Source of the DNA: Candidatus Krumholzibacteriota bacterium
GTDB lineage: Bacteria > Krumholzibacteriota > Krumholzibacteriia > JAJRXK01
Reading direction: 5' to 3'
Assembly: GCA_029262065.1 (NCBI GenBank)
Contig: JAJDAC010000057.1
Coordinates: forward strand, 2,094-66,093
DNA: 64,000 bases
Part shown: positions 1 to 64,000 of the stretch, one piece after another
Layout: every line of letters begins with the position of its first letter
Numbering within the stretch: the stretch's first letter is position 1
Made by a program: the position numbers and the translations under genes
The notes under the pieces: generated by a model
The model's database searches: none
Seen by the model: only the letters and a program-made list of their open reading frames with translations
What the model was told of the DNA's origin: nothing

Positions 1-662
1 CCAAGATCTGGAAGATGTCGACCACCGAGGTTCTGCGCGAGTTCCAGGCCGCGGGTCTCGATAGTGTGCCCGGCGGCGGGGCCGAGATACTGAACGACCG
101 CGTGCGTGACGTTTTGGCACCCACCAAGGTGGGCGCCGCGCGTTGGATCGAGATCATGGAAGAAGCGCATGCGCTGGGCATGCGCACCAGCGCCACCATG
201 ATGTTCGGCCACGTGGAAACGCTGCCCGAGCGCGTGGAGCACATCATTCGGGTGCGCGACAGTCAGGCGCGTACTGGCGGTTACACTGCTTTCATCTGTT
301 GGACGTACCAGCCTGGGTTTACGCCCATGTCGGTGGAAAATCTGCCGTTGCTCGAGACCATTCCGGTCAGCGCGCACAAGGGTTCGCTGGATTACCTGAA
401 GACGTTGGCCATTTCGCGCCTGGCTATCAACAACGTCGACAACTTCCAGAGTTCGTGGGTTACCCAGGGCAAGAAGATCGGTCAGCTCACGCTGTTCTAC
501 GGCGCCAACGATCTGGGCAGCACCATGATGGAAGAGAACGTGGTGTCGGCGGCGGGTGTTTCCTTCCGCCTCACGCGCGATGACATGGACGAGATGATCC
601 GGTCGGCCGGTTTCCGGCCCGCGCAGCGCGACAACTACTACAACATTTTGCAAGCCGCGTAG
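1..662 (+). CDS. mqnC: Cyclic dehypoxanthinyl futalosine synthase (radical SAM, MqnC/CofH family), 5'-truncated by window edge
   Basis: Frame is open from the window start. Motifs GLDSVPGGGAEIL, TSATMMFGHVET, AFICWTYQ, QSSWVTQG and GANDLGSTMMEENVVSAAG are typical of MqnC. Confidence 0.85.
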   Translation, partial: KIWKMSTTEVLREFQAAGLDSVPGGGAEILNDRVRDVLAPTKVGAARWIEIMEEAHALGMRTSATMMFGHVETLPERVEHIIRVRDSQARTGGYTAFICWTYQPGFTPMSVENLPLLETIPVSAHKGSLDYLKTLAISRLAINNVDNFQSSWVTQGKKIGQLTLFYGANDLGSTMMEENVVSAAGVSFRLTRDDMDEMIRSAGFRPAQRDNYYNILQAA

Positions 663-669
663 GTTCGCC

Positions 670-2967
670 ATGAGGTGGCGTGCGCGCGGCCTGTTGCTCT
701 TGTGTGCCATGGGCGCAATGTCACTTGCGTGTGGCAAGTCGTCCGCGCCGCCCGACGTCATCCTCATCACCATCGACACGTTGCGCGCCGACCACGTGGG
801 CAGCTACGGCTACGAAGCGGCCCAGACGCCCACGCTGGATGCGTTGGCAGCACGCGGAGTTCGTTTCGCGCAGGCAACGTCACCCACGCCCATTACATTG
901 CCGAGTCACGCGACGATCTTCACGGGGCGATTGCCGGCCGAACACGGAGTACGCAACAACAACACCTATCGCCTTCCCGAAGGCATTCCTACTCTGGCCG
1001 AACAGTATGCGGCCAACGGGTACCAGACCGGCGCGGTCGTGGCCTCCATGCCCTTGAGTGCACGATTCGGCATGGATCGCGGCTTCGCTCACTACGACGA
1101 CGAGTTCGACGAAAACGAACGTCGGGGAATCCATTTCGCGCAGCGCCCCGCCGATGAGGTACGGGCGGCGGCTGAAGCCTGGTTGCAGCAACAGGATTCG
1201 GAAGAACCCCTGTTCCTGTGGGTGCATTTCTTCGATCCACATCTGCCCTATGAGCCACCGTCCCCGTTCGCCGAACAGTTCGAGCCGGCGCTGTACGACG
1301 GTGAAGTGGCGTTTGCCGATCAGCAGCTGGGCCTCTTGCTCGAAGCCATGGATGCACTTCGTTCGCGCCCGCGCGTGGTGGCGGTTACATCCGATCATGG
1401 TGAGGGCTTGGGCGAACACCAGGAACCAAGCCACGCGTTGTTTCTGTACCAGACAACGTTGCACGTTCCGTTGATTCTGGCTGGCCATGGAGTGCCCGGC
1501 GGCAAGGTTGTCGAAACGCCGGTGGGGCTGGAGGGGCTGGCGCCCACACTCCTGGAGCTGTCGCATCTGGACGCCACGACGCTTGGTTCGTCGACCCCCT
1601 GGAACCTGGACCGCGTGGCCCCGGGTCGGCAGTTTTCCGAAACGCTGTACCCGCTGGAGGTGTATCGCTGGAGCCCGTCGTTCGCGCTGCGGCAGGGATC
1701 GCGCAAGGTCATTCGATCGGCCAAACCGCGTGCGTACGATCTGAGCGTTGATCCGGGCGAGCGCAGCAATCTCATGGAAGGCGAGGCTTTGCGACCGTGG
1801 ATGGAGCGAATGCTCACGTCGCTCGATAGTATGGTGGCGGCGCAAAGCAGCGTGGCTCACGCGTTGGATGCCACGCGACAGCCCACGCCCGAAGAAACCG
1901 AGGCCCTGGCCGCGTTGGGCTACGCGGGCGGCGTACCCGCGGGTAACCTCGTGCGCGATGACGACCGTCTGTTGCGCGCCACTCGCGACTACCCCGACGC
2001 CAGCGATCGCGTCGACGAATTCCTGGCGACAGATCGCGCCAGTGCATTGGTGGGCGCGCAGCAATACGCGGCCGCGGTGGCGGTGCTGTCACCGGTGGTG
2101 GAGAAGAGCCCCGACAATGTCTGGGCGCGTATGTTGTTGGCGCAAGCACTTGGCAGTTCAGGAAACGCGCCCCAGGCGATTGCGCACTACGAGCATGCGG
2201 CAAACCTTCGCCCCGAGTGGCTCGAGGTGCAGCTCAACCTGGCGCGGTTGCAGCGACGCATCGGTGACGTGGCGCAAGCGGCCAAACACTACGAACGCTC
2301 CATAGAAATCGACCCCACGAGTCTGCCGGTGTTGATCGAGAGCGTGGGTTATCTACAGGAGGCGCGGCAGTTCGATCGTGCCGTGAATCTGCTACGCGCG
2401 CGCATGGACGGCAACTGGTCTGACGCCGATCGCGAACAGATCGCCGGTGCACTGGCGCGCTTGTATTTGCAGTTGAATCGTCTGGACGAGGGTAGGGACT
2501 ACTTGCGTGCGAGTGGCGCCGCGCCTACCACCCGCGTGCTTGAAGCGCTTTACCTCCAACGAGAGGGCAAATGGGCCGAGGCGGCCACCCTGCTCAGCGA
2601 CGAGGCGTTGGCTGACCATGGTGAGGCGCAGCAGTACCTTGGGTTTTCGCAGCAGGTGCTGGGCCAGGTGGACCAGGCGCAGCAAACCTACGAGCGCAGC
2701 CTGCAGTTCGATCAGAAGTTACATCTGTCGCACAACAACCTGGCCTGGATCCTGGCCACGGAGCGAGGCGAGGCACTGCGCGCGCTCGATCACGCCGAGA
2801 AGGCGTTGGCCCTGAACCCGGGCGAGGTCGAGTACCACGATACCTACCTCGAGGTACTCGAGCGATTGGGTCGCAACGATCTGGCCCTGACGCACCTGGT
2901 TGGGATTCAAAATGAGTTCCCCGGGCATACGGGGTTGGCTGCGCGGGAAGAGAAGTACCGACAGTAG
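670..2967 (+). CDS. Sulfatase-like (alkaline phosphatase superfamily) lipoprotein with C-terminal TPR repeats
   Basis: Lipobox-like SLA-C; IDTLRADH, TLPSH, HFFDPH and SDHGE motifs; TPR-like helices in the C-terminal ~300 aa. Confidence 0.85.
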   Translation: MRWRARGLLLLCAMGAMSLACGKSSAPPDVILITIDTLRADHVGSYGYEAAQTPTLDALAARGVRFAQATSPTPITLPSHATIFTGRLPAEHGVRNNNTYRLPEGIPTLAEQYAANGYQTGAVVASMPLSARFGMDRGFAHYDDEFDENERRGIHFAQRPADEVRAAAEAWLQQQDSEEPLFLWVHFFDPHLPYEPPSPFAEQFEPALYDGEVAFADQQLGLLLEAMDALRSRPRVVAVTSDHGEGLGEHQEPSHALFLYQTTLHVPLILAGHGVPGGKVVETPVGLEGLAPTLLELSHLDATTLGSSTPWNLDRVAPGRQFSETLYPLEVYRWSPSFALRQGSRKVIRSAKPRAYDLSVDPGERSNLMEGEALRPWMERMLTSLDSMVAAQSSVAHALDATRQPTPEETEALAALGYAGGVPAGNLVRDDDRLLRATRDYPDASDRVDEFLATDRASALVGAQQYAAAVAVLSPVVEKSPDNVWARMLLAQALGSSGNAPQAIAHYEHAANLRPEWLEVQLNLARLQRRIGDVAQAAKHYERSIEIDPTSLPVLIESVGYLQEARQFDRAVNLLRARMDGNWSDADREQIAGALARLYLQLNRLDEGRDYLRASGAAPTTRVLEALYLQREGKWAEAATLLSDEALADHGEAQQYLGFSQQVLGQVDQAQQTYERSLQFDQKLHLSHNNLAWILATERGEALRALDHAEKALALNPGEVEYHDTYLEVLERLGRNDLALTHLVGIQNEFPGHTGLAAREEKYRQ

Positions 2968-3083
2968 GCCGAATTCGAGCACCTGGAATGTTGGCAAAGA
3001 CCGCCCTCGAGTCGACATGCTTCCCCGGGCAAGAGCGGTGGGTATCGCCCAGCCGCTCCCACCCGGGTCATGGGTTGGTCAAC

Positions 3084-5057
3084 TCAGGGTTCGTCCACCA
3101 CGATCCATTCCAAACTTCTTGCCTGGGCGATGTAGTTGCTGGAAGCGAAGTCGATGCTTTGCAGCGCAGGTGCTGCGAGAGCCGTCGCCGTACCCAGCAA
3201 CGTACCGCCGTCGTCGAACAAGAACGCGGTCGCGCCCGCGACGGTGTTTTCCACGCGCAATCGGTAGGCGTTGCACGGTAGGAGTACGCCTACAGTCGCG
3301 GTGTTTTGTGTATCCGCATTCAGTTGGAGTTCGCCTTGACTCACGCCAACAACGAATTCCCCGGTAACTCCATCGGATATTCCGAACTGGCCCCGGCCCC
3401 CCACGCTAGCGGTTTCCTGAGGACCAGGATAGAAGAGCGCCTCCAGCGTCCAGGTGACCCCGGCCGTGGCCACCGGGTGCGACGCAACGACCCCCGAGCT
3501 GAAATTGCCGTGCTGTCCTTCCAGAACCAGGCGCCCGTCCTGGGTCCATAGTTGCGGATCTCCGATTGCATGGACGCAAGATTCCTCGCTGGGGTCGTCG
3601 TTCGTGGACCGCTGCGCGGTCCAACCACCGGGCTGGACGCCATTGCTGGAAGCCAACAAAGGTACGGTGGGTGGGTTGATGCCGGCCCAGGGAAACGCGA
3701 TGGATTCAACACCGTTGAAATCCGAATAGAATGTGTGGGGGCCCGGTGGAATGGGAATTGGTGAAGACACGCACTCGCAGTCGTTGGGAATGCCGTCCTG
3801 GTCAGCATCTGGCTCACAGGAATCTGGAGTACCGTCGCCATCGCAGTCGGACTCGCATTCGTCGGGGATGAAGTTGCCGTTGCAGTCGTCCGTGAGGCCG
3901 ACGATGATTTCCAACGCGTCGGCAATTCCGTTGATGTTGCAGTCACTCTCGCACGGGTCGTCGACGCCGTTGCCGTTGCAGTCTTCGAACTCACCCACGA
4001 GGTTGCAAACCGCGGGTAAGTCGAAGTTTCCTCGGGCGTTGTCGGCCGCGACGCCCATCCACGGACTTTCGCCGGGTCCAAATACGTTGTCGAAGCGGGT
4101 GGTAAATTCCTCCCCACGCCCCGTGCTGGGGACAGCAGTTCCGTACTTCGTGCTCGCCACCCATCGCACGCGTGATTCGAACCCAGGCGGCTCTGTACGA
4201 GCCTGGAACGTGATGTCTTGGCCCGGAAGAATCAGGTCTTCGTCTGAACGATGACTGGTAATGCTCACGGCGTATGCATCGACGCGAATGCTTTGGGATC
4301 GGTTCGGTGGGCCAACATCGATGCGGTGGGCTCCGGGGTTCGCGAGCACGTGACCAATGTCGATTCCAAGGGCCACCGCCCGGCCGTCGACTCTTACCTC
4401 GGTGAGGTGCCCGAACTCTGCGGGCTCGGTCTGCGTGCGAATCCGGAGCTGGCGACCGACCGACGTCAGGTAGTGATCCAGCCCCACCATACTCACGTCG
4501 GCCACGCGTCCTTCATTGAAGAACAGATCCATCGACTCGGTATTGGTGAGCGTTCCTTCCCTGGCTCCAGGATCCCAGTCGAGGGCCAGTGACGTGGTCG
4601 CGATAGCAGAAGTCTCCTGCGCCACAACGACGATCGCGCATTCGACAAATGAAGACTCCAGACCGTCAGCCGTGCGAACCTCGGCGCTCACGGGCATCGA
4701 ACCCACCACGTTGGTGGGGCAAACCGCGTAGGACACACCGTCGCCGGTACGCGTCTCGATGGCTCCGTTCCAACGTATCGATGCATCCATGGGTGCGGTG
4801 AACCGCAGTTCGAACGTCGCGTTGCGTGGCACCGCGAATCGTCGGCGCCCGTTCAACGAGTGCCAGGCGGTGGTCAGACCTTCGATAGGACCTATCTCGA
4901 GCCCAGTGGTTCGTTCCAACTCCACCGGCGCGGCCGGCGCAAACGGATCTTCCGGCAACAACTGGGGTTCCAGCGGCGCGCTCTGATCGCAGCCGAGCGC
5001 GGCCAGCAGGCAGAGGGCCGAAAAAGTCGTTGGTACGGAGCGATTTAGGTGTTTCAT
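3084..5057 (-). CDS. Putative lipoprotein with five thrombospondin-type-3-like Ca-binding repeats
   Basis: Signal peptide with LAALG-C lipobox; repeats DCNGNGVDDPCE, DCNINGIADALE, DCNGNFIPDECE, DCDGDGTPDSCE, DADQDGIPNDCE. Confidence 0.7.
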   Translation of the reverse strand: MKHLNRSVPTTFSALCLLAALGCDQSAPLEPQLLPEDPFAPAAPVELERTTGLEIGPIEGLTTAWHSLNGRRRFAVPRNATFELRFTAPMDASIRWNGAIETRTGDGVSYAVCPTNVVGSMPVSAEVRTADGLESSFVECAIVVVAQETSAIATTSLALDWDPGAREGTLTNTESMDLFFNEGRVADVSMVGLDHYLTSVGRQLRIRTQTEPAEFGHLTEVRVDGRAVALGIDIGHVLANPGAHRIDVGPPNRSQSIRVDAYAVSITSHRSDEDLILPGQDITFQARTEPPGFESRVRWVASTKYGTAVPSTGRGEEFTTRFDNVFGPGESPWMGVAADNARGNFDLPAVCNLVGEFEDCNGNGVDDPCESDCNINGIADALEIIVGLTDDCNGNFIPDECESDCDGDGTPDSCEPDADQDGIPNDCECVSSPIPIPPGPHTFYSDFNGVESIAFPWAGINPPTVPLLASSNGVQPGGWTAQRSTNDDPSEESCVHAIGDPQLWTQDGRLVLEGQHGNFSSGVVASHPVATAGVTWTLEALFYPGPQETASVGGRGQFGISDGVTGEFVVGVSQGELQLNADTQNTATVGVLLPCNAYRLRVENTVAGATAFLFDDGGTLLGTATALAAPALQSIDFASSNYIAQARSLEWIVVDEP

Positions 5058-5163
5058 TGGCCATCTCCGTGGGGTTCGTGCTGGTATAGGAGAAGGACTG
5101 TTCGAGCCCCCCTGCCGATCGAATACGAACGTAATCGAAGAAGATTACAAATGGAAGCGAAAA

Positions 5164-6933
5164 GTGACCGCGCCACGTGACCGCGATTCGAATCGCAAGA
5201 AAATCTCCCTTAACAGCGTCCAGCACGCGTTTGTCACCATCATCTGGCCGCGACGCAAGCTCGTCCTGGTTGGGCTTCTACTGGTGGCACTGAACCGGCT
5301 GGCTGGGCTGGTGCTGCCGGGGTCCACCAAGTACCTGCTCGACGACGTCGTGGTGAACAAGAACACCGACATGCTGCGCACCCTGGTGCTGGTGGTGGGG
5401 CTGGCCCTCCTGGTGCAATCGATCACTTCGTACCTGCTTACGCGCCTGCTCAGCGTCGAGGCCCAGAACCTGATTTCCCAGCTGCGCGGTCAGATGCAGC
5501 GTCACATCTCACGTCTTCCCATTGCGTTCTTCGACAACACCAAGACGGGTGCGCTGGTATCGCGCATCATGACCGACGCCGAGGGTGTTCGGAACCTGGT
5601 GGGCACTGGTTTGGTTCAACTGGTAGGTGGCCTTCTGACGGCGGCGGTCTCTTTGGTGCTTTTGCTGCGCATCAACGCGCGGATGACGTTCTACGCGTTC
5701 ATTCCGGTCGTTGTCTTTGGTCTCATATCGATGAAGGCGTTTGCCTACATCCGGCCGATCTTCCGTCGCCGGGGCGCCATCAACGCCGAGGTCACCGGGC
5801 GACTCACCGAGACGCTCAACGGAATTCGCGTCATCAAGGGTTTTCACGCCGAAGATCAGGAAGATCGGGTCTTCGCCGACGGCGTGCACCGCGTTTTCAA
5901 CAACGTGCGGGAATCGCTGACCGCCACCAGCCTGGTCACCAGCTTCGCCACATTGCTCATGGGGCTTACCAGCGTGATCATCATGGGTGTGGGTGGCGCC
6001 ATGATCATTCGAGGCGAAATGACCGTCGGCGATTTCGTGGCGTTTACTCTGTACCTGGCGTTCCTGGTGTCGCCGATCGTTCAGATGAGCAACATCGGTA
6101 CACAGATGACTGAAGCGTTTGCCGGACTGGATCGGATGGAAGAGATCCTGTCGATGGAGCGTGAGGGCGAAAACGAGGGCCGTACCGTGGTGTTGACTGA
6201 CATCCGCGGCGATATCGAATTTGACTCGGTGTCCTTCGCCTACGATGTGGGCAAGCCCGTGTTGCACGATGTGAGTTTCACCGCCGCGGCAGGAACGGTG
6301 ACCGCGCTGGTGGGATCTTCGGGGTCGGGGAAGTCCACGGCGGCGGGGTTGGCGGCGTCGTTTCGCAAGCCGATCTCAGGGGCGGTGCGCATCGATGGAC
6401 ACGACCTGGCCACGGTGGACCTGGAGAGCTATCGACAACATCTGGGAGTGGTGTTGCAGGACGAGTTCCTGTTCGAGGGAACGATCCGCGAGAATATCCT
6501 CTTTGCCCGGCCGCAGGCCAGCGAAGGCGATGTGCAAGAGGCCGCCCGCGCCGCCTACGTGACCGAGTTCACCGACCGATTCGACGAGGGACTCGAGACC
6601 CTGATTGGGGAGCGAGGCGTGAAGTTGTCCGGCGGCCAGCGACAACGCGTTTCCATCGCGCGCGCCATACTGGCCGATCCGAGAATCCTCATACTCGACG
6701 AGGCGACCTCGAGCCTGGACACCGAGAGCGAAGCGCTCATCCAGGAGAGCCTGAACCACTTGATGCAGGGTCGTACGACCCTGGTCATTGCCCATCGTCT
6801 TAGTACGATTCGCCGCGCCAACCAGATTCTGGTGTTGGAGAGTGGGCGAATCGTCGAACAGGGATCGCACGAGGATCTGCTCGCCAAACAAGGTCGCTAC
6901 CACGACCTGTATACCTATCAAGCGCGTATCTAG
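5164..6933 (+). CDS. ABC exporter, fused permease/ATPase (MsbA/MdlA-like)
   Basis: N-terminal TM helices; Walker A GSSGSGKS, signature LSGGQRQR, Walker B ILILDEATS, H-loop IAHRLST. Confidence 0.95.
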   Translation: MTAPRDRDSNRKKISLNSVQHAFVTIIWPRRKLVLVGLLLVALNRLAGLVLPGSTKYLLDDVVVNKNTDMLRTLVLVVGLALLVQSITSYLLTRLLSVEAQNLISQLRGQMQRHISRLPIAFFDNTKTGALVSRIMTDAEGVRNLVGTGLVQLVGGLLTAAVSLVLLLRINARMTFYAFIPVVVFGLISMKAFAYIRPIFRRRGAINAEVTGRLTETLNGIRVIKGFHAEDQEDRVFADGVHRVFNNVRESLTATSLVTSFATLLMGLTSVIIMGVGGAMIIRGEMTVGDFVAFTLYLAFLVSPIVQMSNIGTQMTEAFAGLDRMEEILSMEREGENEGRTVVLTDIRGDIEFDSVSFAYDVGKPVLHDVSFTAAAGTVTALVGSSGSGKSTAAGLAASFRKPISGAVRIDGHDLATVDLESYRQHLGVVLQDEFLFEGTIRENILFARPQASEGDVQEAARAAYVTEFTDRFDEGLETLIGERGVKLSGGQRQRVSIARAILADPRILILDEATSSLDTESEALIQESLNHLMQGRTTLVIAHRLSTIRRANQILVLESGRIVEQGSHEDLLAKQGRYHDLYTYQARI

Positions 6934-6962
6934 GGCTGATTGCAAGGCGGCTTTGAAATATC

Positions 6963-7859
6963 CTATTCCCGTATGAACGTCCCCGCGCGCAGTTCCCGCC
7001 ACGCCTGATTCAGCTCGGCTTCCGTGTTCATTACAATGGGTCCGCGCCAGGCGACTGGCTCGCGCAGAGGCTCGCCCGAAACCAACAGGAAGCGTGCTCC
7101 TATATCACCCGACTCGACGACAACTTCGTCGCCGCGATCGAATGTTACCAGCGAGCGATTGTCGGCGTACTCGCTCATGGGCTGACCGTGGTGGCTGGGC
7201 GGCTCGACGCGGACGGCGCCCGGTTCACTGGCTGCGTGGAAGCGGGCCTCTCCCTCGAACACGTAGGCGAATGCAGTGCGGGAAGTTTCGACCGGTAGAG
7301 ATCGCTTCGTATTCGCGGGAAGGCTTACGTCGAGATATCGAGGCTGAGCGGCCACGCCGTCCACGGGTCCACGTTGTCCCCAGAATTCACCGCATACCAC
7401 GCGTACGGCGGTGCCGTCGTCGTCGGTCACGGTGGGGATATCCTTCGACAGAACGTCCTGGTAGCGCGGTGCGGTCATCTTCAGGGAACTGGGTAGATTG
7501 GCCCACAACTGGAACCCGTGCATGCGCCCCTGTGCGTCGCCGTGCGGCATCTCCTGATGGAGAATTCCGCTCCCCGCCGTCATCCACTGCACATCACCGG
7601 CACCGAGCGAGCCTTCGTTTCCCAAGCTGTCGGCGTGGCTGACATTGCCTGCCAACACGTAGGTGATGGTCTCGATGCCCCGGTGCGGATGCCAGGGGAA
7701 GCCTTTCTCATACTTGAGGGGATCGTCGTTGCGGAAGTCATCGAAGAGAAGAAATGGATCGGTTGTGTCCGTGTCGCCAAATCCAAACGCACGATGCAAA
7801 TGGACGCCGGCTCCCTCCATGGTGGGTTGGGCTTTCGATATGGATTTCATGGAACGCAA
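6963..7859 (-). CDS. Pirin family protein
   Basis: EGAGVHLHRAFG, DPFLLFDDF, FPWHPHRGIETITY, VQWMTAGSGILHQE, FQLWANLP. Start re-picked at TTG 7859, 9 nt after AAGGAG; the ORF track starts at 7901. Confidence 0.92.
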   Translation of the reverse strand: MRSMKSISKAQPTMEGAGVHLHRAFGFGDTDTTDPFLLFDDFRNDDPLKYEKGFPWHPHRGIETITYVLAGNVSHADSLGNEGSLGAGDVQWMTAGSGILHQEMPHGDAQGRMHGFQLWANLPSSLKMTAPRYQDVLSKDIPTVTDDDGTAVRVVCGEFWGQRGPVDGVAAQPRYLDVSLPANTKRSLPVETSRTAFAYVFEGEARFHAASEPGAVRVEPPSHHGQPMSEYADNRSLVTFDRGDEVVVESGDIGARFLLVSGEPLREPVAWRGPIVMNTEAELNQAWRELRAGTFIRE

Positions 7860-8197
7860 GGTGGCTTTCTCCTTGGGGTCATTGTCCCAGACAATATACA
7901 CGATCGCTCAGCGGGGCAGCCAATGCGCCCTCCCGCCGGTGCGATCGGTTTGGCGGGATCATCGTAGCCGAACGTGAATACGATTCGGTTCTTCGGTTTC
8001 CACTCCAGGATTTCGCCCGAGGCGGTGGAACCGTCGGGGTAGCAGATTCGGACCGCGCCGCCGGCCCGCGCCTGAATGCTTGATCCGTCGCCCCACCAAC
8101 GCGCGAAGCGAACGGTGTCTTCGAAGTATCGCCACACGGTCTCGAGCTGCGCGCGGATAAGAAGGTCGCGCCCGACCCGAAAATTCATTGGTTCCAT
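7847..8197 (-). pseudogene. SRPBCC/AHA1-domain gene, apparently C-terminally truncated
   Basis: LLIRAQLETVWRYF...RWWG...GEILEW.P..RIVFTFG is the N-terminal two-thirds of an SRPBCC fold. After PIAPAGG the frame reads through the pirin upstream region and lacks the final strands and helix. Confidence 0.6.
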
Positions 8198-8206
8198 GAA
8201 CTTTCC

Positions 8207-8521
8207 TCACCTGGAGTCTTGGTGTTGCTCGTCCTCGGCCAGCTGTTTGAGTTCGTCGAGGGCCACGCTCCACATTTCCTCGAGCCACGTGCCCAAGGTT
8301 CCCATGGCGTCCCGGTTGGCGGTGTAGAGCCGCCGCCGCCCGTCGGCACGGACCGACACCAGGTTGGCCTCGCGAAGCACCCGAAGATGTTGAGAGACCG
8401 CACCGAATGTCACGTCGGCCAAGAGGGCGTGGATCTCCCCGGCCGCCCGTTCGTGTTGCCAGACCAAGCGCAGGGCTTCCCGTCGTCTTGGTTCGGCTAG
8501 GGCGTGAAGTATCGCATCCAT
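8207..8521 (-). CDS. ArsR/SmtB family transcriptional regulator
   Basis: ALAEPRRREAL...AVSQHLRVLREANLV...GRRRLY; classic ArsR-SRPBCC gene pair. Confidence 0.92.
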   Translation of the reverse strand: MDAILHALAEPRRREALRLVWQHERAAGEIHALLADVTFGAVSQHLRVLREANLVSVRADGRRRLYTANRDAMGTLGTWLEEMWSVALDELKQLAEDEQHQDSR

Positions 8522-8557
8522 AGCCTATACTTTAGTAAATACTAAAATATTGGTCAA
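8522..8557 (-). promoter_or_regulatory. Sigma-70-type promoter with overlapping palindromic operator for the arsR-like gene
   Basis: Minus strand reads TTGACC-N17-TAAAGT-N7-ATG. Inverted repeat TTTAGT-N4-ACTAAA at 8531-8546 overlaps the spacer and -10. Confidence 0.7.
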
Positions 8558-8675
8558 GCCGCCCTTTTCCGCCCGCCGCGCTATCGGAAGGGCCGCCTGG
8601 GGTGGAGGGGATCGTGCGGCGTAAGTATACTTCCCGCTGTTCGTTTCACATCAAGCACACAAGGAAGCCTCAGGA

Positions 8676-9674
8676 ATGTCGTTCAACCTATCCACGCGTT
8701 CGTTCACCAAGTTGCTCGATTTCAGCCCGCGCGAAATCCAATACCTGCTCGACCTGTCCCGGGACTTGAAACGGGCCAAGTACGCCGGCACCGAGCAGCA
8801 GTCGCTTCGGGGCAAGAACGTCGTTCTGATCTTCGAGAAAACGTCGACGCGCACGCGCTGCGCATTCGAAGTGGCCGCCTTCGACCAGGGTGCGAACGTT
8901 ACGTACATGGGCGGCGGATCCCAGATGGGTCACAAGGAAACGGTGAAGGACACCGCGCGTGTCCTGGGCCGCATGTACGACGGCATCGAGTTCCGCGGCT
9001 ACCGGCAGTCCGACGTGGAGGACCTGGCCAGGTTCTCAGGGGTTCCGGTCTGGAACGGTTTGACCGACGAGTTTCATCCCACGCAGATCCTGGCCGACTT
9101 CCTGACCATGCAGGAATACGGCCGAGGCAAGGAACTACATCAGATCAAGTTCGCGTACCTGGGCGATGCCCGGAACAACATGGGCAACTCGCTCATGGTC
9201 GGCGCCGCGAAGATGGGTATGGATGTACGCCTGGTGGCGCCGAAGCAGTTCTGGCCCACCGACGATCTGGTGAATCAGTGTCGGGACATCGCCCGCGAAA
9301 CCGGAGCGGTCATCTCCCTGACCCATGATGTCGCCGCTGGCGTCAAGGACGCCGACTTCCTCTACACCGACGTCTGGGTTTCCATGGGTGAAGCCAAGGA
9401 AGCCTGGGCCGAGCGCGTGAAACTGATGCAGCCCTACCAGATCAACCTGGATGTGATCGCCAAGACCCAGAATGCCGACGTGAAGTTCATGCACTGCCTA
9501 CCGGCGTTTCACAACAATGAGACCACGGTCGGCAAGGAAATCGAGGAGCAGCACGGGCTGAACGGGCTGGAAGTAAACGACGATGTGTTTGAGTCGGCGT
9601 ACAATATCTCGTTCGAGCAGGCCGAGAATCGCATGCACACGATCAAGGCCATCATGGTGGCGACCATGGGCTAG
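8676..9674 (+). CDS. argF: Ornithine carbamoyltransferase
   Basis: [20 protein letters not shown] and FMHCLP motifs. N-terminus ([20 protein letters not shown]) resembles catabolic ArcB-type enzymes. Confidence 0.95.
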
Positions 9675-10382
9675 CTAGCGCTGTCGAGCCCACTCGCGTG
9701 CAATGTCTCCAATGCGGTCCTCGCGTTGGGTCAGCTGGGGCAGCAGCGCAGCCGCGTCATCATTTCTGTCTCCGTGAACATACGCCACGTACGAGACGCA
9801 CAGACCATGGCCTCGCCACGGCTCGGGGATCGCTGCCAGGTCCAGGGAAGCCAGGACATCGATAGCGCCGACCGGGTCATCGGCGTGGGTGAGGGCCGAC
9901 GCAAGGTAGATCCGGCGCAGGGCTTCCATGGGCTTTGCGAACTCGCTACCTTGCAATGTGGAAGCTGCTTGCGTGTAGCGCTTGGCCTCGTAGTGCGCGA
10001 GGGCCGCTTCCAGTCGGGCGATGTCGCCGGTGTCAGATCGAAGCGGCTCGAGGACATTGGCCACGGGAAGCCGGTATTCGATGGGTTCGGACGCTCCGAA
10101 CTGCCACAGCAATACCATGGCCAACACCGCGGCGGCCGCGCCAGTCCAGGTTGCGTAGCGTGGCCAACGCCGCCGTAAGGGAGCGGGAAGTCGGTGGACA
10201 GCCGCGGGCGCTTCGCTGCGGGCGAGTTCCAGTTCGGCCGAACGCAGGCGGACGACTTCCGCGCATGATTCGCAACGGGCAATGTGATCGGCAAGCTCCG
10301 ACCGTAGCGGTTCTTCCAACAGGCCGTGAACCAGATCGACGACATGATCGGCCTCGAGATGCGTTTCACGATTCATGGTCAC
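9675..10382 (-). CDS. Zinc-finger (zf-HC2) membrane anti-sigma factor with periplasmic TPR-like domain
   Basis: HxxxCxxC motif (DHIARCESC), one TM helix (AAAAVLAMVLLW), helical C-terminus; overlaps the end of the upstream ECF sigma. Confidence 0.85.
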   Translation of the reverse strand: MTMNRETHLEADHVVDLVHGLLEEPLRSELADHIARCESCAEVVRLRSAELELARSEAPAAVHRLPAPLRRRWPRYATWTGAAAAVLAMVLLWQFGASEPIEYRLPVANVLEPLRSDTGDIARLEAALAHYEAKRYTQAASTLQGSEFAKPMEALRRIYLASALTHADDPVGAIDVLASLDLAAIPEPWRGHGLCVSYVAYVHGDRNDDAAALLPQLTQREDRIGDIAREWARQR

Positions 10383-11109
10383 TCCCCGGGTCCTGGGCGA
10401 AATTCACGCGGAATTCGCGCCAGAGCGCGCCGAACGTGCCCTGTGGCAGTTCCTTGGTTTCAAACCCCTTGTCCGCCATGCACGCGGACAACTTCTCGCG
10501 CGCGCGTAGCAGCGCGACGTCGACGGTGTTTGCGGAGCAATTCACCTCGGGATGATCGGCGATGGAGCGGCTGTTCATGTCATAGAACAGGCGGAAAAAC
10601 AAAATGGTCCGACTCCGTCGCTTCAACCCACGAAAACACTCGATCAATCCGTCCACGAATTCGCTTCGTTCTACTGTCTGCTGGGGCGAGGGACTTGTAT
10701 CGGTCAGCACCATTGTCGGCACTTTCTTATCGGGGTCGTCGGACGACTCCGCGAATTCAACCAGATCCACGCGGCCCTGCCGCCGAAGCTCATCGACCAG
10801 ACCGTTGCGGGCAGTCGTCGACACGAACGCGGCAATCCGGCCGGGCGCGTCCAGAAAGGGGCGCCATTCTCCGGTATCGGCCCGGCGCATCAAATCTGAC
10901 GCCTTCTGTGAAACCAGGTCCGCGTGGGTATCGGGGTCGATGCTCCCCATACGACTCGCGTGCAGGTGGGCGTAGTGCGAAAGGGCGGTGTGCAACAGGC
11001 CCCAGATCTGCTCGAGCAGATGGTTGCGGTGCTTGCGCGGGGAGTTCGCTAGAGCTTGGCTGATGTCAGCCAGCCGCTGCGGCCACTTGAGTCTCGAATC
11101 GCTGTGCAT
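10366..11109 (-). CDS. ECF-type sigma-70 family sigma factor
   Basis: Region-2-like AFVSTTARNGLVDELRR; region-4-like LFFRLFYDMNSRSIA...VDVALLRAREKL. Start uncertain. Confidence 0.85.
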   Translation of the reverse strand: MHSDSRLKWPQRLADISQALANSPRKHRNHLLEQIWGLLHTALSHYAHLHASRMGSIDPDTHADLVSQKASDLMRRADTGEWRPFLDAPGRIAAFVSTTARNGLVDELRRQGRVDLVEFAESSDDPDKKVPTMVLTDTSPSPQQTVERSEFVDGLIECFRGLKRRSRTILFFRLFYDMNSRSIADHPEVNCSANTVDVALLRAREKLSACMADKGFETKELPQGTFGALWREFRVNFAQDPGSDHES

Positions 11110-11178
11110 CGATCAAATGGCTTTCGGACCAGGGGCTCGTCGAGTGTAGCGCCCGCGATAGTGCGGTACAATACGACC

Positions 11179-13599
11179 ATGATCGGGGGCCCTTTCAAAC
11201 TGCTGTTTCTACTGGCCGCGATCATGCTCGCGGCTCCGCCCGTTCTTGCCGAGACCCTGCCGCCACCGCTCCAAACCCTCGCGGCTGCGCGGGACGAATA
11301 CCTCGACGACTGGGTCTTCGTATCCGCGCTAATATCCGCCTCGGATCTGCTGGCTGCCTGCAACCGGCAGTTCGGCCCCGCGGACCCACGCACCGTGGAA
11401 GCGTACTTCCGGACCGGTATGGTCTTCCACCGAATCGGCCGGGCTCGCGTGGCCGAGCGGATCTACGACCGCGCACTGCGTTGGATGCGACAACGAGCTC
11501 AGCCCAACCACGAGTTGTGGCTGGAAATGCTCGAGCGGCGGATGGTGCTCACGAAGGAACTGCGAATGGGTCCGGAAATCATGGCTGACGCACAGCCGAT
11601 GTTGAATCGAGCCATGGAATTGTTGGACCAAGGAAGCCTGCGGCGGACGAGCATCCACGCCGATCTTCTGCAGAGTTGGGGCAACATCCTGCGGCGATCG
11701 CGTCGGGTCGATGAGGCTGCATTACGCTACGAGGAGGCGGCTGAGATCCGTCGGAACGTCTCGCCGAATGGAACCCTTGCGCTGGCCGACAACCTCATCT
11801 GGCTCGCTCATCTCTACTCGAGCCGGCCGGACAACGCCGAGCTGGTGGAGCAATGTCTGGATGAGGCGCAACGGATCCTGGTGGCGCTCAAACGCACCGA
11901 CCATCCGCTACAGGCGACCCTTCTGCACTACCGCCTGCGAAGGCTCATGTCCGTGGGTGACGATGCCGCGAGCCGGGAGCTGATTGACCGACTGCGGCCG
12001 TTCCAGCCCCGTACCGATCAGGCCCTGCCGCCCGGATTCGGGCACCGTTTGGTTCCGGTGCACCTGCAATCCGAAGCCGAACTCGACCTGGTCCAGGGTC
12101 ATTTCGACCGTGCCTTCGAATCGTTGGCGGCAGTCGCGGGGCTCATTGCGACCGAACGGACCTATACGGGGCGCCATGTGGCCAGCCTCGTTCAGCCGTC
12201 CGCATCGCGGGAACTGCTCGCGCTGGAACCCTTGCCTGGCCGCCACGAAGGCGTGGGTGTCGACGCACGTGAGGTTCGTCGAATCGAACTCGAAGCGGCG
12301 CTGACCGGTGTCGAGCATGAGGATGGCGTGCATCGCACGTCCGACGGTGACTCCCTGATGCTTCGGCTTCAAGGTTGTCTCGACGAACGTACGGCGATCG
12401 TTGGATGGGTCCGGACCAAACTGCGGGATCCGGCCACGTGGGGAGTTGTGGTTCGCAACCGGGGCTCCGCGCACTGGGTCAAGATTCAGCATCCGATTCC
12501 CAGGAGTGTCGTCGAATACCGCTCAGCGCTTGAACATGCCAGTCAATGGCCGACGCGAATCGACTCAGACCCGCAGCTGAACCAGCTCGAGGTAGCCATT
12601 GGCGAAAGTTACCTGCAACCGCTTCTGGACCGGTTGGAGGGAGTTGATCGTATCGTCTGGATGCCGTTTGGGGAAACGCTTCGGCTTCCCGTCGAGAGCC
12701 TCAGGCTTCCCGATGGGACGCCGTTGGGGCTTGCGTTCGAGAGTGTGTACGCGCCGTCGGCGGAGGTGTTCGTGGACCTGATGAGCCAGCCTTCACGATA
12801 CCCCAGATCCCTGTTGGTGGTGGCCGACCCCGTGTTCTCGCCCGTCGATCAAGCGGGTGCCCCAGAATTGCTCGTGGATGCAAACACCATCGTTGGACCG
12901 GACGTGCTCCGGAGCGTGCTCGATGGTGAAAGAGACTTTGCCAGCCTACCCAGGTTGGCGTCGACCTGGCTCGAGGCCGAAGCGGTTGCGGGTTTGTTCG
13001 ATGAATCAACCGTGTTGCGTCGCGCCCGGGCGACCGAGAGTACGCTCACCGACATGGGCCTGGGCAAGACGCTTCAGGCCTTCGATGTGATCCACATTGC
13101 TACGCATGCGCTCTTCAATCGGCTTGCGCCGTCGGCCTCGGCGTTGGCTTTGACAGCCGATCGGGTTGTCGGTCGCCAGGCAAAGTCGGCATTCGGGGAT
13201 GGACTGCTCAGCGCCCGCGAAATTGGACTTTCGTGGTCGCTGGATGCAGACCTGGTCACGCTCAGTGGTTGTCAGACTGGGTTTCAGTCCTCCTTGAGTC
13301 GCGAGGCGGGAATTGGCTTCCTTGCGCCGATTCTCGAGGCCGGTGCGCGCGCTTTGCTCATGAGTCGCTGGAAGGTGCACGACCACGCTACGTATCTGTT
13401 CATGAGGCGCTTCTACGAGAACCGAACCGGCCGCTATCGCGACGCGCGACAGGGCAGCGTCGGCGATCCCATGAGCAAGGCGGGTGCTCTACGTGAGGCG
13501 CGGTCGTGGCTTCGTGCGCTCGAAGCCGATGACGGCACTACGCCCTACTCGCACCCCGTCTACTGGGCCTCCTTCTTCCTGGTCGGTGACCCCCGCTGA
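11179..13599 (+). CDS. Exported TPR-CHAT (caspase-like, C14 clan CD) protease
   Basis: Signal peptide MIGGPFKLLFLLAAIMLAAPPVLA (start re-picked at ATG 11179); CHAT dyad IHIATHA and VTLSGCQTG; terminal HPVYWASFFLVG. Confidence 0.85.
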   Translation: MIGGPFKLLFLLAAIMLAAPPVLAETLPPPLQTLAAARDEYLDDWVFVSALISASDLLAACNRQFGPADPRTVEAYFRTGMVFHRIGRARVAERIYDRALRWMRQRAQPNHELWLEMLERRMVLTKELRMGPEIMADAQPMLNRAMELLDQGSLRRTSIHADLLQSWGNILRRSRRVDEAALRYEEAAEIRRNVSPNGTLALADNLIWLAHLYSSRPDNAELVEQCLDEAQRILVALKRTDHPLQATLLHYRLRRLMSVGDDAASRELIDRLRPFQPRTDQALPPGFGHRLVPVHLQSEAELDLVQGHFDRAFESLAAVAGLIATERTYTGRHVASLVQPSASRELLALEPLPGRHEGVGVDAREVRRIELEAALTGVEHEDGVHRTSDGDSLMLRLQGCLDERTAIVGWVRTKLRDPATWGVVVRNRGSAHWVKIQHPIPRSVVEYRSALEHASQWPTRIDSDPQLNQLEVAIGESYLQPLLDRLEGVDRIVWMPFGETLRLPVESLRLPDGTPLGLAFESVYAPSAEVFVDLMSQPSRYPRSLLVVADPVFSPVDQAGAPELLVDANTIVGPDVLRSVLDGERDFASLPRLASTWLEAEAVAGLFDESTVLRRARATESTLTDMGLGKTLQAFDVIHIATHALFNRLAPSASALALTADRVVGRQAKSAFGDGLLSAREIGLSWSLDADLVTLSGCQTGFQSSLSREAGIGFLAPILEAGARALLMSRWKVHDHATYLFMRRFYENRTGRYRDARQGSVGDPMSKAGALREARSWLRALEADDGTTPYSHPVYWASFFLVGDPR

Positions 13600-13706
13600 A
13601 GGTCCCTTGCGCTTTTGTGTGTAAGTTCCGCGGCTGATCTCCGATCCCTCCACAGAGCGACGAATCTCATTTTTCTGTTCATGTCTGCCCGACAGGAGGG
13701 CCCGGT

Positions 13707-16367
13707 ATGCGCTCATTCGATCATCGGACGAGCTGGTTGCTCGCAATTCTTGTGGTTCTTGCCTTTCCCCTGCTGATTCCGTCGCCAGCGCGTGCGGTCT
13801 CGGATTGTCTGTGCAATGCCCAGTGGAAGATAGAGCAAGGCTATGTGGGGCCTGCTCTACGCTACGGGGCTGCGATGGCCCACGACGCGGTGAGTGGGAT
13901 GACGATCATGTTTGGAGGACGCAACGAGAAGGAACTCGCGTTGGACGATACCTGGCAGTGGGATGGAAATAAGTGGACCCAACTCAATCCGACCCCGAGT
14001 CCGCCCGCACGGTCGCAGCACGCGATGGTCTACGACGCGTCGCGCCAGGTCATCGTGCTCTACGGCGGCTCCAATGCTGGGGTTCGCCACGCCGATACGT
14101 GGGAGTGGGATGGTGCCAATTGGAGTCAATCTCCGGCGCCAGACGCGGGGGCCCACGACCGCTTGGGAATGGCCTACGACCCCGTGAACCAGGTCGTGGT
14201 GAAGTACGGGGGTGACTCGGGAAGCGGACGCTCCAACAAAACCTGGGAATACACGGGCACCAGTTGGGTGATCACGTCCAATATCAGTCCGCCGGGCTCG
14301 CGTTCGCACCACGCCATGGCGTTTGATCCCATCTCGAACCGGGTCATCATGTTTGGTGGCGTCAAGCCGGGCGGCATCAAGCAGAGCGATACGTGGTCAT
14401 ACGACGCCGCGACCGATACGTGGACCGAGCTCCTCATTGCGGGGCCGTCCGCGCGTGGCTTGCACTCGCTGACGCTGGAGGAATCGTGCGACGCACTGAT
14501 TCTCCAGGGCGGGCTGGGTGACCCGAATACCCTTGGTGACACGTGGCGATTCGAGAACGGTGCATGGTCAGAGGTAACCTACAGGGTTTCCAGGGCCCTC
14601 GGCGCTCGTGAACGCCACGCGGTTGCGTACGATGCAACAACGGACCGGTTGCTGTTGTTCGGGGGCCGTGATGCATCCAGCGGTCACATTGGCAAGATGA
14701 CCTGGGCCTATGACTGTTGGACCGGCCGCAAGCTCGCGGGGCTGGCATCGGGTTACGAGCATATCTCGATCGGTAGCGCCGACGTGGAACCAGATTCGCA
14801 ATCGGCCGCGTTCTACGTGCACAACATCGGTAGCAGTGGTCTGGACGGAGTCGCGGTGTGGGTTGGAGAAACCGACGGATACGGCATGTGCTTCGATCCC
14901 CCGTTGGAAGGCGTCGGCGCCAAGCGTTCCGATGTCTTCACGCAAGTGGGAAGCACCAACAATGAAGTGGAAGACGAGCAGTTCATCGCCTTCACTGGCT
15001 CTGGGGGTGGAGGCAGCTGGAACCTGGGTATCGACTTCTCCAACCTGGGCGCGTCGGGATACAACGTTCACATCTACGACGGCGATACGCTGGTGCATAG
15101 TCAGTTCGGCCTGACCAACGGATCCGAGGAAGTGACGTTCGGTGCGGCGATCGGTGAGATTCTGTCGATCGTGGACGAGGGCGAGTACTGCAAGGTGGTT
15201 TCACCACCCGATAGCGTAACCAGCGTTACCGTCATGGTGCTCGGGCAGCCGTACGTTGGGGACAAACTGGTGTTCAAGCCGGACGCCGCGCTCATTGCGA
15301 CGACGTTCGTCAGTGGTGAGACGCTTACCACTACGCTGAACGAAGTGACAATCTCATGCGCGTACTCCCGCTTTGCGGACGCCCGGGCGGTGGGTTCCAA
15401 CGGGTCTTTCCTCGAGGGAACCGACAGCGGCGCGGAACTGGCTATTAATATTCCCGAGGCTATCAGCTCCGATAACTTCGCGGGTGTGACACTCGCGTGG
15501 GAACCCGAGGGCGGCTGCGACCAGGGGCTCTCGACGGGGTGGAATGATCTGAGCGCGGATGTCGCAGTTGGGGATGTCATGCGCTTTGAGGCGACCGGTG
15601 ACATGGGTGGCGTGCCGGCTACGCCACTGGGCAGTCTGGAAGTCGAAGTCCAGGCCCTGGCCGGAACGGCGCCAACACTGCAATACGACGCCGACTACTC
15701 GGATGTGGGAAGCGTTACGCAGCGTATCCAGGTGTTCAACCTGGGTTTGCTGGTACAGGAATTCATAGGGCACGCAGGACCGTTCACGGTCGATGCGCCG
15801 ACCATGCCCTCGGGCTGTGGCAAAGAGCTGGTGAACGTGGGTGGCTGGGACACGGCGTGCTACCGGACCAACTTTCCCGCGGGGTCGTCGCTGACCCTGG
15901 GGGGGATTGCCGGCACCAAGCGGTCACTTACTTTGCCGGGCGATGAAATCGCGGTTCTGGCCGAAGCACCGGCTGGGGCCGTGAGCAGGCTCGAAAGTTT
16001 CTCGATCCTGGGTAGCGCCGATTTCCCCACCATAAGCTTGAACATGGCGTCCCCGACTGGTACGCCGGTCGGGGTATTGCCACGGTTGCTCTTGCGCCTG
16101 GATGACCCGCAGCCCAATCCCTTCAACCCCGAGGTGCGAATAGGTTTCGTGAATCCCCAACGGGGCCTGGTTTCGGCGGCGGTGTATGACATTTCGGGGC
16201 GCCGTGTACGACAACTCATGGCGCCGGGCCGCATGGAAGCGGGTCCTCAGTTCTTGCGCTGGCGAGGCATTGATGAACGAGGTGCCGCGGTGGCCAGTGG
16301 CGTGTACATCTTTCAGGTTCGCGCCGGGAATCAGGTACGGGCCGTCAAGGCAACGTTGGTCAAATAG
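13707..16367 (+). CDS. Secreted Kelch-repeat protein with duplicated unknown domain and FlgD-Ig/T9SS-like CTD
   Basis: Signal peptide; six Kelch-like repeats (MAYD...MFGG...DTWxWDG); C-terminal PQPNPFNPEVRIGF...W.G.DERGAAVASGVY. Confidence 0.85.
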   Translation: MRSFDHRTSWLLAILVVLAFPLLIPSPARAVSDCLCNAQWKIEQGYVGPALRYGAAMAHDAVSGMTIMFGGRNEKELALDDTWQWDGNKWTQLNPTPSPPARSQHAMVYDASRQVIVLYGGSNAGVRHADTWEWDGANWSQSPAPDAGAHDRLGMAYDPVNQVVVKYGGDSGSGRSNKTWEYTGTSWVITSNISPPGSRSHHAMAFDPISNRVIMFGGVKPGGIKQSDTWSYDAATDTWTELLIAGPSARGLHSLTLEESCDALILQGGLGDPNTLGDTWRFENGAWSEVTYRVSRALGARERHAVAYDATTDRLLLFGGRDASSGHIGKMTWAYDCWTGRKLAGLASGYEHISIGSADVEPDSQSAAFYVHNIGSSGLDGVAVWVGETDGYGMCFDPPLEGVGAKRSDVFTQVGSTNNEVEDEQFIAFTGSGGGGSWNLGIDFSNLGASGYNVHIYDGDTLVHSQFGLTNGSEEVTFGAAIGEILSIVDEGEYCKVVSPPDSVTSVTVMVLGQPYVGDKLVFKPDAALIATTFVSGETLTTTLNEVTISCAYSRFADARAVGSNGSFLEGTDSGAELAINIPEAISSDNFAGVTLAWEPEGGCDQGLSTGWNDLSADVAVGDVMRFEATGDMGGVPATPLGSLEVEVQALAGTAPTLQYDADYSDVGSVTQRIQVFNLGLLVQEFIGHAGPFTVDAPTMPSGCGKELVNVGGWDTACYRTNFPAGSSLTLGGIAGTKRSLTLPGDEIAVLAEAPAGAVSRLESFSILGSADFPTISLNMASPTGTPVGVLPRLLLRLDDPQPNPFNPEVRIGFVNPQRGLVSAAVYDISGRRVRQLMAPGRMEAGPQFLRWRGIDERGAAVASGVYIFQVRAGNQVRAVKATLVK

Positions 16368-16391
16368 TAGGGTTCGGGCGAAGGCGGGAGC

Positions 16392-16421
16392 GAGCGGCGG
16401 CGTGGAAACACGTCGCCGCTC
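16392..16421 (+). terminator. GC-rich GNRA hairpin downstream of the Kelch-CTD gene (3' stabiliser or atypical terminator)
   Basis: GAGCGGCGGCGTG-GAAA-CACGTCGCCGCTC, 13-bp stem with one G.U pair; no U-tract. Confidence 0.45.
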
Positions 16422-16460
16422 CGAGTATCCTGCTCCCGTATGTATGCGGGAGGAAAGAAT

Positions 16461-16673
16461 GTGCAATTCATGCTGGAGACCGATTTCGTCCAGCTCGACA
16501 AGTTGCTCAAAGTCTGTGGGCTTGTAGCAACCGGTGGCGAGGCCAAGATGGCGATCCAGGATGGCGCCGTAACGGTGGACGGGCAGGTGGAGACGCGGCG
16601 CGGGCGCAAGGTCGGTCCCGGGATGCGTGTCGAGTTCGCCGGTCAGTCGGTGGATGTGCTCGGGAAAGTGTGA
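16461..16673 (+). CDS. S4-domain RNA-binding protein (YaaA/YbcJ family)
   Basis: FVQLDKLLK..GL..TGGEAK..I..G.V.VDGQVETRRGRKV; GGGAGG RBS before GTG 16461. Confidence 0.9.
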   Translation: MQFMLETDFVQLDKLLKVCGLVATGGEAKMAIQDGAVTVDGQVETRRGRKVGPGMRVEFAGQSVDVLGKV

Positions 16674-17296
16674 TTCCCTTCATCGGAAAACAGCAACTGC
16701 AGGTAGTTTCTGTAATGTCGCGTTTGCTCGGCGATCGTGTCCTTGCCATCGACGGTGCGAGCCAACACGAAAGCGCCTTCGAACACCACGGTAATCATGT
16801 CCGCCAGGCTGTCGAGGTCGACATCTACTTTCGGCGGGTGCGCCTGTGCGACCGTACGAAGTTTGTGGCCCAGCATTCGGCGCCAGTTCAGTAACGCGTT
16901 TTCGATAACCGACTGGGTTTCGGGGTCGAACAAACCGTTTTCCCAACAGTAGGTTGCAAACAGGCAGTTCGGCTGCGCCTGGTTGTCGAGCTGTTCGGCG
17001 ATTTCAATCATCAGTCCCACGAAGATGAACAATTGCTGTCGCGGGTCATCACTCAGTTTCTCGGCCCTCTCCATACTGGAAACCAGAACTTGTTCGTCGC
17101 TGGCGGCAAAGCGGTCGATGAGCGCGCGCGCCAGTTCGTCCTTGGTCTTGAAGTGGTAGAAGAACGTGCCTTTCGACATGCCCACGCGCGCCAGGATCTG
17201 ATCGATAGACGTGGCGGCGAAGCCCTTGGCGTTGACCAGTTCCTCGGCGGCGTTCAGCAGCCGGTCCCGGGTAGGTATTTTGGTCTCGGGTGACAT
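16643..17296 (-). CDS. TetR/AcrR family regulator (NemR-like)
   Basis: HTH GFAATSIDQILARVGMSKGTFFYHFKTKDEL; C-terminal CLFAT and EGAFVLAR. Convergent 31-bp overlap with the S4 gene. Confidence 0.92.
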   Translation of the reverse strand: MSPETKIPTRDRLLNAAEELVNAKGFAATSIDQILARVGMSKGTFFYHFKTKDELARALIDRFAASDEQVLVSSMERAEKLSDDPRQQLFIFVGLMIEIAEQLDNQAQPNCLFATYCWENGLFDPETQSVIENALLNWRRMLGHKLRTVAQAHPPKVDVDLDSLADMITVVFEGAFVLARTVDGKDTIAEQTRHYRNYLQLLFSDEGNHTFPSTSTD

Positions 17297-17413
17297 CGTG
17301 ACCTCTTTTGTACAGACCAGTTGGGCCCATTTTTTTGGGTATTCTCGTTGAGAATTTCCCTAAGCCACATTTTAACATCTATTTACGGATCTGCAACGCC
17401 GGATCGCTCGCCC

Positions 17414-17456
17414 TTGCGGTAGCTTTTCGCTTGTTTTATTATACCGACTAGTCGGT
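17414..17456 (+). promoter_or_regulatory. Sigma-70 promoter plus perfect palindromic operator upstream of the GT87 gene
   Basis: TTGCGG (17414-17419)-N17-TATTAT (17437-17442), followed directly by the 14-bp palindrome ACCGACTAGTCGGT (17443-17456). Confidence 0.7.
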
Positions 17457-17488
17457 TTAGATGATCTCAGGTTTCTGGAGGGACTTTC

Positions 17489-19249
17489 ATGGCATCTCAG
17501 ACAAATACCGGTTCGGTCGCGACCGGACGGCGAATCCTCGCCGGAACCATCTCGATGACGGCGACCGTCGTCTGGACGCACGCGGTGGCCGCGGTTTTGG
17601 CTGGCGTAGTGGGCTCGGACCCGCATGTGCTGTCCGAGGTGGCGCCCGAGTTGACCGTGGCCGCGTTGGTCACCGCGCTCGCGGGTGTTGCGGGCGGATC
17701 CTCCATCAGGAGGTCGGCCACTCTGGCGCTCATAGCCGGGTACGCCGGCGCCGCGCTGGTTGCTCTGTCGCTGAGGAGCGCCATGTTTCCCGCCCTGGCC
17801 TTGGTCCCGGCGGGAGTTGCCGCCGCAGTCCTTGGGGCCTGGATGACTGGACGCGGAACGGAATGGCTGAAACTTCGCCAAGTGCCACGTGGCGCGGTCG
17901 TGGCGTTGTGGGCATTGGTGCTCGTGGCCAGCGTGGTGCAGTACGCGCGGCTTTCCACGTTCATCGCAGACAAGGAATCGAGCTGGTTCCTTAGCACGAC
18001 GCATCCGTTCTTTGCCAAACATGATTGCGCCAACGCTTACATCTACGGCGCGGAACTAAGCCGACGAGGCGCGGACAACGTGTACGACCCGGCCCACTAC
18101 CCCGGACTGAACCCACAAGCCGAACCGCACACGGAAGTGGCGGGGCTCGAACCAGAAGATCCATTCCAGTACGCGCCACAGTTCCTGCTTTGGCCGCGTC
18201 TGGCCCTGGCCGCGTCCAATGACTATGACTTGATTCAGCCCGTCTGGTTCGCCATGAACGTAACGTTGGGTTTCGCGGCCATGCTTTTTCTGGCGGCGTG
18301 GATCGGTGGCCCCATCGGCGCGTACGCCGCATTCCTGGCCCCAGTGGTCATGGCGTCGTTTCCCGTTCTGCACAACTTTCAGTACGGCCAATTTCACTTC
18401 GCGGCGGTCGCGCTGGCGGTTCTGGGTCTGCTTGCGTTCCAACGCGGACGTTCGGCCTTGGGCGGAACGCTATTGGCGGTATCGATCCTCTCCAAACTCT
18501 TCCCCGGACTGCTCGTCATCTATCTGGCGGCCCAGCGTCGCTGGCGTGACTTGGCCTGGACCGCCATGGCCGGGACGGCGGTGACGGTACTCGCCCTTGG
18601 CGTGCTGGGTACTGCGCCGTTCGTGGCGTTTTTCGAGTACCACCTGCCGCGGTTGAGCGACGGAAGTGCCTTCGCATTTGGCGAGGCGTGGCCCGAAGTC
18701 GCGGACCTGCTGACGGCCGGCAACCAGGGCATCTACGGAATCGCCCAAAAGCTCGAGGCTCTGGGCGTACCGGGCGTGGGCGCCGCCGCAACTGGCGTGG
18801 CGACCGCCGGGTTCGCCGCCCTGCTGGCGGCGGCCGCGGCCCTCCTTGGTTTCCGAGCCATCGGGACCAGCCGGGCGGCCACCGGCGCCGTCTGGGTAGG
18901 TCTTCTGGGGCTGGCCTCGCTGAGCAGTACCGGGGCCTGGGCGGACTATGTGCCCCTTACGTCGGTCTGGCTGCTTTCAATGCTCCTGCCCATGGCTCGT
19001 GCCCACCCGAAGTTGTTGGCCGGACTGGGTTTGGCGGCTTTCATGCAGTTCACCCTGGTGGGTACCATGCCCATTGGCGGCTGGTTTGACCCAGATTGGG
19101 CCATTCCGCTGTCCTTGGTGGGAGCAATGGCGTTGTTGGCCACCCTGGTGGGGGGGGTCGTGCCCGCGGGACTTGAGGCCGGATGGCTTCGAGGAGGTAC
19201 CACCTTGTGGAGCCCGTGGCACAGGGTGTATTCTCACGAGGCAAATTAG
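17489..19249 (+). CDS. GT-C fold membrane glycosyltransferase (GT87/DUF2029-like)
   Basis: Polytopic membrane protein; loop VYDP...DPFQYAPQFLL, HNFQYGQ, SKLFPG, AGNQGIYG. Confidence 0.75.
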   Translation: MASQTNTGSVATGRRILAGTISMTATVVWTHAVAAVLAGVVGSDPHVLSEVAPELTVAALVTALAGVAGGSSIRRSATLALIAGYAGAALVALSLRSAMFPALALVPAGVAAAVLGAWMTGRGTEWLKLRQVPRGAVVALWALVLVASVVQYARLSTFIADKESSWFLSTTHPFFAKHDCANAYIYGAELSRRGADNVYDPAHYPGLNPQAEPHTEVAGLEPEDPFQYAPQFLLWPRLALAASNDYDLIQPVWFAMNVTLGFAAMLFLAAWIGGPIGAYAAFLAPVVMASFPVLHNFQYGQFHFAAVALAVLGLLAFQRGRSALGGTLLAVSILSKLFPGLLVIYLAAQRRWRDLAWTAMAGTAVTVLALGVLGTAPFVAFFEYHLPRLSDGSAFAFGEAWPEVADLLTAGNQGIYGIAQKLEALGVPGVGAAATGVATAGFAALLAAAAALLGFRAIGTSRAATGAVWVGLLGLASLSSTGAWADYVPLTSVWLLSMLLPMARAHPKLLAGLGLAAFMQFTLVGTMPIGGWFDPDWAIPLSLVGAMALLATLVGGVVPAGLEAGWLRGGTTLWSPWHRVYSHEAN

Positions 19250-19440
19250 CTCGCCTACGCACGCGTGGGGCGACCATGAAATTGCCTGGCATGACCAGGC
19301 CCAGAGATTCCCCCGACACCCGGGGGAAAATGTCCGGCGCAGGCCGGACTTGCATAGGGCGCAGGGGCCCATCCGATCCTCGGAATGAACCTGAGCGCTT
19401 TGGATGAACCAGCGTGGCTGGTTCTTGGAGAACAAAAAAC

Positions 19441-19758
19441 GTGAAGAAGCTTTATGTGGGCAACCTGCCCTTCAGTGCCACCGATTCTGACGTAAACGAA
19501 TTGTTCAGCAAGCACGGCACCGTGAATTCGGTTGCGCTGATCAACGACCGTGAGACTGGTCGTCCCCGCGGATTTGGATTCGTGGAGATGGATGACGACG
19601 GCGCCCAGGCGGCAATTTCCGCTCTGAACGGTCACTCGATGGACGGACGTGACCTGAAGGTCAACGAAGCCCAGGACAAGCCTCGTCGCACCGGTGGTGG
19701 CGGCGGCGGCGGTGGCGGTGGATACGGCGGCGGCGGCGGCGGCGGCAACCGCTGGTAG
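19441..19758 (+). CDS. RRM RNA-binding protein with Gly-rich tail (Rbp family)
   Basis: KKLYVGNLPF (RNP2), RPRGFGFVEM (RNP1), GRDLKVNEA, poly-Gly tail; GTG start at 19441. Confidence 0.95.
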   Translation: MKKLYVGNLPFSATDSDVNELFSKHGTVNSVALINDRETGRPRGFGFVEMDDDGAQAAISALNGHSMDGRDLKVNEAQDKPRRTGGGGGGGGGGYGGGGGGGNRW

Positions 19759-19785
19759 TTGCTCTGCTCCACAACGCTAGAAAAG

Positions 19786-19822
19786 AAAACCCCGCTTCCG
19801 AAAGGAGGCGGGGTTTTTATTT
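19786..19822 (+). terminator. Intrinsic terminator, likely bidirectional
   Basis: AAAACCCCGCTTCC-GAAA-GGAGGCGGGGTTTT followed by TATTT; A-tract on the left; lies between convergent genes. Confidence 0.9.
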
Positions 19823-19841
19823 GTCCCGGTTCGCGCGTGGG

Positions 19842-20639
19842 TCAGAGCGTCACTTCTTCTGGACCCATTCCCTGTGGCGTGTAGTCCAGGTCGGTGGTCA
19901 TGAGAAACTTGTCGAACTCGAATCCATCTTCTCGCTGCGAGAAGCGAATGATGTGTTCTCCCGTCGTATCGATATCCACATAGATCGACCCGCGACATCC
20001 CGCGGTCTGGCCGCACGAATCCCGCTGGGAATTGGCCCAGGTCCATTCGAACTTTCCCGACGTCCACTGGATGCGCTCACCCGAACCGGGCCATGTGTCG
20101 TCGACACCCAGGTGCAGGCCGTTGTCTTCGGTTCCGGTGCTGTGCGCGCGCACCCATACATAGTACCGGCCGGTGGTTTCGAAGTTCACGCGGTAGGAAA
20201 CGGTGGGACCCTGACCCGGCGCACTGAAGAAGGCTCCCGGTCCGATCGGGTCGGCGTGGGTGACGCGGGTGTCCGGAAGGATCTCCAGGTAGGCTCCTCC
20301 GCTGGAGTCTTCCACGTGCTCGCCGTCGGGGTCGGGCGAGATGTTGGGAATCTCTCCGGCCTGTGTGAGTACCCAGTCGCGCGGATGTCCACGTAGGTCC
20401 ACCGCGAAGTAGTGCTCGGCTTCCACCGCCACCAATCCGTCGCGCTCCTGAAACGTCAGTTCGCTCGGCGGGTCATCGTTGGGCGGGTCATCGTTGGGTG
20501 GATCGTCGTTCGGCGGGTCGTCGTTGGGCGGGTCAAGCTCGATGAGCGCTTCCGGATCCACCACCTCGCAACCGGAAACAGTGATCCAGGTGATCAGGGC
20601 CAGGGCCGCTATGGCCATCGCAAACAGGCGTGTCGACAT
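19842..20639 (-). CDS. Putative lipoprotein with PPNDD linker and a GH115 C-terminal-like/CBM-like beta-sandwich
   Basis: Start at ATG 20639 after AAAGGAAG; hydrophobic signal ending VSG-C; VAVEAEHY...GRYYVWVRAHSTGTEDNGLHLG...REDGFEFDKFLMT. Confidence 0.7.
   Translation of the reverse strand: MSTRLFAMAIAALALITWITVSGCEVVDPEALIELDPPNDDPPNDDPPNDDPPNDDPPSELTFQERDGLVAVEAEHYFAVDLRGHPRDWVLTQAGEIPNISPDPDGEHVEDSSGGAYLEILPDTRVTHADPIGPGAFFSAPGQGPTVSYRVNFETTGRYYVWVRAHSTGTEDNGLHLGVDDTWPGSGERIQWTSGKFEWTWANSQRDSCGQTAGCRGSIYVDIDTTGEHIIRFSQREDGFEFDKFLMTTDLDYTPQGMGPEEVTL
20467..20534 (-). repeat. Tandem 15-bp coding repeat, (PPNDD)x4
   Basis: Unit ggcgggtcatcgttg with synonymous variants, read directly in the sequence. 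Confidence 0.9.
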
Positions 20640-20785
20640 TCGTGCTCTTCCTTTGAGAATGACCCAAGGTTGCTGGGCTCGCTTGCACGTAGCAGAGGTC
20701 GTGCCGGACACACGGGGAACGGGGCCCGGCTTTCCACGCGCGGAGAGTAGTTCCCCGTGAGGGAACGATCATCAACTCTCTGGAG

Positions 20786-20819
20786 ACAAGAAAGGAGGAC
20801 ACCCCGAAGGGTGCCCTCC
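20786..20819 (-). terminator. Intrinsic terminator for the 864-aa CTD gene
   Basis: Minus strand GGAGGGCACCC-TTCG-GGGTGTCCTCC then TTTCTTGT (cUUCGg loop, one G.U pair). Confidence 0.85.
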
Positions 20820-20865
20820 CGTACCCGACCCCGTCGGCAGGCGAGGTCGAGGGGGGTGTTGCCGG

Positions 20866-23460
20866 TCACTTGGCCAGAACCAGCTTCCGTGATTCCACCG
20901 CGCCGGTCGAAACCAGGCGTAGCATGTACACGCCGCTGGCTACCGACGCGCCGTTGTCGGCCGTGCCGTCCCACATGAGCGAATGACTCCCGGCCGCGAC
21001 GTCCGCGTCGAGCAGCGTACGCACCGTGCGTCCGCGCAGATCGTAGACGTGAGCGGTGACCTGGCCGGGGCGCTCCACCGAGAAGTCGACCTGCGTGCGC
21101 GGATTGAACGGGTTGGGATACGCGCTACCTACCTGCATGACGGCGCGAGCGGTGGTGGGTGTGGAAGTGGGAGAGTCCCAGGGCACCACGTTGATGAACT
21201 CCATCAGCTCGGTCATGTACTGGCCACGCGCGCCGTTGGGGGCCGACGGGTCGGGGGAGCTGCTGATCTCGGACGGATCGAACAGGCTGGCCAAGCGATG
21301 GCCCGAACCATTCTCGGTTGCGACCTGCACCACGTACGTCTCACCCGTGGGTCCCGTGAGTTGGTGGCTGATCTGCGCCCAGGTGGGTACCAGTTCCAGA
21401 TCAGGCGTGTCCTCGTTGCAACCGGGAAACGAAGTAGGCTGTTGCTCGAAGCTGGCGAAGCTGGTCGTGAACGGGTAGAAGCCCATGGTGTTGACCACGC
21501 CCGCGCCCGGAAGCTCTCGCTCTTCCACGACTTCGACGCCCAGTTCGTCGCGAAGGAAGTCGACCGCGGCCGGGCCCTGATCGTTCAGTGCCTTCAACAG
21601 ACGGCCGCCCATGAGTGCGAGCGCGCCGCCGGAGTTCTGCGCGTACTGCGCCAGCAATGAAAGGTCATCGTTCTTGCCGTTGCCGTTGGCGTTGGTTCCG
21701 TCACCCAGCACGCCGGGGCCGTGCTCGGCGCCAACTACCATGATCGCGCTGTAGCCCATGAGCTGGGCCAGCGTCGCGCCGCCACTGCCCGCGGCCGCGA
21801 TCGAGTTGCTGTACATGGAGGCGGGGTCGGCCACGCGGTACACGTCGTAGTCCAGGCCCTCGATCATGCCGCTCTCGCGCAGAGCCTGTTGCAGGGCATC
21901 GTCGTCTTCTTCGTTCAGAGCCTGGATAATGAGAAGCTGAGCCTGCACCACGCCCCACGATTCCTGCTTCACCGAGGGCAAGCCCTGCACGGTGTATCGG
22001 TGGTCGTAGTTCGTGCCGTCGTAGAGCGTGCTTGCATCTTCGGGCACGCTACCGATGTATCCCATCTGGTCCTCGGCTTCGATCATGTAGCGAATTTCGT
22101 CGCCGGGAAAAAAGAAACCGGCCGCGGGTACCTTGCTGTCCTTGGATAGTTCGTTCTCGGGAAAGTCGAAGCCGTACTCAAAGTTTCCCAGGGGCACGCC
22201 TTCGAGGAATCCGACCCAACGATTGCGACCTCGTTCGTCCACGCCGAAGTACTCGAGTCCCGGAGGCAGCTGGCGCACTTCGTCGAACATGGGGTTGGTT
22301 TCGATCACGTAGGTCATCATGGGGCCGCCGCTGGGGCCTGGTCCCACGATCGAACCACCGACCGTGTCGGGAAAGATCGATACGATCATCTGATCCTGGC
22401 GATCGATCCAGCCTGCCTGCGGACCGGCCAGATCCACGGCGGCGTCGGTGCGGACGAGCAGAGCGTTGGGGTCACCGTACCAGTCAGTGACACCGGCTTC
22501 GGAGAACGCATCCTGGAACGACGAGGCGTAGCTCGCGTCGATCCAGGGTTCGCCGTCACCAACGGCCATGGCACTTGCCTCGCCGTCGGTCGTTTGTGTG
22601 ACTGTTTCCATGGGAGCACCGCCGGCGCTGTAGCGGGGCACGTCGATGATATCGGTCACTACATAGTTCGACGCAGATATCGTGGTTCCGCCACCGGGAC
22701 TCTGTGAAATCTGTAGTTCTTCATTGGGGATACCCGACACCGTCAGGTCGCCACGAGGGTCCACGTTGAAGCTGAATTCCACACCGGGAACGTCGACCCA
22801 ATCTCCGTCGGCGTACTCGAAGCGATAGTTGACTCCCGCGCACACATTGGCCTTTCCCCGTCGGCCATCGAGTATCTGAATGGTCAGGTCCGTGAGTTCC
22901 ATGGTTCGTTCGAAGCTGAGCACCTCGACACCGTTCACGAATTTCGCGGGCGCATCGTTCTGCTTGGACTGATCGATCTCGTAGACCCCGTCGGCCGTGC
23001 CCTTGGCGTAGGCGTCGACCTTGCCCTTGCTGGTCGGACGGTTTGCGTAGATCCAGACGATGATCGTGGCATCGGAAAATGTTGCGTCGTTCGCGTACGC
23101 GTGAGCTTCGGCGCTGCCGCAGTTCTGCGAGCCGGGGGTATCTGACGTCCCCAGTTCCATGTCGCAATTGGCGGAGTCCCAGCCCGAGTCCTCGCATCCC
23201 CAGCCCCGCGCAGTTCCGGCGCCGCACTTTTCCGAAACTGCTCCGATGGAATAGTTGTCCCGGGCGATGTAATCGATTGCCCGGCCGATTCCAGCGATCG
23301 CGGCGACCACACCCAGGGCGATGAGGGCCGGGTGCTTGGCCATCGACGCAGGGTCAGGTTTCTCTCCCGCCGTGGCCGGTGCGGCCATTCCCGCGAGGAG
23401 AGTAATGATCAGGACCGAGGAAACAACCCGTCGAATGTTGGAAGTCGTGGAGCAGTACAT
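20866..23460 (-). CDS. Large secreted protein of unknown function with FlgD-Ig/T9SS-like CTD
   Basis: Signal peptide ending PATA; C-terminal AYPNPFNPRTQVDF...WDGTADNGASVASGVY; AGGAG RBS. Confidence 0.85.
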   Translation of the reverse strand: MYCSTTSNIRRVVSSVLIITLLAGMAAPATAGEKPDPASMAKHPALIALGVVAAIAGIGRAIDYIARDNYSIGAVSEKCGAGTARGWGCEDSGWDSANCDMELGTSDTPGSQNCGSAEAHAYANDATFSDATIIVWIYANRPTSKGKVDAYAKGTADGVYEIDQSKQNDAPAKFVNGVEVLSFERTMELTDLTIQILDGRRGKANVCAGVNYRFEYADGDWVDVPGVEFSFNVDPRGDLTVSGIPNEELQISQSPGGGTTISASNYVVTDIIDVPRYSAGGAPMETVTQTTDGEASAMAVGDGEPWIDASYASSFQDAFSEAGVTDWYGDPNALLVRTDAAVDLAGPQAGWIDRQDQMIVSIFPDTVGGSIVGPGPSGGPMMTYVIETNPMFDEVRQLPPGLEYFGVDERGRNRWVGFLEGVPLGNFEYGFDFPENELSKDSKVPAAGFFFPGDEIRYMIEAEDQMGYIGSVPEDASTLYDGTNYDHRYTVQGLPSVKQESWGVVQAQLLIIQALNEEDDDALQQALRESGMIEGLDYDVYRVADPASMYSNSIAAAGSGGATLAQLMGYSAIMVVGAEHGPGVLGDGTNANGNGKNDDLSLLAQYAQNSGGALALMGGRLLKALNDQGPAAVDFLRDELGVEVVEERELPGAGVVNTMGFYPFTTSFASFEQQPTSFPGCNEDTPDLELVPTWAQISHQLTGPTGETYVVQVATENGSGHRLASLFDPSEISSSPDPSAPNGARGQYMTELMEFINVVPWDSPTSTPTTARAVMQVGSAYPNPFNPRTQVDFSVERPGQVTAHVYDLRGRTVRTLLDADVAAGSHSLMWDGTADNGASVASGVYMLRLVSTGAVESRKLVLAK

Positions 23461-23573
23461 TTGGGAACTCCTGTTTCAGTCGAGGTAGTGAGTTGAGCCG
23501 CTCCCACTGAGCGACCTTCACCCTGCCTCGTCGCAGGAGTTGGGGGTTCGTTTGCCCCCAATCGAACTTTTTT

Positions 23574-24392
23574 TCAGGGGGCAGTGATTTCGAGGGAGAC
23601 GGTGGTGCGATCGGCCTCGCCGGTCCCCCAGTCCACCTGGAGCTGGTGGGCCCCGGGGCTCAGTGCCGCGGTAGGCACGGTCAGGGCTAGAACGCCAGAC
23701 TCGGGGTTGAATAGCCCATTCCAGGCATTTTGCGTCTCCCATACGACATTCTGTCCGGCCACCCGGGTCAGGGTTACCGCGAATCGATCGGGCGGATTTT
23801 CACTGGCCAGCAATGCCGGCGAATACTCCACCAGCAGCAGGTGATGGGAGGCGTCGGGCGTCAATTTGAGGGTCTGGCTGCCTGAGCGGGCCTGGCCCGT
23901 CAACAGGATCGAGGGGAGGGCCAGGTCGGCCGGCCCCTGGTTGTTTGGCCGCATGAGGGGGATAGCCATGAGCACGATGGTGGCGGCGAGGGCCACGGGG
24001 AGCGCCGGGGTCATGCGGATCGGCCGAAGCAATGTTCTTCGGATTCCGGCTCGGCCAGTCACTGCGCTGGTACTCTGCCGCGCGGTTTGCAGTTCGACCT
24101 TACAGGTGGGGCAGGCGCGTGCGTGCGCGGTCAGTCGCGCCAGCTCGCTGGTTTCGAGTTCGTCTTCGCCAAGCGACATTGCCACCGCAGCCAGGTCGTC
24201 TGCGCTGGGGTGATCGTCGAGCAAAGCCTCGAACTCGTCGGGTGAGATGCGAAGGAGCGATTGGATCGCCGCGATCCCACCCTGGCATTCAGTGCAGTTC
24301 TCCACGTGGGCGGCCACGCTGGTCCGGTTCTCGCCGGAGAGTTCATCGCGCACGAACTCAATCAGATACTGTGATGCGGACTCGTGATCCAA
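23574..24392 (-). CDS. Membrane anti-sigma factor with two tandem zf-HC2-like motifs
   Basis: AHVENCTEC and AHARACPTC; TM PALPVALAATIVLMAIPLM; beta-rich periplasmic domain. Confidence 0.82.
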   Translation of the reverse strand: MDHESASQYLIEFVRDELSGENRTSVAAHVENCTECQGGIAAIQSLLRISPDEFEALLDDHPSADDLAAVAMSLGEDELETSELARLTAHARACPTCKVELQTARQSTSAVTGRAGIRRTLLRPIRMTPALPVALAATIVLMAIPLMRPNNQGPADLALPSILLTGQARSGSQTLKLTPDASHHLLLVEYSPALLASENPPDRFAVTLTRVAGQNVVWETQNAWNGLFNPESGVLALTVPTAALSPGAHQLQVDWGTGEADRTTVSLEITAP

Positions 24393-24474
24393 ACCAGATC
24401 CTCGGGGTGTGCGCGTGATCCATCTCTATTGAAAGCGGTGCACTGGACAGTTCTCGGCCGCGTCAGCATACTCC

Positions 24475-25113
24475 ATGCATCCGCGACTCGCCCAGCGCCT
24501 GTCCTTCTTGGTCGTGGTTGGGGGCGATTCGTTTGGGCTTCGATCGAAAATTCTTCGCGACCCGGGGCAGCGAGCCTTGTCGAACGACCATCCAGACCAA
24601 AGTCTCCTACGCCGTTTTCTCATGGGTGACGATGATGCGTGTCGTGAAGTGGAGTCCTGGGCGCGTGACATCATCCGCTTCCAGTCCTATGGCCTTTCCA
24701 CCGAAGACCAACGCGATGTATTGCAGGACACACTTACTGGCCTGTGGCGGGCCGTGGGCCAACCTGATTTTGAGCTTCGTCACGGGCTGAAGGCTCTGGT
24801 CCGGCGCATTGCCACCGCGCGCTGCATCGATCGGTTGCGAAGACGGCGGCCCGAAACGGAAGTGCCTGAGTCGCTTCCCGATCCTGCACTGGATCCGTAC
24901 GCGCAGCTACTTAGCAGCGATATGCACGCCCGGGTGCGATTGGCGGTGCAACGTCTGAGCGAATCGTGTCGAGAGCTCATCCGCCGTCATTTCTACGAGG
25001 GCGTTGCGTATAAGGTGTTGGCCGACGCCGAAGAGCGGGCCGAGTCCACTATTCGCGTGCGCATGTTTGGTTGTATCAACAAGCTGCGCGCGATGGCGGC
25101 GGCCTGGGAGTAG
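24475..25113 (+). CDS. ECF-type sigma-70 family sigma factor
   Basis: DQRDVLQDTL...IATARCIDRLRR; LSESCRELIRRHFYEGVAY...STIRVRMFGC. True start may be TTG 24577. Confidence 0.88.
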   Translation: MHPRLAQRLSFLVVVGGDSFGLRSKILRDPGQRALSNDHPDQSLLRRFLMGDDDACREVESWARDIIRFQSYGLSTEDQRDVLQDTLTGLWRAVGQPDFELRHGLKALVRRIATARCIDRLRRRRPETEVPESLPDPALDPYAQLLSSDMHARVRLAVQRLSESCRELIRRHFYEGVAYKVLADAEERAESTIRVRMFGCINKLRAMAAAWE

Positions 25114-25121
25114 ACACGCGC

Positions 25122-28004
25122 CTACGGCGCGCCACTGATGGAGAATGCGGCCCAGTAGTAGGGGTGTTCCCACCCAGGAGTGGCTTTGACTCGCCGTTTC
25201 GCTTCCTGTAGGGCCCGGGCGATTTCGAAGTCGTCGGGTTGACCGACGGGTACATTCCGCAGGAACCCGGCCACCAGTTCGGTCGTGGCGCGATCGTCAA
25301 TGGCCCAACGCGTAGCAACCACCCGTTGCGCTCCCGCCGCCAGAAACCCGCGCCCGAGCGCCTGGGCTCCTTCGCCCAGGATAACCGCGCCGCGCTGGGT
25401 ATCACACGCCGACAGGACGGCCAGCCTACAGTTCAGGTTCAGCTCTCCCAGCTCGAACAGGTGAAGGGCGCCGTCGTTTCGCGCGTCGACAATGTTGGCC
25501 GGCGGACTCAGGGCCAACGCGGCGCGTAGGCCGTTTCGATTGCCGCGTACCACAGCGTGGGTTGCGAAGTGAACAATGCTGGCCTGACTCAACTCCGCGC
25601 GAACCCGCGCTTCGGTTGCGTCGGAACCCAACAACGTCGTGGTTTCTTCGGCGGCAAAAATTGCACGAACCGAATCCACCTCGGCCGCGGACCAAGGCAG
25701 CGCGCCCAGCGTGTCGAATACCATGGTCGAGCGTTTCGTGCCGGTGCCAGACGTAGGGTTTCCCACGCTGAGTATTCGTGCGTGTTCGCCAACCCGGTGG
25801 GGAGTTCGCGTCTGCAAGGCTCTCATGCTGGCTATGGAATCGATCACGTGCACGGCCGGTCCGCGGTTGATCCACATCTGGCCCTGATCGTCGAGGCTCA
25901 GCGCTTCGAAGGGCAGCGAGTGCAGGGACGCATCGGGAGAGATGATCACGGCCGGCACCCGGGAAATCTCATTCCAGATGGTCGCAGGCACCAGAATCCC
26001 GAACAGTGCTTGAGCGCGTTGTTCTCTTTGTTGTGTATCCCTGCGTCGGCGCAGGGCCGACGGTTCGCTCCACATGGCGAGCAAGCCGCGGGCGTTGTCG
26101 CGAGTCAGGGCGTTCGAACCCTCCCGCCGGGGGCCCGTGTCGATGCCGACGTCACCCAGGGCGCGTGTGCAGTCGTCCAACCCAAACGGACCGGGAGAGA
26201 TTCCCAGGCGCGACGCGTGGGTCTCTGTGGCCACCAATTCGAAGACCTGGATGTTCTTCTCGTCCGATGGCTTGAAGAACAGGTAGCTGTGCTCGCGTCC
26301 CACGAAATAGTTCATCAGAGGCGCGGACAACCCGTTTGCGTCATCTGAATCGAAACCCGTCGATCCTTGCGCCAAGATCGACATCCAGGCGGGTTGGTCG
26401 CGAAGCCTGGCTTCCATCGTGGCGTGAACGCTGGCCGTGAGACTGTCGATGGAGGTTTCGACCGCGGCCAGTTGTTCGCGTGTCGATGGGTCCCCCTCCA
26501 AGATCGACCAGCGTAGGGACACCGAGCGACGCGTGAGTTCAGCCAAACGCAAGCGCAGGGATTCCAGCTCGGTTGCGGTCTCGTCAGAGCTCGGGCCCCC
26601 CGCCTCGTTGCCCAGGCCAAGGGCAATGTGTTCTCGCAGGACGCGGCCTTTGGCCTGTTCCACCAGGGCAAAGGCCGCATCGATGTCACCCGACGAAACA
26701 TGTAGGTCTATGAGTCGCGCGTACGGACGCCGGAACATCGCCAGCAGTCGTGCTCGGCTGGTGGAAGAGCCGCCGATGGTCGTGCGGCCGCGTTCGATGA
26801 TCTCGATGGCGCGTTCCAGGTGTTCACGCGCGGCCGCGGTGTTCTCTTTGGACACTTCGTGTGCGGCCGCGAGGTCCAGCCCACGTACGCGGGCCATTGG
26901 TGCCACGCCCGACTCCGCGAGAATCCCAATGGCGCGCTCCAACTCGCTAGCCTGAGGTTCCGTCAGAGTTCCTTTGGCGTCGGTTGCGATTGCATCGATT
27001 TGGACAATGATGGCCAGAGCTAACTCGGGGTGTTCGATGCCATACACATCTTGTCGCAGCCGTCTTGCCAACTGCGCTTTCTGTGCCGCGGCATCGGCGT
27101 TTCCCGCCGCCAGAAGGTCTTCGGCTCCGTCCAGGAGGACCTGTGCGAGCAGCACGGGACGGGGCGGCCGGAGAGTGCGGACGACCTGCTCTGCTTCCTG
27201 GCGCAGGGACCACGCTTGTTGTGCATTGCCGCTTTCGGCGTGCAACTCGGCCAGTTGATTCAGCGGAAATACAATCCATGGCGAGTCGGCGGCGTAGGCC
27301 AGCCGTGAGAGTTCCAACGCCCGTTCGTAGAGCGGTCGCGCTTCATCGAAGCGAAGTTGCATGCGAAGGATCTCAGCCAGGTTCAGGTTCGCGTTGGCGG
27401 TTCGCGCATTCGTGCACTCGCGCTCGATGCTGATCGCGAGTGCCTTGCGAAGCAAGGGTTCGGCTTCGTCGTAGTTCTGTAGATCGCGGTGAAGGCCGGC
27501 GTAGTTGTTCAACAGCACCGCCTCGTCGCATCCGGGATCCTGCACGTTCGGCTGGCGATTCAATGCGTCTTCGAATGCCTTCCGGGCGGCATTGAGATCG
27601 CCCGCGGCACGGGAGCATTCGGCCAGGTTATTCAGCCGGAGCACCCAAAGAGAGTCGGGGGCGTCGACGCTGGCGAGGATTTCCACGCTACGCTGGAACT
27701 GAGCTCGAGCAAGAGCCGGTCGGTCGAGCTGGTAGTAGAGGTTGCCCAGAAGATCGTGAACCGCCTCGATCGTCAGGTCGTTGTTCGTGTCGATCGCCAC
27801 CAGCGACTCGGCGTGAGCCACGGCCAATTGCGTGTCGCCGGCGACCAGGGCATCGGCCAGACGCTGCTCCATCGTGGATTCTTGGTCTGCGTTGGTCAGA
27901 GCGGCCAACAATGAAACAAGCACCAAGGCCAACAGGCCCACCAGACTGGAGTGGCCGGCCGTTGTCGCTCGGTGTTGGTGTGACTGCGCACTCTGTGACG
28001 GCAT
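25122..28004 (-). CDS. Exported TPR-CHAT protease
   Basis: Start re-picked at ATG 28004; hydrophobic signal SLVGLLALVLVSLLAALTNA; TPR-10/12-like repeats (LNNLAE, LNNYAG, LNQLAE); dyad VHFATHA and AVLSACDT; terminal HPYYWAAFSISG. Confidence 0.88.
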   Translation of the reverse strand: MPSQSAQSHQHRATTAGHSSLVGLLALVLVSLLAALTNADQESTMEQRLADALVAGDTQLAVAHAESLVAIDTNNDLTIEAVHDLLGNLYYQLDRPALARAQFQRSVEILASVDAPDSLWVLRLNNLAECSRAAGDLNAARKAFEDALNRQPNVQDPGCDEAVLLNNYAGLHRDLQNYDEAEPLLRKALAISIERECTNARTANANLNLAEILRMQLRFDEARPLYERALELSRLAYAADSPWIVFPLNQLAELHAESGNAQQAWSLRQEAEQVVRTLRPPRPVLLAQVLLDGAEDLLAAGNADAAAQKAQLARRLRQDVYGIEHPELALAIIVQIDAIATDAKGTLTEPQASELERAIGILAESGVAPMARVRGLDLAAAHEVSKENTAAAREHLERAIEIIERGRTTIGGSSTSRARLLAMFRRPYARLIDLHVSSGDIDAAFALVEQAKGRVLREHIALGLGNEAGGPSSDETATELESLRLRLAELTRRSVSLRWSILEGDPSTREQLAAVETSIDSLTASVHATMEARLRDQPAWMSILAQGSTGFDSDDANGLSAPLMNYFVGREHSYLFFKPSDEKNIQVFELVATETHASRLGISPGPFGLDDCTRALGDVGIDTGPRREGSNALTRDNARGLLAMWSEPSALRRRRDTQQREQRAQALFGILVPATIWNEISRVPAVIISPDASLHSLPFEALSLDDQGQMWINRGPAVHVIDSIASMRALQTRTPHRVGEHARILSVGNPTSGTGTKRSTMVFDTLGALPWSAAEVDSVRAIFAAEETTTLLGSDATEARVRAELSQASIVHFATHAVVRGNRNGLRAALALSPPANIVDARNDGALHLFELGELNLNCRLAVLSACDTQRGAVILGEGAQALGRGFLAAGAQRVVATRWAIDDRATTELVAGFLRNVPVGQPDDFEIARALQEAKRRVKATPGWEHPYYWAAFSISGAP

Positions 28005-28223
28005 GCGCCTGCTGTCTGGATGAGAGGAACAGGAAAGTCCAAGCCTAGCGCACTTTCCGGCAAACGCCCCACGACTTCGCACGACTATATCACTAGCCCG
28101 GTGTTCCATAGGTGCCTCGCCTGGGCCCCCGATTGCCGCCTGGGTGCAAAGTCGTTTACGATCAATAGGTCGCCCAGACCCTGCGCGGCCCAACCAGCCA
28201 TTTCTGTCCCGGAGTTCTATGCG

Positions 28224-29270
28224 ATGTTTTGTTTCCCTAGCACCCGCATCCCAGCATCGCCGGCCCGCTTCGTAGTTCGGGTCGTGGGCCTCTGGCTGAT
28301 TCTGTTTGCTACCCAGGTATCCGTGGTTCGTCCGGTCGAGGCGATTCGCCTGATCTCCACGTCCATCGACCGTCAGTTCCCCGACGGATGGTGCCCGATC
28401 GAGAGTCGAGACGGACAACAAACCGAAACGCTGTGGGCTACCTTCACGGCGCAGAGTTCTTCGGTGCGCATGGTCGTCAGCGTGGACAATTTTTCTCCCG
28501 GCGCCTTTGGCGAGTGGATGAACAATCGGATCGACAACATCGCCGTGCTCGAGCGATCGGTCTACGCCGCCAACCGCGGCCCGGTTCCCAACTACGGAGA
28601 CTGCTACTTCGACGATCCCGATGCACCCGCGTTGTTGTACGACCCGGCGAGCCCGTTGACCACCGTCTACCTGGAGTTCTTCGACACCGATCCATCCGGT
28701 GATCCGGCGCGCGCCTGGTCCACGGGGACCTGGGATCCAAGCACCGGGTTCTCGGGCACGGCACCCCGCAACACCGTGAATGGTACGGATACCACGGGCG
28801 GGTCGTTGGTGTTGGGTGAGGAGAACGACGGCGTGGTGACTCTGGTTACCGAGCGTGAGGTCACGAACCTGTCGGTCGGCGTGGAGTACGTGGTCGTAGG
28901 GTGGTGGAGCGCCAACGTTGAAGGCGGACAACTCACGATCGAAGTGTTCGACGACAATGCGGTTGCGGCTCCTTCATTGCCGGGAGCCGGTCGGGCGATT
29001 CGTTCGATCTACCCAAACCCCGCGAACCCGCGCGTCCATGTGCAGCTGCGTCTGGAACGTTGGGAGTCGCCGCCGTCGCTGACGATTCTCGATGCGCTCG
29101 GGCGGCGAGTACGTACCTACGACTTGTCGGCCATGACGCCGGGTGATCAGGTTGTGACCTGGGACGGCCGGGACAACACGGGGCTTCCCGTGGCATCGGG
29201 TGTTTACTTTGCGCGACTGGAAGTGGCCGGGCACACCATCGACCGTGCGAAGATGGTGCTGGCAAAGTAG
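28224..29270 (+). CDS. Secreted protein with small beta-domains and FlgD-Ig/T9SS-like CTD
   Basis: GGAG RBS, ATG 28224; signal ending PVEA; C-terminal IYPNPANPRVHVQL...WDGRDNTGLPVASGVY. Confidence 0.8.
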   Translation: MFCFPSTRIPASPARFVVRVVGLWLILFATQVSVVRPVEAIRLISTSIDRQFPDGWCPIESRDGQQTETLWATFTAQSSSVRMVVSVDNFSPGAFGEWMNNRIDNIAVLERSVYAANRGPVPNYGDCYFDDPDAPALLYDPASPLTTVYLEFFDTDPSGDPARAWSTGTWDPSTGFSGTAPRNTVNGTDTTGGSLVLGEENDGVVTLVTEREVTNLSVGVEYVVVGWWSANVEGGQLTIEVFDDNAVAAPSLPGAGRAIRSIYPNPANPRVHVQLRLERWESPPSLTILDALGRRVRTYDLSAMTPGDQVVTWDGRDNTGLPVASGVYFARLEVAGHTIDRAKMVLAK

Positions 29271-29273
29271 CAC

Positions 29274-29591
29274 TCAGCTCGCGACAGCACCGATCAACCA
29301 CACCACCAACATTCCCGCGATCAGCGTGATCGATACGTTGCGCGTGCGCCACGCCACGAGTGCGGCCACCACGCCGGCAATCATGCGCTCGTTGTGCCAG
29401 GTAGCATCGAACTGGTTATCACGAAAAAACAAGGCTGGCGTTACCAGTGCGGTGAGAACCGCGGCGGGAACCAGGCGAAGAACACGACTCAGATACGGCG
29501 AAGGCTCACGGTCGCTGCCGCCTACCAGAAACGTGGCCCGTATCAGGAGCGTACCCACGCCGAGCCCCAAGATCCAAACCCACGGGCTCAT
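29274..29591 (-). CDS. azlD: AzlD family branched-chain amino acid exporter small subunit
   Basis: MSPWVWILGLGVGTLLIRATF...VPAAVLTALV...AALVAWRTRN; ATGA overlap with the azlC stop. Confidence 0.9.
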   Translation of the reverse strand: MSPWVWILGLGVGTLLIRATFLVGGSDREPSPYLSRVLRLVPAAVLTALVTPALFFRDNQFDATWHNERMIAGVVAALVAWRTRNVSITLIAGMLVVWLIGAVAS

Positions 29592-30265
29592 CGGGATCGC
29601 TCCAACCACGCGCCAACCAGCAGGGCCAACGTGGCGGCGGCCATGAGACCCATATGCAGCGGGAGGCGGTAGAACAGTAGGGCGGCGATGCCGGACACGA
29701 TGGCTACGACCACCGAAGTTCGATCCTGCAACGACGGAACCAACAGGGCCAGGAACATCAGGGGCACCGAAAACTCCAAACCCCAGCTGGGCGGCACCTG
29801 CAATCCTACCAGTACCCCCAGAACCGAAGACGACTGCCATGTCGTCCACAGGGTAAGGCCGGCGCCGCAGTAGAATGCGAAGTGGTGGATCGGCCTGGTG
29901 TCTTGAAAGCGCAGCACCGACACCGCGTAGGCCTGGTCGGTCAGAAGGTACGAGCCGAACCAGCGTTGCCACGGCGACAAACCACGTAGGTGCGGTGCCA
30001 GCGATGCGGAGTACATAAGGAACCGCACGTTGATGACCAGGCCGGTGGCAACGACGATGGCCAACGGTGCACCCTGGCCCCACAGCTCGGCCGCCGCGAT
30101 CTGCGATGCGCCGGCGAACACGATGGACGACATGAGAATGGCCGTGATTTTTCCCAGGCCCTCGGAAACGGCGACGACGCCGTAGATGAGCCCAAACGGG
30201 ACTACTCCCACCAGAATGGGAAGAACGGACCGGGATCCGGCCACGAGGCTTTGGCGGACATTCAT
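29588..30265 (-). CDS. azlC: AzlC family branched-chain amino acid exporter
   Basis: VPFGLIYG, MSSIVFAGASQ, INVRFLMYSASL, LLTDQAYA; ATG 30265. Confidence 0.92.
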   Translation of the reverse strand: MNVRQSLVAGSRSVLPILVGVVPFGLIYGVVAVSEGLGKITAILMSSIVFAGASQIAAAELWGQGAPLAIVVATGLVINVRFLMYSASLAPHLRGLSPWQRWFGSYLLTDQAYAVSVLRFQDTRPIHHFAFYCGAGLTLWTTWQSSSVLGVLVGLQVPPSWGLEFSVPLMFLALLVPSLQDRTSVVVAIVSGIAALLFYRLPLHMGLMAAATLALLVGAWLERSR

Positions 30266-30405
30266 GATGGCCACGTAACGGCCGTTTGATCGACTGTGCC
30301 AGGTACAGTTGAGGGCGAATCCCATTGTTTTGGTGCCGGCGGGTGGCCGGATCTACCCCCGAACCGCGCGACAGTAGATAAGAACCCATGTATGGAGGCC
30401 TTATC

Positions 30406-33400
30406 ATGTCCCGCGCCGCAACTCTTGCTTTGCTCTTGCTCCTATTGCCATCGGTCGCCAAGGCGGCTCCACCCGATCTCATTTCCGATTCGTTCCTGCA
30501 GGGCGTCAGCGGCGAGTCTTTTGGCCACGCCATGGCCACGGCGGGCGACGTCAACGGAGACGGCTACTCGGACGTACTCGTTGGGGCGCCTACGGCGGGC
30601 AGCCTGAATTGGGGAACCGTGTACCTGTTCTACGGGAACGGCGACGGAATCGATGAAACTGCCGCATGGAGCTTCAACGGTGGCGTCGTCGCGCAGTGCG
30701 GTTTCTCGGTGGCCCCGGCCGGAGATACGAACGGAGACGGATTTGGTGACTTTCTCGTGGGTGCTCCCTACGGCGGCCTTGGCGAGGGAGGCGAAGGTCT
30801 TGTCTACCTGTTCGCGGGAAGCGCATCCGGGCCGTCGCTTCTGAACACGTTCCAGGTCAACGACAACGGCGCCCACTTCGGCTATTCGGTCTCCTGGGCC
30901 GGGGACGTGAATGGCGATGGATACGACGACATCATGGCCGGGGCTCCTGACTGGGGCGGTTTCGGCAGCCCGTTCTACATTCCCGTGCAGGGTTTGGCTC
31001 GCGTGTACCACGGGGGTCCGAATGGTCCCGACGATACGGCCGATTGGTCTTTGTCGGGTGGCCAGACGGCTTCGTCGTTTGGGTTCAGCGTGGCTGGCCT
31101 TGGCGACGTAAACGGCGACGGGTACGCGGACGTCATGGTCGGCGCACCGCATTGGGATCCTGGAATCATCGATACCAACAACGGCAAGGTCTACTGCTAC
31201 CTGGGTAGTGCGACCGGCTTGGCTACGTCGCCGACCTGGGAGGCAGTGGGTGCGGGAGGCGGTGACCTGTTCGGGTCCTGGGTGGCCGGCGGAGCCGACA
31301 TCAACGGAGACGGCTACAACGACGCATTGATTGGCGCGCCCGACTACACCACCATCGGCGGTGCGTTCTACTGGACATTGGGTTCGGCCGGAGGACTCCT
31401 GTCGACGAATCGGGTATCGCCGGCTCAGATCGACTTCGGGCAGAACCTTTCCATGATGGGCGACTTCAACGGCGACGGCTTTGCCGATGTCATCGTGGGA
31501 GGTGATGCGAACTACGCCAACATCTACGAAGGCAGCCCCAATGGCCTGTTGTTTTCGGCCAGCGCCGGTGGCCAGATCGCCAGCTACGGTGAAGTGGTGG
31601 CCTGCGCGGGTGATGTCGACGGCGATGGCACCAGCGACTTCCTGATCAATCATCCCGATGCTCCGGGCGGTGGCATTGTTCGCCTGTACCTGGGCGGTCG
31701 TCAGGTGCCGGGCTCGGTTGTACCCGAACAGGAAGTGATGGGAAGCGCACCCGGGGAATCTTTCGGCGCGGCGGTGGCGTCAGCCGGCGATGTGAATGGA
31801 GACGGCCTGGACGATTTCATTGCCGGGTCACCTACCGTAGGTGGATCGGACGAGGGACGCGTCTCGGTGTACCACGGAACCGTCGCGGGCCTCTTCTTTC
31901 CGGACTGGGTATCCAACGGAACCACGCCAGGCGGAAGCTTGGGCGAAGCGGTAGCTTCGGCCGGCGACGTCGACGGCGACGGCTACGCCGACATCGTCGT
32001 GGGCGAGCCGGGCGCGGACAAGATCCACGTATACATGGGATCGGCGTCAGGACTATCGGCTAGCCCCGACTGGACCTTCCAGGACGACGAGGCGGGTTCT
32101 CGCCTGGGAGCTTCAGTGGATGGTGCCGGCGACATCAACGGCGACGGCTACGCCGACATCGTGGCGGGGGCGCCGCTGTACGACGGAGACTACGTCGAGC
32201 AGGGACGGGTGCGTGTGTTCATGGGTTCGGCCCAAGGCATGACCAACAGCGGCTTTAGAATCTACAATTTTCAGTCGGGTGGCTATTTCGGCGCGTCCGT
32301 GGCGGGAATCGGCGACGGCGACGGCGATGGATTCGATGACGTTGCGATCGGTACGCCGGGCTACACTCTGACCGAGGTCGACCAGGGATCGGCGTTCGTT
32401 TTCTTCGGCGCGTCAAACACCATGACCGGTCCCTGGGCAAGCACCGGCGGTGCGGCCGCCGGCGATGCCAATGGATCTTCCATCGCTGCCGCGGGCGATG
32501 TGAACGGGGATGGCTTTGCCGACTTTGTAGTTGGCGCGCCTCTCGCCGATCAGGGCGGTACCGCCGACGTTGGTACGGCCCGTATCTATTTCGGTTCGGA
32601 CGTCGGGGTGCCCTTCCTCACCAGTCGTACGATTCCCGCTCCTGCGATCTGGCCCAATCGTCAATGGGGGCGATCGGTTTCTTCGGCCGGCGACCTTGCT
32701 TCGTTGGGAAAGACCATGGTCGCCATTGGCAACGTGAACAATCTGGGAGGGGCGCAACTGGGCCTCGTGGAAGTCACCAGCAGTTCCTACGCGCATATTG
32801 GCTATCTGAATTCGGGTGCGAACGGTACCAACCTGGCGGTAGCCGTGGCTGGCGACCTGGACGGCGATGGATTGCCGGAAATCGCCATGGGCACGCCGTT
32901 GGGAAACGGTACGAACGGGGGATTCGCAATCTTCTCGCCGCACATGGACCTGGGGCCGAACATTCGCAGCATCAAGCCCAGGCTCACGGACATGGGTGGC
33001 GATCCCGTTGCATTGCGCGGCCTTACCCAGCCCAACGGTTTGAGAATAGAGATGAAGGGCTGGCTGCCTACCGGTCGAACCCGCTTGAGGCTGGAATCGC
33101 AGATGGCTCAACATCTGGATCCGTACGGAAGCGTGGAGGCGGGATCGTGGGTCAACAGCGGCTCCCCGGTGAATCAGGGCGTCGCCTTGTCCGAGAACGT
33201 GCCTACTAGTCTGATCGATGGGCAACGGTATCGTTGGCGCCTGCGGGTGGCCTCACAGAATCCGTTCGTTCCGCACGGACGATGGATCACTGACACTCCC
33301 AACTCAGACTCCCTGTACGGCTTCCGTGTCGACGTCGTAACGGCCATCGCCGAAGTGCCATCGTCGTTCCGGGCGCAGTCACGAATGCTTGCGCCGTACC

Positions 33401-33651
33401 CCAATCCGTTCAATCCCACTACCAATCTGCAATTCGAATTGGAGGTACCGCACGGAGTTTCGCTGCGCATCGTCAACCTGGCGGGGCGTGTGGTACGAAC
33501 TCTTCACCGCGGCCCGCTGGAGGCCGGGGAGCACCGTATGCAGTGGGACGGGCAAGACGACGCCGGGCGGTCCGTTGCGTCCGGTAGCTACATTGCCGTG
33601 TTGGAGGTGGGTCAGGACCGCGAGACGAGGAAACTAGTGCTTGTGAAATAG
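30406..33651 (+). CDS. FG-GAP (integrin-alpha-like) repeat protein, 14 repeats, with FlgD-Ig/T9SS-like CTD
   Basis: GGAGG RBS, ATG 30406; signal peptide; 14 AGDVNGDGxxDxxVGAP-type repeats; C-terminal APYPNPFNPTT...WDGQDDAGRSVASGSY. Confidence 0.92.
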   Translation: MSRAATLALLLLLLPSVAKAAPPDLISDSFLQGVSGESFGHAMATAGDVNGDGYSDVLVGAPTAGSLNWGTVYLFYGNGDGIDETAAWSFNGGVVAQCGFSVAPAGDTNGDGFGDFLVGAPYGGLGEGGEGLVYLFAGSASGPSLLNTFQVNDNGAHFGYSVSWAGDVNGDGYDDIMAGAPDWGGFGSPFYIPVQGLARVYHGGPNGPDDTADWSLSGGQTASSFGFSVAGLGDVNGDGYADVMVGAPHWDPGIIDTNNGKVYCYLGSATGLATSPTWEAVGAGGGDLFGSWVAGGADINGDGYNDALIGAPDYTTIGGAFYWTLGSAGGLLSTNRVSPAQIDFGQNLSMMGDFNGDGFADVIVGGDANYANIYEGSPNGLLFSASAGGQIASYGEVVACAGDVDGDGTSDFLINHPDAPGGGIVRLYLGGRQVPGSVVPEQEVMGSAPGESFGAAVASAGDVNGDGLDDFIAGSPTVGGSDEGRVSVYHGTVAGLFFPDWVSNGTTPGGSLGEAVASAGDVDGDGYADIVVGEPGADKIHVYMGSASGLSASPDWTFQDDEAGSRLGASVDGAGDINGDGYADIVAGAPLYDGDYVEQGRVRVFMGSAQGMTNSGFRIYNFQSGGYFGASVAGIGDGDGDGFDDVAIGTPGYTLTEVDQGSAFVFFGASNTMTGPWASTGGAAAGDANGSSIAAAGDVNGDGFADFVVGAPLADQGGTADVGTARIYFGSDVGVPFLTSRTIPAPAIWPNRQWGRSVSSAGDLASLGKTMVAIGNVNNLGGAQLGLVEVTSSSYAHIGYLNSGANGTNLAVAVAGDLDGDGLPEIAMGTPLGNGTNGGFAIFSPHMDLGPNIRSIKPRLTDMGGDPVALRGLTQPNGLRIEMKGWLPTGRTRLRLESQMAQHLDPYGSVEAGSWVNSGSPVNQGVALSENVPTSLIDGQRYRWRLRVASQNPFVPHGRWITDTPNSDSLYGFRVDVVTAIAEVPSSFRAQSRMLAPYPNPFNPTTNLQFELEVPHGVSLRIVNLAGRVVRTLHRGPLEAGEHRMQWDGQDDAGRSVASGSYIAVLEVGQDRETRKLVLVK

Positions 33652-33730
33652 AGGGCCTGCGCGATTGCCGCGCCGAATGCGCATCTTCCAATGAGCAGGC
33701 CATTTCGGTCGGCCGCCCATTGGAGTCACC

Positions 33731-34339
33731 ATGTTCAAGCACCTCGGACTACTCATCCTTGCCATTCTTCTCGTTTCCGCCGCTTCTGACGCCCAGGCGG
33801 GAGCGCTGGAAATCCAGGGTTACGCCGGTCTATACAGTCCCGCTGCCCTCGCCGTGGAAGAGATGGTCCCTGGCGCGGGTACGGTTACCGCCGAGCACGC
33901 CGACGCACTGGCCCTCGGCGGCCGTCTGGACATCTGGCTCAAGAACCAGCTCGCCCTGGAGTTGGGCGGCATGTACACCTCCACCTCGCTCGACGGCCAG
34001 GTGCTGGGAATCACCGGATCCACCGGCGCGCGAGCTGTCTTTGGTAGCGCGAAGCTGCTGTTGCAGGGCGCGTCCGATCCCAACCAAACGCGATTCCACA
34101 TCGGCGCCGGCATCATGCTGGGCTCAATGAGCTACGACGATATCGACGGATCCAACTGGGTCGCGCTTACCGTGGGTGGTGGCGTGCGCGTGCCCTTGAG
34201 TGAGTTCGTTGCCCTACGCCTCGACGTGGACGACTACATCTACACCCTGCAGTGGTTCGTGGACGGCGTGAGCGTGACCGACGAACTACTCCAGCACGAT
34301 CTGGTGTTCTCGTTGGGCCTCTCGCGCTATCTGCCCTAG
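33731..34339 (+). CDS. Outer-membrane beta-barrel protein (8-stranded, OmpA-TM-like)
   Basis: Signal peptide ending AQA; alternating amphipathic strands (LALGGRLDIW, FHIGAGIML, VGGGVRVPL, LVFSLGLSRY). Confidence 0.75.
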   Translation: MFKHLGLLILAILLVSAASDAQAGALEIQGYAGLYSPAALAVEEMVPGAGTVTAEHADALALGGRLDIWLKNQLALELGGMYTSTSLDGQVLGITGSTGARAVFGSAKLLLQGASDPNQTRFHIGAGIMLGSMSYDDIDGSNWVALTVGGGVRVPLSEFVALRLDVDDYIYTLQWFVDGVSVTDELLQHDLVFSLGLSRYLP

Positions 34340-34366
34340 TTCAATCGTGTATGGTTCATCGGGGGC

Positions 34367-35080
34367 CTAGAAGCGCGACTTCAGCGCGCCCCACGTAACC
34401 GACTCGCTGGCCAACACCGCCGAGCACGTCATGACCTCGGCGCCGGCGACGATCACGCAACCCCTGGGATCGTCGCAGTCCACGTATCCGGTGAGGATCA
34501 CTTCGGTGCCGGTATCGATGAACTCTTCCAAACTGGGCGACCGCACGGTGAGCAGTGGCTTCCAACACGAATCGGGACACGGCACGAACAAGGCGTCGGG
34601 CCCCAGGGAAAAGACCTGACCGATTCCCACGATTGCTTCAGCGCTCGGTTGCGCGTACGACACGCTACGGCCTAGTTCGAACGCACCGGCGAGTAGAAGC
34701 AGGCGACGGTCATCCACCGCGAACACTTCGTAGCGATGAATCGTATTGGGATCGATGGTGTCGTTGGCCTGGAACTCGTAGGTGCCGGCCGTGGGTAAGG
34801 CCAGGAGCTCCTCGGTGATGCGCGCTCGGTTGCACTCCCCTACCACGGTTCGGTAGATATCCAGACCCACGAGGTTGGGATTGAGATCGGACGCGAACGC
34901 CACGCTGAGCGATAGAGTTACGCCACCGCTGGGTTCGACGCTCGCCTCCAGGTCGAGACTGCTGCTGGTTGGCGGCTCGGAAGCATCGACAGACTGGCTC
35001 CACGTGATAGCCGTGGCCATGAGTAGCATCGATGACAGCACGAATACACGGATGTTCGTGGGCATCTGGGACCTCTTCAC
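34367..35080 (-). CDS. Secreted hypothetical protein ending in a TWGALKSRF tail
   Basis: Signal peptide ending VDA; several Cys; C-terminus AVLASESVTWGALKSRF*. Confidence 0.75.
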   Translation of the reverse strand: MKRSQMPTNIRVFVLSSMLLMATAITWSQSVDASEPPTSSSLDLEASVEPSGGVTLSLSVAFASDLNPNLVGLDIYRTVVGECNRARITEELLALPTAGTYEFQANDTIDPNTIHRYEVFAVDDRRLLLLAGAFELGRSVSYAQPSAEAIVGIGQVFSLGPDALFVPCPDSCWKPLLTVRSPSLEEFIDTGTEVILTGYVDCDDPRGCVIVAGAEVMTCSAVLASESVTWGALKSRF

Positions 35081-35247
35081 TTTGAAGTTTTCGAAACAGC
35101 TCTCAGGGGCGCGGAGGGAGCCGTCTATTCAAGAGGTGACGTGAGCCACCGAATCCGTGCACAAAAAGTGGGACTCTGCGATGATGGAAAGGTCACAGAA
35201 CACGCCACACACGTCGCGACGGCTGAGCGTCGGCACGGGTCGGTTAC

Positions 35248-35484
35248 ATGGGCGAGAGCCAGACCAACAACCCATTGCACGGAGTCACCCTGGAGCAGGT
35301 CGTGACCTACCTGGTCGAACGCTTCGGCTGGGTCGAACTCGGGCAACGAATCGACATCCGATGCTTCACGAGCGATCCTTCGGTCAAGTCCAGTCTCAAG
35401 TTCCTGCGCCGAACACCGTGGGCCAGGCAGAAGGTCGAGGATCTGTACATCCACACGAAGCGTGGTGACGTCTGGCGCTCGTAG
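35248..35484 (+). CDS. VF530/DUF2132 family DNA-binding protein
   Basis: [10 protein letters not shown]...[35 protein letters not shown] is the family signature. Confidence 0.92.
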
Positions 35485-35528
35485 CAGTAGGCTCGAAAGA
35501 GTTTCACAACGAACAAAGGGGTCCCAAG

Positions 35529-36197
35529 ATGTTTCGACGCATCCTTACTACGATGACAGTACTCATGGTGGCTTGCTCGATCGCTTTGCCCGTGCAAGCC
35601 GTCGTGACTTCGCTCCCGTTGCTTCAGGCCGGGGACGACGAACGAGAGGACGCTCTGGGCTGTTACGAGCCAGACTTTCTGGCGGGTACCTCTTCGACCG
35701 AAGTCAATTTGAAGGCGGGCGGCAACGCGTGGGGTTGTTCGTCGGAGTGGGCCATGAGTGTGGAGTTCGACCTGAGCGACATTCCCGTGGGGTTGGCGGT
35801 GTTCAACGCGACCTTCACCGTGCGGAAGACAGGATATGCCGACGACTCCATCGGCTTCTTTCCGCTGGGCCTGTTCGCCTATTCCGCCACCGGCGGAGTC
35901 GTCGGGGTGCCCCGGGCAAACCTGACTCTCGAGACCTTGCTGGATGCCGTATCGCCCTCGTCGCCCAATGTGGACCACTCGTTTGACGTGACCGAATTCA
36001 TACGTGATGCGGTGGACGACGGCGAGACCCGCGTGGGGCTGTTGCTGGCCAGCGTCTACAACGAAGCCGGCTACCACGACTTCATCTACCTGGGAGGCGC
36101 GGGCCACAGCTCACCGCCGCGCCTGGTCGTGGAGCACGAGGGGCCCGTTTCGACCGAGAGCAGCAGTTGGTCCGCGGTGAAGGCGCTCTTCCACTGA
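35529..36197 (+). CDS. Secreted DNRLRE/CBM96-like beta-sandwich protein ending in a SWSAVKALFH tail
   Basis: Signal peptide ending VQA; FDLSDIP...A...FDVTEFI...PRLVVE pattern; C-terminus GPVSTESSSWSAVKALFH*. Confidence 0.75.
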   Translation: MFRRILTTMTVLMVACSIALPVQAVVTSLPLLQAGDDEREDALGCYEPDFLAGTSSTEVNLKAGGNAWGCSSEWAMSVEFDLSDIPVGLAVFNATFTVRKTGYADDSIGFFPLGLFAYSATGGVVGVPRANLTLETLLDAVSPSSPNVDHSFDVTEFIRDAVDDGETRVGLLLASVYNEAGYHDFIYLGGAGHSSPPRLVVEHEGPVSTESSSWSAVKALFH

Positions 36198-36334
36198 AAC
36201 GACCGGATCGGCAGAGATTTCCCCGACCCGGCACAAATGGCACGCATCGTGATAGTCCATCTATCCGTTCGCAAGCCGCGCACCGGACCTCTTTTATCCA
36301 GTATTCGACAAGGCTCCGGAAGTGTTTGGCAGAT

Positions 36335-36827
36335 CATGGGTTAGGGGCCTCGTGGGGAAGGCTTGGGTCGGCCTCACGAGTGCCACCTCCCATGGCCGTC
36401 TACGATAGAGGACGGCAAGTGTCCCAACCGTGATGCAATTCGCGGACGGGGGGCGACAGTCGGAACCAGGGTCTCGCTGCGGCGAGGCACCCGGTTCGCT
36501 CCGGCCGAGAGGCCGGGGTCGGGGCCGAGACCCCGTCAAGTCGAGTTGACGTGGTCACCGGTTGCGTGGCAGCGAGGGTGTTTGGAAGAGAAGGCGAGAG
36601 ACTCTTTCAGACGAATACCGTCGCGAGCTGAGGGCGGCGGGTCCGAGCATGGCGGACCCGCCGTTCCACCAAAGCGCCGTCGTCCCTGCCAGAGCAGGAT
36701 CAAGTGACGTCTCGTCACCCGGTCCAACGGTGATCCGGCTCGCACGAAGTTTTCGTGGTAGGTGACACCACGGTGGTAAAGGCCCTCGACCGAGCTTCGG
36801 TCCGAGGGCCTTTACGTTTCTCCCTTT
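36335..36827 (+). ncRNA. Putative large structured RNA (unassigned family)
   Basis: At least 10 consecutive hairpins covering most of the interval, with G.U pairs and a GNRA loop favouring the + strand, ending in a terminator; no credible ORF. Confidence 0.55.
36776..36827 (+). terminator. Intrinsic terminator closing the structured element
   Basis: GTAAAGGCCCTCG (36776-36788) pairs with CGAGGGCCTTTAC (36803-36815), inner ACCGA/TCGGT stem, then GTTTCTCCCTTT. Confidence 0.8.
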
Positions 36828-36880
36828 ATTCGATCTTATCGCGAAAACGTCGTACACTCATTGCGAAGGGGGATTCGCAT

Positions 36881-37615
36881 ATGAAACGGCGGTCTGGATC
36901 TGTAGTAGGTCCCATTCTCATTGTCGTTGGTCTGCTCATGCTGCTCAGTCAGATGGGCGTTCCGGCGTTTTCGCATCTATGGCCGTTGTTCCTGCTCGCT
37001 CTGGGCGTGGGGCTGCTCATACGTTACACCCAGGATCGCGACGAATCGGGACCGCTGTTCGCGGGCGCTCTGCTGGTTCTGTTCGGACTGTTCTTCCAGC
37101 TCGATCAGTTGGTCACGCTTCACCTTGGCGACCACTGGCCCTTCTTCATCCTGGCGCCAGGGTTGGCACTGTTGGTCCTGGCTATCGTGGGATCGGGCAA
37201 ACGGGACACGCTGATTCCCGGATTCGTTCTGATTGCGGTGGCCGTGGTGTTCTACTTGTTCGAGTGGGGATTCTTCCACCGACTGTTCAAGACCGTGTTC
37301 GACCTGGTGAAGTTCCTGGTGCGTTTCCTTTTGCCCGTGGCCCTCATTGGTGGCGGCGTATGGATGGTGCTGGGACGCCGCCGCTCGTTGGGTGAACGAG
37401 GACGCGACTTCCCCGAAAAGTTCGAGCCGCCGTTTTCCCGCTCGCCGATCCCGGAAGATCGGCCTGGCGATATCGATCCGTCGCATCACATGGCTTCGAC
37501 CGACCCCATCGAGGAAGCCGAGACCGAGGACCTGCCGGCCGAAGCCATTGAGGAAGCCGAGATCGAGGACCTACCGCCCGACCCGGATGAAGCGGACGAA
37601 AAACCGCCTCGCTGA
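36881..37615 (+). CDS. LiaF/LiaI-like (DUF5668-type) membrane protein with acidic tail
   Basis: Start re-picked at ATG 36881; repeated G..LI..G.L.LL..........WP..L units; tail IEEAExEDLP x2. Confidence 0.75.
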   Translation: MKRRSGSVVGPILIVVGLLMLLSQMGVPAFSHLWPLFLLALGVGLLIRYTQDRDESGPLFAGALLVLFGLFFQLDQLVTLHLGDHWPFFILAPGLALLVLAIVGSGKRDTLIPGFVLIAVAVVFYLFEWGFFHRLFKTVFDLVKFLVRFLLPVALIGGGVWMVLGRRRSLGERGRDFPEKFEPPFSRSPIPEDRPGDIDPSHHMASTDPIEEAETEDLPAEAIEEAEIEDLPPDPDEADEKPPR

Positions 37616-37696
37616 CTCGGCCTCAAGTCGTCCACCGACCTGCCGATCTCCTATCAATAGATGTGACTTCTACCCTCCCCGGGAGCGCGGATCCCC

Positions 37697-39148
37697 GTGC
37701 ATTCCTCCGACGTGCAGGAACAGATTGCCGCCATGGGCGAGTTGCCCGTGTTGCCGCAGACCCTCCTGCGGGTGCAGAAGGTCGCCACCGACGATCGCTC
37801 GAGTGCCGACGATCTGGCCGAGGTCATTCTCAAGGACCAGGCTCTTACGCTGCGTTGCTTGAAGATGGTGAACAGTGCCTTCTACCAGCGGCCCGGTGGA
37901 GAAACCGTGCGGACCGTGCGACGGGCGGTGGTGGTGCTGGGGTTTGAGAGCGTACGCAAACTGGCACTCGCCCTGTCGGTGTTCGACATGATGAGCAAAC
38001 TGTCGCGCTCGCCCCATCTGGTGAACGTGGCCGAGCACTCGGCGGTGGTGGCGGCCTTTGCCCGGCAACTGGCCGAGCTGTGCCCTGGGGTGGCGCCCGA
38101 CGAAGCGTTCGTCGCGGCCCTGGTGCACGACATCGGCAAGGTCGTGCTCATGGAATGTTCTCCGCGCGACTACGATAAGGTGCTGGCCGACGTGGCCAAT
38201 GGTGTCGACACACTCGATGCCGAGCGTAAGCACTTCGGCATGTCGCATCCGCGGGCGGGTCGCAAACTGGCCGCGCGGTGGAAGCTTCCCAGCGAACTGC
38301 AGGCCCTCATTGGCGATCACCACGATGTCGACCCGGTTCGTCCGCCACGGCACGCCGAACCACTGGCCATCATCCTGGCCGCGGCTGATCTATTGACGCG
38401 GTTTACCGGCCGTCGTGAAAACGCGCAACGCGAGGCTGACCAGCTGCAGAAAATTGGTCGCGCACTGGGAGTGCCGGCGGCTCGCCTCGAGGAAGTGTAC
38501 GCGAACCTGGGCGACACCCTGAGTGCCCTGGCCGATGGTCTGGACCTGGAGCTGGGCGACCTGCGACGCTACGCCGCGGTGGTCAACGCCAAGGACAGCG
38601 CCAGCGTCGCTCCTCCATTGAGCGACGAAGAGATAAGCGCCCGCACCGAAGCACAGCTTCGGCTCTACCAGGGGTTGGGCCAGGGCATGGCCGAGGGCCG
38701 GGATCCGCAGAAGCTGCTGCAGTCGGTTGTGGACGGCGCGCACCGGGTACTGGGATTCGAGCGAGTGGTGCTCCTGGCTACCCGTCAGCAGCGGTTCGAG
38801 CCTTGGTTGGCCGCTGGACCGGGCGCCGCTGACCTCATGGTTTCACTGGGGCGGCCGGTTTCCCGCGAACTGGGTCCACTCGCCATGTGCGTTCTTCAAC
38901 GTCGTTCATTTCATGTTCCCATGGCGCAGAGCGATGCATACGGATCGCTCGAAGAGAACCTTCTGGTTCAACTGACGCAGACCAATGGCTACGCGGTGGC
39001 ACCGGTGGTTCGATCCAATTCCGTGGTGGGAGCCCTGTTTGCCGACATGGGTCCGCAGGGCCCCGATGTGGCGGCTGAACTCGCCAGCGAATTGAGTGGT
39101 CTGGCCGTGCAGGCCGGCCTCGTACTCTCCTCGACGGAACTTGCCTAG
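37697..39148 (+). CDS. HDOD-domain protein with C-terminal GAF-like domain
   Basis: ELPVLP, DQALTLRCLKMVNSAFY, LGFESVR, ALVHDIGK, FGMSH..AG..LA.RW.LP; GAF-like C-terminus (AVAPVV...VGALFAD). Confidence 0.88.
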   Translation: MHSSDVQEQIAAMGELPVLPQTLLRVQKVATDDRSSADDLAEVILKDQALTLRCLKMVNSAFYQRPGGETVRTVRRAVVVLGFESVRKLALALSVFDMMSKLSRSPHLVNVAEHSAVVAAFARQLAELCPGVAPDEAFVAALVHDIGKVVLMECSPRDYDKVLADVANGVDTLDAERKHFGMSHPRAGRKLAARWKLPSELQALIGDHHDVDPVRPPRHAEPLAIILAAADLLTRFTGRRENAQREADQLQKIGRALGVPAARLEEVYANLGDTLSALADGLDLELGDLRRYAAVVNAKDSASVAPPLSDEEISARTEAQLRLYQGLGQGMAEGRDPQKLLQSVVDGAHRVLGFERVVLLATRQQRFEPWLAAGPGAADLMVSLGRPVSRELGPLAMCVLQRRSFHVPMAQSDAYGSLEENLLVQLTQTNGYAVAPVVRSNSVVGALFADMGPQGPDVAAELASELSGLAVQAGLVLSSTELA

Positions 39149-39235
39149 ACCATCGGTGGTATGAACGACAGGGCCCGTGCTAGGCTCGCCGCTCGTAGAA
39201 ACACCCCTGCTACTCTTCCGTCCAGGAGCCGCGTC

Positions 39236-40054
39236 ATGTCGCGACCGCAATTCGCCGTATCCGCGGTGCTTAAATGGTCGTTGTTGCTCGTGCTGCTGGG
39301 CCAGGTTGGCTGCCTGCAGACCGATCTGAACATGCGCGTGTTCGCCGACGGTTCGGCTCGCATGAGCCTGGTGTTCGATCTGAACGCCAAGGCACTTCCA
39401 CCGTTCGTGAAGGATCCGCTGGCCGGTATCGATACGCCGGAAAACCTGCGCGCCTACAAGTTTCCTGGAATCTACGCGTGGGCCGAACCGGTTCGCACCA
39501 ACGAGGGCGGGCACGAGCGAGTGGAGTTGACGGCCTATATTCCCAACATCGATCGGTTCTGGTTCTACAAGATCGAGTCGGGGAAGGTTGTGCGAGCGTT
39601 GTCGTTTTCCTACGACCCCGAGAACACGCCGGGCCGCATTCGCCTGGATTCGAACCTTACACAAGAAATGCAGGAGCCACTGCCGCTGGAAGGCGTGCCC
39701 GGCACTGGCGGTCGCCTGTCGCCGGAAGCAATTGCGACGCTCATGCCCGTAGTGCGGCCTTTTCTGAAGAACATGAGTCTGCGCGCGACCGTTGTGGTCC
39801 CGGGCCCCGTGCAGCGGGCCTCGGGTTTCGACGACTGGCAGGAAAACGTCATCACGCTCAATATTGATCGCGAGCGATTCCTGCAGGCGGCCACCGTGCG
39901 GGCCGGCGTGTTGTGCGACGAGTTTTCGCTCGAAGGTGACGATCCGGCGATCGTGTGGGACGTTACCGAAGATTCGCCCGAAGAGTTGGCCGCGTTTCGC
40001 GAGGAAATGGGCCAGGCGCGCGAGTGGTGGGTGGCCAACCGGCCCAAGAACTAG
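39236..40054 (+). CDS. Putative lipoprotein (LppM/DUF3153-like)
   Basis: AGGAG RBS, ATG 39236; lipobox-like QVG-C followed by a D.N...DGS..M.L pattern and a VVPG.V..A.G motif. Confidence 0.6.
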   Translation: MSRPQFAVSAVLKWSLLLVLLGQVGCLQTDLNMRVFADGSARMSLVFDLNAKALPPFVKDPLAGIDTPENLRAYKFPGIYAWAEPVRTNEGGHERVELTAYIPNIDRFWFYKIESGKVVRALSFSYDPENTPGRIRLDSNLTQEMQEPLPLEGVPGTGGRLSPEAIATLMPVVRPFLKNMSLRATVVVPGPVQRASGFDDWQENVITLNIDRERFLQAATVRAGVLCDEFSLEGDDPAIVWDVTEDSPEELAAFREEMGQAREWWVANRPKN

Positions 40055-40060
40055 ATCTGG

Positions 40061-41539
40061 TCAGCGGCCGCGCGTTACCGGATCCAATCGAAGAGCTACC
40101 GCGTTCTTCAGTGCTTCCAGGTCTTCCCGGCTCAGCCATTCTCCATTGCGGATGACTCCCTCGATGTTGGCCAGAGCCTCTACCCGTTCACGCGGATCGG
40201 CCCCCAGTAAGACCAGATTGGCCTGGTAACCGGGTTGTACTTTTCCCACGGCATCTTCCAGTTCGAAGAATTCAGCCGCCGTGAGCGTCGCCGCACGCAA
40301 CACGGCCAGCGGTGTCAGTCCGGCCGCGGCCAGATGTTGGGTTTCTTCGTGGAACGCGAATCCCGCAAAGCACTGGGTGTCGTTGGCGTCGGTTCCCACC
40401 AGAATCTTGACGTGCGCGTCGTAGGCTTGGCCCACGAGGTTCTGGGCGTGTTCGAAAAAGCGCTGGCGCTGCATTTGCTGTCGGGTTCCCACCGATGCCG
40501 TGGCTCGAAGTTCCTGGTCCCATTGCGCGGCCATGCGGGCCGGCACGTATTGTCGGCGCCAATCGCGTGGCAGGTCGGGTTCGTGGGCTCGTGCGTCGAC
40601 GGCGCGCGTGGTAAGGGTGGGACATAAGTAGACGTCATGATCTCGCAACGCGCGGAACACGCTCGCGGCCAGCTCTGGCTCGAAGTCTTCCACGGCCAGG
40701 CTCACCGTGTTGCGGAAATGATCGGAGGGCCAGCGCGAGGTCTCGCCGGAAACGTAGCGGTCGTAAGCCGCGCGGAAATGCTTCCAGTGCGGTGTGCACG
40801 CCAGCGCGGGCAGTCGTGCGTGTTCCAGACTGCGTAGTCCGGCGCGGGCCGCCTCGGCGGGGTCGACCGACCAGGGAAGGTGACCGGCCAACGGCAGCTT
40901 GGTTTCCCGCGCACCCTTGGCCAGCCCCAGAAAGGCCGACCGGGATAGGCCGTCGTAGCACTTGATGAAGTCCACACCGCTGGCATGAAGACGAAGAGCC
41001 AGATCGTAGCCCTGATCGTAGGTGGAAGGCTGCCACCACACCGGCGCTTCATTGGGATTGCCGCCGGCCACGGGCGCACTTCCCAACGCCAGGATCCTGG
41101 GCCCAAGAACGGCGCCCGCGTCCAGGTTCCGCTGAAGATCTCGCAGGTGCTCGAGCGATATCGGCGTGCCCGTCGATGCCGCGCGCTTGGCGGCGGGTCG
41201 GTCGGGCCATTCACCCGAGCTCATGTTCCGCACGTACGTGACGCCATGGGCCAGCAGTAGTTCCAGAGTGCCGTCCACCAGCGCGCCATTGCGGTCCAGG
41301 TGCACGTGCATGTCGGTGTATCCGGGTACAAGAAAGCGGCCGGAGCCATCGATACGCGTGATGTGTGGCGGCAGTTCTGCCTGGTTCGCGTTGACGATCG
41401 ATACCACGCGGCCATCGGCAATGAGTACCGTCTGGTGCGGCGTGACGGCGTTTGCCTCGTCACCTGCGCGGTCGTGGTCGACGTGAACGACGGACACGTC
41501 GACCACCGCAAGTTGTAGCGCAAGAAGAAGGGGCCACAT
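40061..41539 (-). CDS. Secreted amidohydrolase family protein
   Basis: PGYTDMHVH, DFIK, GHL, LEH, GTDA, GKVQPGYQANLVLL. Confidence 0.9.
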   Translation of the reverse strand: MWPLLLALQLAVVDVSVVHVDHDRAGDEANAVTPHQTVLIADGRVVSIVNANQAELPPHITRIDGSGRFLVPGYTDMHVHLDRNGALVDGTLELLLAHGVTYVRNMSSGEWPDRPAAKRAASTGTPISLEHLRDLQRNLDAGAVLGPRILALGSAPVAGGNPNEAPVWWQPSTYDQGYDLALRLHASGVDFIKCYDGLSRSAFLGLAKGARETKLPLAGHLPWSVDPAEAARAGLRSLEHARLPALACTPHWKHFRAAYDRYVSGETSRWPSDHFRNTVSLAVEDFEPELAASVFRALRDHDVYLCPTLTTRAVDARAHEPDLPRDWRRQYVPARMAAQWDQELRATASVGTRQQMQRQRFFEHAQNLVGQAYDAHVKILVGTDANDTQCFAGFAFHEETQHLAAAGLTPLAVLRAATLTAAEFFELEDAVGKVQPGYQANLVLLGADPRERVEALANIEGVIRNGEWLSREDLEALKNAVALRLDPVTRGR

Positions 41540-41768
41540 GGCGATAGCGCCTGGGCGTGGTCGTCATCGTGGCGTCCCCGGTCTCACAATGGCGGCGTGA
41601 GCCTCAATGAGACATCAAGTTCCGTTCCCCAATGTAGGCTCGGTGCGGCGCGATAGGGCCCGGGAAGGAACCCTGGGACATCTCCAATGTAGCCTCGCCC
41701 GTTGTTTCCCCAGTAGAATCGCAACAGGATGCTCCCCTGGAGTTGCACCAATGAAACGAGGGAATACC

Positions 41769-42503
41769 GTGTCAGAGCCCAAGCCCCCGGCCAACTATGA
41801 CGATCTCGAAGCTGTTTTCGTCAACACCACGCTCAAGCCGGCCGCGAAAAGTTCGCATACCGATACGCTGTTGGATGTGTCGCGGTCCATCATGCGCAAA
41901 CATGGCGTGAAGGTGGAGTCGATTCGCGCCACTGCCCACGAGATAGCCCCAGGTGTGTATCCCGACATGACGGAGCACGGTTGGGACCGGGACGATTGGC
42001 CCGAACTTTGGAAGACCATCAAGGCGGCCGATATCCTGGTTCTGGGCACACCCATATGGTTGGGGGAGCGATCTTCCGTTTGTACTCGAGTCATTGAACG
42101 CCTCTACGCACAGTCGTCCGACCTGAATGATCGCGGCCAGTATGCATTCTACGGAAAGGTCGGTGGCTGCATCGTTACCGGCAACGAGGATGGCATCAAG
42201 CATGTCGCCATGGGCGTATTGTATAGCCTTCAGCATCTGGGCTACGTCATCCCACCGCAGGCCGACGCGGGGTGGATTGGCGAAGCCGGTCCAGGTCCGA
42301 GTTACGGCGATGAACAGGACGATGGCGAACGCGTAGGGTTCGCCAACGAGTTCACCCAGCGGAACACCACGTTCATGACCTGGAACCTGCTCCACCTTGC
42401 TCGCATGCTCAAGGACGCCGACGGGATTCCGGCCCATGGCAACCAGCGCTCGAAGTGGGAGGCAGGTTGCCGGTTCGACTACGAGAATCCCGACTATCGG
42501 TAG
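41769..42503 (+). CDS. Flavodoxin-fold NADPH-dependent FMN reductase-like protein
   Basis: NTTLK...SHT, DILVLGTPIWLG, VTGNEDG; start re-picked at GTG 41769 after GAGGGA. Confidence 0.88.
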   Translation: MSEPKPPANYDDLEAVFVNTTLKPAAKSSHTDTLLDVSRSIMRKHGVKVESIRATAHEIAPGVYPDMTEHGWDRDDWPELWKTIKAADILVLGTPIWLGERSSVCTRVIERLYAQSSDLNDRGQYAFYGKVGGCIVTGNEDGIKHVAMGVLYSLQHLGYVIPPQADAGWIGEAGPGPSYGDEQDDGERVGFANEFTQRNTTFMTWNLLHLARMLKDADGIPAHGNQRSKWEAGCRFDYENPDYR

Positions 42504-42692
42504 TGTAGCTCCAACGGCGCGACGACCAGGGCGGTGCCTACCGAAGTTGAACGGCGCCGCGACCGTGGCGAGTAACTCCCGCTTTACCGGTGTGTGATTT
42601 CTACAATATCCCCACGACTTCCGCTCGACACCTGGAGCCGGAACATCCTTGTAACTTTCATTTTCGTATTGAGCTACCTGCATTTTCGGGCG

Positions 42693-42710
42693 GCGGCACA
42701 GGCATTGCGA
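42693..42710 (+). promoter_or_regulatory. Sigma-54 (-24/-12) promoter upstream of mscS
   Basis: GC-GG-CACAGGCATT-GC-GA matches GGCAC-N5-TTGC. Confidence 0.7.
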
Positions 42711-42766
42711 TTCCACTGCGCATCGATGGATCGCCCACGACGATTCCCCTAACCAAGAGTGTAACG

Positions 42767-43675
42767 GTGAATTTTCAAACTCTGATCGAAACGTTTCAAA
42801 GTACCGCCAGCGAGTGGGCGAATGGTTTGCTGCAGCTTGCACCGAACCTACTCGCGGCCGGGCTCGTTCTGGTGATGTTCTGGTTACTGGCGCGTGTGGC
42901 CCGCTCGTTGGTACGTCGTGGTCTCACACACGTACTCAGTAACCAGCAGGCGCGCAGCCTGGTGTCCACCATCTCCTATCTGGCCGTCCTCGCGGGCGGG
43001 TTGATGGCGGCCTTGAACATCCTGAACCTCGAGAAGACGGTTACGTCGCTCCTGGCCGGTGTGGGTATCGTTGGTCTCGCGCTCGGTTTTGCCTTTCAGG
43101 ATCTGGCTGCAAACTTCATGTCGGGCATCTTCATGTCTTTCCGGCGAATCTTCTCGCACGGCGATGTCATCGAGGCCGCTGGGATCATGGGCAAGGTCGT
43201 CGAAGTAGACCTGCGCTCGACCTGGATCCGAACCTTCGAGGGTCAAATGATCTGCGTTCCCAATCGGAAACTCTTCGAGTCGCCTCTGATAAACTATACG
43301 AGGTCGGGGGAGCGACGCGTGGATATCACCGTGGGCGTGGGTTACGACTGTGATCTGGAGAAGGCCAAACAAGCCGCCATCGAGGCCATCAACGAGGTCG
43401 AGCCGAAAGACGAGGGCCGCGACGTTGATGTGTACTACAAGTCTTTCGGCGCGAGCTCGATCGACATGTCGGTGAGATTCTGGATTCGCTACCCTGAGCA
43501 GGACTTTCTCGAGGCTCAGAGCCGAGCGGTAACCGAGATCAAGCGCGCTTTCGACGAGAACGGTATCGACATTCCATTTCCCATTCGCACGCTCGACCTT
43601 CCGCGCACCGACGCGCAAGCGGGCTCGCATCTGAAGCTGGAAATGGTCCATGCGAACGGTGCCAACGAATCCTAG
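42767..43675 (+). CDS. mscS: Small-conductance mechanosensitive channel
   Basis: LLAGVGIVGLALGFAFQDLAANF.SG, GD.IE..G..G.V..VDLRST, VPN; start approximate (GTG 42767). Confidence 0.92.
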   Translation: MNFQTLIETFQSTASEWANGLLQLAPNLLAAGLVLVMFWLLARVARSLVRRGLTHVLSNQQARSLVSTISYLAVLAGGLMAALNILNLEKTVTSLLAGVGIVGLALGFAFQDLAANFMSGIFMSFRRIFSHGDVIEAAGIMGKVVEVDLRSTWIRTFEGQMICVPNRKLFESPLINYTRSGERRVDITVGVGYDCDLEKAKQAAIEAINEVEPKDEGRDVDVYYKSFGASSIDMSVRFWIRYPEQDFLEAQSRAVTEIKRAFDENGIDIPFPIRTLDLPRTDAQAGSHLKLEMVHANGANES

Positions 43676-43715
43676 GTATACTTTGGTATCAAACCTCTAC
43701 TCGGCCAGACCTATC

Positions 43716-45101
43716 TCAGGTTTCGGCCGAGTATCGGTTCAATCGGGTATACAGCGTCTTGACGCTGATTCCCAACTGCTTCGCGGCCTGCCGTTTGTTG
43801 CCGTTCGCCGTCTCGAGCGTGGCCAGGATGAGCTTCTTCTCCATCTCCGCGATCGTGGTTCCGACCGCGACCCGGATGGTGTTGCTGTCGGATGAACCAT
43901 CGGCGGTTGGGGTGGGCGAGGCCATCGAATTCATGGACGGCGTTGGCAAGGCGTTCTCGTGACCTGGAAGCGCGACCGTATCGATCTCGTCTTTGGCCAG
44001 AATGAAGCTGCGCTGCACCACGTTGATCAGCTGTCGCACGTTCCCCGGCCAATCGTAGTCTTCGAGCGTTCGCAGCGCCGGCGTCGTGAACCGCTTTTGG
44101 GATTGGCTTTCACGGTTCAGTTGGCTGAGAAAGTGCAAAGCCAGAAGCTCGACGTCGCCGTCGCGCTCGCGTAGGGGCGGCAACAAGATGGGGAACACGT
44201 TCAGGCGATAGAAAAGGTCTTCCCGCAGTTGATCCTCGGCCACTGCCTCGGCGGGTGCGCGATTGGTTGCGGATACGATCCGCGCACGGCTCTCGCGAAT
44301 CTCGTTGCCGCCCACGCGGGAAAACTCGCCGGTCTCCAGCACGCGCAGAAGTTTCGGCTGGAGTTCAATGGGCATTTCGGTGATTTCGTCGAGGAACAGG
44401 GTTCCTTCGCCTACCCTCTCGAAGACTCCTTCGCGAGAACTCGTCGCACCGGTGAACGCGCCCTTGTCGTGACCGAACAGCTCGGACTCGATGAGATTCT
44501 CAGGTACCGCGCCGCAGTTTACCGCCAGGAATGGACTCTCATTGCGGCGACTCAGCCGGTGGATCGCTTGGGCCACCACTTCTTTGCCGGTTCCCGTCTC
44601 GCCGACGATCATGACGGCGGCGGGGGTCGGCGCCACCCGCGAAATGAGTTCGTACACCGTGCGCATGCTGGGGGAACGGCCTACCAACGGACCAAAAGAT
44701 CCCAACTCGATCAGGTTGTTGCGAAGGCTGGTGATTTCCGACCGCAGGCCCGCTCGGCGCTTTGCCCCAGCGATCGCCGAACGCAAGCGATCGCCCTCCA
44801 CTGGTTTGGGAATGAAGTCGGCTGCGCCCCTTTGCATGGCGTCGACGGCGTGATCCACCGAGCGGGAGCTGGCCACCATGATGGTCTCCATCTCGGACAC
44901 CTGGTCCAGCAACGAGCGCCCGTCGCCGTCGGGCAAGTGGGTATCCGCGATGAGGAGTTCGTAGGTTTCATTCGAGAGGCGTGCACGAGCTTGCGCAAGC
45001 GTCGTGACCAGCACAACGTCGAAGCCCCCCTCTTCCACGGCGGCGCGGAGTATCGGCTGGGTTGTGGCATCGTCGTCGACGATCAGGGCTCGGTGGGCCA
45101 T
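43716..45101 (-). CDS. Sigma-54-dependent response regulator (REC-AAA+-HTH, NtrC/AtoC family)
   Basis: LIVDDD and ADTHLPD receiver; GETGTGKE, GAFTGA, LFLDEI, WPGNVRQL; Fis-type HTH GNKRQAAKQLGIS. Confidence 0.95.
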   Translation of the reverse strand: MAHRALIVDDDATTQPILRAAVEEGGFDVVLVTTLAQARARLSNETYELLIADTHLPDGDGRSLLDQVSEMETIMVASSRSVDHAVDAMQRGAADFIPKPVEGDRLRSAIAGAKRRAGLRSEITSLRNNLIELGSFGPLVGRSPSMRTVYELISRVAPTPAAVMIVGETGTGKEVVAQAIHRLSRRNESPFLAVNCGAVPENLIESELFGHDKGAFTGATSSREGVFERVGEGTLFLDEITEMPIELQPKLLRVLETGEFSRVGGNEIRESRARIVSATNRAPAEAVAEDQLREDLFYRLNVFPILLPPLRERDGDVELLALHFLSQLNRESQSQKRFTTPALRTLEDYDWPGNVRQLINVVQRSFILAKDEIDTVALPGHENALPTPSMNSMASPTPTADGSSDSNTIRVAVGTTIAEMEKKLILATLETANGNKRQAAKQLGISVKTLYTRLNRYSAET

Positions 45102-45221
45102 CGGGACCTCATCTGGGGAAATCGCAGAGTGGAAATTGTAGTTTATCCACGGTGCCTGGGGAGAAACGAAACGCTATGACCGGTTGGCTCGCCACCATTC
45201 GCCATTTGGAGGCACCAGAGT

Positions 45222-45239
45222 CCGGAATGCCTCTTGCGA
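45222..45239 (+). promoter_or_regulatory. Possible sigma-54 promoter upstream of the BON gene
   Basis: CC-GG-AATGCCTCTT-GC-GA has the exact GG-N10-GC spacing with TTGC. Confidence 0.55.
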
Positions 45240-45296
45240 TACTTCCCGGGTAGATACGCGGGCCCCAACGGGGTCCAAGAATGAGAAGGAGAAGAT

Positions 45297-45764
45297 ATGA
45301 ATGATCGCACGATCAACAACAAGATCCAGGAATCACTGCTTGCCGACGAACGTCTTTCGGGCTCGAAGATCCAGACCTCGGTGCGCAACGGCGTGGCCAA
45401 GCTTGAAGGTAGGGTCCAGTCCTACGGACGCGCGCTTGCGGCCCAGGAGATCGCGACCCGAGCACCGGGCTGCAAGGGCGTGTATTGCCTGATAGAGGTA
45501 GAACCAGTGGGGTTTCTCCCCGACCGAGAGGTCGCAGCCTTGGTCAAGGACACCCTTGAGGAGCATCAGGATCTGAAGCCGGCGCCGGTAGATGTGCGTG
45601 TGCGGCGGGGATACGTAACGCTGGTCGGGGCCGTCGGGTCCGATCGCCAGCGGCAACTGGCCTCCGATATTGCGATGGGCGTTCCGGGGGTACATCACGT
45701 CAAGAACCTGCTGGGGATTCAAGCGTCAGCTACTACGAACATTCTGCGAGGCGTTCCACTCTAG
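45297..45764 (+). CDS. Dual BON-domain protein (OsmY-like), no signal peptide
   Basis: Two BON units (NGVAKLEGRV...A...PG..GV; RGYVTLVGAV...GVPGV..V.N.L); AAGGAG RBS. Confidence 0.88.
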   Translation: MNDRTINNKIQESLLADERLSGSKIQTSVRNGVAKLEGRVQSYGRALAAQEIATRAPGCKGVYCLIEVEPVGFLPDREVAALVKDTLEEHQDLKPAPVDVRVRRGYVTLVGAVGSDRQRQLASDIAMGVPGVHHVKNLLGIQASATTNILRGVPL

Positions 45765-45906
45765 TTTGGAAAGCGCTGCGGTCGCATGGGACTATTGAAG
45801 CCGTAGGTACCGTGGCGTCGCGCCTGGGATTCCATGGTAGAATCGTGGTCTTGAGGTTGGTGCAAGCCGCCGAAATAGCGCGATAGTTACCCACGATGCC
45901 GCAAAG

Positions 45907-48900
45907 GTGACCATGATGTCAGTGTCATACCGTCGACTCCTCATTGTCGCGGGCATCGCGGCGATCGCGGCGTTTTCTTCGGCCCAAGCCCATGACGACG
46001 AGAGTCACACCGCGACGTTGGAAGAGGTGGAGCGCCTCGTCCGGCAGGATCCCCGCGGTGCCGAGCACCTGGCCGAAGGCTTGTTGCGTGCGGCCACCGA
46101 GACCCATGGCGCCGAGTCGATGGACGTAGCGCGTGTATACGACCTCATTCTCGAGTGCCGATTCCGGTCGCGGTCCAAACCTCCCGAAGAATCGATCGAG
46201 CTTGCCAACGACGTGGTCGCGCTGAAGCAACGCGTGGGCCCGGCCGAGGACCCCACGCTCAGTGCAACCCTTTACGCGCGCGCGATTCTGCATGAACAAT
46301 CGGGAAACATCGCTGCGGCCGAGGCCGATTTCCTGGCGGCGTTGTCGAATCGGAAGACGACGCTGGGAGAAGATCATCCCGAGGTGGCCCGGTCCCACCG
46401 TGGGTTGGCGATCTTCTACAGGAATCAGGGAAAACCCGGCAAATCCAGGGAGCAGCGCGAAAGCGCGTTGCGCGTGGCGGTGGCGGCATTCGGCGAGGAC
46501 CATGTAGGAACAAGTTCGTACCGCGCGGAGCTGGCGTCTTCCCTGATTCGACTCGGCGAATCGCCGGCCGCCCGCGATCAATTGAGGCGGGCGTTGAACG
46601 CGATCGAAGCCAGTGACCAACCGGCCGGTCCGGACCTGGTGCAGTGTCTCAATCTCCTGGTGGAGATCGAGCGTTCGGAAACAAATTTCGATGCGGCGCG
46701 TGAATTGTCGGTAGAGGCTGTCGAAGCCGCCCGTGAGGTTCATGGCCCGGTTTCCAGCGGCTACGCCTGGGTTCTGAATAGCTACGGACTTCTGCTGGCG
46801 CAGATCGGCGACTATCGCGGTGCGCAAGACGCATTGAGCGAAGTATTGGAGGTACGGCGGCAGGTGCAGGGGCCAACCCATCCCGCCGTGGGGCTCGTGC
46901 TGTCAGACCTGGGCAAAGTCACGGCGCGGCAGGGTGACAACGATCGGGCCATCGAGTTGTACGACGAAGCCATCGGAATCATCTCGGCCGTGGCGGGAGA
47001 GGAGCACCCCGACGTAGCTCAGATCCGAGTCATGCTGGCCGAGGTCCATCTGGCGCGGGGCGAATCGGCCCAGACGATTGATCTGCTCAACAGATCTCGA
47101 CCTGCGTTGGCGGAACTGGATCCCGCCGGGGTCGACGTTGCCTACTGCGATCTGTTCCTGGCGCAGGCGCTGGCTCTGGAAAACAGGGTTGAGGAAGCAC
47201 GAAGCGCCTACCAAAGCTCAGAGGACCTTCTCGAACGTCGTTTTGGCCGGCGCTCTCACCATCGCATGGCGTCGGCCCTGAAGTTTGCCGAAGCCGAACG
47301 GGCTTGGGGAAACCCGCAGCGTGCGTTCGAGCTGGCGCTCGAAGTCGAAGAGATCATGGAAGAGAACCTGCGCCTGAACGTTCGCACCATGGCCGAGCGC
47401 CAGGCCTTGCGGTACGTCGCGGTGCGTCCACAGTCTCTGGACGTGCTTCTCTCGCTGGCGGCCTCCGAAACGTTGGGGCAAGAACAGCTGAATGCCACCT
47501 TGAACGCGGTCGTACGTTCCCGGGCGCTCGTGCTGGACGAGTTGGGTCGCCGCAACCGCGGAACACTCGAGAGCTCGGATCCCGAAGTAGTGCAACTGGC
47601 CGACCAACTCAGCCAGGCCCGACAGAGATTGGCCGAGTTGTTCGTAGCGGGGCGGCGGGGCGAGGACGATGTCGAATTTGAGCGGGAGCTGAGTGCGGCG
47701 GCCGCGGCCAAGGAATTGGCCGAGAACGCGCTGGCCCGACACAGCTCGGCGTTCCAGGTCGAGTTCGAACAAACCGCCCGCGGCGGGCGGGACGTGATCG
47801 ACGCACTTCCTCCGTCGAGTGCGCTGGTATCGTTTGTAAGATTCAGCGACTCCGCAACCAAAATTGAAGCGTACGGCGCGTTTGTCACGAATGCGGGCAA
47901 CGGCGATTCCAAATTCGTTGCCCTGGGCAACGCCGAACAGATCGATGGGCTCGTACGAAATTGGAAGGAGAGCGTCACGCGCGGCGGTACCGTCAGCGGT
48001 CCGTTCGGGACCAACGAAGAAGAACGGTACATGCAGGGCGCTGAGACGCTGGCGGCCGCGGTTTGGAATCCCGTGGCCGAACACCTGAATGGTACGCGGC
48101 AGGTGTTCGTTGTCCCCGACGGGTCGCTTCAGGTGCTGAACCTGGCTACGTTGCCGGCTTCGCCCAGCCAGTACCTGGTGGAAACCGATTTGCGGATTCA
48201 CTACCTGTCGGCCGAGCGGGATCTGGTACCAACTCGCGAACGATCGAGCGCCCGCAACATGCTGGCGTTGGGCAATGTAGACTTCGAAAACCTCAACGAA
48301 GCCGAGGCTGGTGTACAGATAGCGTTTCGGGGATCGCGAAGTGCTTGCGAATCTCTCGACCAGATGGAATTTGATCCACTGCCTGCGACCAGCGTCGAAG
48401 TTGAAGCCTTGACGAAGATGCTGGCCAGCCAGGACTTTCGTGTCACCAATCTCCTGGGGCCCAATGCTACCGAACCGGACTTCAAGCGGGAAGTAGCTGG
48501 CGCCTCGGTGGTTCATCTGGCCACCCACGGCTTCTTTCTTTCCGAGACCTGCAACGACGAACTGCCGATGGTCACGTCCGAGAACGACATTCCCGAAAAT
48601 ACGGCTCTCGAGAATCCTCTACTTCTATCTGGATTGGTTCTGGCGGGAGCCAACACCCGCGGTGAGTCGAATGGGCTCGACGATGGCATACTTACGGCCG
48701 AAGAGATTGCCGCCCTGGACCTGTCCGCCAGCGAATGGGTTGTACTGTCGGCCTGTGACACCGGACTTGGCATCATCCGGGGTGGCCAGGGTGTATTCGG
48801 ATTGCGGCGCGCATTCGCGCTGGCCGGTGCGCGAACGCTGATCATGAGCTTGTGGGCGGTGGAGGATCAGGCGACGCGTGAGTACATGCAGGGCCTGTAT

Positions 48901-49044
48901 GATGCGCGTTTTCTCCAAAACATGACCACGGCCGAGAGCGTACGAGCTGCGAGTCTCAGCGTTCTCGAACGTCGACGGTCGGCGGGCGACAGCACGCACC
49001 CGTTCTTCTGGGGCGCGTTCGTGGCTACCGGCGACTGGAACTGA
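45907..49044 (+). CDS. Exported TPR-CHAT protease (no sigma or anti-sigma adjacent)
   Basis: Signal peptide ending AQA; TPR-10/12 repeats (GEDHPEVA, GPTHPAVG, GEEHPDVA); dyad VHLATHGFF and VVLSACDTG; terminal HPFFWGAFVATG. Confidence 0.92.
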   Translation: MTMMSVSYRRLLIVAGIAAIAAFSSAQAHDDESHTATLEEVERLVRQDPRGAEHLAEGLLRAATETHGAESMDVARVYDLILECRFRSRSKPPEESIELANDVVALKQRVGPAEDPTLSATLYARAILHEQSGNIAAAEADFLAALSNRKTTLGEDHPEVARSHRGLAIFYRNQGKPGKSREQRESALRVAVAAFGEDHVGTSSYRAELASSLIRLGESPAARDQLRRALNAIEASDQPAGPDLVQCLNLLVEIERSETNFDAARELSVEAVEAAREVHGPVSSGYAWVLNSYGLLLAQIGDYRGAQDALSEVLEVRRQVQGPTHPAVGLVLSDLGKVTARQGDNDRAIELYDEAIGIISAVAGEEHPDVAQIRVMLAEVHLARGESAQTIDLLNRSRPALAELDPAGVDVAYCDLFLAQALALENRVEEARSAYQSSEDLLERRFGRRSHHRMASALKFAEAERAWGNPQRAFELALEVEEIMEENLRLNVRTMAERQALRYVAVRPQSLDVLLSLAASETLGQEQLNATLNAVVRSRALVLDELGRRNRGTLESSDPEVVQLADQLSQARQRLAELFVAGRRGEDDVEFERELSAAAAAKELAENALARHSSAFQVEFEQTARGGRDVIDALPPSSALVSFVRFSDSATKIEAYGAFVTNAGNGDSKFVALGNAEQIDGLVRNWKESVTRGGTVSGPFGTNEEERYMQGAETLAAAVWNPVAEHLNGTRQVFVVPDGSLQVLNLATLPASPSQYLVETDLRIHYLSAERDLVPTRERSSARNMLALGNVDFENLNEAEAGVQIAFRGSRSACESLDQMEFDPLPATSVEVEALTKMLASQDFRVTNLLGPNATEPDFKREVAGASVVHLATHGFFLSETCNDELPMVTSENDIPENTALENPLLLSGLVLAGANTRGESNGLDDGILTAEEIAALDLSASEWVVLSACDTGLGIIRGGQGVFGLRRAFALAGARTLIMSLWAVEDQATREYMQGLYDARFLQNMTTAESVRAASLSVLERRRSAGDSTHPFFWGAFVATGDWN

Positions 49045-49084
49045 ACAGCGCCCGCCCTCTGCCGTTCACCAACGGTGGTAGTCC

Positions 49085-50293
49085 CTACGGCAGAAACGCC
49101 TTCACGTTCGCAAGCTTGCGCGGCAGGTACTCGTCGATCACGTAGTTCAGGCCATGCTTGGCCAGGGCCTGCTGCTCCACACGTACCCCCAGACGAATCT
49201 GTTTCTGCAACGCTTCTTCCCACTGTTTGTGGTGCTGGATGAACGGGTCGTTCTTGATGGCATCCTTGGCGCGCTTGATGTCCACCTCTTTCAGCGGATG
49301 CGTGGGAAGATCGTACTCGCGGATGTCGTCGGGGGTCACTCCCAGGAACCGCGCCTGCGGTACGCAGAAGTACTCGTTCATGTGCGCCGCATTACCGCTT
49401 CCCACTTTCAGGGTGCGATAGATGTTGCTGTACCCGTAGGGGTCGCCGTCCACGAATACGTAGACGGGAAGCCGCTTGTCATCGGCCAAGCGACGAATGA
49501 ACCGTCGACAGGCGCGTGTGGGTACTCCACCCAGGGATATCAGGATGCACTGCGCGGTGCGCCAGTAGGCGTGCTTTACCAAACGTTGAAACATACCTGC
49601 GGTCTCAATGGCCAGAATGAACTTGGCGTTGGTTTCGAAACGCAGACCCTCGACCGAAATGGGAATGCTGTAGGCGCCGCTGCCGAAACGCGTGCAGTCG
49701 ATCCTTAGCTCTTCGCCGGTTTCGCGGTCGTGGTCGATGACGACGAGCTGCCCGGCTACGTCTCCGCCCTTTTCCTCGGGAATGAAGCCCAGTTGCTCGC
49801 GGTTTACGCCGAACAGGGCCTCCACATCTTCCATGACCGTGTCGCTCTCGGGTTGCTCGTTGAAGCGGGCGTCGTCCCAGTTCTTGCTGACGTAGTACGC
49901 CTCTCGCTTGGTGGCGATGTCGTCGGTTTCAACCAGTTCCTTGCTGAACGCCATCATGCGCAGGGTCTGTGCGAACGTCTTCACCGTGCCCACGGTGAGC
50001 GTACGTTCTTTTTTCTTGCCCTTCATCTGGAAGTAGCCCTTGGCCGGTTTGTAGATGACGTTGGCCAGGCTCCGGATGGGAAACTTCATGGACGGCGTGG
50101 CTTTTTTCAGGATCTTCTGATGCACCGTGGAGGCTTCGGCCTGGATCTGTCTTACGACCTTGGTATTGGTCACGACCTTCTTCGCCCGGGTCGCGGTTTT
50201 CTTGCGGGGTGGGCCCTTGGGCGCCGCCGCTTTCTTGCGGGAAGTGGTCTTCTTGGTCGAGGTTCGCTTGCTGGTCGTTTTCTTCTTTGCCAT
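49085..50293 (-). CDS. top6A: DNA topoisomerase VI subunit A (Spo11-like)
   Basis: TKREAYY (catalytic Tyr), Toprim IETAGMF, GGVP, VDGDPYG, EQQAL. Confidence 0.93.
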   Translation of the reverse strand: MAKKKTTSKRTSTKKTTSRKKAAAPKGPPRKKTATRAKKVVTNTKVVRQIQAEASTVHQKILKKATPSMKFPIRSLANVIYKPAKGYFQMKGKKKERTLTVGTVKTFAQTLRMMAFSKELVETDDIATKREAYYVSKNWDDARFNEQPESDTVMEDVEALFGVNREQLGFIPEEKGGDVAGQLVVIDHDRETGEELRIDCTRFGSGAYSIPISVEGLRFETNAKFILAIETAGMFQRLVKHAYWRTAQCILISLGGVPTRACRRFIRRLADDKRLPVYVFVDGDPYGYSNIYRTLKVGSGNAAHMNEYFCVPQARFLGVTPDDIREYDLPTHPLKEVDIKRAKDAIKNDPFIQHHKQWEEALQKQIRLGVRVEQQALAKHGLNYVIDEYLPRKLANVKAFLP

Positions 50294-50298
50294 GTCGT

Positions 50299-51975
50299 CT
50301 ACATCTTCCGGCTGCGCTCGAGCGTGTCAGTGAGGGTGTCCACGACCTTCTTTTCCTGGGCCTCGCTGAGTCCCAGTATTTCCTGCAGGGCGATTCCGAT
50401 GTGCGGAATGTACTTTTCTATGTACGCGCGTTTCTTGGCCTCATCGCGTTCGCGTTGACCACGCCGAATATAGCGACCCAACTTGCGCCCGGATTCCTGC
50501 AGGGCCAGCTTCATTTCCTTGATGATCTCGTCGTAGCTGGCAACGGCTTCCTTGCTCTCGCTGGTAAACGGCACCCACACGCTAGCGATGTGCACCATGA
50601 GCGTCATGGGCGCGGTGGGTAGGGCGCCTCGGCTCTGTTGGATTCCGTATGATCGCCAGTTGGTGGCCATGACCGCCTTGAATGTGGCGCAGGCTCCCTG
50701 TTGGTACTGCAGCGGCACGCGGTTGGCGAAGCGCATGAGCGTGGTGAGTTCGTCGCCGGCGATGCCGCCGCCATACGCCAGGCCTACTTCGATCTGAAAC
50801 GGGTTGCCTCGATACACTGACGGCGGGCGCGTCACTGCTTCGTAGTACCCGGCGCCGGGGATCTGTTGACGCAAGCTGGCCAGCAACCGCTCTTCCCCAA
50901 TGGGCGACAGGCAATCCGTCGGCGGGGCGGGAATCCTGGTTTTGCGGATGTTCTTCACCAGCAGTTCGGCCTTTTCGGGCACCACGCGGCGCGGCGACGT
51001 GGTGTTCTGCAGGCCGGTTCCTTCGATGATGCTGGTGGCTGCCTTGGGGCCTACGCGGCTGAACTCGCTTTGGAAGAAGCCCTTCAGTTGGCGACTCTTG
51101 GTCTCCTTCATCATGCGCAGCAGCATGCCCACTTCCACACCGTAGGGGTGTGGCTTGATCTCGAGCGCCTCCTCGGGAAGGTCCTTCGAAGCGCGTTCGA
51201 AGTGCACGGGCTCCTCCCCCGGGCCTTGGTACGTCAGGTCTACATGCGGGTTGGCCAGTGCGGTTTGGCGTAGGTACGCCTCCACGCCGTGCTTGCCGCG
51301 CTTGTAGGTGCCTTCCAGCTCGATCGACACGCGCGTTCCGTGTGCGGCATCCCATTCGACTTCACGCTCGCGCTTGATGACCGGTTCATTCTTGAGCGTA
51401 TCGATGACCAGCTGGAAATACTGCGCGGGTTTTCGCTTGTTGATCCGACTTTCGATCTCCACCGGCTTACCCGTGGTGAGCTGTCCGTACATTCCGGCGG
51501 CGCTGATGCCGATTCCCTGCTGTCCACGACTTTGCCGCAGGCGATGGAACTTGGATCCGTAGAGCAGCTTGCCGAAGATGCGCGGTATCTGCTCGCGCAC
51601 AATGCCCGGGCCGTTGTCCTGCACGATGACCTTGTACCGATTCTCGGCTATCAGTTTGATCTCGACCGTCAGGTCGGGAAGGATGCCCGCTTCTTCACAC
51701 GCGTCCAACGAGTTGTCGACGGCTTCCTTGATGGTGGTCAGAAGGGCTTTGGTTGGGCTGTCGAAACCCAACAGATGACGGTTCTTGGTGAAGAACTCGC
51801 TGACCGATATCTCGCGCTGCTGGCGCGCCATGCTGTCGGCGGTGGCGATGGTGCGCGGGGCTGATTTCCTGGTGGCCTTCGGCGCGGCTTTCTTGGGCGC
51901 TGCCTTCTTGCGCTTGGCGGTTGGCTTCGCGGTCGCCTTCTTCTTGCGAACGCTCTTTTTCTTGGCTGGAGTCAC
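50299..51975 (-). CDS. top6B: DNA topoisomerase VI subunit B
   Basis: GHKL motifs [23 protein letters not shown]; transducer [10 protein letters not shown] and RFANRVPL. Confidence 0.95.
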
Positions 51976-52192
51976 GGCTCTCGATTGGGCCAGGGTGGAA
52001 CGGTCATGCTCGGCCGCATCCTACTGGCTGGAGAGGTCGCTTGCCAGTGTTTCGAGAGCCCCTGGAAATCGGGAAAGGCCCAGAGCGCCGGGCCGAACTC
52101 GCACCTCCCACATGCGAGCTCGTCCATTGCTCCGGGCCATCCTCGGCCGGGACCCGTTTTGTCTGGGCCCCGTTCGTCCAGCTAGCGACGCA

Positions 52193-52753
52193 TCACAGCG
52201 ATCGCTGCAACGCCAGTCGCAGTCGCGGAAGTTCATTCGACGGAGTCAGGCCCAGACTCGCCCGATCCGATTGCACATTGGCCCACGAGCCACTGGAAGA
52301 CGCCAAGCCAAGCAGGGCCCCAATGGTCGCGGTGACGGGTGTGATGATGAAAAGGCTGCCCGCCAACACCGCAAAAAAGCTGGGCCGGTAGGCGGCTTCG
52401 CCGCCAGCTTGCGAAAGCACCGCCAGCAGCAGTGACGCGCCAACACCTACGCGTGCGCCGTTGCCGGCGTATCTGCGTGTGTTGCTTTCGGAATGGAGCT
52501 GTAGTTCCACGCCTCTGATGTCGTCGCGGGGGATCTCCAGCAAGCGATCACGTCGGCTCACCACGAGCTTGACCGTGTCGCTGTCTATGGCGTGCAAGCG
52601 GCCGAGCACGGGTCTGGACGTATGGTGCCGGCGGACCCGAAGCGTGTCTCCGGGCTTGAGGTCGCTGGCCGTGAACTCCTCGGGCGACGCCTGGACGGTC
52701 GCGTCGGTCAGCAGAATCAAGAGCATCAGGCAAAGAGCGATCGCGGGGCGCAT
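52193..52753 (-). CDS. Secreted or membrane hypothetical protein (small beta-barrel-like N-domain plus hydrophobic hairpin)
   Basis: GGAGG RBS, ATG 52753; signal ending VQA; Gly-zipper-like GAxxGxG...GALLG helices. Confidence 0.7.
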   Translation of the reverse strand: MRPAIALCLMLLILLTDATVQASPEEFTASDLKPGDTLRVRRHHTSRPVLGRLHAIDSDTVKLVVSRRDRLLEIPRDDIRGVELQLHSESNTRRYAGNGARVGVGASLLLAVLSQAGGEAAYRPSFFAVLAGSLFIITPVTATIGALLGLASSSGSWANVQSDRASLGLTPSNELPRLRLALQRSL

Positions 52754-52976
52754 GTGGATTCCTCCGGTCGTGGAAGGGGCGTTCATCGCCGATTCACGGT
52801 CAGAAGCTATTCCACGATTCGTGCCCGGAACCGATCCGATCGGCTAACGCGCCTTTTCGAAGCGGGTTACGAGCACCGAGGTGGCCCAAATCCGCACAGT
52901 CTGGGGAGTTCAGCGTAAACCCACAGATACACTCCGTATCTTTGGTACGCCTCGTTGGCTGCGGTAAATGGGACTC

Positions 52977-54230
52977 TCAGTCCACTTCCATACGCGTGAG
53001 CAGGTATTCCATTTCCCGGCGCGCGAAGCGTTCGTGGTCGATTCCCCATTCGAACCAAAGCACGTACTGGCGCATGCCCTTGCCCGCGGTGATCACGTTG
53101 ATCTCGCGCACTTCGTTCCTGTAGATCGCCGAAGCCGTCAAGTGTTGGCCTTCCAGCGAGGAGATACTGCGCGTCTCGCTTTTGTGCGGAGTAACGTTGT
53201 ATCCACGGGCCGATGCCTCAGCCAGGGCCGCGAAAGCAAAGTCCTCGTTGCTCATGATGCCTGGAAGTCGCGGCTGCATGGAGAGTCGCATGATGCTGTC
53301 TTCCGACAGATGCTGGGCCACGACCAGTTCGTTGTCGGCTGCGGTGCGAAACGTCCATCCGGGTGCGTTCATTTCCACGTTCACGCCGTAGGCGGGATTC
53401 TTGTAGTACGGCTCCACGCTCACCGCGGTCGACTGGTCCACCTGCATGGTCTCCATGACTACGGTTCCCAGCCCCAGCGTGGCGAGCACCAGACCGACCA
53501 TCAATCCCGTGTGGGCGGTGAGCCCGGGGATCAGCCAGGAGGGAGTGGTGTCGGCGGGTTTGCTGGTTGCGAACTGGAGTTTTCGCGTGGGCCCGGTTTG
53601 GCCACGGCGATTCGCTTCGTACATTCCATGGACGGCCCACAGCGCCACGACTACTTCGACCAGGATGGTCAGCAAGAGATTGTTGCCCGCGATCCAGCCG
53701 TGGAGCGGCAGCGCCAGGAGGATGACGGCAATGGCCGGCACCTTCAGATCGATCATCCAGTATCCGGCCCCGTAGAAGCACAGGTTCAGGAACGCCACGA
53801 AACGCGCGCTCGGGTCAGCCTGCGGGCGGCGGTCGGCGATCTCGCATCGGGTAAGGCTGGCGTCGATCACCGCATAGCAGAATACGATGGCAATGAGGCG
53901 TGTGGCCAACCACACCAGGTGTGGTAGTTGGAAGTATCCGGCGGCCAGTGCCCCGGCCTGGAGAGGGATCAGCGATAGCATCAGGCAGAGGCCCAAGCGG
54001 CCCCTACCCAGCAACCAATGACCTAGACCCGGCAAGATCAGACTGGTCAGCATGATCAGCCATAACGACGTGACCCGCACCGGGCGCCGTATCTGTTTGG
54101 ATTCGAATAGGTTGACGGAGTCCACGGTACACCAACGGCGAAGCGGGGAATAAGTGGGGGATACCCGGTTGGATTGGGTGAGAATTCCGTACCAGAACGG
54201 CGAAAGCGGCCGTATCGTTCGAGTTTGCAT
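52977..54230 (-). CDS. Multi-pass membrane protein with C-terminal extracytoplasmic PsbP-like domain
   Basis: LILPGLGHWLLG and FYGAGYW repeats typical of TM2-like units; C-terminal YKNPAYGVNVEMNAPGW. True start is probably downstream of 54230. Confidence 0.6.
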   Translation of the reverse strand: MQTRTIRPLSPFWYGILTQSNRVSPTYSPLRRWCTVDSVNLFESKQIRRPVRVTSLWLIMLTSLILPGLGHWLLGRGRLGLCLMLSLIPLQAGALAAGYFQLPHLVWLATRLIAIVFCYAVIDASLTRCEIADRRPQADPSARFVAFLNLCFYGAGYWMIDLKVPAIAVILLALPLHGWIAGNNLLLTILVEVVVALWAVHGMYEANRRGQTGPTRKLQFATSKPADTTPSWLIPGLTAHTGLMVGLVLATLGLGTVVMETMQVDQSTAVSVEPYYKNPAYGVNVEMNAPGWTFRTAADNELVVAQHLSEDSIMRLSMQPRLPGIMSNEDFAFAALAEASARGYNVTPHKSETRSISSLEGQHLTASAIYRNEVREINVITAGKGMRQYVLWFEWGIDHERFARREMEYLLTRMEVD

Positions 54231-54322
54231 GAGTTTGACACGCTAGCTGGTCCGGTCGGTACCGCTCTGGCTATACTGTGAAGGTCTGCGCGAACCCCCA
54301 CCCCCCGACGGAAGCCAGTTCG

Positions 54323-54817
54323 ATGTCTTCGCTCATGCGTGCCTTTTCTCTATCCGCGGTCATACTGGTCGCGGTGACAACCACGTCGCCGGTAGCGGCG
54401 AGTTGGGGTCAATGCTCGGCCACCAAAGCCGCCAACGAATTGGCCGACTGTCATGACTGTCATCTGTTCAAGGACCTTCTGACGACGGCCAAGAGCCAGG
54501 ACCTTCAGCTCGAGGTTTTCGAGCTGGAAAAAGGCGTACTGGTTCAGTTGACCGGCCACAATGAGAAGGCCGTTGGCCTCATCCACGAAACCGTCGACAG
54601 CCTTTGGGAAACGAAGGTCGCGGCCGAGGACGAAAGCCGATGCGACGGATGTGCTTCACGTCACGAGAAGTTGGCCATGGCGGTGCGCGATCGCGCGCTC
54701 ACTCCCACCGGAGCTATCGTGGTTCTCACCAGCGAAGACGAACAGGTCGTAAACTGGCTGCGCGACGATGCGCGCAAGCAGCGGTCGTTCGTGCAAAGCG
54801 TGGCGTCGGCCGACTGA
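54323..54817 (+). CDS. Small exported protein with CxxCH and CxxC motifs
   Basis: Signal ending VAA; CHDCH and CDGCASRH; first gene of an apparent operon with the two-component pair. Confidence 0.7.
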   Translation: MSSLMRAFSLSAVILVAVTTTSPVAASWGQCSATKAANELADCHDCHLFKDLLTTAKSQDLQLEVFELEKGVLVQLTGHNEKAVGLIHETVDSLWETKVAAEDESRCDGCASRHEKLAMAVRDRALTPTGAIVVLTSEDEQVVNWLRDDARKQRSFVQSVASAD

Positions 54818-54848
54818 GGTCGACCACGCCGAACGAGAGCACAGGGTC

Positions 54849-56705
54849 ATGAGCACCAGGGGAACACCGCTCACAAACCCGCGTTGGGTGCTCATCCTGT
54901 TCCTGGTTTCCATCATTCCCATTGTAGCGCTGGGCTATTCCGCCAATCGCAGCCTGCGCCAAGCCATGGAAAGCCGCGACCATTCAGCGGCGGCTTCGGC
55001 GGCGTACGCGGGTGAACTGGCGCAGACCCTGGTTCGGCAACAACTCCGCGAGTACTTCCGGTGGCGCGAGGAGAGCCTGATCTGGGCGCACCTCGAAGGC
55101 GAAGAACGCTTTCGCGCCACGCTGCGCGACATCTATCTGCGCAGCTCGCTGCTGGAACACACCGTGTTCGTGGCCGAGTCCGATCTACAGCAAACCATAC
55201 TGGCCGGCGGCGAAGCTCCCTCCCACATGAGTGCACACGAAGCGGCTGGCCAATACAAAGCCAAGGCGTGGAAATACGCGGTGCGTCAGTCCATCGTTTC
55301 CAATCTCGAAAGCGAAGCTCGTGAACGCCTGGGATACCGTCCCGAGAAGGGTACCTTTGTGCACTCCACATTGGTGGGCGAGGACGAGTCCGAGGAAGCG
55401 TTCGAGCCTCGCTTTCGTTGGATAGAAGTAGATACGAACTCTCCTTTCGGCGTGTGCGAAGACTGCGCCGAGTCCATCGCAAAGTTGGCGTACGATCAGC
55501 GCGAGGGTGTGTACACCCTGCTCATGGTGAGCTTTCCGTTGAAGGGCGGGAAGGACACCCAGACCGGGTTGTTCGCCGCGCTGGCTCCGCCCGATGGGCT
55601 CATCCAGGAGATCCTGCGCCCCGCCGCTTCGCGCTGGGCGGCCATCTGGGAAGCACCTGTTCCCAAGGGTGACATCATTGAAGGCGTGGAGCATGACTCC
55701 TGGCCCAGTGCCGCCAACGGCGAGAAAGAGCGGATCCACGGCATTCGCCTCGTCGCGCGCGAAGACCGCGTGATCATGGCCGAGGCCGACCTGCCCGAAG
55801 CCCCGCGCTCCGTTCTTTTTTCCATGCCCCTGTTGGGTGCCACCTCGCCGTGGGCATTGCAGATCTTCTCGCGCGACGGGCAGTCGGTTGACGCCGCGGC
55901 CCGGGAGAGCCGACGTTGGAACTTGTTGTTCGCGGCCACGGTTCTGCTGCTGGTATTGGGTGCGGTCGTGCTCACCCGTGGCTTTGCGCATCAAATCGAA
56001 GCGTCGAAGCTCAGCAATCATCTGCTGAGCAACGTCAGTCACGAGCTCAAGACGCCACTCTCGCTCATTCGGTTGTACACCGAAACGCTCGAGGCCGGTC
56101 GGGTGAAGGACGAGCGCGAGGGAAAGAAGTTCCTGGGCATCATCGGCCGCGAGAGCAAGCGTCTGGGTCATCTGATCGAGAACATCCTCAACATCCAGCG
56201 CATCGAAGAAGACCGCAAACAGTACAGCTACGCTCAAGTTCGCCCCGACAAGGTGGTGCGCGAGACGGTGGACAACTACCGGTTCCAGCTGACCGAGGAT
56301 GGCTTCGAGATGAAGCTGGACGTAGATGACAATCTACCGCTGCTGATGATCGATGAAGAAGCCGTGGCCCAGGCGCTCATCAACCTGCTCGACAACGCGG
56401 CCAAGTACTCCGACACCGTCAAATCGATCGTGGTGCGATGCCAGCAACGCGACGGCGAGGTATTGGTATCGGTCCGCGACCGCGGTATTGGTATTCCACA
56501 GCGCGAACACGCCAAGGTCTTCGACAGCTTCTACCGCGTGGAGAAGAGCCTGGTGCACAACGTCAAGGGCAGCGGGTTGGGGTTGGCCGTGGTGGCCCAC
56601 GTGGCGAAAGCGCACGGAGGCAGGGTCGAGGTCGATAGTACGCCTGGCAAGGGCAGCAAATTCACGATGCATTTTCCCGTCGGGTTCGACCCCGACGATA
56701 GTTAG
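54849..56705 (+). CDS. Membrane sensor histidine kinase (HisKA/HATPase_c)
   Basis: Two TM helices; H-box VSHELKTPL, N-box NLLDNAAKY, G1 DRGIGI, G2 GSGLGL; start re-picked at ATG 54849. Confidence 0.95.
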   Translation: MSTRGTPLTNPRWVLILFLVSIIPIVALGYSANRSLRQAMESRDHSAAASAAYAGELAQTLVRQQLREYFRWREESLIWAHLEGEERFRATLRDIYLRSSLLEHTVFVAESDLQQTILAGGEAPSHMSAHEAAGQYKAKAWKYAVRQSIVSNLESEARERLGYRPEKGTFVHSTLVGEDESEEAFEPRFRWIEVDTNSPFGVCEDCAESIAKLAYDQREGVYTLLMVSFPLKGGKDTQTGLFAALAPPDGLIQEILRPAASRWAAIWEAPVPKGDIIEGVEHDSWPSAANGEKERIHGIRLVAREDRVIMAEADLPEAPRSVLFSMPLLGATSPWALQIFSRDGQSVDAAARESRRWNLLFAATVLLLVLGAVVLTRGFAHQIEASKLSNHLLSNVSHELKTPLSLIRLYTETLEAGRVKDEREGKKFLGIIGRESKRLGHLIENILNIQRIEEDRKQYSYAQVRPDKVVRETVDNYRFQLTEDGFEMKLDVDDNLPLLMIDEEAVAQALINLLDNAAKYSDTVKSIVVRCQQRDGEVLVSVRDRGIGIPQREHAKVFDSFYRVEKSLVHNVKGSGLGLAVVAHVAKAHGGRVEVDSTPGKGSKFTMHFPVGFDPDDS

Positions 56706-56729
56706 TCTCCTTCGGAGGTCCTACCCAGA

Positions 56730-57425
56730 ATGTCACAGAACCGCCCTGTCGTTCTTCTGGTCGAAGATGAACCCGCCATGCGAGAAGGCCTGGTGCACAA
56801 CCTGGAGTTCGAGGACTTCGAGGTTCGCGCTGCGTCCGATGGTCCCAGTGGCCTCGAGGCCGCGCGAGCCGGTGGTGTCGATCTGGTGATCCTGGATGTC
56901 ATGCTCCCCGGACTCGATGGATTCCAGGTCTTGCAGAAAATGCGCGAGGCAGGGTCGGACACGCCGGTACTTCTGCTGACGGCCAAGAGTCTGGAGTCGG
57001 ACAAGCTGGTTGGTTTCAAGCTGGGTGCCGATGACTACGTAACCAAGCCGTTCAGCGTGCTCGAACTGGTGGCTCGTGCGAAGGCGCTGTTGCGTCGCCG
57101 CGGCAAGAAGTCGGCTTCGCTCGACCGCTACAAGTTCCGCGACATCGAAGTGGACTTCGTGGCCATGGAAGTATCGAAGGGCGGCGACGCCGTCGACTTC
57201 TCGCTGAAGGAAATGGAAATGCTGCGCCTGCTCATTGAAAAACGCGGACAGGCCGTGAGTCGCAAGGACATGCTGAAGATCGTGTGGGGCTACGAAGAAG
57301 GGTCGCTGCCCGCGACCCGCACCATCGACACCCATATTGCGCGTATTCGCAACAAGTTGGGTGGCGAGGACGGGTGCGACTTCATCAAGACCGTACATAA
57401 GGTTGGCTACAAGCTGGAAGACTAG
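56730..57425 (+). CDS. OmpR/PhoB family response regulator
   Basis: LLVEDE, ILDVMLP, LLTAK, DYVTKPF; winged-helix RTIDTHIARIRNKL...TVHKVGY. Confidence 0.95.
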   Translation: MSQNRPVVLLVEDEPAMREGLVHNLEFEDFEVRAASDGPSGLEAARAGGVDLVILDVMLPGLDGFQVLQKMREAGSDTPVLLLTAKSLESDKLVGFKLGADDYVTKPFSVLELVARAKALLRRRGKKSASLDRYKFRDIEVDFVAMEVSKGGDAVDFSLKEMEMLRLLIEKRGQAVSRKDMLKIVWGYEEGSLPATRTIDTHIARIRNKLGGEDGCDFIKTVHKVGYKLED

Positions 57426-57486
57426 CGGGCACCTTGGTTTGACGCCCTGGGTCCAGCACGAATATCATCGCGGCACCCCTCTGTGA

Positions 57487-60400
57487 GTGTGCCCGATGTT
57501 CCAGCTCCTGTTCATACGACGAATACAGTTCTCGGTTCTGCTGGCGTACCTGGTGCCCGCGGTAGCCCACGGTCAACCTCTGGTTTTCCAGGACGTGTTG
57601 CGAAGCGAGTCTTCTTCCGTCCGCGAGAAGACGCCCGCTGGACTCGATACGTTTACCCTGTACGGCGGCCCGGGTTCGCTTGAGGGAAAATTCCAGACAC
57701 TGCCCGGACCCGCTGGCGTGCCCGATTTTGGTGGCTGGATCGGCGTGGACGCCACGGAGTCCGTGCTGCGGTGGCAGCTCAGCACGTTCAACGCAAGCAA
57801 TCTCAACAACAACGGCCCCGGCAACATGGCGATGTGGTGCGGCGTGTCGGCGGCACAGGAACCGGGGTACGTATCGTCTCCGGGGTACGGGAACAATTGG
57901 TGGGCTGGCATCGAGTGGACCTCGGAGCCGCTGATCGATCCCTCTCAGCCGCAGACGGTCGACCTGCAATTCTTCTTCAACTACGACACTGAACCGGCGA
58001 AAGATGGCGTTACTGTTCGTTACGAGCAGAACGGGGCATGGACCCAGGTTTTCTATGACACTGGTGGAAATGAACCGTTCGCCGCGCCTGGGGTTCACTT
58101 TCCCCAGGACGTAACGGCCGGATCCATTGACTACGTCGGGAACGACTACGGCGGTGAGAACGGCGACCAGATCCGTATCCGAATAGAGTTTGCTTCCGAC
58201 GGTGCCTGGTCCGATGAAGACGGTACTTGGCCTTCCGTAGCCGGGGCCGTGCAGGTGGATGACATCTCGGTCACGTACGACAACAACGGAACCCAGATTG
58301 ACTTCACCAACTTCGAGGGTCCCGGTCCGTTCACCTGGACCGATGCGGTTTATCCCTTCATTGGCGACTTCAGTAAACTACAGCATGGATTCGAAGACCT
58401 GGATCCGTGTCGCTCGAACAACACCGGCATGGTGGGCTTCTTCGACAACGGCATGCCCCCGAGCAACCTGTTGAATCAACCCCCGTACAACGACCCGCCC
58501 CTGAGCACCGGTGGCAGCACTTCGCCCAACTGGAACTACGGCGTGCCCGGGGGGTGGGTGGTGAATGTGAACGGCGGTGTGCATTCGAACCCCAATACGT
58601 TTCTGTCGCTGGACAATGAAATCTGGAGTCCGCCGATCGCATGGGATCTCCCCGGCACGGCCGATGATGATCCCGACGTGGCCGGGGTTCTGTTGCGATT
58701 CGATGTTTGGGAACACCTGCCGCTGGAGAACCTCGTGGTGTCCACGGCGCAGATACGGTCATCGGATGATGGCGGTGCAAGTTGGACGCGTTGGCGCCAC
58801 AACCTGGCCTACCTTGGCGATGCCCAGTGGCGGACGCGCGAGTTGTTCCTGGGAAGTGAACTCGTCGCCAACCCCACGCATGTACAGGTATCGCTGGGTG
58901 TGTTCGACTATTCTCCGTTTGGCACTTCTTCTGGCGATGCTACTCCGGCCCCGTTGTATGACAACGTGTCCGTGCACAAGTACCGCATTGCCGGGCCGGA
59001 GATCCAGGCTTCGGTCGTCAACCTCTACCAGGACAATTTCCCCGGCGGCGGTCTGAGTAGTTTCGCTACGTTGGCCGACCGTCAGCAGTCGGATGTCCGC
59101 CTCGATATCGCGCGCGATGTGGTTCCCCTGTCGCCCTCGCTGGTTCCCGGTGACGAAACCACAGCCACCGTGAAATCCGCCATTCCCGGTGTCGATGTGG
59201 CGCAGGTCAAACTGGTGTGGGTGCTCGATCGTAACCCCTGGTTCGACGACGTACGCGTGATGCCCGTGGGCGCCACCGAGGTGCTCGGCGGCGCAGCCAA
59301 TGGCTGGGACCAGTGGACCGGCGAAGCCCCGGGAACGCTGCAGCAGTTCAGCACCGACGACTTCGACTTCGATCTGCCCGACGTGGACTTTCTGCACCCC
59401 GGCGACGTTCTTCGCTATCATTTCCACGCCACCGATACCGAAGGTAGGATATCTACCCTTCCCGCCGACCTTGGGGGCTTTGCCGACGGGTTGGGATGGT
59501 CCCGAACGTACACGGTGAACGGTCTTCCTTCGGTGAACGACGACGGTGGGTCGCCGGTTACGCCCAGTGTGTTGCTCCTGGACGCCCAGGGCGACGTGGC
59601 CGATTCCGATCGCGTCCATCGAGCGTTGGCCGAAAACGGATGGTTTGAGGGCATCCACTACGATGCCTACGATTGGATCAGTCCCGGCGGGCGCCTCAGC
59701 AATGGGATCCGTTCGCGAGCGGCGTCGTCACAGCTCGATCTGTACGACACCATTCTCTACGTGGCCGGTGAAACCTCGACGAACCTGTTCAGCGATGGCA
59801 GCAACGCCAACGGCAACGACAAGAGCGACGACGAATCGCGTATGCGTGTGTGGCACGAGCAAAGCGCGGACCGCTCGATCGTGTATTTCGGTACCCACCT
59901 GGCCGAGGTCATGGCGACCAACAATGCCGACGCAGCCAACTATCTGAATGGGTTGATGGAAGTGGATTTCGTGGACGGCGACGTACGCGATGACCTGGGC
60001 GATCCATTCAGCTTACAGCTGGGGGCGTTGGTGCCCTGTCCTGGACCTTCATTCGCTCTGAGCAATGTATGTTTGACGATCGACGCCTACGACAACGTAG
60101 ATCAGGGGCTCGTCGCCGTACGCAGTCACGCATTTCTGGACGCGCAGGGTGATCCGGTATTGGGCCCTGGTCGCGCGGCCTCGGTGTTGTTTGACCGCGT
60201 GGACGGTACTGGGTTCAGGAAAGTCGATATGTTCTTTCCGTTCTCGTTGGCCCATGTGGCTTCGTCGCCCACCGGCCCGACCGATCCGGCCGGGCGTTCG
60301 GCCGCCGCGGTGTTGTTGGGTGAAGTGCTGACGACCTGCTTGGGGACTGCACCCACGCCCGGTGTGCCGGTGGCTACGCCGCCCCTGGTAGCCTCTTTGC

Positions 60401-60666
60401 GCGTACAGGTGGATCCGAATCCGTTCAACCCCAGGACAACCGTGGCCTTCGCCCTGCCGGTGGCCGGGCCGGTTTCGATGGACGTGTTCGATGCACGGGG
60501 CCGCCGAGTGCGACGTTTGCTGGAAGAACATCGATCGGCCGGAGCACATAGCGTACTCTGGGACGGTTCCGACGACGCTGGTCATGCCCTGGCCAGCGGC
60601 ATGTACATCGTACGGGTCGCGACCGCGGCGGAAACCGTGAGTCGCAAGGTTGCCTTGCTGCGCTAG
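57487..60666 (+). CDS. Large secreted multi-domain protein with FlgD-Ig/T9SS-like CTD
   Basis: Signal ending AHG; Trp/Asp/Gly-rich jelly-roll-like segments; C-terminal VDPNPFNPRTTVAF...WDGSDDAGHALASGMY. Confidence 0.88.
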   Translation: MCPMFQLLFIRRIQFSVLLAYLVPAVAHGQPLVFQDVLRSESSSVREKTPAGLDTFTLYGGPGSLEGKFQTLPGPAGVPDFGGWIGVDATESVLRWQLSTFNASNLNNNGPGNMAMWCGVSAAQEPGYVSSPGYGNNWWAGIEWTSEPLIDPSQPQTVDLQFFFNYDTEPAKDGVTVRYEQNGAWTQVFYDTGGNEPFAAPGVHFPQDVTAGSIDYVGNDYGGENGDQIRIRIEFASDGAWSDEDGTWPSVAGAVQVDDISVTYDNNGTQIDFTNFEGPGPFTWTDAVYPFIGDFSKLQHGFEDLDPCRSNNTGMVGFFDNGMPPSNLLNQPPYNDPPLSTGGSTSPNWNYGVPGGWVVNVNGGVHSNPNTFLSLDNEIWSPPIAWDLPGTADDDPDVAGVLLRFDVWEHLPLENLVVSTAQIRSSDDGGASWTRWRHNLAYLGDAQWRTRELFLGSELVANPTHVQVSLGVFDYSPFGTSSGDATPAPLYDNVSVHKYRIAGPEIQASVVNLYQDNFPGGGLSSFATLADRQQSDVRLDIARDVVPLSPSLVPGDETTATVKSAIPGVDVAQVKLVWVLDRNPWFDDVRVMPVGATEVLGGAANGWDQWTGEAPGTLQQFSTDDFDFDLPDVDFLHPGDVLRYHFHATDTEGRISTLPADLGGFADGLGWSRTYTVNGLPSVNDDGGSPVTPSVLLLDAQGDVADSDRVHRALAENGWFEGIHYDAYDWISPGGRLSNGIRSRAASSQLDLYDTILYVAGETSTNLFSDGSNANGNDKSDDESRMRVWHEQSADRSIVYFGTHLAEVMATNNADAANYLNGLMEVDFVDGDVRDDLGDPFSLQLGALVPCPGPSFALSNVCLTIDAYDNVDQGLVAVRSHAFLDAQGDPVLGPGRAASVLFDRVDGTGFRKVDMFFPFSLAHVASSPTGPTDPAGRSAAAVLLGEVLTTCLGTAPTPGVPVATPPLVASLRVQVDPNPFNPRTTVAFALPVAGPVSMDVFDARGRRVRRLLEEHRSAGAHSVLWDGSDDAGHALASGMYIVRVATAAETVSRKVALLR

Positions 60667-60691
60667 ATGCCTTCCCATTGGAGATGATCTC

Positions 60692-62440
60692 ATGAGTCGC
60701 CGTCCCGCATTCCTGCTGGTTGTGTTGGTCTGTGGTTTGGCCTTCGCCTGTGCTCCAACTACGAGTGCCCAACCGCGGTTGGTCTTGTTCTTGGCGGCCG
60801 ATCAGTTCAGAGGCGATTTCCCCGACCGGTTCCGCGACCGCCTCGAGCCCGGCGGGTTTCGATACCTGCTGGAGCAGGGTCACCATTTTCGTCAGGCGCA
60901 CTTCCAGCACTCAGCCACGGTGACGGGGGCCGGACACGCGACCCTGGCGACCGGAGCATCTCCGGCCGCCCATGGTGTAGTGGGCAATGCGTGGTATGAC
61001 CGCAACCAGGCGGCTCGCGCCTACTGTGCTGGCGACGCGAGTTGTGTTTCGTTGGATCAACGCGAACGTGACGACCGAGGCATTAGCGCCCGGAATGTGT
61101 TGGTACCAACCCTGGGCGACGTATTGGTGGGCCACTACGGCGACGCCTGCAAAGTGTTCAGCGTCTCGGTGAAAGATCGTGGGGCCGCGTTGCCTGGCGG
61201 CGCCAAGGGTCAGGCGTACTGGTATTCAAAGCAGAACGGTGGGTTCACTACCAGCACGCACTACCAGGCTCAGCTTCCCGATTGGGTGGTGGGTTTCAAC
61301 CAGCGCAGCTCGGCTTCGAGTTATACCAAGCGCGTCTGGGAACTGCTTCGCGACAGTGCCGATTATGAGTTTGCCGCTTTCGACGATCGTAGGCAGGAGC
61401 GGGGCAGTGACGGCTGGGACAACGTGTTTCCGCACACGTTGCCCAAGGCCGGGGAGCATCTCTATCGACAGTTCCCCTACACGCCATTCAGCGACGCCAT
61501 GACGGGCGAGTTTGCCCAGGAAATCCTGCGCACCCAGAAACTGGGGCAAGACGATATTCCCGACATGCTGGCCATCAGTTTTTCGTCCATGGACTACATT
61601 GGACACACCTTTGGCCCCAACAGTCTCGAACAGGAAGACAATTTCTTCCGCCTGGATCGGACGCTCGCGCGCCTCTTTGCCGTCGTGGATGAACTGGTGG
61701 GTCTCGAGAACACCTTGATTACCATGTGTTCCGACCACGGAATCGACGAGGTGCCCGAATTCCGAAACCAGCTGTGCGAGTGGTCGCGGGCCGGTAGCCT
61801 ACCCGAGGCGTTCGCGGGCGTCGTGAACTCTGGTTTTGGCTACGAAGTGGGCGACAACTGCGACGCGGCGCGCAATGAACCGGCCGAGTTGGTGGAACAC
61901 GTAAGCCGCGAGCTGCGAGACCGGCTGAACGTCGACAAGGACCTGGGTCTAACCTACTGGCATCCGAGCCTGTATCTGGACGAGCCGGCGATCAAGAGTC
62001 TGGGTTTGGACGTGGCGGCTGTCGAACGCGAAGCGCAGGCGATTGTCGAGGCAACTCCGGGCTACGCTCGGGCCTACCCGCGCCATGAATTGTTGCAAGG
62101 CAAAGCCACGGGGCCACTTGGCCCCGCGGTCCTCAAGACGTTCCACGCCGAGCGTTCTGGCAACCTGGTCGTGGTGGGCGAACCGTTTCACTATCTGTAC
62201 CAGAGCCCCGCGGGTGCCGCGGCCATGCATGGCTCACCGTATCCGTACGATACCCACGTTCCCATCCTCATGGCGGGGTGGGGAGTAGTTCCCGGCGTAA
62301 CGGAACGGCGGGTGGCCCCCGCATCCATCGCGCCATCGGTGCTGCGCATCATGGGGTTGCCGGATGTTCCGCACATGGACTCCGGTATCTTGACGGAAGC
62401 GATACTTGCCACCGACTCCGAGCCTACGGGTTCCCGCTAG
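60692..62440 (+). CDS. Alkaline phosphatase superfamily enzyme, PafA-type
   Basis: ADQFRGD, TVTGAGHAT (Thr nucleophile), KDRGA, DYIGH, SDHG, HGSPYPYDTHVP; start at ATG 60692. Confidence 0.9.
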   Translation: MSRRPAFLLVVLVCGLAFACAPTTSAQPRLVLFLAADQFRGDFPDRFRDRLEPGGFRYLLEQGHHFRQAHFQHSATVTGAGHATLATGASPAAHGVVGNAWYDRNQAARAYCAGDASCVSLDQRERDDRGISARNVLVPTLGDVLVGHYGDACKVFSVSVKDRGAALPGGAKGQAYWYSKQNGGFTTSTHYQAQLPDWVVGFNQRSSASSYTKRVWELLRDSADYEFAAFDDRRQERGSDGWDNVFPHTLPKAGEHLYRQFPYTPFSDAMTGEFAQEILRTQKLGQDDIPDMLAISFSSMDYIGHTFGPNSLEQEDNFFRLDRTLARLFAVVDELVGLENTLITMCSDHGIDEVPEFRNQLCEWSRAGSLPEAFAGVVNSGFGYEVGDNCDAARNEPAELVEHVSRELRDRLNVDKDLGLTYWHPSLYLDEPAIKSLGLDVAAVEREAQAIVEATPGYARAYPRHELLQGKATGPLGPAVLKTFHAERSGNLVVVGEPFHYLYQSPAGAAAMHGSPYPYDTHVPILMAGWGVVPGVTERRVAPASIAPSVLRIMGLPDVPHMDSGILTEAILATDSEPTGSR

Positions 62441-62650
62441 CCCGCAAATCTACCCGGTTGTTTTCTCTCGCCTTCAACGCCCGTTAACACAGCGGCGTTA
62501 GCTTCGGCACGTCCATTACTCGACATAACGGACGTTCTTCTACTCGAAGACAAATGGTTTGAGCCGGCTGGGAGATTTCCAGCGCAGAGGTTACGCAGCG
62601 TCCCTCGGCCGGCAATCCACTCTAGCTTCCTCACGGAGGTTGCAAACACC

Positions 62651-64000
62651 ATGATTCAGCGCAAGAGCATCGCGCTTGCCGTTACACTTGGCGCTCTGAC
62701 CGCCGCCCCGGCTTTGGCGCAGGTGGCCATCGATGGTTTCTGGGTATGGAACAGCAACGGCCAATCCGGTGCTGTTCAGACCATCGCCCAGATCCGCGAC
62801 GATCAGCAAAATGTACCGGATGCCACGAACATCCCCCTTTCTCCCAACAGCTCGGGCGTCGATACGCCTGGATCCAGGACTCGCACGACGATCGACATCT
62901 GGGACGCGTACACCCGCAACCAGATCCAGAACCCCGATCTGAACCCTGCCTACGCGGCTCTTCCCAATCCTGATCCCCGTCCGAACTCGACTAGCCCCGT
63001 GCTGGGATCAAACGGCGCCGCCGTGGTCGATATGTCCAAGATCGATCCGTTCTTTGATGTGGCGAACTATGCGGGTGGCCTGGACGGCGGCCCCTCGTGG
63101 ATCGATGGCTGGACCTGGTCTGGCTGCACTCCGGCCGATCAGGCGGCCCGTACCGATCTTCCGCCCAGCGATTTCGCCGGTGGTGACTTCAAGACGGACG
63201 TTCCCGCAGGCCCCGTGGGTGGCGGCGCAGCGAACGTCACCTGGAACCTCGCCGGCTCGCCCTACCTGCTGAACGGCAAGGTGCAGGTGGATGCCGGTCA
63301 GACCCTGACCATCGACGCAGGCGTCGTGGTCTTCGGCTCAGGCATCGGAACGTTCCTCGCCGTCGAGCGAGACGGGTTTCTGAACGTGAACGGAACGGCC
63401 TCCGACCCGGTGATTTTCACGGTGCCCGGCTGGGAAATCGGTGACCAGCTCCCCGGTGACTGGGGCGGCGTGGTGCTGCATGGTAAGGCCGTTGCCAACT
63501 GTGCTGGTGGTGGCGCGGTCCCTGGTTGCAATCTTACGACCACGGGCAATGACTGCGTATCCGAAGGCAACGCAGGAAACTTCGGTGGCAGCGACAACGC
63601 CGATGGCAGTGCGTTCATCCGCTACGCCCGCGTGGAGTTTTCGGGACAGGAGATCAACCTGAACAACGAGCTGAATTCCTGGACGTTCAACGCGCAGGGC
63701 ACGGGCACCGACGCTCAGTTTCTGCAGGCTCACCTGGGTACCGATGACCTGTTCGAGTGGTTCGGCGGGGTCATGGAGAGCAAGTATTGGTACGGCAGTG
63801 CCGGCCAGGACGACGGTTTCGACTGGCAGATGGGCTTTCAGGGCCGTTTTCAGCACGGCGTGCTCATCCAGGGCTGTGGCCAGGACGGCGACAAGATGAT
63901 CGAGGCCGACAACAACGAGTTCGACCTCGATTGCCCCGGTCGTTCGAACCCCATCGTGGGCAACCTGACGGGTATTGGTGCAACGGGTGGTACGCACGGA
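62651..64000 (+). CDS. Secreted parallel beta-helix-type protein, 3'-truncated by window edge (not in the ORF track)
   Basis: My translation: GGAGG RBS, MIQRKSIALAVTLGALTAAPALA signal, then TLTIDAG...GTASDPVIFT...GDWGGVVLHG...RYARVEFSG...NELN...DDLFEWFGG; no stop before 64000. Confidence 0.85.
   Translation, partial: MIQRKSIALAVTLGALTAAPALAQVAIDGFWVWNSNGQSGAVQTIAQIRDDQQNVPDATNIPLSPNSSGVDTPGSRTRTTIDIWDAYTRNQIQNPDLNPAYAALPNPDPRPNSTSPVLGSNGAAVVDMSKIDPFFDVANYAGGLDGGPSWIDGWTWSGCTPADQAARTDLPPSDFAGGDFKTDVPAGPVGGGAANVTWNLAGSPYLLNGKVQVDAGQTLTIDAGVVVFGSGIGTFLAVERDGFLNVNGTASDPVIFTVPGWEIGDQLPGDWGGVVLHGKAVANCAGGGAVPGCNLTTTGNDCVSEGNAGNFGGSDNADGSAFIRYARVEFSGQEINLNNELNSWTFNAQGTGTDAQFLQAHLGTDDLFEWFGGVMESKYWYGSAGQDDGFDWQMGFQGRFQHGVLIQGCGQDGDKMIEADNNEFDLDCPGRSNPIVGNLTGIGATGGTHG

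Follow-up and report, generated by a model that had tools for sequence, protein, structure and literature searches.

Gene content and organization of the locus

The locus described here, Module 1, extends from position 9675 to position 16367 of the window, the whole 64,000-nucleotide stretch of Candidatus Krumholzibacteriota bacterium DNA that was analysed, and comprises four genes. A single-pass anti-sigma factor with a zinc motif and an overlapping ECF sigma factor are encoded on the minus strand, divergently from the genes of a TPR-CHAT protein, which has a His/Cys pair and is predicted to be exported, and of a Kelch protein that ends in a secretion tail, both on the plus strand. This is the arrangement given in a preliminary description of the same DNA, and an ORF check found all four genes at the coordinates reported there. 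The surroundings consist of metabolic genes, a glycosyltransferase, tail-bearing genes, and a probable TetR-type regulator, the latter read by eye. No cas or defence genes were found near the module; PADLOC returned no match for its four proteins, and a search for repeat arrays recovered none in positions 1–30000 of the window, which agrees with the earlier view that the module is independent of CRISPR.

The sigma factor and the divergent gap

The sigma factor (10366–11109, minus strand; 247 aa) is a member of the curated ECF (group 4) class, with regions 2 and 4 only. It matches TIGR02937 over residues 28–210 (8.5e-13; 48.3 bits, with a cut-off of 42.9), while the Pfam model of region 4, Sigma70_r4_2, scores 22.8 bits, below its cut-off of 25.7, and the protein carries a conserved N-terminal extension. 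Aligned over its full length, it shares 36% identity with the sigma factor of a syntenic module (L140) in a related genome, and it is the sister of the sigma factor of a paralogous module, C5 (tree support 99). In the tree, the exported-CHAT modules of this genome have sigma factors from more than one clade. The cognate anti-sigma gene lies directly downstream and is co-transcribed, given that its start codon, the ATG at 10376, and the stop codon of the sigma gene overlap by 11 nt.

The sigma and CHAT genes are separated by a divergent gap of 69 nt, in which promoter-like elements on the two strands overlap face-to-face (11143–11172). On the minus strand, TTGTAC (11171–11166) and, after 17 nt, TACACT (11148–11143) precede the sigma gene, while TACAAT (11167–11172) lies on the plus strand, 6 nt ahead of the CHAT ATG. 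The words TACACT, TACAAT, and TTGACA are among those enriched upstream of the genes of this genome, and the overlapping elements are offered as a lead only.

The anti-sigma factor and its linker arginine

The open reading frame of the anti-sigma factor (9675–10382, minus strand) extends to a GTG at 10382, with the likely start at the ATG at 10376. The resulting protein of 233 aa (9675–10376) is identical to the source gene call P0001, and its delimitation is based on this call, the homologues, their alignment, and an AF2 model. It has no match in Pfam or NCBIfam, the null result in Pfam including zf-HC2. Its cytoplasmic domain carries a zinc-type motif, H31-x3-C35-x2-C38, with H6 as the upstream fourth ligand, and these residues are 96–100% conserved among 150 representatives of the family, while helices are predicted at residues 11–57 in the AF2 model. 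This motif points to a ZAS-type (class I) zinc anti-sigma domain, which is predicted to bind zinc and the sigma factor.

A single transmembrane helix (about residues 76–94) is followed by a periplasmic juxtamembrane linker and a domain of three TPR-like repeats (about residues 119–232), and the model of the protein (pLDDT 84) finds generic periplasmic TPR domains as its fold matches. The linker has a family motif, W-[LI]-P-x5-[VLI]-x-[LTV]-R-[DGS], which in Module 1 reads RLPVANVLEPLR/SD. The arginine of this motif, Arg113 in Module 1 (codon 10038–10040, minus strand), is kept in 144 of the 150 family representatives (96%), at a median of 25 residues past the transmembrane helix. Judged from this conservation, Arg113 is a candidate site-1 cleavage or recognition site, although the conserved residue may have a structural role instead. 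The family itself is large and unnamed, with 357 clusters at a census threshold of E<=1e-30.

The exported TPR-CHAT protein

The open reading frame of the CHAT gene runs from 11056, with the true start at the ATG at 11179, which yields a protein of 806 aa (11179–13599, plus strand), the same as gene call P0009. Its N-terminus, MIGGPFKLLFLLAAIMLAAPPVLA/ETL, has the features of a signal peptide (residues 1–24, with a VLA/E cleavage motif), read by eye from the sequence with the aid of a hydropathy scan, and a location outside the cytoplasm is thus predicted. A TPR/helical array occupies about residues 45–340, and the CHAT domain (PF12770; 1.9e-49, 169 bits) about residues 476–806. The catalytic pair, H643 (13105–13107) and C698 (13270–13272), is invariant in alignments of 13 and 27 sequences, and is intact in 31 of the 32 CHAT copies of this genome, including all of the sigma-linked copies. 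The signal peptide and the intact His/Cys pair of the preliminary description are thus both borne out.

The AF2 model (pLDDT 78, pTM 0.79) has the craspase protein Csx29 as its best fold match (7ZOQ_A, 3.9e-14), together with separase and DdvA, an anti-sigma factor of Myxococcus xanthus, while the top PDB match of a profile of the CHAT domain alone is DdvA (8ROT). By its domain, catalytic pair, and modelled fold, the protein appears to be a clan CD caspase-like peptidase, with predicted activity.

The Kelch protein and its promoter-like element

The Kelch gene (13707–16367, plus strand; 886 aa, with matches in Pfam and NCBIfam) encodes a signal peptide, a six-bladed Kelch propeller (about residues 23–340), a middle region of unassigned type, and a C-terminal sorting tail of the FlgD_ig/T9SS type (about residues 803–886). 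The tail scores 32.5 bits with FlgD_ig (PF13860; cut-off 27) and 20.6 bits with the T9SS type A model TIGR04183, just below its cut-off of 23, and the propeller shares 39% identity with the Kelch-tail protein that the syntenic module encodes. About 274 proteins with such C-terminal tails are encoded in the genome, as is a homologue of the SprA/Sov translocon (C32:21244-27696; 507.7 bits summed, with a cut-off of 200).

The gap ahead of this gene (13600–13706), in which a promoter had previously been proposed, contains an ECF-type promoter-like element, GTAAG-N16-CGAT (13621–13645, plus strand), 86 nt before the Kelch start codon. The element is common to the cargo genes of related modules: in six of seven modules of the anti-sigma family, GTTAG-N15-17-CG[AT] is found upstream of the cargo gene, at a similar distance, and GTTAG is the best 5-mer upstream of these genes (p = 2e-6; none of 300 shuffles equals it). 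The GTAAG of Module 1 is one base apart from this family sequence.

Linkage within the genome and across relatives

In this genome, 20 of the 32 CHAT domains lie less than 5 kb from an ECF sigma gene. With the domains placed at random, 4.4 would do so on average, and never more than 12 in 2000 trials, and the linkage is therefore not due to chance. Counted from the sigma factors, a CHAT gene stands no more than three genes away in 20 of 64 cases. The paralogous modules that share the anti-sigma ectodomain of Module 1 also hold the closest paralogues of its CHAT protein.

Similar evidence comes from the anti-sigma family, in which each of the 11 sampled members has two constant neighbours: a sigma factor, always of the same subtype, and an exported TPR protein, which has a CHAT domain in seven of the eight complete cases. 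As a rule, the operons run from sigma through anti-sigma to CHAT, their translation being coupled, and the stop and start codons often overlap at the junctions of the partner genes, in several cases as ATGA. In most loci, the cargo gene is separate and divergent; a tail-bearing gene is adjacent in six of the 11 sampled loci, with none adjacent in the other five. In one Krumholzibacteriia genome, the syntenic module L140 holds all four parts, including the Kelch protein, in a different order (identities 33–39%), and five loci in relatives are reached alike by searches begun from CHAT and, separately, from the anti-sigma factor. In a related module (L137/L139), the same anti-sigma family is paired with an exported TPR protein of 659 aa without CHAT, which means that some modules can do without the protease. 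The four-gene linkage of the preliminary description is thus conserved in other genomes, albeit with a shuffled gene order, and the unit is real and widespread, and selected as a linkage. The four genes of Module 1 very probably act as a single functional unit.

Proposed mechanism and alternative explanations

Module 1 is best explained as an envelope signalling unit made up of four genes, and as the split (two-gene) form of a DdvA-type anti-sigma factor. By homology, the ECF sigma factor would be held at the inner membrane by the zinc-motif domain of the single-pass anti-sigma factor, which, as the sequence and model show, extends a flexible linker of some 25 residues, with its near-invariant arginine, and a small TPR cap into the periplasm. 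The separately exported TPR-CHAT protein, with its His/Cys pair, is the dedicated periplasmic partner of the anti-sigma factor, as is shown by their conserved adjacency and by the overlap of stop and start codons in the relatives. By analogy, the TPR array may sense a signal, whereupon CHAT, as the site-1 protease, would cut the linker or ectodomain of the anti-sigma factor, and RseP would then cut within the membrane and free the sigma factor. The sigma factor would, in turn, activate the Kelch gene from GTAAG-N16-CGAT, and the Kelch protein would exit by the type IX secretion system, a step suggested by the shared motif and the presence of the SprA gene. This explanation as a whole (the split switch, the cutting of the anti-sigma factor by CHAT, and the Kelch output) has about an even chance of being correct, while the cutting step, taken on its own, is plausible but falls slightly short of that. 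The preliminary description had put forward the same cleavage of the anti-sigma ectodomain, by a protease gated by a ligand, and this gating is speculative. Points that weigh against the explanation are the TPR-only partner in L137/L139, the GTAAG of Module 1 in place of GTTAG, the spread of the sigma factors of the exported-CHAT modules over more than one clade, and a possible structural role of the linker arginine.

The exported TPR-CHAT protein may instead be a sensor or co-anti-sigma factor, which binds the TPR ectodomain of the anti-sigma factor and thereby shields this domain or makes it accessible to another site-1 protease, with CHAT cutting something else, or only itself. A model for this is provided by RseB, which binds RseA. 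The constant partner of the family is an exported TPR protein, one relative being TPR-only, without CHAT, and both the anti-sigma factor and the TPR-CHAT protein have TPR modules, which typically bind proteins. The overlapping stop and start codons, furthermore, suggest matched amounts of the partners, as expected of proteins that bind one another. The retention of the catalytic pair in all but one of 32 very divergent copies, all sigma-linked ones included, nevertheless argues that catalysis matters, and seven of the eight complete partners do have CHAT, so that this alternative is considered unlikely.

It is more doubtful still that the exported CHAT protease matures or trims the neighbouring tail-bearing protein, and that its link with the sigma and anti-sigma factors reflects only co-regulation with this cargo. 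The sortase of the T9SS, PorU, is a clan CD peptidase, as is CHAT, and the Kelch gene of Module 1 comes immediately after the CHAT gene, both being read in the same direction. In the genome, tail-bearing genes are found within one gene of CHAT in 10 of 32 cases, against a background of 11.5%, and immediately downstream in five of 32, against 3.5%. In most loci of the family, however, CHAT belongs to the operon of the sigma and anti-sigma genes, often with overlapping codons, and the cargo stands apart and divergent, five of the 11 sampled loci have no adjacent tail-bearing gene, and DdvA fuses CHAT to an anti-sigma factor, not to a cargo. Least probable is that the sigma factor merely has CHAT among its outputs, as a periplasmic protease that is induced by stress and plays no part in the control of the sigma factor, for while ECF regulons often take in neighbouring envelope proteases and the CHAT gene of Module 1 is divergent from the sigma gene, the family operons place CHAT after sigma and anti-sigma with coupled translation, the shared GTTAG element precedes the cargo genes rather than the CHAT genes, and a housekeeping-like TACAAT precedes the CHAT start.

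Broader significance

The split modules of sigma factor, anti-sigma factor, and exported TPR-CHAT protein may represent a major, undescribed class of transmembrane signalling. A trans-acting periplasmic caspase-like protease would here be the signal-sensing site-1 enzyme, cutting a dedicated anti-sigma factor after the near-invariant linker arginine (W-L-P-x8-R), and switching on one type IX-secreted surface protein per module. Such a class would have expanded to some 20 modules in this genome, which take up about one in three of its ECF sigma factors. Among its variants would be modules that use a Ser/Thr kinase and others whose anti-sigma factor is soluble and cytoplasmic, and the class would also be found in the Acidobacteriota. 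This generalization is tentative, and is rated below an even chance. The coupling of a caspase-like protease with an ECF sigma factor is, in any case, the property of a large family in uncultured lineages, rather than a rare myxobacterial or CRISPR-linked oddity, and this family is apparently tied to the control of type IX-secreted surface proteins.

Comparison with known systems

In the type III-E craspase, Cas7-11 is found with Csx29 (a TPR-CHAT protein), Csx30, Csx31, and RpoE (PMC10028731). It shares with Module 1 the genetic association of a TPR-CHAT protease with an ECF-like sigma factor and with the inhibitor of that factor. The craspase is, however, cytoplasmic, RNA-guided, and bound to Cas7-11, whereas Module 1 has no cas genes and its CHAT protein has a signal peptide, and the anti-sigma factor is located in the membrane and bears no relation to Csx30. 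Module 1 as a type III-E system was thus rejected, given the lack of cas or defence matches and this signal peptide. The preliminary description likened the module to Csx29 and Csx30, but the periplasmic DdvA is nearer to it than this cytoplasmic pair. A nearer parallel to the craspase is provided by seven other modules of this genome, which are cytoplasmic and of "type III".

Anti-sigma factors are also known to be controlled by regulated intramembrane proteolysis, as in RseA with DegS and RseP, while the FecR-type and RsgI proteins cleave themselves. Module 1 would resemble RseA in having a single-pass anti-sigma factor, from which, in the proposed scheme, the bulky periplasmic part is removed before RseP acts. 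What sets it apart is the proposed site-1 enzyme, a clan CD cysteine protease that is dedicated to the module and encoded by it, rather than a PDZ serine protease or a self-cleaving fold. A gene for the RseP site-2 protease is present in this genome. The Kelch protein, for its part, resembles T9SS cargo in its N-terminal signal peptide and C-terminal Ig-like tail (FlgD_ig, above the cut-off), and differs from type A cargo in its TIGR04183 score (20.6 bits, against 23), its secretion by the T9SS being predicted.

The closest system is DdvA/DdvS of Myxococcus xanthus, in which the anti-sigma factor is fused with a periplasmic TPR-CHAT region (PDB 8ROT, 8RW5; PMC6061681; PMC11506125), and which is a published precedent for the periplasmic CHAT/anti-sigma case of which the preliminary description was unaware (PMC6061681; PMC11506125). 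Both systems have an ECF sigma factor held by a single-pass zinc-motif anti-sigma factor, a TPR-CHAT region with a His/Cys pair in the periplasm (export being predicted in Module 1), a flexible linker between the transmembrane helix and the periplasmic domains, and RseP as the expected second protease. DdvA, however, is one chain of 991 aa, whereas Module 1 divides the parts between an anti-sigma factor of 233 aa, which ends in a small TPR cap, and a TPR-CHAT protein of 806 aa, which has a signal peptide of its own. As these are two genes on opposite strands, a fused, DdvA-type polypeptide was rejected for Module 1, and the N-terminal HxxxCxxC motif is absent from all 32 CHAT proteins of the genome, which thus contains no fusion of this type. 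The zinc site is H-H-C-C in Module 1 and C-H-C-C in DdvA, and while DdvS controls a CBASS/CRISPR defence island, the likely target in Module 1 is the secreted Kelch protein, with no defence genes nearby.

The self-cleavage of CHAT has been proposed as the site-1 step in DdvA (PMC6061681; PMC11506125), as a hypothesis only, and mutants of the catalytic pair had no phenotype in unstimulated cells (PMC11506125). This means of switching off the anti-sigma factor has never been observed, because its signal is not known. The split version parts the enzyme from its substrate, and the cleavage hypothesis is therefore directly testable in trans, with Arg113 as a candidate site and a candidate output promoter. 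The fused form was found by its authors only in the Myxococcota and one Comamonas (PMC6061681; PMC11506125), whereas the split form is abundant. DdvA/DdvS is thus already known in its fused form, and the split, two-gene form is the new aspect.

Gene organization of Module 1

The four genes placed at 9675-16367 by the preliminary description are real genes. The anti-sigma factor is encoded on the minus strand (ORF 9675-10382), with a likely start at the ATG at 10376, which gives a protein of 233 aa identical to the source gene call P0001, and no match to this protein was found in Pfam or NCBIfam. It has a single TM helix and carries the residues H6 and H31-x3-C35-x2-C38. Its AF2 model (pLDDT 84) combines an unstructured juxtamembrane linker with a periplasmic domain, modelled with confidence, that consists of three TPR-like repeats and resembles, in a fold search of the model, generic periplasmic TPR domains, such as those of YbgF/CpoB, BepA, and LpoA. 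The minus-strand gene at 10366-11109 encodes an ECF sigma factor that scores above the cut-off of the curated model TIGR02937, and the stop codon of this gene overlaps the start of the anti-sigma gene by 11 nt. An N-terminal extension before region 2, with a motif like RWPxxxAxLCxxLR, is found in this sigma factor (10930-11109) and in those of L140, L144, L148, and L150, which are loci in other assemblies.

The TPR-CHAT protein (gene call P0009, 806 aa) is encoded on the plus strand from the ATG at 11179, rather than the TTG at 11056. Its N-terminus reads as a classical signal peptide, and its C-terminus is a CHAT domain (1.9e-49), in which His643 and Cys698 are invariant across all the alignments made. 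In the Kelch protein (13707-16367, plus strand), a signal peptide is followed by a Kelch propeller, and the FlgD_ig-type tail at the C-terminus scores slightly under the curated T9SS type A cut-off.

An ornithine carbamoyltransferase gene (8676-9674) abuts the anti-sigma stop codon with zero gap. Its product is 74-79% identical to the ArgI of Vibrio/Oleiphilus and 84% identical to that of a genome labelled Acidobacteriota, identities which make it a poor taxonomic marker and suggest possible horizontal transfer.

Conservation in other genomes

With a profile of the anti-sigma factor, 3752 cluster representatives were recovered at E<=1e-3, of which 357 reached E<=1e-30; the best 150 listed are 228-334 aa long, and were matched over almost their whole length. 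Within the phylum, the family is present in 15 of the 121 sampled genomes and 14 of the 66 genera, all in one class. Genomic context was examined for 11 members. A sigma factor of the same subtype, with the N-terminal extension in common, lies directly upstream in ten of these, the exception being L141, where no sigma gene was found adjoining the anti-sigma gene, while an exported TPR protein is immediately adjacent in all 11. Where the TPR partner gene is complete (eight loci), it bears a CHAT domain in seven cases and TPR repeats only in one (L137). The stop codon of the anti-sigma gene and the start codon of the CHAT gene overlap (ATGA) at L141, and the gene coordinates give a 4-nt overlap at L144 and L147 as well. 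A tail-bearing gene, mostly divergent from the sigma gene, is adjacent in six of the 11 loci.

All four parts are present at L140, in a 'Candidatus Krumholzibacteriia' assembly, where the Kelch-tail, sigma, and anti-sigma genes follow one another in this order and are convergent with the CHAT gene; identity to Module 1 is 39% for the Kelch propeller, 36% for the sigma factor, 32% for the anti-sigma factor, and 33% for the CHAT protein. The four-gene linkage, on which the preliminary description had made its reading depend, is therefore conserved. It is highly probable that the four genes form one functional unit.

Searches of the relatives started from the CHAT protein and from the anti-sigma factor reached the same five loci, and a word-based homologue search with the CHAT protein recovered only three proteins. 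In a cross-phylum sample of 63 CHAT loci, which is a background survey only, picked by a generic CHAT active-site pattern and not composed of orthologues, an ECF sigma gene lies within 3 kb in 17 cases, and the three-part arrangement recurs in the Acidobacteriota.

CHAT-sigma modules in the same genome

The genome (5.77 Mb) encodes 32 CHAT proteins, approximately 64-75 ECF-type sigma genes, and approximately 274 proteins with the FlgD_ig-type C-terminal tail, or 6% of its genes. An ECF sigma gene lies within 5 kb of 20 of the 32 CHAT domains, against a mean of 4.4 and a maximum of 12 in 2000 trials of random placement, and, counted from the sigma side, 20 of 64 genes have a CHAT gene no more than three genes away. 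The catalytic pair is kept in 31 of the 32 CHAT proteins; the one in which both residues are lost (C22:306725-309292, with HVATRVSP / AWLSWPQAG) has no sigma linkage.

These CHAT-sigma modules sort into three kinds. Type I (approximately nine, Module 1 included) consists of a sigma factor, a single-pass zinc-motif anti-sigma factor, and an exported CHAT protein. In the four type II modules (C2:90461-95726, C22:89506-94854, C27:479546-484882, and C48:242069-247348), the sigma gene is followed by a Ser/Thr kinase (Pkinase, TM helix, periplasmic DUF4384) and an exported TPR-CHAT protein, a gene order also present at the Acidobacteriota loci L084 and L125. In the seven type III modules (C48:60140-62914, C27:431077-433791, C27:498927-501695, C50:48941-51754, C26:9573-12305, C27:344872-347640, and C27:248350-251145), it is followed by a small soluble HxxxCxxC protein (150-206 aa, with no TM helix) and a cytoplasmic TPR-CHAT protein of approximately 920 aa, with the catalytic pair intact. 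In the tree of the sigma factors, those of type II form one clade, as do those of type III (99*), and those of type I are scattered; the sister of the Module 1 sigma factor is that of the paralogous C5 module.

Elsewhere in the window, Module 2 (20866-28931) contains the parts of Module 1, rearranged: a tail-bearing gene (20866-23460, minus strand), a zf-HC2 anti-sigma factor (23574-24392, minus strand), a sigma factor (24475-25113, plus strand), and an exported TPR-CHAT protein (25122-28931, minus strand), the ORF of which is over-long; a signal peptide can be seen near residue 300, the probable region of the true start. A third exported TPR-CHAT gene (45907-49044) has no sigma gene nearby, and adjoins the genes of the A and B subunits of topoisomerase VI (49085-51975, minus strand), an enzyme uncommon in bacteria.

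Promoter-like elements

Among the 5-mers in the upstream regions of the cargo genes in seven modules of the family, GTTAG is the most strongly over-represented; it is found in six of these modules (p = 2e-6; none of 300 shuffles was as good) and is followed after 15-17 nt by CG[AT] in five of the six, with CGG at L148. This type of element resembles ECF promoters like TGTAAC-N17-CGAC. In Module 1, a promoter-like GTAAG-N16-CGAT (13621-13645) lies 86 nt upstream of the ATG of the Kelch gene. In the genome as a whole, GTTAG words have no general linkage to tail-bearing genes (12/193 upstream of these, versus 118/2290), and the motif is therefore specific to the Module 1 family, rather than a general cargo signal.

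The general upstream-enriched words of the genome are TTGACA, TATACT, TAGACT, and TACACT, pointing to a putative TAnAcT-type -10 element, and a number of the sigma operons appear to lack a leader. Words of the TACACT/TAGACT type, which belong to this general set, are found upstream of the sigma operons of the family, and TACAAT precedes the CHAT ATG in Module 1. A similarity seen by eye between the regions upstream of the sigma and Kelch genes (GTACCGC/GTTCCGC) is no better than chance and was set aside. Read from a handful of sequences, the pattern of upstream words fits an arrangement in which the sensing parts would always be made and the cargo gene would be switched.

The role of the CHAT protein

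In its linker, the anti-sigma factor has the family motif W-[LI]-P-x5-[VLI]-x-[LTV]-R-[DGS], which in Module 1 reads RLPVANVLEPLR/SD. Its arginine, located at a median of 25 residues past the TM helix, is kept in 144 of the best 150 representatives listed, as strongly as the core residues. Metacaspases cut after arginine. Separase does so too (PMC11506125), and given these two specificities, an Arg-specific cut in the linker would be reasonable to suppose, but is no more than a guess. In the proposed mechanism, the CHAT protein would act as the site-1 protease of the anti-sigma factor, a role for which the chances are put at even or slightly below; RseP and the SprA translocon are both encoded in the genome. 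The gene arrangement given in the preliminary description is confirmed, and its interpretation, in which a periplasmic CHAT protease would cleave the anti-sigma factor to switch on the secreted gene, is supported in part.

Two loci from JGI metagenomes, L137 (8761-10740) and L139 (2891-4870), count against a strict protease model. Downstream of an anti-sigma factor belonging to the Module 1 family, they encode an exported protein of 659 aa that consists of TPR repeats only and has no CHAT domain, so that the module also occurs naturally in a form that lacks the protease. Retention of the catalytic pair speaks for the importance of catalysis, and the fusion in DdvA, the anti-sigma factor of Myxococcus xanthus, links CHAT to the anti-sigma protein itself. 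A role in cargo maturation is suggested by the three-fold enrichment of tail-bearing genes beside the CHAT genes of the genome, but is a poorer fit to the operon structure. The CHAT protein might also be one of the outputs of the sigma factor, although the conserved operon order of the family and coupled translation place it in the control apparatus.

Relation to DdvA and other TPR-CHAT proteases

In searches of the PDB, the top sequence match of a CHAT-only profile is DdvA (8ROT/8RW5), in an alignment that spans the catalytic His and Cys, followed by Csx29 proteins; the single-sequence CHAT search and the full-length profile search returned generic TPR proteins only. The full-length fold matches of the CHAT AF2 model (pLDDT 78, pTM 0.79) are exclusively TPR-CHAT proteases (craspase Csx29, separase, and DdvA). 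Neither the sigma factor nor the anti-sigma profile led to an informative sequence match in the PDB; the only one, to ChrR (E = 1.4), was not significant. The fold search with the anti-sigma model recovered generic TPR domains only and nothing that specifically matched the scaffold of DdvA, so any correspondence of the ectodomain to a segment of DdvA is hypothetical.

No description of the split form, with the anti-sigma factor and the exported TPR-CHAT protein as separate genes, was found in the literature searched, which is absence of evidence only. Fused DdvA-like proteins are confined, according to the DdvA authors, to the Myxococcota and one Comamonas (PMC11506125). In DdvA, a single chain contains the zinc domain, TM helix, flexible linker, and periplasmic TPR-CHAT (PMC11506125; PMC6061681), and its authors have proposed, in what they term an unproven step, that the CHAT domain of one chain cleaves the linker of the other at site 1, before RseP acts (PMC11506125). 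The type III modules represent a cytoplasmic, CRISPR-free parallel to Csx29/Csx30/RpoE. Module 1 has the same list of parts as DdvA, but divides them between two genes, and is a split and widespread variant, with no link to defence genes, of the known DdvA-type periplasmic TPR-CHAT anti-sigma system.

Follow-up and report, generated by a model that had tools for sequence, protein, structure and literature searches.

Module 2, a group of five genes at positions 20866–29270 of the 64-kb stretch of DNA analysed here (the window), is an evolutionarily conserved gene unit and very probably a functional one. Taken as a whole, it is best explained as a lineage-specific ECF signalling unit made up of sigma2, anti2, CHAT2 and CTDb, a reading to which we assign a probability of roughly 0.5. 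The second cargo gene, CTDa, lies outside the conserved core. The initial annotation had given the gene order as CTD(-), anti-sigma(-), sigma(+), TPR-CHAT(-), CTD(+), and all five genes were found on the strands claimed. The features of the module are as follows.

20793..20820, minus strand: terminator-like hairpin past the CTDa stop (12-bp stem with 8 GC pairs, then a T-rich tail)
20866..23460, minus strand: CTDa, 864 aa, predicted exported T9SS type A cargo
23530..23554, minus strand: promoter-like CAAACG-N15-CGAC, preceding the CTDa start by 70 nt
23574..24392, minus strand: anti2, 272 aa, predicted single-pass zinc anti-sigma factor
24475..25113, plus strand: sigma2, ECF sigma factor, divergent from anti2
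24511..24535, minus strand: promoter-like CAAACG-N15-CGAC, preceding the anti2 start by 119 nt
25122..28004, minus strand: CHAT2, 960 aa, TPR-CHAT caspase-like protease, predicted exported
28061..28085, plus strand: promoter-like CAAACG-N15-CGAC, preceding the CTDb start by 139 nt, between the divergent CHAT2 and CTDb genes
28224..29270, plus strand: CTDb, 348 aa, predicted exported T9SS cargo

The sigma2 and CHAT2 genes are convergent, with stop codons 8 bp apart. Pfam scans identified T9SS cargo, GH115_C-like, AzlD and FG-GAP cargo genes in the flanks of the module, and no cas or CBASS domains were detected in such scans of 8–34 kb.

As an ECF sigma factor, sigma2 matched TIGR02937 at 64.8 bits (cut-off 42.9) and Pfam Sigma70_r2 above its cut-off (2.1e-06), with the r4_2 match (2e-03, 18.1 bits) falling under the cut-off of 25.7. 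[quoted passage not shown] The anti2 protein matched zf-HC2 at 29.5 bits (cut-off 22.2; 7.9e-07) and carries two HxxxCxxC motifs in tandem, the second at approximately aa 90–98, and thus possesses the N-terminal HxxxCxxC domain of ZAS anti-sigma factors. A single predicted TM helix (approximately residues 125–147) is followed by a periplasmic domain roughly 120 aa in length, and a low-confidence AlphaFold2 model (single sequence, mean pLDDT of about 50) placed helices before the TM segment and seven strands after it. A word-index search had matched anti2 to itself alone and so suggested an orphan, a view overturned by exhaustive HMMER searching, in which the family comprised 341 cluster representatives (E<=1e-3). 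The anti2 gene adjoins sigma2, and members of its family recur together with sigma2-like genes; anti2 is the putative cognate inhibitor of sigma2.

Divergent transcription of sigma and anti-sigma genes had been described as unusual, and it is: the arrangement was found for 1 of 15 ZAS pairs in the source genome and for none of 14 at relatives' loci. It was retained across the anti2 family, with the sigma gene on the opposite strand at all 10 informative loci, and is a conserved hallmark of that family. A recent inversion as the origin of the layout was rejected, given that no inverted repeats were found flanking sigma2. Such family-wide divergence suggests that the anti-sigma factor acts as a sigma-induced brake and that the sigma factor is expressed on its own.

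CHAT2 contains a CHAT domain (5.9e-56) and TPR repeats according to Pfam. The open frame at 25122–28931 is too long for this gene; its likely start is the ATG at 28004, from which the protein begins with a signal-peptide-like N-terminus (...LVGLLALVLVSLLAALTNA followed by DQ). His816 and Cys867 lie in columns invariant across 16 aligned paralogues that share 23–39% overall identity with CHAT2, and conservation of the pair despite such divergence argues for selection on catalysis. CHAT2 is thus a CHAT (PF12770) protein with an intact catalytic His-Cys dyad, and its sequence agrees with the earlier description of an exported, active CHAT. The top PDB match of the source genome's CHAT profile was Csx29 (2.7e-8), and DdvA was not recovered from the PDB by the CHAT profile at E<=0.1.

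Both cargo proteins exceed the curated TIGR04183 cut-off of 23 for a C-terminal T9SS type A sorting domain (CTDa, 32.0 bits; CTDb, 24.6 bits) and match FlgD_ig (2.5e-10 and 1.7e-11, respectively). The PorU sortase, the sole T9SS component searched for, is encoded in the source genome (NF033707, 490 bits; cut-off 420). CTDa belongs to a family of 14 paralogues in that genome, with a core at aa 300–785; six of the 14 have a CHAT gene no more than 3.5 kb away, as do 27 of the remaining 270 CTD genes (Fisher p 0.0024). Beyond its CTD, CTDa yielded no match in Pfam, NCBIfam or PDB sequence searches, and a homologue search with its core returned CTDa alone. CTDb has a beta-rich N-terminal domain whose family was matched in 4 of 151 class genomes searched. 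This family is strictly tied to a single CHAT clade, whether the transducer is a ZAS anti-sigma factor or a Ser/Thr kinase. The AlphaFold2 model of CTDb (5-sequence alignment) also had a mean pLDDT of about 50, and the models of CTDb and anti2 were too poor for any interface test.

Conservation of the unit is most directly apparent in the metagenome contig L066, in which orthologues of sigma2, anti2, CHAT2 and CTDb (four of the five module 2 genes) lie side by side, that of CTDb downstream of the sigma gene. Identity to module 2 was 53% for the sigma factor, 37% for the anti-sigma factor and 44% for CTDb, and the L066 CHAT protein was the best relative of CHAT2 (34% over 914 aa, E 3e-126). Similarity to module 1, elsewhere in the window, was as low as the initial annotation had stated, with no BLAST match between the sigma factors or the anti-sigma factors and CHAT domains about 26% identical. 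The two modules fall in different module subfamilies, which, together with the retention of four genes in L066, sustains the view of a selected unit rather than a recent duplicate. Random variation of the CHAT and CTD neighbours among relatives would have counted against this view; it was not seen for CTDb, every found family member of which, the L066 orthologue included, adjoins a CHAT gene. CTDa, in contrast, is not conserved in L066, which has an unrelated CTD cargo in its place. In another genus, a sigma2/anti2-like pair (G007, L072) is accompanied by a module-1-type CHAT gene, and one anti2-family member has a transglutaminase-core TPR protein in place of CHAT; specificity between CHAT and anti-sigma proteins may therefore be loose. 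The sigma factors of G007 and G005 are 38–40% identical to sigma2.

The source genome contains 32 CHAT genes, approximately 284 CTD genes (about 6% of all genes) and 76 sigma-like ORFs, an abundance of CTD and sigma-like genes at which some adjacency is expected. Counted genome-wide, a sigma gene was nonetheless present within ±2 genes of 20 of the 32 CHAT genes, compared with a background of 6.7% (binomial p 3e-16), and a CTD gene within ±3 genes of 20 of the 32, compared with 29% (p 8e-5). CTD genes were enriched around CHAT genes in general, 33 of 284 lying no more than 3.5 kb away, compared with a genome fraction of 5.5%. Among 17 related genomes, 29 of 41 CHAT loci had a sigma gene within 2.5 kb, and none of nine loci encoding distant CHAT proteins in other phyla, which served as a negative control, had one nearby. 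Similarity between modules varied in concert for the three components, a pattern of co-duplication: Mantel tests across 19 modules gave a rho of 0.42 for sigma versus CHAT (p 2e-4), 0.31 for sigma versus the middle gene and 0.35 for the middle gene versus CHAT. Where the middle gene product spans the membrane (12 modules), the CHAT protein always had a signal peptide, and where the anti-sigma factor is soluble (seven modules), it never did.

Modules of this family number more than 20 per genome after expansion, in periplasmic and cytoplasmic versions that are coupled to zinc anti-sigma factors or to Ser/Thr kinases. The nearest paralogues of CHAT2 in the source genome are partnered with such kinases rather than with anti-sigma factors, which fits a role more general than anti-sigma cleavage. 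It is likely that ZAS anti-sigma factors and kinases were exchanged as transducers at some earlier stage.

A shared motif upstream of 23460 and 28224, where the initial annotation had proposed to look for one, was present at both positions. Exact copies of the ECF-type bipartite sequence CAAACG-N15-CGAC number three in the 64 kb, and each of them lies in module 2 in the correct orientation; the copy upstream of CTDa overlaps a hairpin at 23539–23562. Genome-wide there are 37 copies, 32 of which lie within long ORFs. When real intergenic segments were drawn at random in threes, none of 4000 draws shared any 6+4 motif of this kind. At other loci, the core AAAC-N16-CGAC was located upstream of the anti-sigma genes of G007, G005, L068 and L071; 158 kb of strand sequence contained seven strict copies, of which these are four. 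At L066/L067, L070, L073 and L064, the motif was not found ahead of the anti-sigma gene. No copy of CAAACG-N15-CGAC, with one mismatch allowed, precedes sigma2 or CHAT2. A sigma-70-like TGGACA-17-CATACT precedes sigma2, such matches being no more frequent than by chance. No comparable shared promoter motif was found in the module-1 subfamily, and a generic comparison of motif sharing within versus between modules showed no enrichment (4/408 versus 0.74%). On balance, we favor CAAACG-N15-CGAC as the sigma2 promoter.

In the signalling unit that we propose, sigma2 would transcribe anti2, CTDa and CTDb from the motif-bearing promoters, with anti2 serving as a sigma-induced brake in negative feedback and with CTDa having been recruited as a second cargo in the source genome. 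The sigma2 and CHAT2 genes, which lack the motif, would be expressed separately. CHAT2 would provide the signal input from the periplasm, the compartment in which the COOH-terminal domain of anti2 is also predicted to reside; its TPR array would bind a ligand, possibly the co-inherited cargo CTDb, and its caspase-like domain would then cut or otherwise inactivate anti2, with RseP-type site-2 cleavage followed by release of sigma2. An RseP-type M50 protease is encoded in the source genome. The chances that CHAT2 is an upstream input are about even, whereas its acting specifically by cutting anti2 is doubtful. We consider it improbable that the exported TPR-CHAT protein and CTDb-family cargo together constitute a cargo- or secretion-monitoring sensor, in which the protease would read the state of the T9SS cargo belonging to it in the periplasm and relay this information, via interchangeable single-pass transducers (a divergent ZAS anti-sigma factor in module 2, Ser/Thr kinases in sister modules), to a private ECF sigma factor that transcribes both the cargo and the anti-sigma brake. 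If this were so, dozens of private feedback loops would govern surface-protein deployment in the lineage.

The position of CHAT2 could instead be reversed, with CHAT2 an output or maturation enzyme that processes or controls, in the periplasm, the T9SS cargo inherited with it (members of the CTDb family and perhaps also CTDa) and the sigma/anti-sigma pair only regulating the cargo genes and sensing something else through the periplasmic domain of anti2. The attachment of the CTDb family to a single CHAT clade irrespective of the transducer, the change of CHAT partner of the sigma2/anti2 lineage between genera, and the enrichment of CTD cargo near CHAT genes all fit such an arrangement. The motif is missing at CHAT2 but present at anti2 and both cargo genes, however, which is unlike a co-regulated output. 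Furthermore, neighbourhood maps showed CTD cargo directly beside the sigma/anti-sigma/CHAT block in none of the seven cytoplasmic CHAT modules, indicating that the constant partner of CHAT is the sigma regulator, not cargo, and the protease acts upstream of sigma in both known TPR-CHAT/sigma systems (PMC11506125, PMC10028731). We regard an output role as unlikely.

Less probable still is a non-proteolytic co-receptor, in which the TPR array of CHAT2 would bind a ligand and hold or release the periplasmic domain of anti2, sigma2 being freed by another protease or by a conformational change and the dyad serving autoprocessing or being vestigial here. The H862A and C907A mutants of DdvA behave like the wild type, and its active site has been called incomplete and resting (PMC11506125); the same CHAT clade also partners kinases, for which cleavage is no obvious mechanism. 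Invariance of the His and Cys residues in 16 of 16 divergent paralogues speaks against this arrangement. Chance juxtaposition of functionally unlinked genes, in a genome where CHAT, sigma and CTD paralogues abound, would fit the lack of conservation of CTDa in L066, but it is hardly compatible with the enrichment statistics, the four-gene unit of L066, the restriction of the CTDb family to CHAT neighbourhoods and the common motif, and we give it very little weight. The signalling unit with CHAT2 as its input remains our preferred reading.

Classical regulated intramembrane proteolysis of anti-sigma factors of the ECF type is represented by the DegS/RseP-RseA and PrsW/RasP-RsiW systems. The proposed scheme for module 2 is similar in its single-pass anti-sigma factor with a periplasmic domain, its dedicated periplasmic site-1 protease and its M50 site-2 protease, but the putative site-1 enzyme is a caspase-fold TPR-CHAT protein that is encoded in the module and co-duplicated with it. 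CHAT-domain genes have been noted near ECF54 sigma genes and kinase genes near several ECF groups, such as ECF43; the ECF54 context includes a carboxypeptidase, a subtilase or CHAT, and ECF54 is said to be without an anti-sigma factor (PMC7826278, PMC8999054). The sigma-kinase-CHAT modules of the source genome combine the ECF54-type CHAT and ECF43-type kinase contexts.

In the type III-E craspase (Csx29/Csx30/CASP-sigma), the TPR-CHAT protein Csx29 cuts the sigma inhibitor Csx30 and in this way controls an ECF sigma factor (PMC10028731). Module 2 likewise combines a TPR-CHAT protein, a sigma inhibitor and an ECF sigma factor, and the compartment logic of craspase is matched by the seven cytoplasmic modules of the source genome. 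Unlike in craspase, where TPR-CHAT is bound to Cas7-11 in a CRISPR locus, CHAT2 has a signal peptide and is predicted to be exported, there are no Cas genes, and hence no Cas7-11/CRISPR context, nearby, and a ZAS membrane protein stands in the place of Csx30 as the inhibitor.

The closest parallel is DdvA/DdvS of Myxococcus xanthus, in which, as predicted here, an ECF sigma factor is held by a single-pass zinc anti-sigma factor (PMC6061681, PMC11506125), a TPR-CHAT domain with a His/Cys dyad lies on the periplasmic side, and an RseP-type site-2 protease is available. The DdvS promoter, GTAA-N16-CGT (PMC6061681), also resembles the AAAC-N16-CGAC of module 2 in geometry. Whereas DdvA unites ZAS domain, TM helix and periplasmic TPR-CHAT, its COOH-terminal domain, in a single polypeptide, anti2 has no TPR or CHAT domain, and TPR-CHAT is a separate exported protein encoded beyond sigma2. 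The CHAT domain of DdvA-type anti-sigma factors is dimeric and lacks the three-helix active-site motif. DdvS and DdvA form a translationally coupled operon, in contrast to the divergent genes of module 2, and their regulon is a CRISPR-Cas/CBASS defence island, whereas the neighbours and likely targets of module 2 are T9SS cargo genes. A further difference from DdvA/DdvS is the expansion of the module family. A literature search found no paper on a unit of sigma factor, ZAS anti-sigma factor, exported CHAT and T9SS cargo or on the divergent layout. By analogy, module 2 would be a two-gene counterpart of the fused anti-sigma factor DdvA, and it is in this sense an unpublished "split" relative of the DdvA/DdvS switch. 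It offers a candidate sigma2 promoter at three targets, a family-wide divergent layout and, in CTDb, a small cargo family inherited only with the protease and thus a candidate ligand or substrate. Module 2 appears to present the logic of DdvA in separable parts, which have undergone over 20 duplications within a single genome; given that protease, anti-sigma factor and cargo are separate genes that can be individually expressed and mixed, the question posed by DdvA, of what triggers CHAT and whether it serves as the site-1 protease, becomes directly testable.

The initial annotation assigned five genes to window positions 20866-29270, and we recovered them in the same order and on the same strands. 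The gene maps come from a crude ORF caller.

20866-23460 (-), CTDa: T9SS cargo of 864 aa whose N-terminus resembles a signal peptide and whose C-terminus carries a FlgD_ig / T9SS type A sorting domain (TIGR04183, 32 bits versus a cut-off of 23)
23574-24392 (-), anti2: zinc anti-sigma of 272 aa (zf-HC2, 29.5 bits) with two HxxxCxxC motifs
24475-25113 (+), sigma2: ECF sigma (TIGR02937, 64.8 bits versus 42.9)
25122-28004 (-), CHAT2: TPR-CHAT protein (CHAT E 6e-56)
28224-29270 (+), CTDb: T9SS cargo of 348 aa that shares the sorting domain of CTDa (24.6 bits versus 23)

The G+C content of the window is ~62%. Anti2 has a single hydrophobic helix at approximately residues 125-147, and a low-confidence AlphaFold2 model predicts an all-beta domain of ~120 residues beyond it. 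For CHAT2, a frame of 25122-28931 was rejected as over-extended; the ATG at 28004 yields a protein of 960 aa whose N-terminus (MPSQ...LVGLLALVLVSLLAALTNA/DQ) reads as a typical export signal. When 16 CHAT domains from this genome were aligned, the HFATH His and the LSACDT Cys proved invariant, and the dyad residues of CHAT2, His816 and Cys867, occupy these positions. Elsewhere the genome encodes a PorU-type T9SS sortase (490 bits, cut-off 420) and an RseP-type M50 protease. Gene 19842-20711(-), which has a GH115_C-like C-terminal domain, contains five tandem 15-nt repeats (GGCGGGTCATCGTTG) at 20461-20535 that encode a short acidic/proline repeat linker.

The proposal that module 2 is a conserved unit was borne out by a metagenome contig, L066, which holds a four-gene counterpart in the order CHAT(+), CTDb-like(-), sigma(-) and anti-sigma(+), with the first two genes convergent and the last two divergent. 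Its CHAT protein is 34% identical to CHAT2 over 914 aa (E 3e-126), a better match than any paralogue within the genome, and identities are 53% for sigma versus sigma2, 44% for the CTDb-like protein versus CTDb and 37% for the anti-sigma versus anti2. No close CHAT2 orthologue was found among ten species-representative genomes of its family; the nearest paralogues in the genome, ~30% identical, are located in sigma-kinase-CHAT-cargo operons. Anti2 was considered as an orphan and this was rejected: a word-index protein search returned the query alone, and an exhaustive HMMER search (E<=1e-3) returned 341 cluster representatives, many of them full-length and of similar size. The word-index search likewise returned only the query for the CTDa core, and a result of no homologue from such a search should not be taken as orphan status.

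Of 151 class genomes searched, just 4 gave a match to the N-terminal domain of CTDb, and all members of this domain family adjoin a CHAT gene (C2 with two copies, C22, C27c and module 2 of this genome; G001, G021 with two copies, and G061 elsewhere). CTDa is not conserved in L066, where an unrelated CTD cargo is found instead; a CHAT gene lies <=3.5 kb from 6 of the 14 members of the CTDa family and from 27 of the 270 remaining CTD genes (Fisher p 0.0024). The CTDb orthologues of two further organisms, L066:3283-4038(-) and L060:9626-10501(+), end in ...SRSWGTLKAVYRR and ...STWGAVKALHNGRR, respectively, rather than in an Ig-like CTD, and the same short tail is present at window 34367-36197. 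The occurrence of either ending within the CTDb family supports a role for the short tail as a putative second sorting signal.

Association of CHAT with sigma genes extends well beyond module 2. The 5.77-Mb genome contains 32 CHAT genes, 53 Sigma70_r2 matches (76 sigma-like ORFs with iterated profiles) and ~284 ORFs ending in a CTD. On the crude gene map, 20 of the 32 CHAT genes have a sigma gene within two genes (background 6.7%; binomial p 3e-16) and 20 have a CTD gene within three (background 29%; p 8e-5). Across 40 CHAT loci from 17 related genomes (same family and class), sigma lies <=2.5 kb from 29 of 41 full-length CHAT genes; at CHAT loci of other phyla the figure was 0 of 9. Pairwise similarities among 19 modules of this genome co-vary (Mantel rho 0.42 for sigma versus CHAT, p 2e-4; 0.31 for sigma versus the gene between or beside them, the middle gene; 0.35 for the middle gene versus CHAT), and the modules therefore duplicate as units. 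About one-third of the CHAT genes in the genome are orphans with no sigma nearby. A third exported TPR-CHAT gene in the window, 45907-49044(+) (1045 aa, CHAT E 2e-64), has no nearby sigma and adjoins genes for an NtrC-type regulator and topoisomerase VI.

Middle genes were of three kinds: single-pass zinc anti-sigmas, among them those of modules 1 and 2; single-pass Ser/Thr kinases (Pkinase 2e-49) with an extracytoplasmic DUF4384 domain (4e-10); and small soluble proteins resembling zinc-binding anti-sigmas (ZAS). A membrane-spanning middle gene was accompanied by a CHAT with an N-terminal signal sequence in 12 of 12 modules (two of these sequences being recognised on inspection only), and a soluble anti-sigma by a CHAT without one in 7 of 7, ratios that overstate independence because the groups are clades. 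Such a rule is what a direct functional link within one compartment predicts.

The seven cytoplasmic modules (C48:60140-64508; C27:343785-347640, 430023-433791, 497636-501695 and 248350-252384; C50:48941-52895; C17:155886-160149) begin with sigma, followed by a soluble ZAS-like protein of 150-260 aa that has no TM segment and by a CHAT of ~920 aa that lacks a signal peptide. They share the logic of craspase (Csx29-Csx30-sigma) but have no CRISPR context. In the kinase operons (C2:90329-98342, C22:87151-95043, C27:479546-484954 and C48:242069-247675 in this genome; L061 of G021 and L060 of G061 in relatives), sigma is followed by the kinase, an exported TPR-CHAT and CTDb-family cargo, so that CHAT is paired with a kinase, not an anti-sigma. 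A 936-aa ORF on a Planctomycetota contig (JAHEIK010000372.1, 601-3411(+); L008) matches the CHAT profile, also has a protein-kinase catalytic-loop motif and may be a fused kinase-CHAT protein.

The divergent arrangement of sigma2 and anti2 had been described as unusual, and it is: of the ZAS pairs detected adjoining sigma genes, this genome contributes 14 that are co-directional and relatives' loci another 14, with module 2 the sole exception. Within the anti2 family, opposite strands are the rule (about a dozen contexts examined). In G007, G005, L066/L067, L068, L070 and L072, sigma adjoins anti-sigma and diverges from it, and the same probably holds for L064, judging from an upstream fragment resembling the sigma2 N-terminus; in L071 and L073, sigma is encoded on the opposite strand at a distance of one or two genes. 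L069 was too short for a call. Of the 8 anti2-family loci with enough flank, 7 have a TPR-CHAT gene no more than two genes from sigma. At L071, CHAT is replaced by a DUF3857/transglutaminase-core/TPR protein divergent from sigma (8890-12048(+), 1052 aa), which places a different cysteine-protease fold at its position. The CHAT proteins of G007 and L072 are of the module-1 type (31% identity to CHAT1, the module-1 CHAT, over 649 aa), which means that this sigma/anti-sigma lineage has changed its CHAT partner on at least one occasion.

A search for shared bipartite elements in the upstream regions of module 2 yielded CAAACG-N15-CGAC at three sites, and the 64-kb window has no other exact copy.

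28061-28085 (+), upstream of CTDb, 139 nt from its start
24535-24511 (-), upstream of anti2, 119 nt from its start
23554-23530 (-), upstream of CTDa, 70 nt from its start

No copy was found upstream of sigma2 or CHAT2. The motif's geometry is of the ECF type (AAC-N16-CGAC), and the motif is similar to GTAA-N16-CGT, the DdvS promoter (PMC6061681). Genome-wide there are 37 copies, 32 of them within long ORFs, and when real intergenic segments were drawn at random in 4000 triples, none of these had any common 6+4 element with a spacing of 15-17. In G007, G005, L068 and L071, the core AAAC-N16-CGAC precedes the anti-sigma start by 101-168 nt (4 of the 7 strict core copies in 158 kb of strand sequence of these loci), with G005 and G007 belonging to the same genus and thus not being independent. 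L072 has the variant GAAC-N16-CGAC, and in L066/L067, L070, L073 and L064 the anti-sigma gene is not preceded by the core. The same approach gave nothing in the module-1 subfamily or across modules generally. A 9-bp hairpin at 23539-23562 (GTTGGGGG...CCCCCAAT), directly 3' of the anti2 stop codon, overlaps the -35 part of the CTDa motif and could attenuate anti2 read-through or modulate the candidate promoter.

We propose that sigma2 would use this motif to transcribe anti2, CTDa and CTDb; the position of the CTDb-like gene directly downstream of sigma in L066 also fits sigma control. Given that anti2 is divergent and has the motif and that sigma2 lacks it, the circuit would amount to a brake induced by sigma and would lack the customary positive autoregulation. 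CHAT2, being exported and lacking the motif, is best read as a putative input to this switch. Two precedents put TPR-CHAT upstream of an ECF sigma: in the fused protein DdvA, CHAT was proposed to clip a linker ahead of RseP action (PMC11506125), and the sigma inhibitor Csx30 is cut by craspase Csx29 (PMC10028731), which is the best PDB match of the CHAT profile from this genome. Cleavage of anti2 by CHAT2 nevertheless seems rather unlikely to us, because DdvA dyad mutants had no phenotype (PMC11506125), sister CHATs pair with kinases and an exchange of CHAT partners has occurred. Given its strict linkage with CHAT, the CTDb cargo may be the ligand or substrate.

Our literature search found no account of a unit split into sigma, ZAS anti-sigma, exported CHAT and T9SS cargo. 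Among the closest published observations is the presence of CHAT genes in the neighbourhood of ECF54, a group that lacks anti-sigmas (PMC8999054). A single polypeptide is the defining feature of DdvA, whereas the parts of module 2 are encoded by separate genes; module 2 is a variant akin to DdvA that lies outside the DdvA family.

Follow-up and report, generated by a model that had tools for sequence, protein, structure and literature searches.

A short C-terminal tail on unrelated exported proteins of Candidatus Krumholzibacteriota and two further phyla: a probable recognition tag found in place of the T9SS C-terminal domain

The window analysed here is a stretch of 64,000 nucleotides from a Candidatus Krumholzibacteriota bacterium, and two of its genes, ORF1 and ORF2, encode secreted proteins with a similar short tail at the C-terminus. 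At lower coordinates on the plus strand lies the gene of a 1087-aa FG-GAP repeat protein (30388..33651), which ends in a T9SS type A / FlgD Ig-like C-terminal domain (CTD; about 33397-33648) matched by Pfam FlgD_ig with E = 5e-11 and by TIGR04183 with 28.8 bits, above the 23-bit cut-off. This CTD represents an alternative C-terminal tag in the tail genes' own neighbourhood. A 202-aa outer-membrane beta-barrel protein (33731..34339, plus strand), with matches to OMP_b-brl and OMP_myx_plus that are both below cut-off, adjoins ORF1; its C-terminus, ..SLGLSRYLP, is not the tail.

ORF1 (34367..35080, minus strand) encodes a secreted orphan protein of 237 aa, or 232 aa when counted from the ATG at 35065. 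Its N-terminus, MKRSQMPTNIRVFVLSSMLLMATAITWSQSVDA (34982..35080, minus strand), is signal-peptide-like according to a heuristic based on a hydrophobic core and a basic n-region, and the cleavage site is approximate. No match to ORF1 was found in Pfam or NCBIfam, and no homologue beyond ORF1 itself among 5.8 billion proteins; its single paralogue in the same genome is likewise tailed. Despite this orphan status a canonical tail is present, and the protein ends in ...AVLASESVTWGALKSRF followed by the stop. The tail comprises a linker, A-V-L-A-S-E-S-V-T (34394..34420, minus strand), which contains the V-x-[ST]-E part and whose final T is the helix N-cap as judged from the sequence and the genome-wide logo, and a predicted helix, W-G-A-L-K-S-R-F (34370..34393, minus strand), with the stop codon (34367-34369) directly after it. 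It scores 28.4 bits against the tail profile, with E = 1.8e-5 per genome (G000:C57:36463-36543, G000 being this genome).

ORF2 (35529..36197, plus strand) encodes a 222-aa secreted protein that appears to be a stand-alone beta-jelly-roll, CBM-like module of the DNRLRE type. It matches the NCBIfam model DNRLRE_dom with E = 1.3e-6, below cut-off, and its AF2 model (pLDDT 88.5) was matched by Foldseek to the chondroitin-sulfate-binding CBM 8WAB (E = 1e-8) and the alginate-binding CBM 7VBO. The putative signal peptide MFRRILTTMTVLMVACSIALPVQA (35529..35600, plus strand) was assigned by the heuristic and corresponds to a predicted helix at residues 2-17. A weak lipobox-like MVAC is also present in this N-terminus. 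The protein ends in ...GPVSTESSSWSAVKALFH before the stop, in which the linker P-V-S-T-E-S-S-S (36144..36167, plus strand; AF2 coil at residues 205-213), with the last S as helix N-cap, leads into the helix W-S-A-V-K-A-L-F (36168..36191, plus strand; AF2 helix at residues 214-221), followed by H and the stop (36192-36197). This tail scores 40.7 bits against the profile and is kept in 24 of 24 ORF2 orthologues. Both ends fit our pattern [PA]-V-x-T-E-x-x-S-[W/F]-G-x-[VIL]-K-[AGS]-[RL]-[FY]-stop, and no Pfam or NCBIfam match at E <= 0.1 covers the tail of either protein, nor does any CTD model fit it. The initial annotation, which had reported a shared tail on two unrelated signal-peptide proteins, was right about the sequence and about the cores, which are unrelated and fall into separate blastp clusters; its tail coordinates hold for ORF1 (34367-34420), and for ORF2 the start it gave as 36140 is truly 36141, one base off.

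A strict pattern for W-type tails, W[GSA].[LVIM]K..[FYW], was searched in the six-frame translation of the 5.77-Mb genome. It gave 77 matches, 69 of them at most eight residues upstream of a stop, whereas the reversed decoy pattern gave eight matches and none near a stop. An iterated local HMM, which also takes tails with F, L or M instead of W, retrieved 110 C-terminal tails and one internal match from the whole genome. The roughly 110 tail proteins represent 2.6% of the genes. Two internal tail-like copies lie at module ends or joints of one fused 558-aa protein, which suggests that a free C-terminus is not always needed. Gene calls and signal peptides were based on our own heuristics, and most of the tail proteins missed by the signal-peptide heuristic show such a peptide by eye. 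None of the three outcomes that the initial annotation had named as counting against a sorting signal was observed: the motif is not limited to few proteins, as the 110 tails belong to 70 blastp clusters; it lies near the stop in most matches of the strict pattern and once internally against 110 times terminally with the HMM; and signal-peptide-like N-termini were found in 87% of the strict-pattern tail set compared with 34% of all genes (Fisher p = 4e-20).

In the sequence logo of the tails, the V and T upstream of the helix reach 2.9 and 2.6 bits. The residue preceding W is S, T or N, the classic helix N-caps, in 68 of 70 W-type tails, and positions 2 and 6 of the helix are repeatedly filled by small residues. 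The final aromatic residue is the last residue of the protein in 40 of the 70 W-type tails (57%), and in the rest it is followed by one to nine extra residues of varied chemistry. Over all tails, up to nine residues, and 15 in one case, were seen after the aromatic, mostly none or one after the eight-residue helix, with endings such as F, FE, FQ, YR, FGED and FGGKSP; neither the logo nor this list of endings contains a hydrophobic stretch after the aromatic. At the codon level the tails vary freely, with serine encoded by both AGY and TCN and all glycine and valine codons in use. Such variation at conserved residues indicates that the tail is conserved as protein, under selection at the protein level, and rules out a DNA-level repeat, a terminator or a recombination site.

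Structure prediction with AF2 was performed for two unrelated families from two phyla. In both models a folded beta-sandwich is followed by coil or a loose linker and then by an eight-residue helix that starts exactly at W. The tail has a pLDDT of 61-74 in the ORF2 model and below 50 in that of the other family, and these low values suggest that it is not packed on the core. In these models, a folded core, a loose linker and a helix of low confidence form an arrangement typical of a peptide recognition tag. The amphipathic helix of the initial annotation is thus predicted, although the length of about 17 aa it was given is wrong: logo and models place about eight residues in the helix, from W to the final aromatic, after an extended conserved linker. 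Likewise, the W of the originally described motif is the residue in the majority of tails, with F, L or M in its place in about one third of the HMM set.

The relation of the tail to the T9SS CTD was examined with an HMM trained on this genome, which counted 284 CTD proteins. No protein carries the tail and the CTD together among the 110 tail and 284 CTD proteins detected by the two HMMs. For 26 of the 110 tail proteins, a paralogue was found whose homologous core ends in a CTD, with the homology running up to the tag. One of these pairs swaps the two tags over the full length of the protein (218 aa with the tail, 305 aa with the CTD), and two pairs are adjacent genes. This exclusivity and the CTD-bearing paralogues bear out the earlier proposal that the tail occupies the position of the Ig-like CTD of other cargo. 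The companion proposal of a similar linker ahead of tail and CTD receives no general support, since the 20 residues before the CTD are rich in P, T and A with less than about 1 bit per position, and linkers are homologous between the two tags only within paralogue pairs. CTD genes constitute 13.5% of the neighbours within two genes on either side of tail genes, compared with 5.8-7.7% in 2000 permutations, all of which stayed below the real figure, and they adjoin tail genes as often as they adjoin one another. CTD proteins are also the commonest neighbours of tail genes in 120 foreign loci. The two sets of cargo differ in size, with a median length of 236 aa for tail proteins and 783 aa for CTD proteins.

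Most tail cargo are small beta-sandwich modules that resemble lectins or CBMs and are non-catalytic, and most contain cysteines. Those that can be annotated are binding modules, including LTD, Laminin_G_3, malectin, CARDB, PA14, CBM96, Calx-beta and DNRLRE; a 'choice-of-anchor F' domain also occurs among them, as do relatives of PEP-CTERM proteins.

Tails were found in 151 of 151 sampled genomes of this phylum, in 9 of 9 genomes of a second GTDB phylum and in at least 79 of 81 genomes of a third. In a library of 1.84 billion proteins, 45 of the 51 non-repetitive profile matches end within four residues of the C-terminus. Conservation across the three phyla covers the G at helix position 2, the S/T cap, the K and, in the linker, the V and the T, and the consensus in other lineages ends in Y-R, with an aromatic that is not terminal. 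In three genomes of this phylum that at first seemed negative, the tail reads SWGAIKSLYR behind a different linker. Of the 21 genomes of the third phylum that are poor in tails, most retain one to four genuine ones (up to 19), and SprA is kept in 19 of these 21. All tail carriers are uncultured MAGs, several of them from wastewater plants and groundwater. Organism names on public records proved an unreliable indicator of distribution: under the labels Fibrobacter sp., Fibrobacteraceae and Latescibacteria stand MAGs that are identical to members of the GTDB class of the window, and a tail MAG labelled 'Gemmatimonadota' belongs to the phylum represented by nine genomes.

The tail was compared with known C-terminal signals, and no description of it was found in Pfam and NCBIfam models or in the literature searched. 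The T9SS CTDs (type A TIGR04183 / PF18962, here FlgD_ig-like PF13860; type B CHU_C) are like the tail strictly C-terminal on many unrelated Sec-exported families, and the two share genomes and gene neighbourhoods and are interchangeable on paralogous cores; the tail carriers all fall in lineages with SprA genes. However, a CTD is a seven-stranded Ig-like sandwich of about 70-100 residues (about 85), whereas the tail has 16 residues that are predicted by AF2 in two families to form a linker and one short helix, not a beta-sandwich. Tripartite sorting signals (LPXTG/sortase, PEP-CTERM/exosortase, GlyGly-CTERM/rhombosortase, MYXO-CTERM and PGF-CTERM/archaeosortase) share with the tail their shortness, portability and C-terminal place on exported proteins of many unrelated kinds, and some cargo domains found here, choice-of-anchor F and ScyE/ScyF-like NHL, carry signals of this type in other phyla. 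These consist of a motif, a hydrophobic transmembrane segment and a basic C-terminal cluster, while the tail has neither a transmembrane helix nor a basic cluster. Encapsulin cargo-loading peptides, BMC encapsulation peptides and PTS1/Pex5 offer an analogy only, with no sequence relationship, in that a flexible linker joins folded cargo of unrelated kinds to a short amphipathic peptide at the terminus, which is disordered by itself and is recognised by the surface of a receptor. Those systems operate in the cytoplasm or the peroxisome without signal peptides, whereas tail cargo are exported to the envelope.

We propose that the tail probably serves Sec-exported proteins as a portable C-terminal recognition tag of peptide size. 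Its parts are an extended linker, [PA]-V-[AP]-T-[ET]-x-x, and an S/T-capped eight-residue amphipathic helix, [W/F/L/M]-G-x-[V/I/L]-K-[A/G/S]-[R/L]-[F/Y], that ends the protein or precedes one or a few residues. The cargo would be exported and folded in the periplasm with the tail free of the folded core, and a dedicated envelope receptor would bind the tail and bring the cargo to the outer membrane or cell surface or keep it there, along a route parallel to that of larger cargo with the CTD of about 85 residues in the same genomes. The analysis shows the motif, its strictly C-terminal position, its association with signal peptides, its occurrence on unrelated folds, its exchange with the CTD, its predicted conformation as a free helix and its distribution; we infer that a protein reads the tail, that sorting or docking is the outcome, and which machine is involved.

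Several alternatives were weighed against a tag read by a receptor. The likeliest of them, and still an unlikely one, dispenses with a protein receptor and has the basic-aromatic helix bind LPS or outer-membrane lipid directly, as a weak non-covalent anchor for small proteins or for vesicle loading. The predicted helix is amphipathic, C-terminal and flexible, with W, V and F on one face together with K and R, and T9SS cargo in Bacteroidota are themselves LPS-anchored. However, eight residues with three hydrophobic side chains would make a very weak membrane anchor, and lipid-binding helices tolerate wide variation, whereas conservation of the G, the S/T cap, the K, the V and the T across three phyla points to a stereospecific partner. 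More improbable again is a C-terminal motif for a periplasmic PDZ protease of the Prc/CtpA or DegP/DegQ/DegS type, with the tail as degron, processing site or stress signal. In its favour are the universal occurrence of PDZ proteases, the shortness and hydrophobic end of a motif borne by exported proteins, and the conserved V-x-T-E linker, which could hold a cleavage site. Motifs read by PDZ domains, such as the DegS-activating YxF, are anchored by the free carboxylate of the last 3-5 residues, and 57% of the W-type tails do end exactly at the aromatic. On the other hand, a PDZ ligand spans about 4-7 residues from its free carboxylate, and the tail is conserved over 16 residues with a variable end and internal copies. 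A degron shared by 2.6% of genes, mostly small binding modules beside T9SS cargo, would be hard to explain, as would its swapping with a secretion domain.

With its C-terminal aromatic and a basic residue ahead of it, the tail resembles the beta-signal of OMPs, and it could mimic this amphipathic C-terminal strand and be bound by BamD/BamA or another Omp85-type protein that brings cargo to or through the outer membrane. An end in F, Y or W, often as the last residue, would agree with this, as would the strand-like order in which K (-4) and R (-2) alternate with V (-5) and a small residue (-3), yet we consider it very unlikely. A beta-signal has an aromatic that closes the last barrel strand and hydrophobic residues at -3, -5 and -7, whereas position -3 of the tail is small (A, G or S) rather than large and hydrophobic, and position -7 is G. 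Genuine OMPs of this genome end in ..RVGVGWVF, ..LRVGLGYAF and ..FRVQMDYTF and are not picked up by the tail HMM. The Y-R end in other lineages shows that the aromatic need not be terminal, longer extensions are tolerated as described above, and AF2 predicts a helix on cores that are soluble beta-sandwiches. The least likely alternative makes the tail an element of the cargo proper, either an oligomerisation or self-capping helix or a pro-peptide. The 558-aa protein with tail-like copies at internal module ends would suit such a role; the presence of the tail on 70 unrelated clusters, an orphan included, its detachment from the core with low confidence in both AF2 models, and the paralogous cores with a CTD in its place speak against it.

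As it replaces a T9SS domain, the tail looks like an uncatalogued address or docking label. Its cargo have a Sec signal peptide by the heuristic, and this genome encodes SprA (contig C32, a 2354-aa frame), PorV and PorU. PorU (C14:85599-89735) scores 489.7 bits against a 420-bit cut-off, and a PorV-family barrel adjoins it in the canonical porU-porV operon; at least four PorV/PorQ-family barrels are above cut-off in this genome, and barrels of this family lie at C14:89809-90801, C46:171568-172617, C12:62988-63986, C47:6777-7760 and C2:243557-244615. SprA was above the curated cut-off in 58 of the 61 tail-bearing genomes tested, a co-occurrence that could simply reflect shared ancestry within the FCB group. 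Our leading sub-hypothesis, which is tentative, is that the reader may be T9SS-linked, for example one of these several PorV/PorQ-family barrels. A fuller version, somewhat less probable, is that the tail may be a peptide-sized second entry signal for export or surface display along a T9SS-related route in candidate phyla of the FCB group. Read by a PorV/PorQ-family barrel or adaptor, it would bring small folded modules of lectin- or CBM-like type to the surface alongside the large CTD enzymes encoded adjacently. If so, 16 residues would do a job that otherwise needs an Ig-like domain of about 85 residues.

A search for the reader in gene neighbourhoods found no non-cargo gene family recurring beside tail genes in this genome or the 120 foreign loci. 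The recurring neighbours in this genome are abundant Ser/Thr-kinase/TPR families, about twofold enriched and with 74-85 copies per genome, and those in the foreign loci are only CTD proteins, kinases and regulators. Presence and absence across genomes, the basis of the phylogenetic profiling that had been suggested, led to no reader; no tail-free lineage was found within the three phyla sampled, and a clean negative set is lacking because 'negative' and tail-poor genomes still carry genuine tails. Where a tail-poor genome has a single tail protein, the gene conserved upstream of it encodes an ABC-transporter permease, an implausible reader. Trios of a large OMP, a PorV-like barrel and a CTD protein in this genome were considered as half-size SprA cassettes and rejected for two of three, whose large OMPs resemble TonB-dependent receptors and contain a plug and a CarboxypepD_reg domain; for the third only an HHH motif was matched. 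Overall the initial interpretation is supported; as a sorting, cleavage or anchoring tag the tail would have its own machinery, of which these searches yielded no reader.

C-terminal cargo tags have repeatedly led to whole sorting machineries, as with sortases, exosortases, rhombosortase and T9SS. In some genomes 2-3% of genes bear the present tag, whose conservation extends over at least three phyla without cultured members. Should it serve for sorting or docking, the surface or secreted proteome of these phyla would be defined by it and would consist largely of small modules that bind polysaccharides, beside large secreted enzymes; the tag would also point to a reader in the cell envelope and provide a 16-residue portable tag for protein display. 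In current annotation pipelines almost all tail proteins are labelled 'hypothetical', without localisation.

The C-terminal tail shared by two proteins of the window is a genuine, highly non-random and portable tag on exported proteins, and no description of it was found in Pfam, NCBIfam or the searchable literature. The two genes are neighbours in divergent placement. ORF1 (34367-35080, minus strand) encodes 237 aa ending in ...AVLASESVTWGALKSRF-stop, and ORF2 (35529-36197, plus strand) encodes 222 aa ending in ...GPVSTESSSWSAVKALFH-stop. Both N-termini show a basic n-region followed by a hydrophobic core, as in Sec signal peptides. Neither protein matches a Pfam family; ORF2 has a sub-threshold NCBIfam match to the DNRLRE domain, and ORF1 has nothing in NCBIfam either. 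The nearest named homologues of ORF2 are in Krumholzibacteria-labelled MAGs, and Krumholzibacteriota is probably the phylum of the window. For ORF1, one paralogue was found within the genome of the window's organism and no other detectable homologue among 5.8 billion proteins; it has the canonical tail nonetheless. The gene surroundings given in the initial annotation proved accurate: directly upstream are genes for a small beta-barrel of the outer membrane and for an FG-GAP protein of 1087 aa whose C-terminal domain (CTD) is of the T9SS type A / FlgD Ig-like kind. A 78-aa ORF without signal peptide (35248-35484, plus strand) lies between the two tail genes.

A six-frame translation of the assembly (5.77 Mb, 62% GC, 59 contigs, the window lying at C57:2094-66093) contains 77 matches to W[GSA].[LVIM]K..[FYW], 69 of them at most 8 residues upstream of a stop, whereas the reversed motif, a composition-matched decoy, has 8 matches and none beside a stop. 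From a crude codon-usage call of 4302 genes covering 92% of the genome, an iterated tail HMM recovered the C-terminal tail in 110 proteins, together with one other internal match. Their cores, trimmed of signal peptide and tail, fall into 70 blastp clusters, the largest with 20 members and 53 being singletons. Roughly one in three tails has F, L, M or V instead of the Trp, for example SFGAVKGRF and SMGAVRARF. The 70 W-type tails give the logo [PA]-V-[AP]-T-[ET]-x-x-S-W-G-x-[VIL]-K-[AGS]-[RL]-[FY], with an information content of 2.9 bits for V, 2.6 for T, 3.5 for S and 3.9 for K, and the stop directly follows the aromatic residue in 40 of the 70, the remainder having 1-9 further residues. All synonymous codons are in use at the conserved residues, both Ser codon families included, and selection therefore acts on the peptide rather than on a DNA or RNA element. 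One tail protein of 558 aa, encoded outside the window (contig C42, 87632-89308), has two more tail-like internal motifs, ..VSWSKLKTLY.. and ..SSWGSLKLAY.., which close repeated modules. With a 210-aa paralogue as its neighbour, it looks like three tailed modules fused, so the motif is able to survive internally.

One heuristic, run on every gene, indicated a signal peptide for 87% of the regex tail set and for 34% of genes overall (p = 4e-20). A signal peptide is visible in most of the tail proteins that the heuristic missed, and only 2-6 tail proteins are lipoprotein-like. A CTD model trained on this genome identified 284 CTD proteins, with the domain at the very end in 274, and none of the 284 carries the tail. 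These make up about 6.6% of all genes, a very heavy load of type IX secretion system (T9SS) cargo. The median length of tail proteins is 236 aa versus 783 aa for CTD proteins, and 26 of the 110 tail proteins have a paralogue with a homologous core and, after it, a CTD. The tail/CTD swap spans the entire protein in the pair g3902/g0580, which has a tail form of 218 aa and a CTD form of 305 aa; the tail and CTD forms of g0636/g0635 and of g2111/g2112 come from adjacent genes. CTD genes constitute 13.5% of the neighbours within two genes of a tail gene, a share equal to that around CTD genes themselves; it is 5.8-7.7% near random genes or random signal-peptide genes, and the observed value was reached in 0 of 2000 permutations. 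A second tail gene lies at most two genes away from 37% of tail genes.

An AlphaFold2 model of ORF2 built with 24 orthologues (mean pLDDT 88.5) shows residues 24-204 as a beta-sandwich, 205-213 as coil and 214-221, exactly W-S-A-V-K-A-L-F, as a helix; pLDDT is lower in the tail, about 61-74. A second, unrelated family, from Eisenbacteria-labelled loci with a YR-type tail, was modelled likewise: its core extends to residue 212, and after a coil residues 223-230 (W-G-R-I-K-S-L-Y) form a helix, with pLDDT below 50 over 218-231. Of 70 tails, 68 have Ser, Thr or Asn, all helix N-cap residues, directly before the Trp. The helix has small side chains at its second position (G) and its sixth (A, G or S), and W, V/I and F/Y share one face of it. 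These features fit a short peptide folding on a partner rather than an element of the cargo's own fold. The core of ORF2 is similar to modules that bind polysaccharides, namely the chondroitin-sulfate CBM 8WAB (E = 1e-8) and the alginate CBM 7VBO. Only a minority of the 70 cluster representatives has a family match, and the annotatable cargo is almost all of binding or adhesion type: LTD, Laminin_G_3, CHRD, CARDB, malectin, Calx-beta, PA14, CBM96, dockerin, fibro-slime and DNRLRE. Matches to a 'choice-of-anchor F' domain and to PEP-CTERM protein relatives were also found.

The tail profile was detected in 21 of 21 relatives and in 148 of 151 sampled genomes of the window's phylum. The three apparent negatives have ...SWGAIKSLYR tails with a different linker, and the true count is therefore 151 of 151. 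A DNA pattern for [ST]-W-G-x-[IV]-K-x-x-Y-R-stop, scanned over 185,579 species genomes, gave at least 120 loci; among the 131 matches listed, nearly all are the ends of 190-500-aa ORFs. Most of the listed loci are labelled Eisenbacteria and others Krumholzibacteriia, Latescibacterota or Zixiibacteriota, with a few Fibrobacter(aceae) or Gemmatimonadota, several of which are wrong at phylum level. Four loci (L054, L064, L077 and L092) in records named Fibrobacter sp., Fibrobacteraceae or Candidatus Latescibacteria come, with identical match coordinates, from genomes in the window's own GTDB class; the submitter taxonomy of these MAGs is unreliable. A 'Gemmatimonadota' MAG belongs to a small phylum with 10-63 tails per genome in 9 of 9 genomes. 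The phylum of an Eisenbacteria-labelled MAG has matches at E <= 0.001 in 75 of 81 genomes, with a bimodal distribution of 10-69 or 0-3 tails per genome. All but one of 21 tail-poor genomes of this third phylum have a match at E <= 0.3; of those read, most have genuine tails, numbering 1-4 per genome and as many as 19, and two have no readable one. What carries the tail there is usually one conserved protein with a Lamin-tail domain (..NGC.T.V...TWGAIKRLYR; L245:7700-8386 on contig C35 of genome G249, and 13 similar loci among L215-L242), which may be ancestral or core cargo. At 11 of the 14 loci its gene is directly preceded by one for an ABC-transporter permease; a histidine kinase follows it at five, and then a response regulator in one annotated locus. 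Searched without the stop codon against 1.84 billion representative proteins, the profile gave 55 matches at E <= 0.001, 51 of them non-repetitive, and 45 of the 51 end at most 4 residues from the C-terminus.

Several known signals were weighed against the tail. It is not the T9SS CTD, an Ig-like domain of about 85 residues, since it has 16 residues, is predicted to be helical and has no CTD HMM match. A tripartite sortase- or exosortase-type signal is ruled out because the tail has no TM segment. So is an ordinary BAM beta-signal: a true outer-membrane protein of this genome ends like ..RVGVGWVF and is missed by the tail HMM, and the small residue at tail position -3 and the Arg after the aromatic in most lineages contradict it as well. 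PDZ-type recognition of the free carboxylate is a poor fit to the variable tail ends and to the internal motif copies in the fused three-module protein. Direct binding to lipid or LPS also fits poorly, since the conservation across phyla of G, of the cap and of V and T upstream is stereospecific. In the best-supported reading, to which we give moderate confidence, the tail would be a signal for envelope sorting or docking in parallel to the T9SS CTD.

That the tail has a T9SS-linked reader, a putative envelope receptor, is the leading but unproven sub-hypothesis. SprA (TIGR04189) exceeds its curated cut-off in all 20 tail-bearing genomes examined from the three phyla, the window's own included, and within the third phylum in 38 genomes out of 41; it was detected in 19 of 21 tail-poor ones there. 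A canonical porU-porV operon (contig C14, 85599-94434, outside the window) encodes the PorU sortase, PorV and a relative of the 'T9SS-dependent M6-like inactivated metalloprotease'. PorU itself bears a FlgD_ig CTD within its 1378 aa and scores 489.7 bits, above a cut-off of 420 bits. The same genome has at least four PorV/PorQ-family barrels above cut-off. All carrier lineages are thus T9SS-positive and rich in PorV-like barrels, which fits a T9SS-linked reader; shared ancestry is an equally good explanation. No reader was found in gene neighbourhoods of this genome and 120 foreign loci or by presence and absence across the three phyla. At C12:62988-67058 and C47:3691-7760, both outside the window, there are unusual pairs of a PorV/PorQ-family barrel, scoring above the NCBIfam cut-off, and a TonB-dependent-receptor-like outer-membrane protein with CarboxypepD_reg and plug domains; the C12 pair adjoins a CTD protein.

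Elsewhere in the window, three large proteins (11056-13599, plus strand; 25122-28931, minus strand; 45907-49044, plus strand) have a common terminal ..HP(V/Y/F)(Y/F)W(A/G)(A/S)F..G motif; the genome encodes a similar protein elsewhere that looked TPR/CHAT-like. A 114-aa ORF (19414-19758, plus strand) ends in a long glycine run (..GGGGGGGYGGGGGGGNRW); its product may be of low complexity, or the call may be spurious.

Follow-up and report, generated by a model that had tools for sequence, protein, structure and literature searches.

What lies between the end of a 222-aa open reading frame (at 36197) and the LiaI/LiaF-like (DUF5668) gene that begins at 36881 in the window, by which we mean the whole 64,000-nt stretch of Candidatus Krumholzibacteriota DNA analysed here? 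A first-pass annotation, made from the letters alone, had described 36335-36827 as a densely base-paired element of about 490 nt and had left two readings for it, an independent large RNA or an attenuating leader of the DUF5668-HDOD genes downstream, with the caution that high G+C inflates chance hairpins. By comparing the locus with its counterparts in related genomes and metagenomes, we conclude that the region probably encodes an independent non-coding RNA gene, to which we give a probability of about three in four. We call this RNA RNA-1, and a second, shorter conserved unit that follows it RNA-2.

Folding of the intergenic gap

The + strand of 36335-36827 folds to -277.7 kcal/mol, compared with -215.7 +/- 6.9 kcal/mol in dinucleotide-preserving shuffles (z -8.95), which bears out the dense base-pairing of the gap; the - strand gives a z of -5.84 against the same kind of shuffle. 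The stems that had been read by eye are all found at their coordinates, and almost all of them recur in both the minimum-free-energy and the centroid folds. Exact 8-nt inverted pairs are also enriched in the element (12, compared with 3.7 +/- 2.5 expected). One such pair, CTCGCTGC/GCAGCGAG, had been put forward as a pseudoknot or switch, and the complementarity is indeed exact, yet 88% of shuffles contain at least one 8-nt pair of this kind, and the match is therefore no evidence for either.

The extent of the element had to be redrawn. A structured element is present as described, but it is predicted to start near 36264, some 70 nt before 36335 and just after a conserved promoter, and in place of one ~490-nt element we find two units, RNA-1, which runs to a 14-bp hairpin at 36632-36666, and RNA-2 (Table 1). 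Folded by itself, RNA-1 has a z of -8.0 on the + strand versus -4.5 on the - strand. The terminator with which the annotation closed the element is there as a strong hairpin, but a simple terminator scan calls neither this hairpin nor the terminal hairpin of RNA-1, since their T-runs are interrupted; in relatives, T-runs do follow the counterparts of these hairpins.

Table 1. Coordinates of RNA-1, RNA-2 and adjoining features in the window
Feature	Position	Strand	Remarks
Sigma-54-type promoter, TGGCACGCATCGTGAT	36238-36253	+	TGGCACG-N4-GTGAT; -24 TGGCACG, -12 region GTGAT replacing TTGCW
RNA-1, conserved structured non-coding RNA (predicted)	36264-36670	+	407 nt if ending at the terminal hairpin; covariance-model matches
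Tiered stem (helix A/A', P0, 20-nt loop)	36275-36330	+	Same fold in 14/14 homologues folded singly
Helix A/A', GCCGCGC with GUGU-UU-GGC	36275-36281 with 36322-36330	+	Clade-specific sequences
P0, CCGGACCU with AGG-C-UCCGG	36283-36290 with 36311-36319	+	Tier of the stem
20-nt loop, CUCUUUUAUCCAGUAUUCGACA-type	36291-36310	+	Invariant ends, pyrimidine-rich
P1, long bulged hairpin (first stem of the first-pass annotation)	36335-36394	+	60-68-nt hairpin at the same place in 14/14
P2, short hairpin GCCGUCU...AGGACGGC	36395-36416	+	Purine-rich 3' side (GAGGAC) conserved; 14/14
Variable middle domain	36417-36617	+	Hairpins 36419-36454, 36463-36497, 36498-36519, 36529-36556 and 36574-36622 (minimum-free-energy and centroid folds)
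Purine-rich 3' motif CCGUCGCGAGCUGAGGG and 14-bp terminal hairpin	36618-36666 (hairpin 36632-36645 with 36653-36666)	+	Homologous to intrinsic terminators of relatives
RNA-2, second conserved unit	36671-36830	+	~150-160 nt; shared by the window, G007, G005 and L041
RNA-2 terminator hairpin, tail ACGUUUCUCCCUUUAUU	36778-36813	+	Very strong; 3' end of RNA-2
LiaI/LiaF-like membrane protein (DUF5668) gene	36881-37615	+	Pfam PF18917, PF22570; neighbour, not part of RNA-1
HDOD-HD-GAF gene	37697-39148	+	PF08668, PF01966, PF01590; neighbour, not part of RNA-1

Homologues of RNA-1

A blastn search of 60 relatives matched no more than a block of 45 nt from the 5' edge, and did so in two genomes from a different genus, whose loci hold the same type of GC-rich structured gap. 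Scanning genome contigs for an exact pattern gave one known relative again and otherwise chance matches only, and the corresponding scan of metagenome contigs added four variants (L041, L042, the L033/L039 lineage and G005-like contigs). With a covariance model built on the 5' part of RNA-1 (R1), full-length matches scoring 27-160 bits were obtained in 10/10 genomes of the window's family, and the remaining 198 of the 208 phylum genomes searched gave no credible match. A second model (R2), built from 14 sequences, reached E <= 2e-19 in the same 10/10 genomes; its sole match outside the family, in G109, falls within an MtnA-like coding sequence and was rejected. Phage and plasmid collections yielded no RNA-1 match.

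The comparison covers 14 homologues, several of them closely related to one another. They span four genera and retain invariant blocks throughout. All 14 share the promoter, a 5' domain of constant length (~160 nt) and the terminal hairpin, and every one folds better than its shuffles, with z between -2 and -8. In relatives the RNA measures 314-494 nt. The window's own genome carries a single copy; its contig has been assembled from sequencing run SRR15505514 as well. Two near-identical copies occur in G009 (L069 = G009:C6 and L078 = G009:C2), where the flanking MqnE-like gene, small membrane protein and S8 peptidase are duplicated too; given 7% contamination of that bin, the copies may reflect a mixture of strains instead of a true duplication.

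A conserved sigma-54-type promoter

Upstream of the conserved core, at a constant distance of ~72 nt, all 14 homologues have the motif TGGCACG-N4-NTG(A/C/T), which has the -24/-12 arrangement known from sigma-54 promoters. Its -24 half is a perfect fit. In the -12 GC the G never varies, and 10/14 promoters have A or T in place of the C, giving TGA or TGT for the canonical TGC. The form TGGCACG-N4-[GT]TGA occurs only 4 times on both strands of the 5.77-Mb genome and yet stands at the same place in 14 loci, which argues for conservation and not chance. From the usual spacing of such promoters, transcription most likely starts near 36264 (36262-36267). In L042 and L033 the neighbouring upstream gene runs divergently, which means that the RNA there is not transcribed from it.

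The machinery for such a promoter is encoded in the family: rpoN (sigma-54, PF04552) is present in 10/10 genomes, each of which also has 13-27 genes for enhancer-binding activators (PF00158). With its constant promoter spacing and with sigma-54 and activators at hand, RNA-1 has the attributes of a sigma-54-dependent regulatory RNA, the dependence itself being predicted. No activator gene is conserved beside the RNA or consistently near it among the family loci, and no shared upstream activator site was recognised in the flanks of the homologues. A sigma-54 activator gene (AAA+ domain, PF00158) does lie 8 kb downstream of the RNA in the window (44187-44687, - strand); relatives have none at a comparable distance, and nothing therefore ties it to the RNA.

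Two other promoter assignments were considered and set aside. GGAAC-N16-CGAC was examined as an ECF-type promoter, but the sigma-54 element upstream of it is invariant and GGAACC is the 5' strand of helix P0. TCGACA as part of a sigma-70 promoter lacks a conserved -10, and a promoter scan finds none. Elsewhere in the genome, a sigma-54 promoter beside an activator gene on contig C14 serves a pilin gene and not an RNA. This near-canonical promoter (TGGCACGCCGTGTGCT, G000:C14:120943-121450) is directly downstream of the activator gene and is followed by a type IV pilin-like gene (MLKKNQGFTLIELMIVV...), a PilR/PilA-type arrangement.

Architecture of RNA-1

When three segments of the 5' part were folded separately for each of the 14 homologues, the same architecture emerged every time, a three-tier stem followed by P1 and the short G-rich P2, within a 5' domain of 157-165 nt. 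The loop ends, CUCUUYC...UCGACA, and the 3' strand AAGGCUCCGGAAGUG are almost invariant. Helix A, by comparison, is made of unrelated sequences in different clades (GUAUC/GAUAC, AUGCC/GGCAU, GCC/GGC), and one pair of A' (columns 16-64) switches between C-G and U-A. The outer helix of P1 covaries as well, from CAUGGG/CCCAUG in the window to CAAAGG/CCUUUG, CGAAGG/CCUUCG, CAAGGU/AUCUUG and CAGG/CCUG in relatives; P2 keeps its GUC...GAC closing pairs in 14/14 while its outer pairs covary (GCC/GGC, CAC/GUG, CGA/UUG). The 5' strand of P0 shifts register against an invariant 3' strand. When the window's RNA is folded at full length, the lowest-energy structure has long-range pairings where P0 would be, and the 5' fold is therefore not unique.

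The middle domain varies in length among the homologues. Possible counterparts of its hairpins in relatives, of the CCGG-GAGA-CCGG type and with a GUCGAG loop, are tentative only, and because the window's genus has no close relative, the middle-domain stems are predicted purely from thermodynamics. At the position of the 3' motif and terminal hairpin, relatives have CGUCGAG...GAGAGAGGG, then a hairpin, then a U-run. The terminal hairpin of the window is followed by the tail CACCAAAG and has no U-run, which makes read-through into RNA-2 plausible; the transcript in the window may continue through RNA-2 to the terminator at 36778-36813, for a total of ~550 nt.

Compensatory changes and coding potential

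The first-pass annotation had named covariation as the deciding test, and in two clades the compensatory changes exceed both shuffled and slid controls. Over the full length, 23/92 pairs are compensatory in the g3 clade (shuffles 9.6 +/- 2.1, equalled in 0/500; slid controls 5-15) and 12/125 in the g4 clade (shuffles 6.8 +/- 1.7, 2/500; slid controls 0-3), in small alignments of 4-14 sequences, several of them close kin, with structures taken from these same sequences. The tiered stem has a family-wide covariation score of 0.151, compared with 0.078 in shuffles (0/500). In the alignment of this stem only 72% of cells pair because the registers of the clades are shifted by one column, and these one-column shifts remained after realignment with a third model (R3). 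Judged on these alignments, RNA-1 would qualify as a structured non-coding RNA whose base pairs have been kept through compensatory changes at a level above controls.

Indels whose length is not a multiple of 3 outnumber those that are by 43 to 5 in the g3 alignment and by 35 to 4 in the g4 alignment. There is no 3-base periodicity among the variable columns, and the clades have no open reading frame within RNA-1 in common. A small conserved open reading frame (MLGS...) in genus g3 was discarded, as it contains a 1-nt indel and other clades do not have it. The pattern of substitutions and indels indicates that RNA-1 is not coding.

Comparison with known RNA families

In line with the earlier failure to see hallmarks of RNase P RNA, tmRNA, SRP RNA or common riboswitches, a search of the whole window against Rfam 15 gave zero matches at gathering thresholds and four at E up to 10, all of chance level. 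Neither the models for RNase P RNA, tmRNA and SRP RNA (RF00010, RF00023, RF00169) nor any Rfam riboswitch matched the window, and ARAGORN found nothing in it. The genome's own RNase P RNA, tmRNA and SRP RNA are located on contigs C17, C17 and C7, respectively. The 6S RNA model (RF00013) has no match in the window or in the whole genome, a model that is insensitive here (5/14 control genomes). 6S RNA is a ~180-nt rod with a central bubble; RNA-1, at 407 nt, multi-branched and unmatched by RF00013, was rejected as a 6S RNA. RNA-1 is in no RNA catalogue, and no Rfam family matches it.

RNA-2 and the neighbouring genes

At least six different genes follow RNA-1 among the lineages. In the window, G007, G005 and L041, the RNA is followed by the second element of ~150 nt and then the LiaF-like gene. 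An AbrB/Doc toxin-antitoxin pair takes this place in L042, where genes for an AbrB/MazE-like antitoxin and a Fic/Doc-like toxin (~640-1247, RNA strand) stand where RNA-2 and the LiaF-like gene would be, an arrangement that looks like an insertion or replacement. The L033/L039 lineage has an S8 peptidase directly after the RNA. In genus g3, G006, G009 and G004 have a conserved small membrane protein of ~80 aa (MTRLLWVALAVFLLNLPFGYWRA..., e.g. L053 1840-2086, RNA strand) and then an S8 peptidase, and G008 and G002 have a FadL-like gene; a membrane sensor follows in G003. Past the RNA terminator in G008 and G002 (L050 ~1950-2000 and L051 ~1945-1985, RNA strand), a conserved block common to both, GACGTTCGTTCGTAAAAGA(N2)TTTTGAC, precedes the gene for the FadL-like outer-membrane protein. 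The upstream genes vary as well, being MqnE-like in g3 and G003 and others elsewhere.

RNA-2 has the conserved pattern UCAAGU..., CACGGUSGYAAAGGCCCUC...GAGGGCCUUU. It was found only where a LiaF-like gene comes next; L042, L033 and genera g2 and g3 lack it. RNA-2 could function as a separate sRNA, extend RNA-1 at its 3' end or insulate the LiaF-like gene that follows. Between the RNA-2 terminator and that gene is a -10-like TACACT (36853-36858), which is shared with genus g4 and suggests that the LiaF-like gene has its own promoter.

DISCUSSION

The two readings that the first-pass annotation had left side by side can now be told apart for RNA-1. It has its own promoter and terminal hairpin, both conserved together with the 5' domain, occurs in 10/10 genomes of the family, shows compensatory changes and keeps changing neighbours; we therefore take it to be, probably, an independent RNA gene and not a leader of the DUF5668-HDOD genes. 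As an attenuating leader, RNA-1 would have to serve at least six different downstream genes, and for RNA-2, which stands only before the LiaF-like gene, the leader is a weak option. It is quite unlikely that 36264-36830 as a whole is a cis-acting leader or attenuator that gates transcription from the sigma-54 promoter into the two genes, LiaF-like and HDOD, downstream. The restriction of RNA-2 to loci with a LiaF-like gene, the missing U-run after the first hairpin of the window and the membrane or exported protein encoded next in several lineages would all suit such a leader, but the genes after RNA-1 in other lineages are unrelated and include a toxin-antitoxin pair, RNA-1 of relatives closes with a canonical terminator and U-run, the terminator of RNA-2 is very strong with no evident alternative anti-terminator, and the shared TACACT separates that terminator from the gene. 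The remaining worry, that the hairpins arose by chance from high G+C in an unremarkable spacer and have no RNA function, gains something from the 62% G+C of the genome and from a - strand that also beats its shuffles; set against invariant blocks across four genera, compensatory changes in excess of controls and the conservation of both promoter and terminator, we regard it as very improbable.

What an independent RNA-1 would do is a question on which we can be far less firm. The sigma-54-type promoter points to a conditional regulatory role, in which an enhancer-binding activator encoded elsewhere would switch on the promoter in response to a signal and the RNA would act in trans without Hfq; neither Hfq nor ProQ is detectable in the window's genome. 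Our preferred reading, held tentatively, is base-pairing between the CUCUUYC...UCGACA loop, which is exposed and invariant, and sites in target mRNAs that are rich in purines and Shine-Dalgarno-like. The 3' end of 16S rRNA was not found in the window's assembly. The loop might in turn be masked from within the RNA by the conserved G-rich tract of P2: the CU-rich loop and this tract are 97.6% pairable, compared with 66-85% in slid registers, a figure from which chance pairing of pyrimidines with purines is not separable.

Nearly as likely as pairing of the loop with mRNAs, though still doubtful, is that the 5' domain of constant size serves as a platform for a specific protein, which would make RNA-1 a decoy or sponge or a subunit of a ribonucleoprotein. 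GlmY, 6S, CsrB and CrcZ are each recognised by their own protein. The 157-165-nt domain has long invariant stretches even inside helices, AAGGCUCCGGAAGUG among them, and constant length combined with invariant helix stretches is rare in simple base-pairing sRNAs; the 5' strand of P0, moreover, changes register as its 3' strand stays invariant. Against a protein-binding RNA, the known sponge signatures are absent (GGA is not enriched, there is no AAnAAnAA and no Hfq), no co-occurring protein gene adjoins the RNA, and CsrA occurs together with FliW, a partner that as a rule takes the place of RNA sponges. Two specific sponges were rejected outright. For a CsrB/RsmZ-type sponge of CsrA, the GGA counts equal the shuffled expectation with only 0-4 unpaired, and CsrA is accompanied by FliW; for a CrcZ-type sponge of Hfq, AAnAAnAA motifs occur in 0/14 homologues and Hfq in 0/10 family genomes. 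In the window's genome, a fliW-like and a csrA-like gene are adjacent (G000:C16:22829-23564).

Compared with our preferred reading of loop and mRNA pairing, a more far-reaching proposal has only a slim chance of being right, namely that RNA-1 is a new class of large non-coding RNA whose invariant 160-nt 5' domain senses a ligand or protein at the grade of a riboswitch or ribozyme, that it is made only once a sigma-54 activator is at work, and that it is one of several large sigma-54-driven RNAs replacing Hfq-type sRNA networks in an uncultured, Hfq-less and activator-rich phylum.

Sigma-54-dependent sRNAs include Qrr1-5 (controlled by LuxO), GlmY (GlrR), NrsZ (NtrC) and Pxr (Nla19), which are 100-230 nt long, fold simply and for the most part pair through Hfq-dependent seeds. 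RNA-1 resembles them in its sigma-54-type promoter, a type that requires an enhancer-binding activator, and differs in size and complexity, its family measuring 314-494 nt with a conserved multi-helix domain of 160 nt. For sigma-54 regulons, this comparison draws on PMC3844500. Among large structured bacterial non-coding RNAs, OLE, GOLLD, ROOL, raiA and HEARO, whose functions are unknown or recently found, are all in Rfam. Like them, RNA-1 is longer than 300 nt, has multiple covarying helices, was found comparatively and suggests no obvious function; unlike them, it is unmatched even at E up to 10 and has a far narrower range, a single family. To our knowledge, only a handful of well-supported bacterial non-coding RNAs exceed 300 nt and possess a conserved multi-helix core, and the study of each has opened up new biology.

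Another close parallel is CrcZ/CrcY of Pseudomonas, a sigma-54- and CbrB-dependent sRNA of ~400 nt (PMC4063720, PMC5113210). Like CrcZ, RNA-1 would come from a gene of its own under a sigma-54-type promoter, measure close to 400 nt, stop at a terminator hairpin and, presumably, act in trans when a signal induces it. CrcZ titrates Hfq through repeated A-rich motifs, whereas RNA-1 has no such motifs and its ten genomes no Hfq; crcZ adjoins cbrB, whereas RNA-1 has no adjacent activator gene, and the two have no similarity in sequence or by Rfam.

RNA-1 brings with it a readable regulatory input, as its sigma-54 promoter would imply a dedicated signal and activator. The covariance models R1-R3 enable further members to be collected, and because the lineage has no Hfq, RNA-1 could reveal how RNA regulation is laid out in an uncultured phylum.
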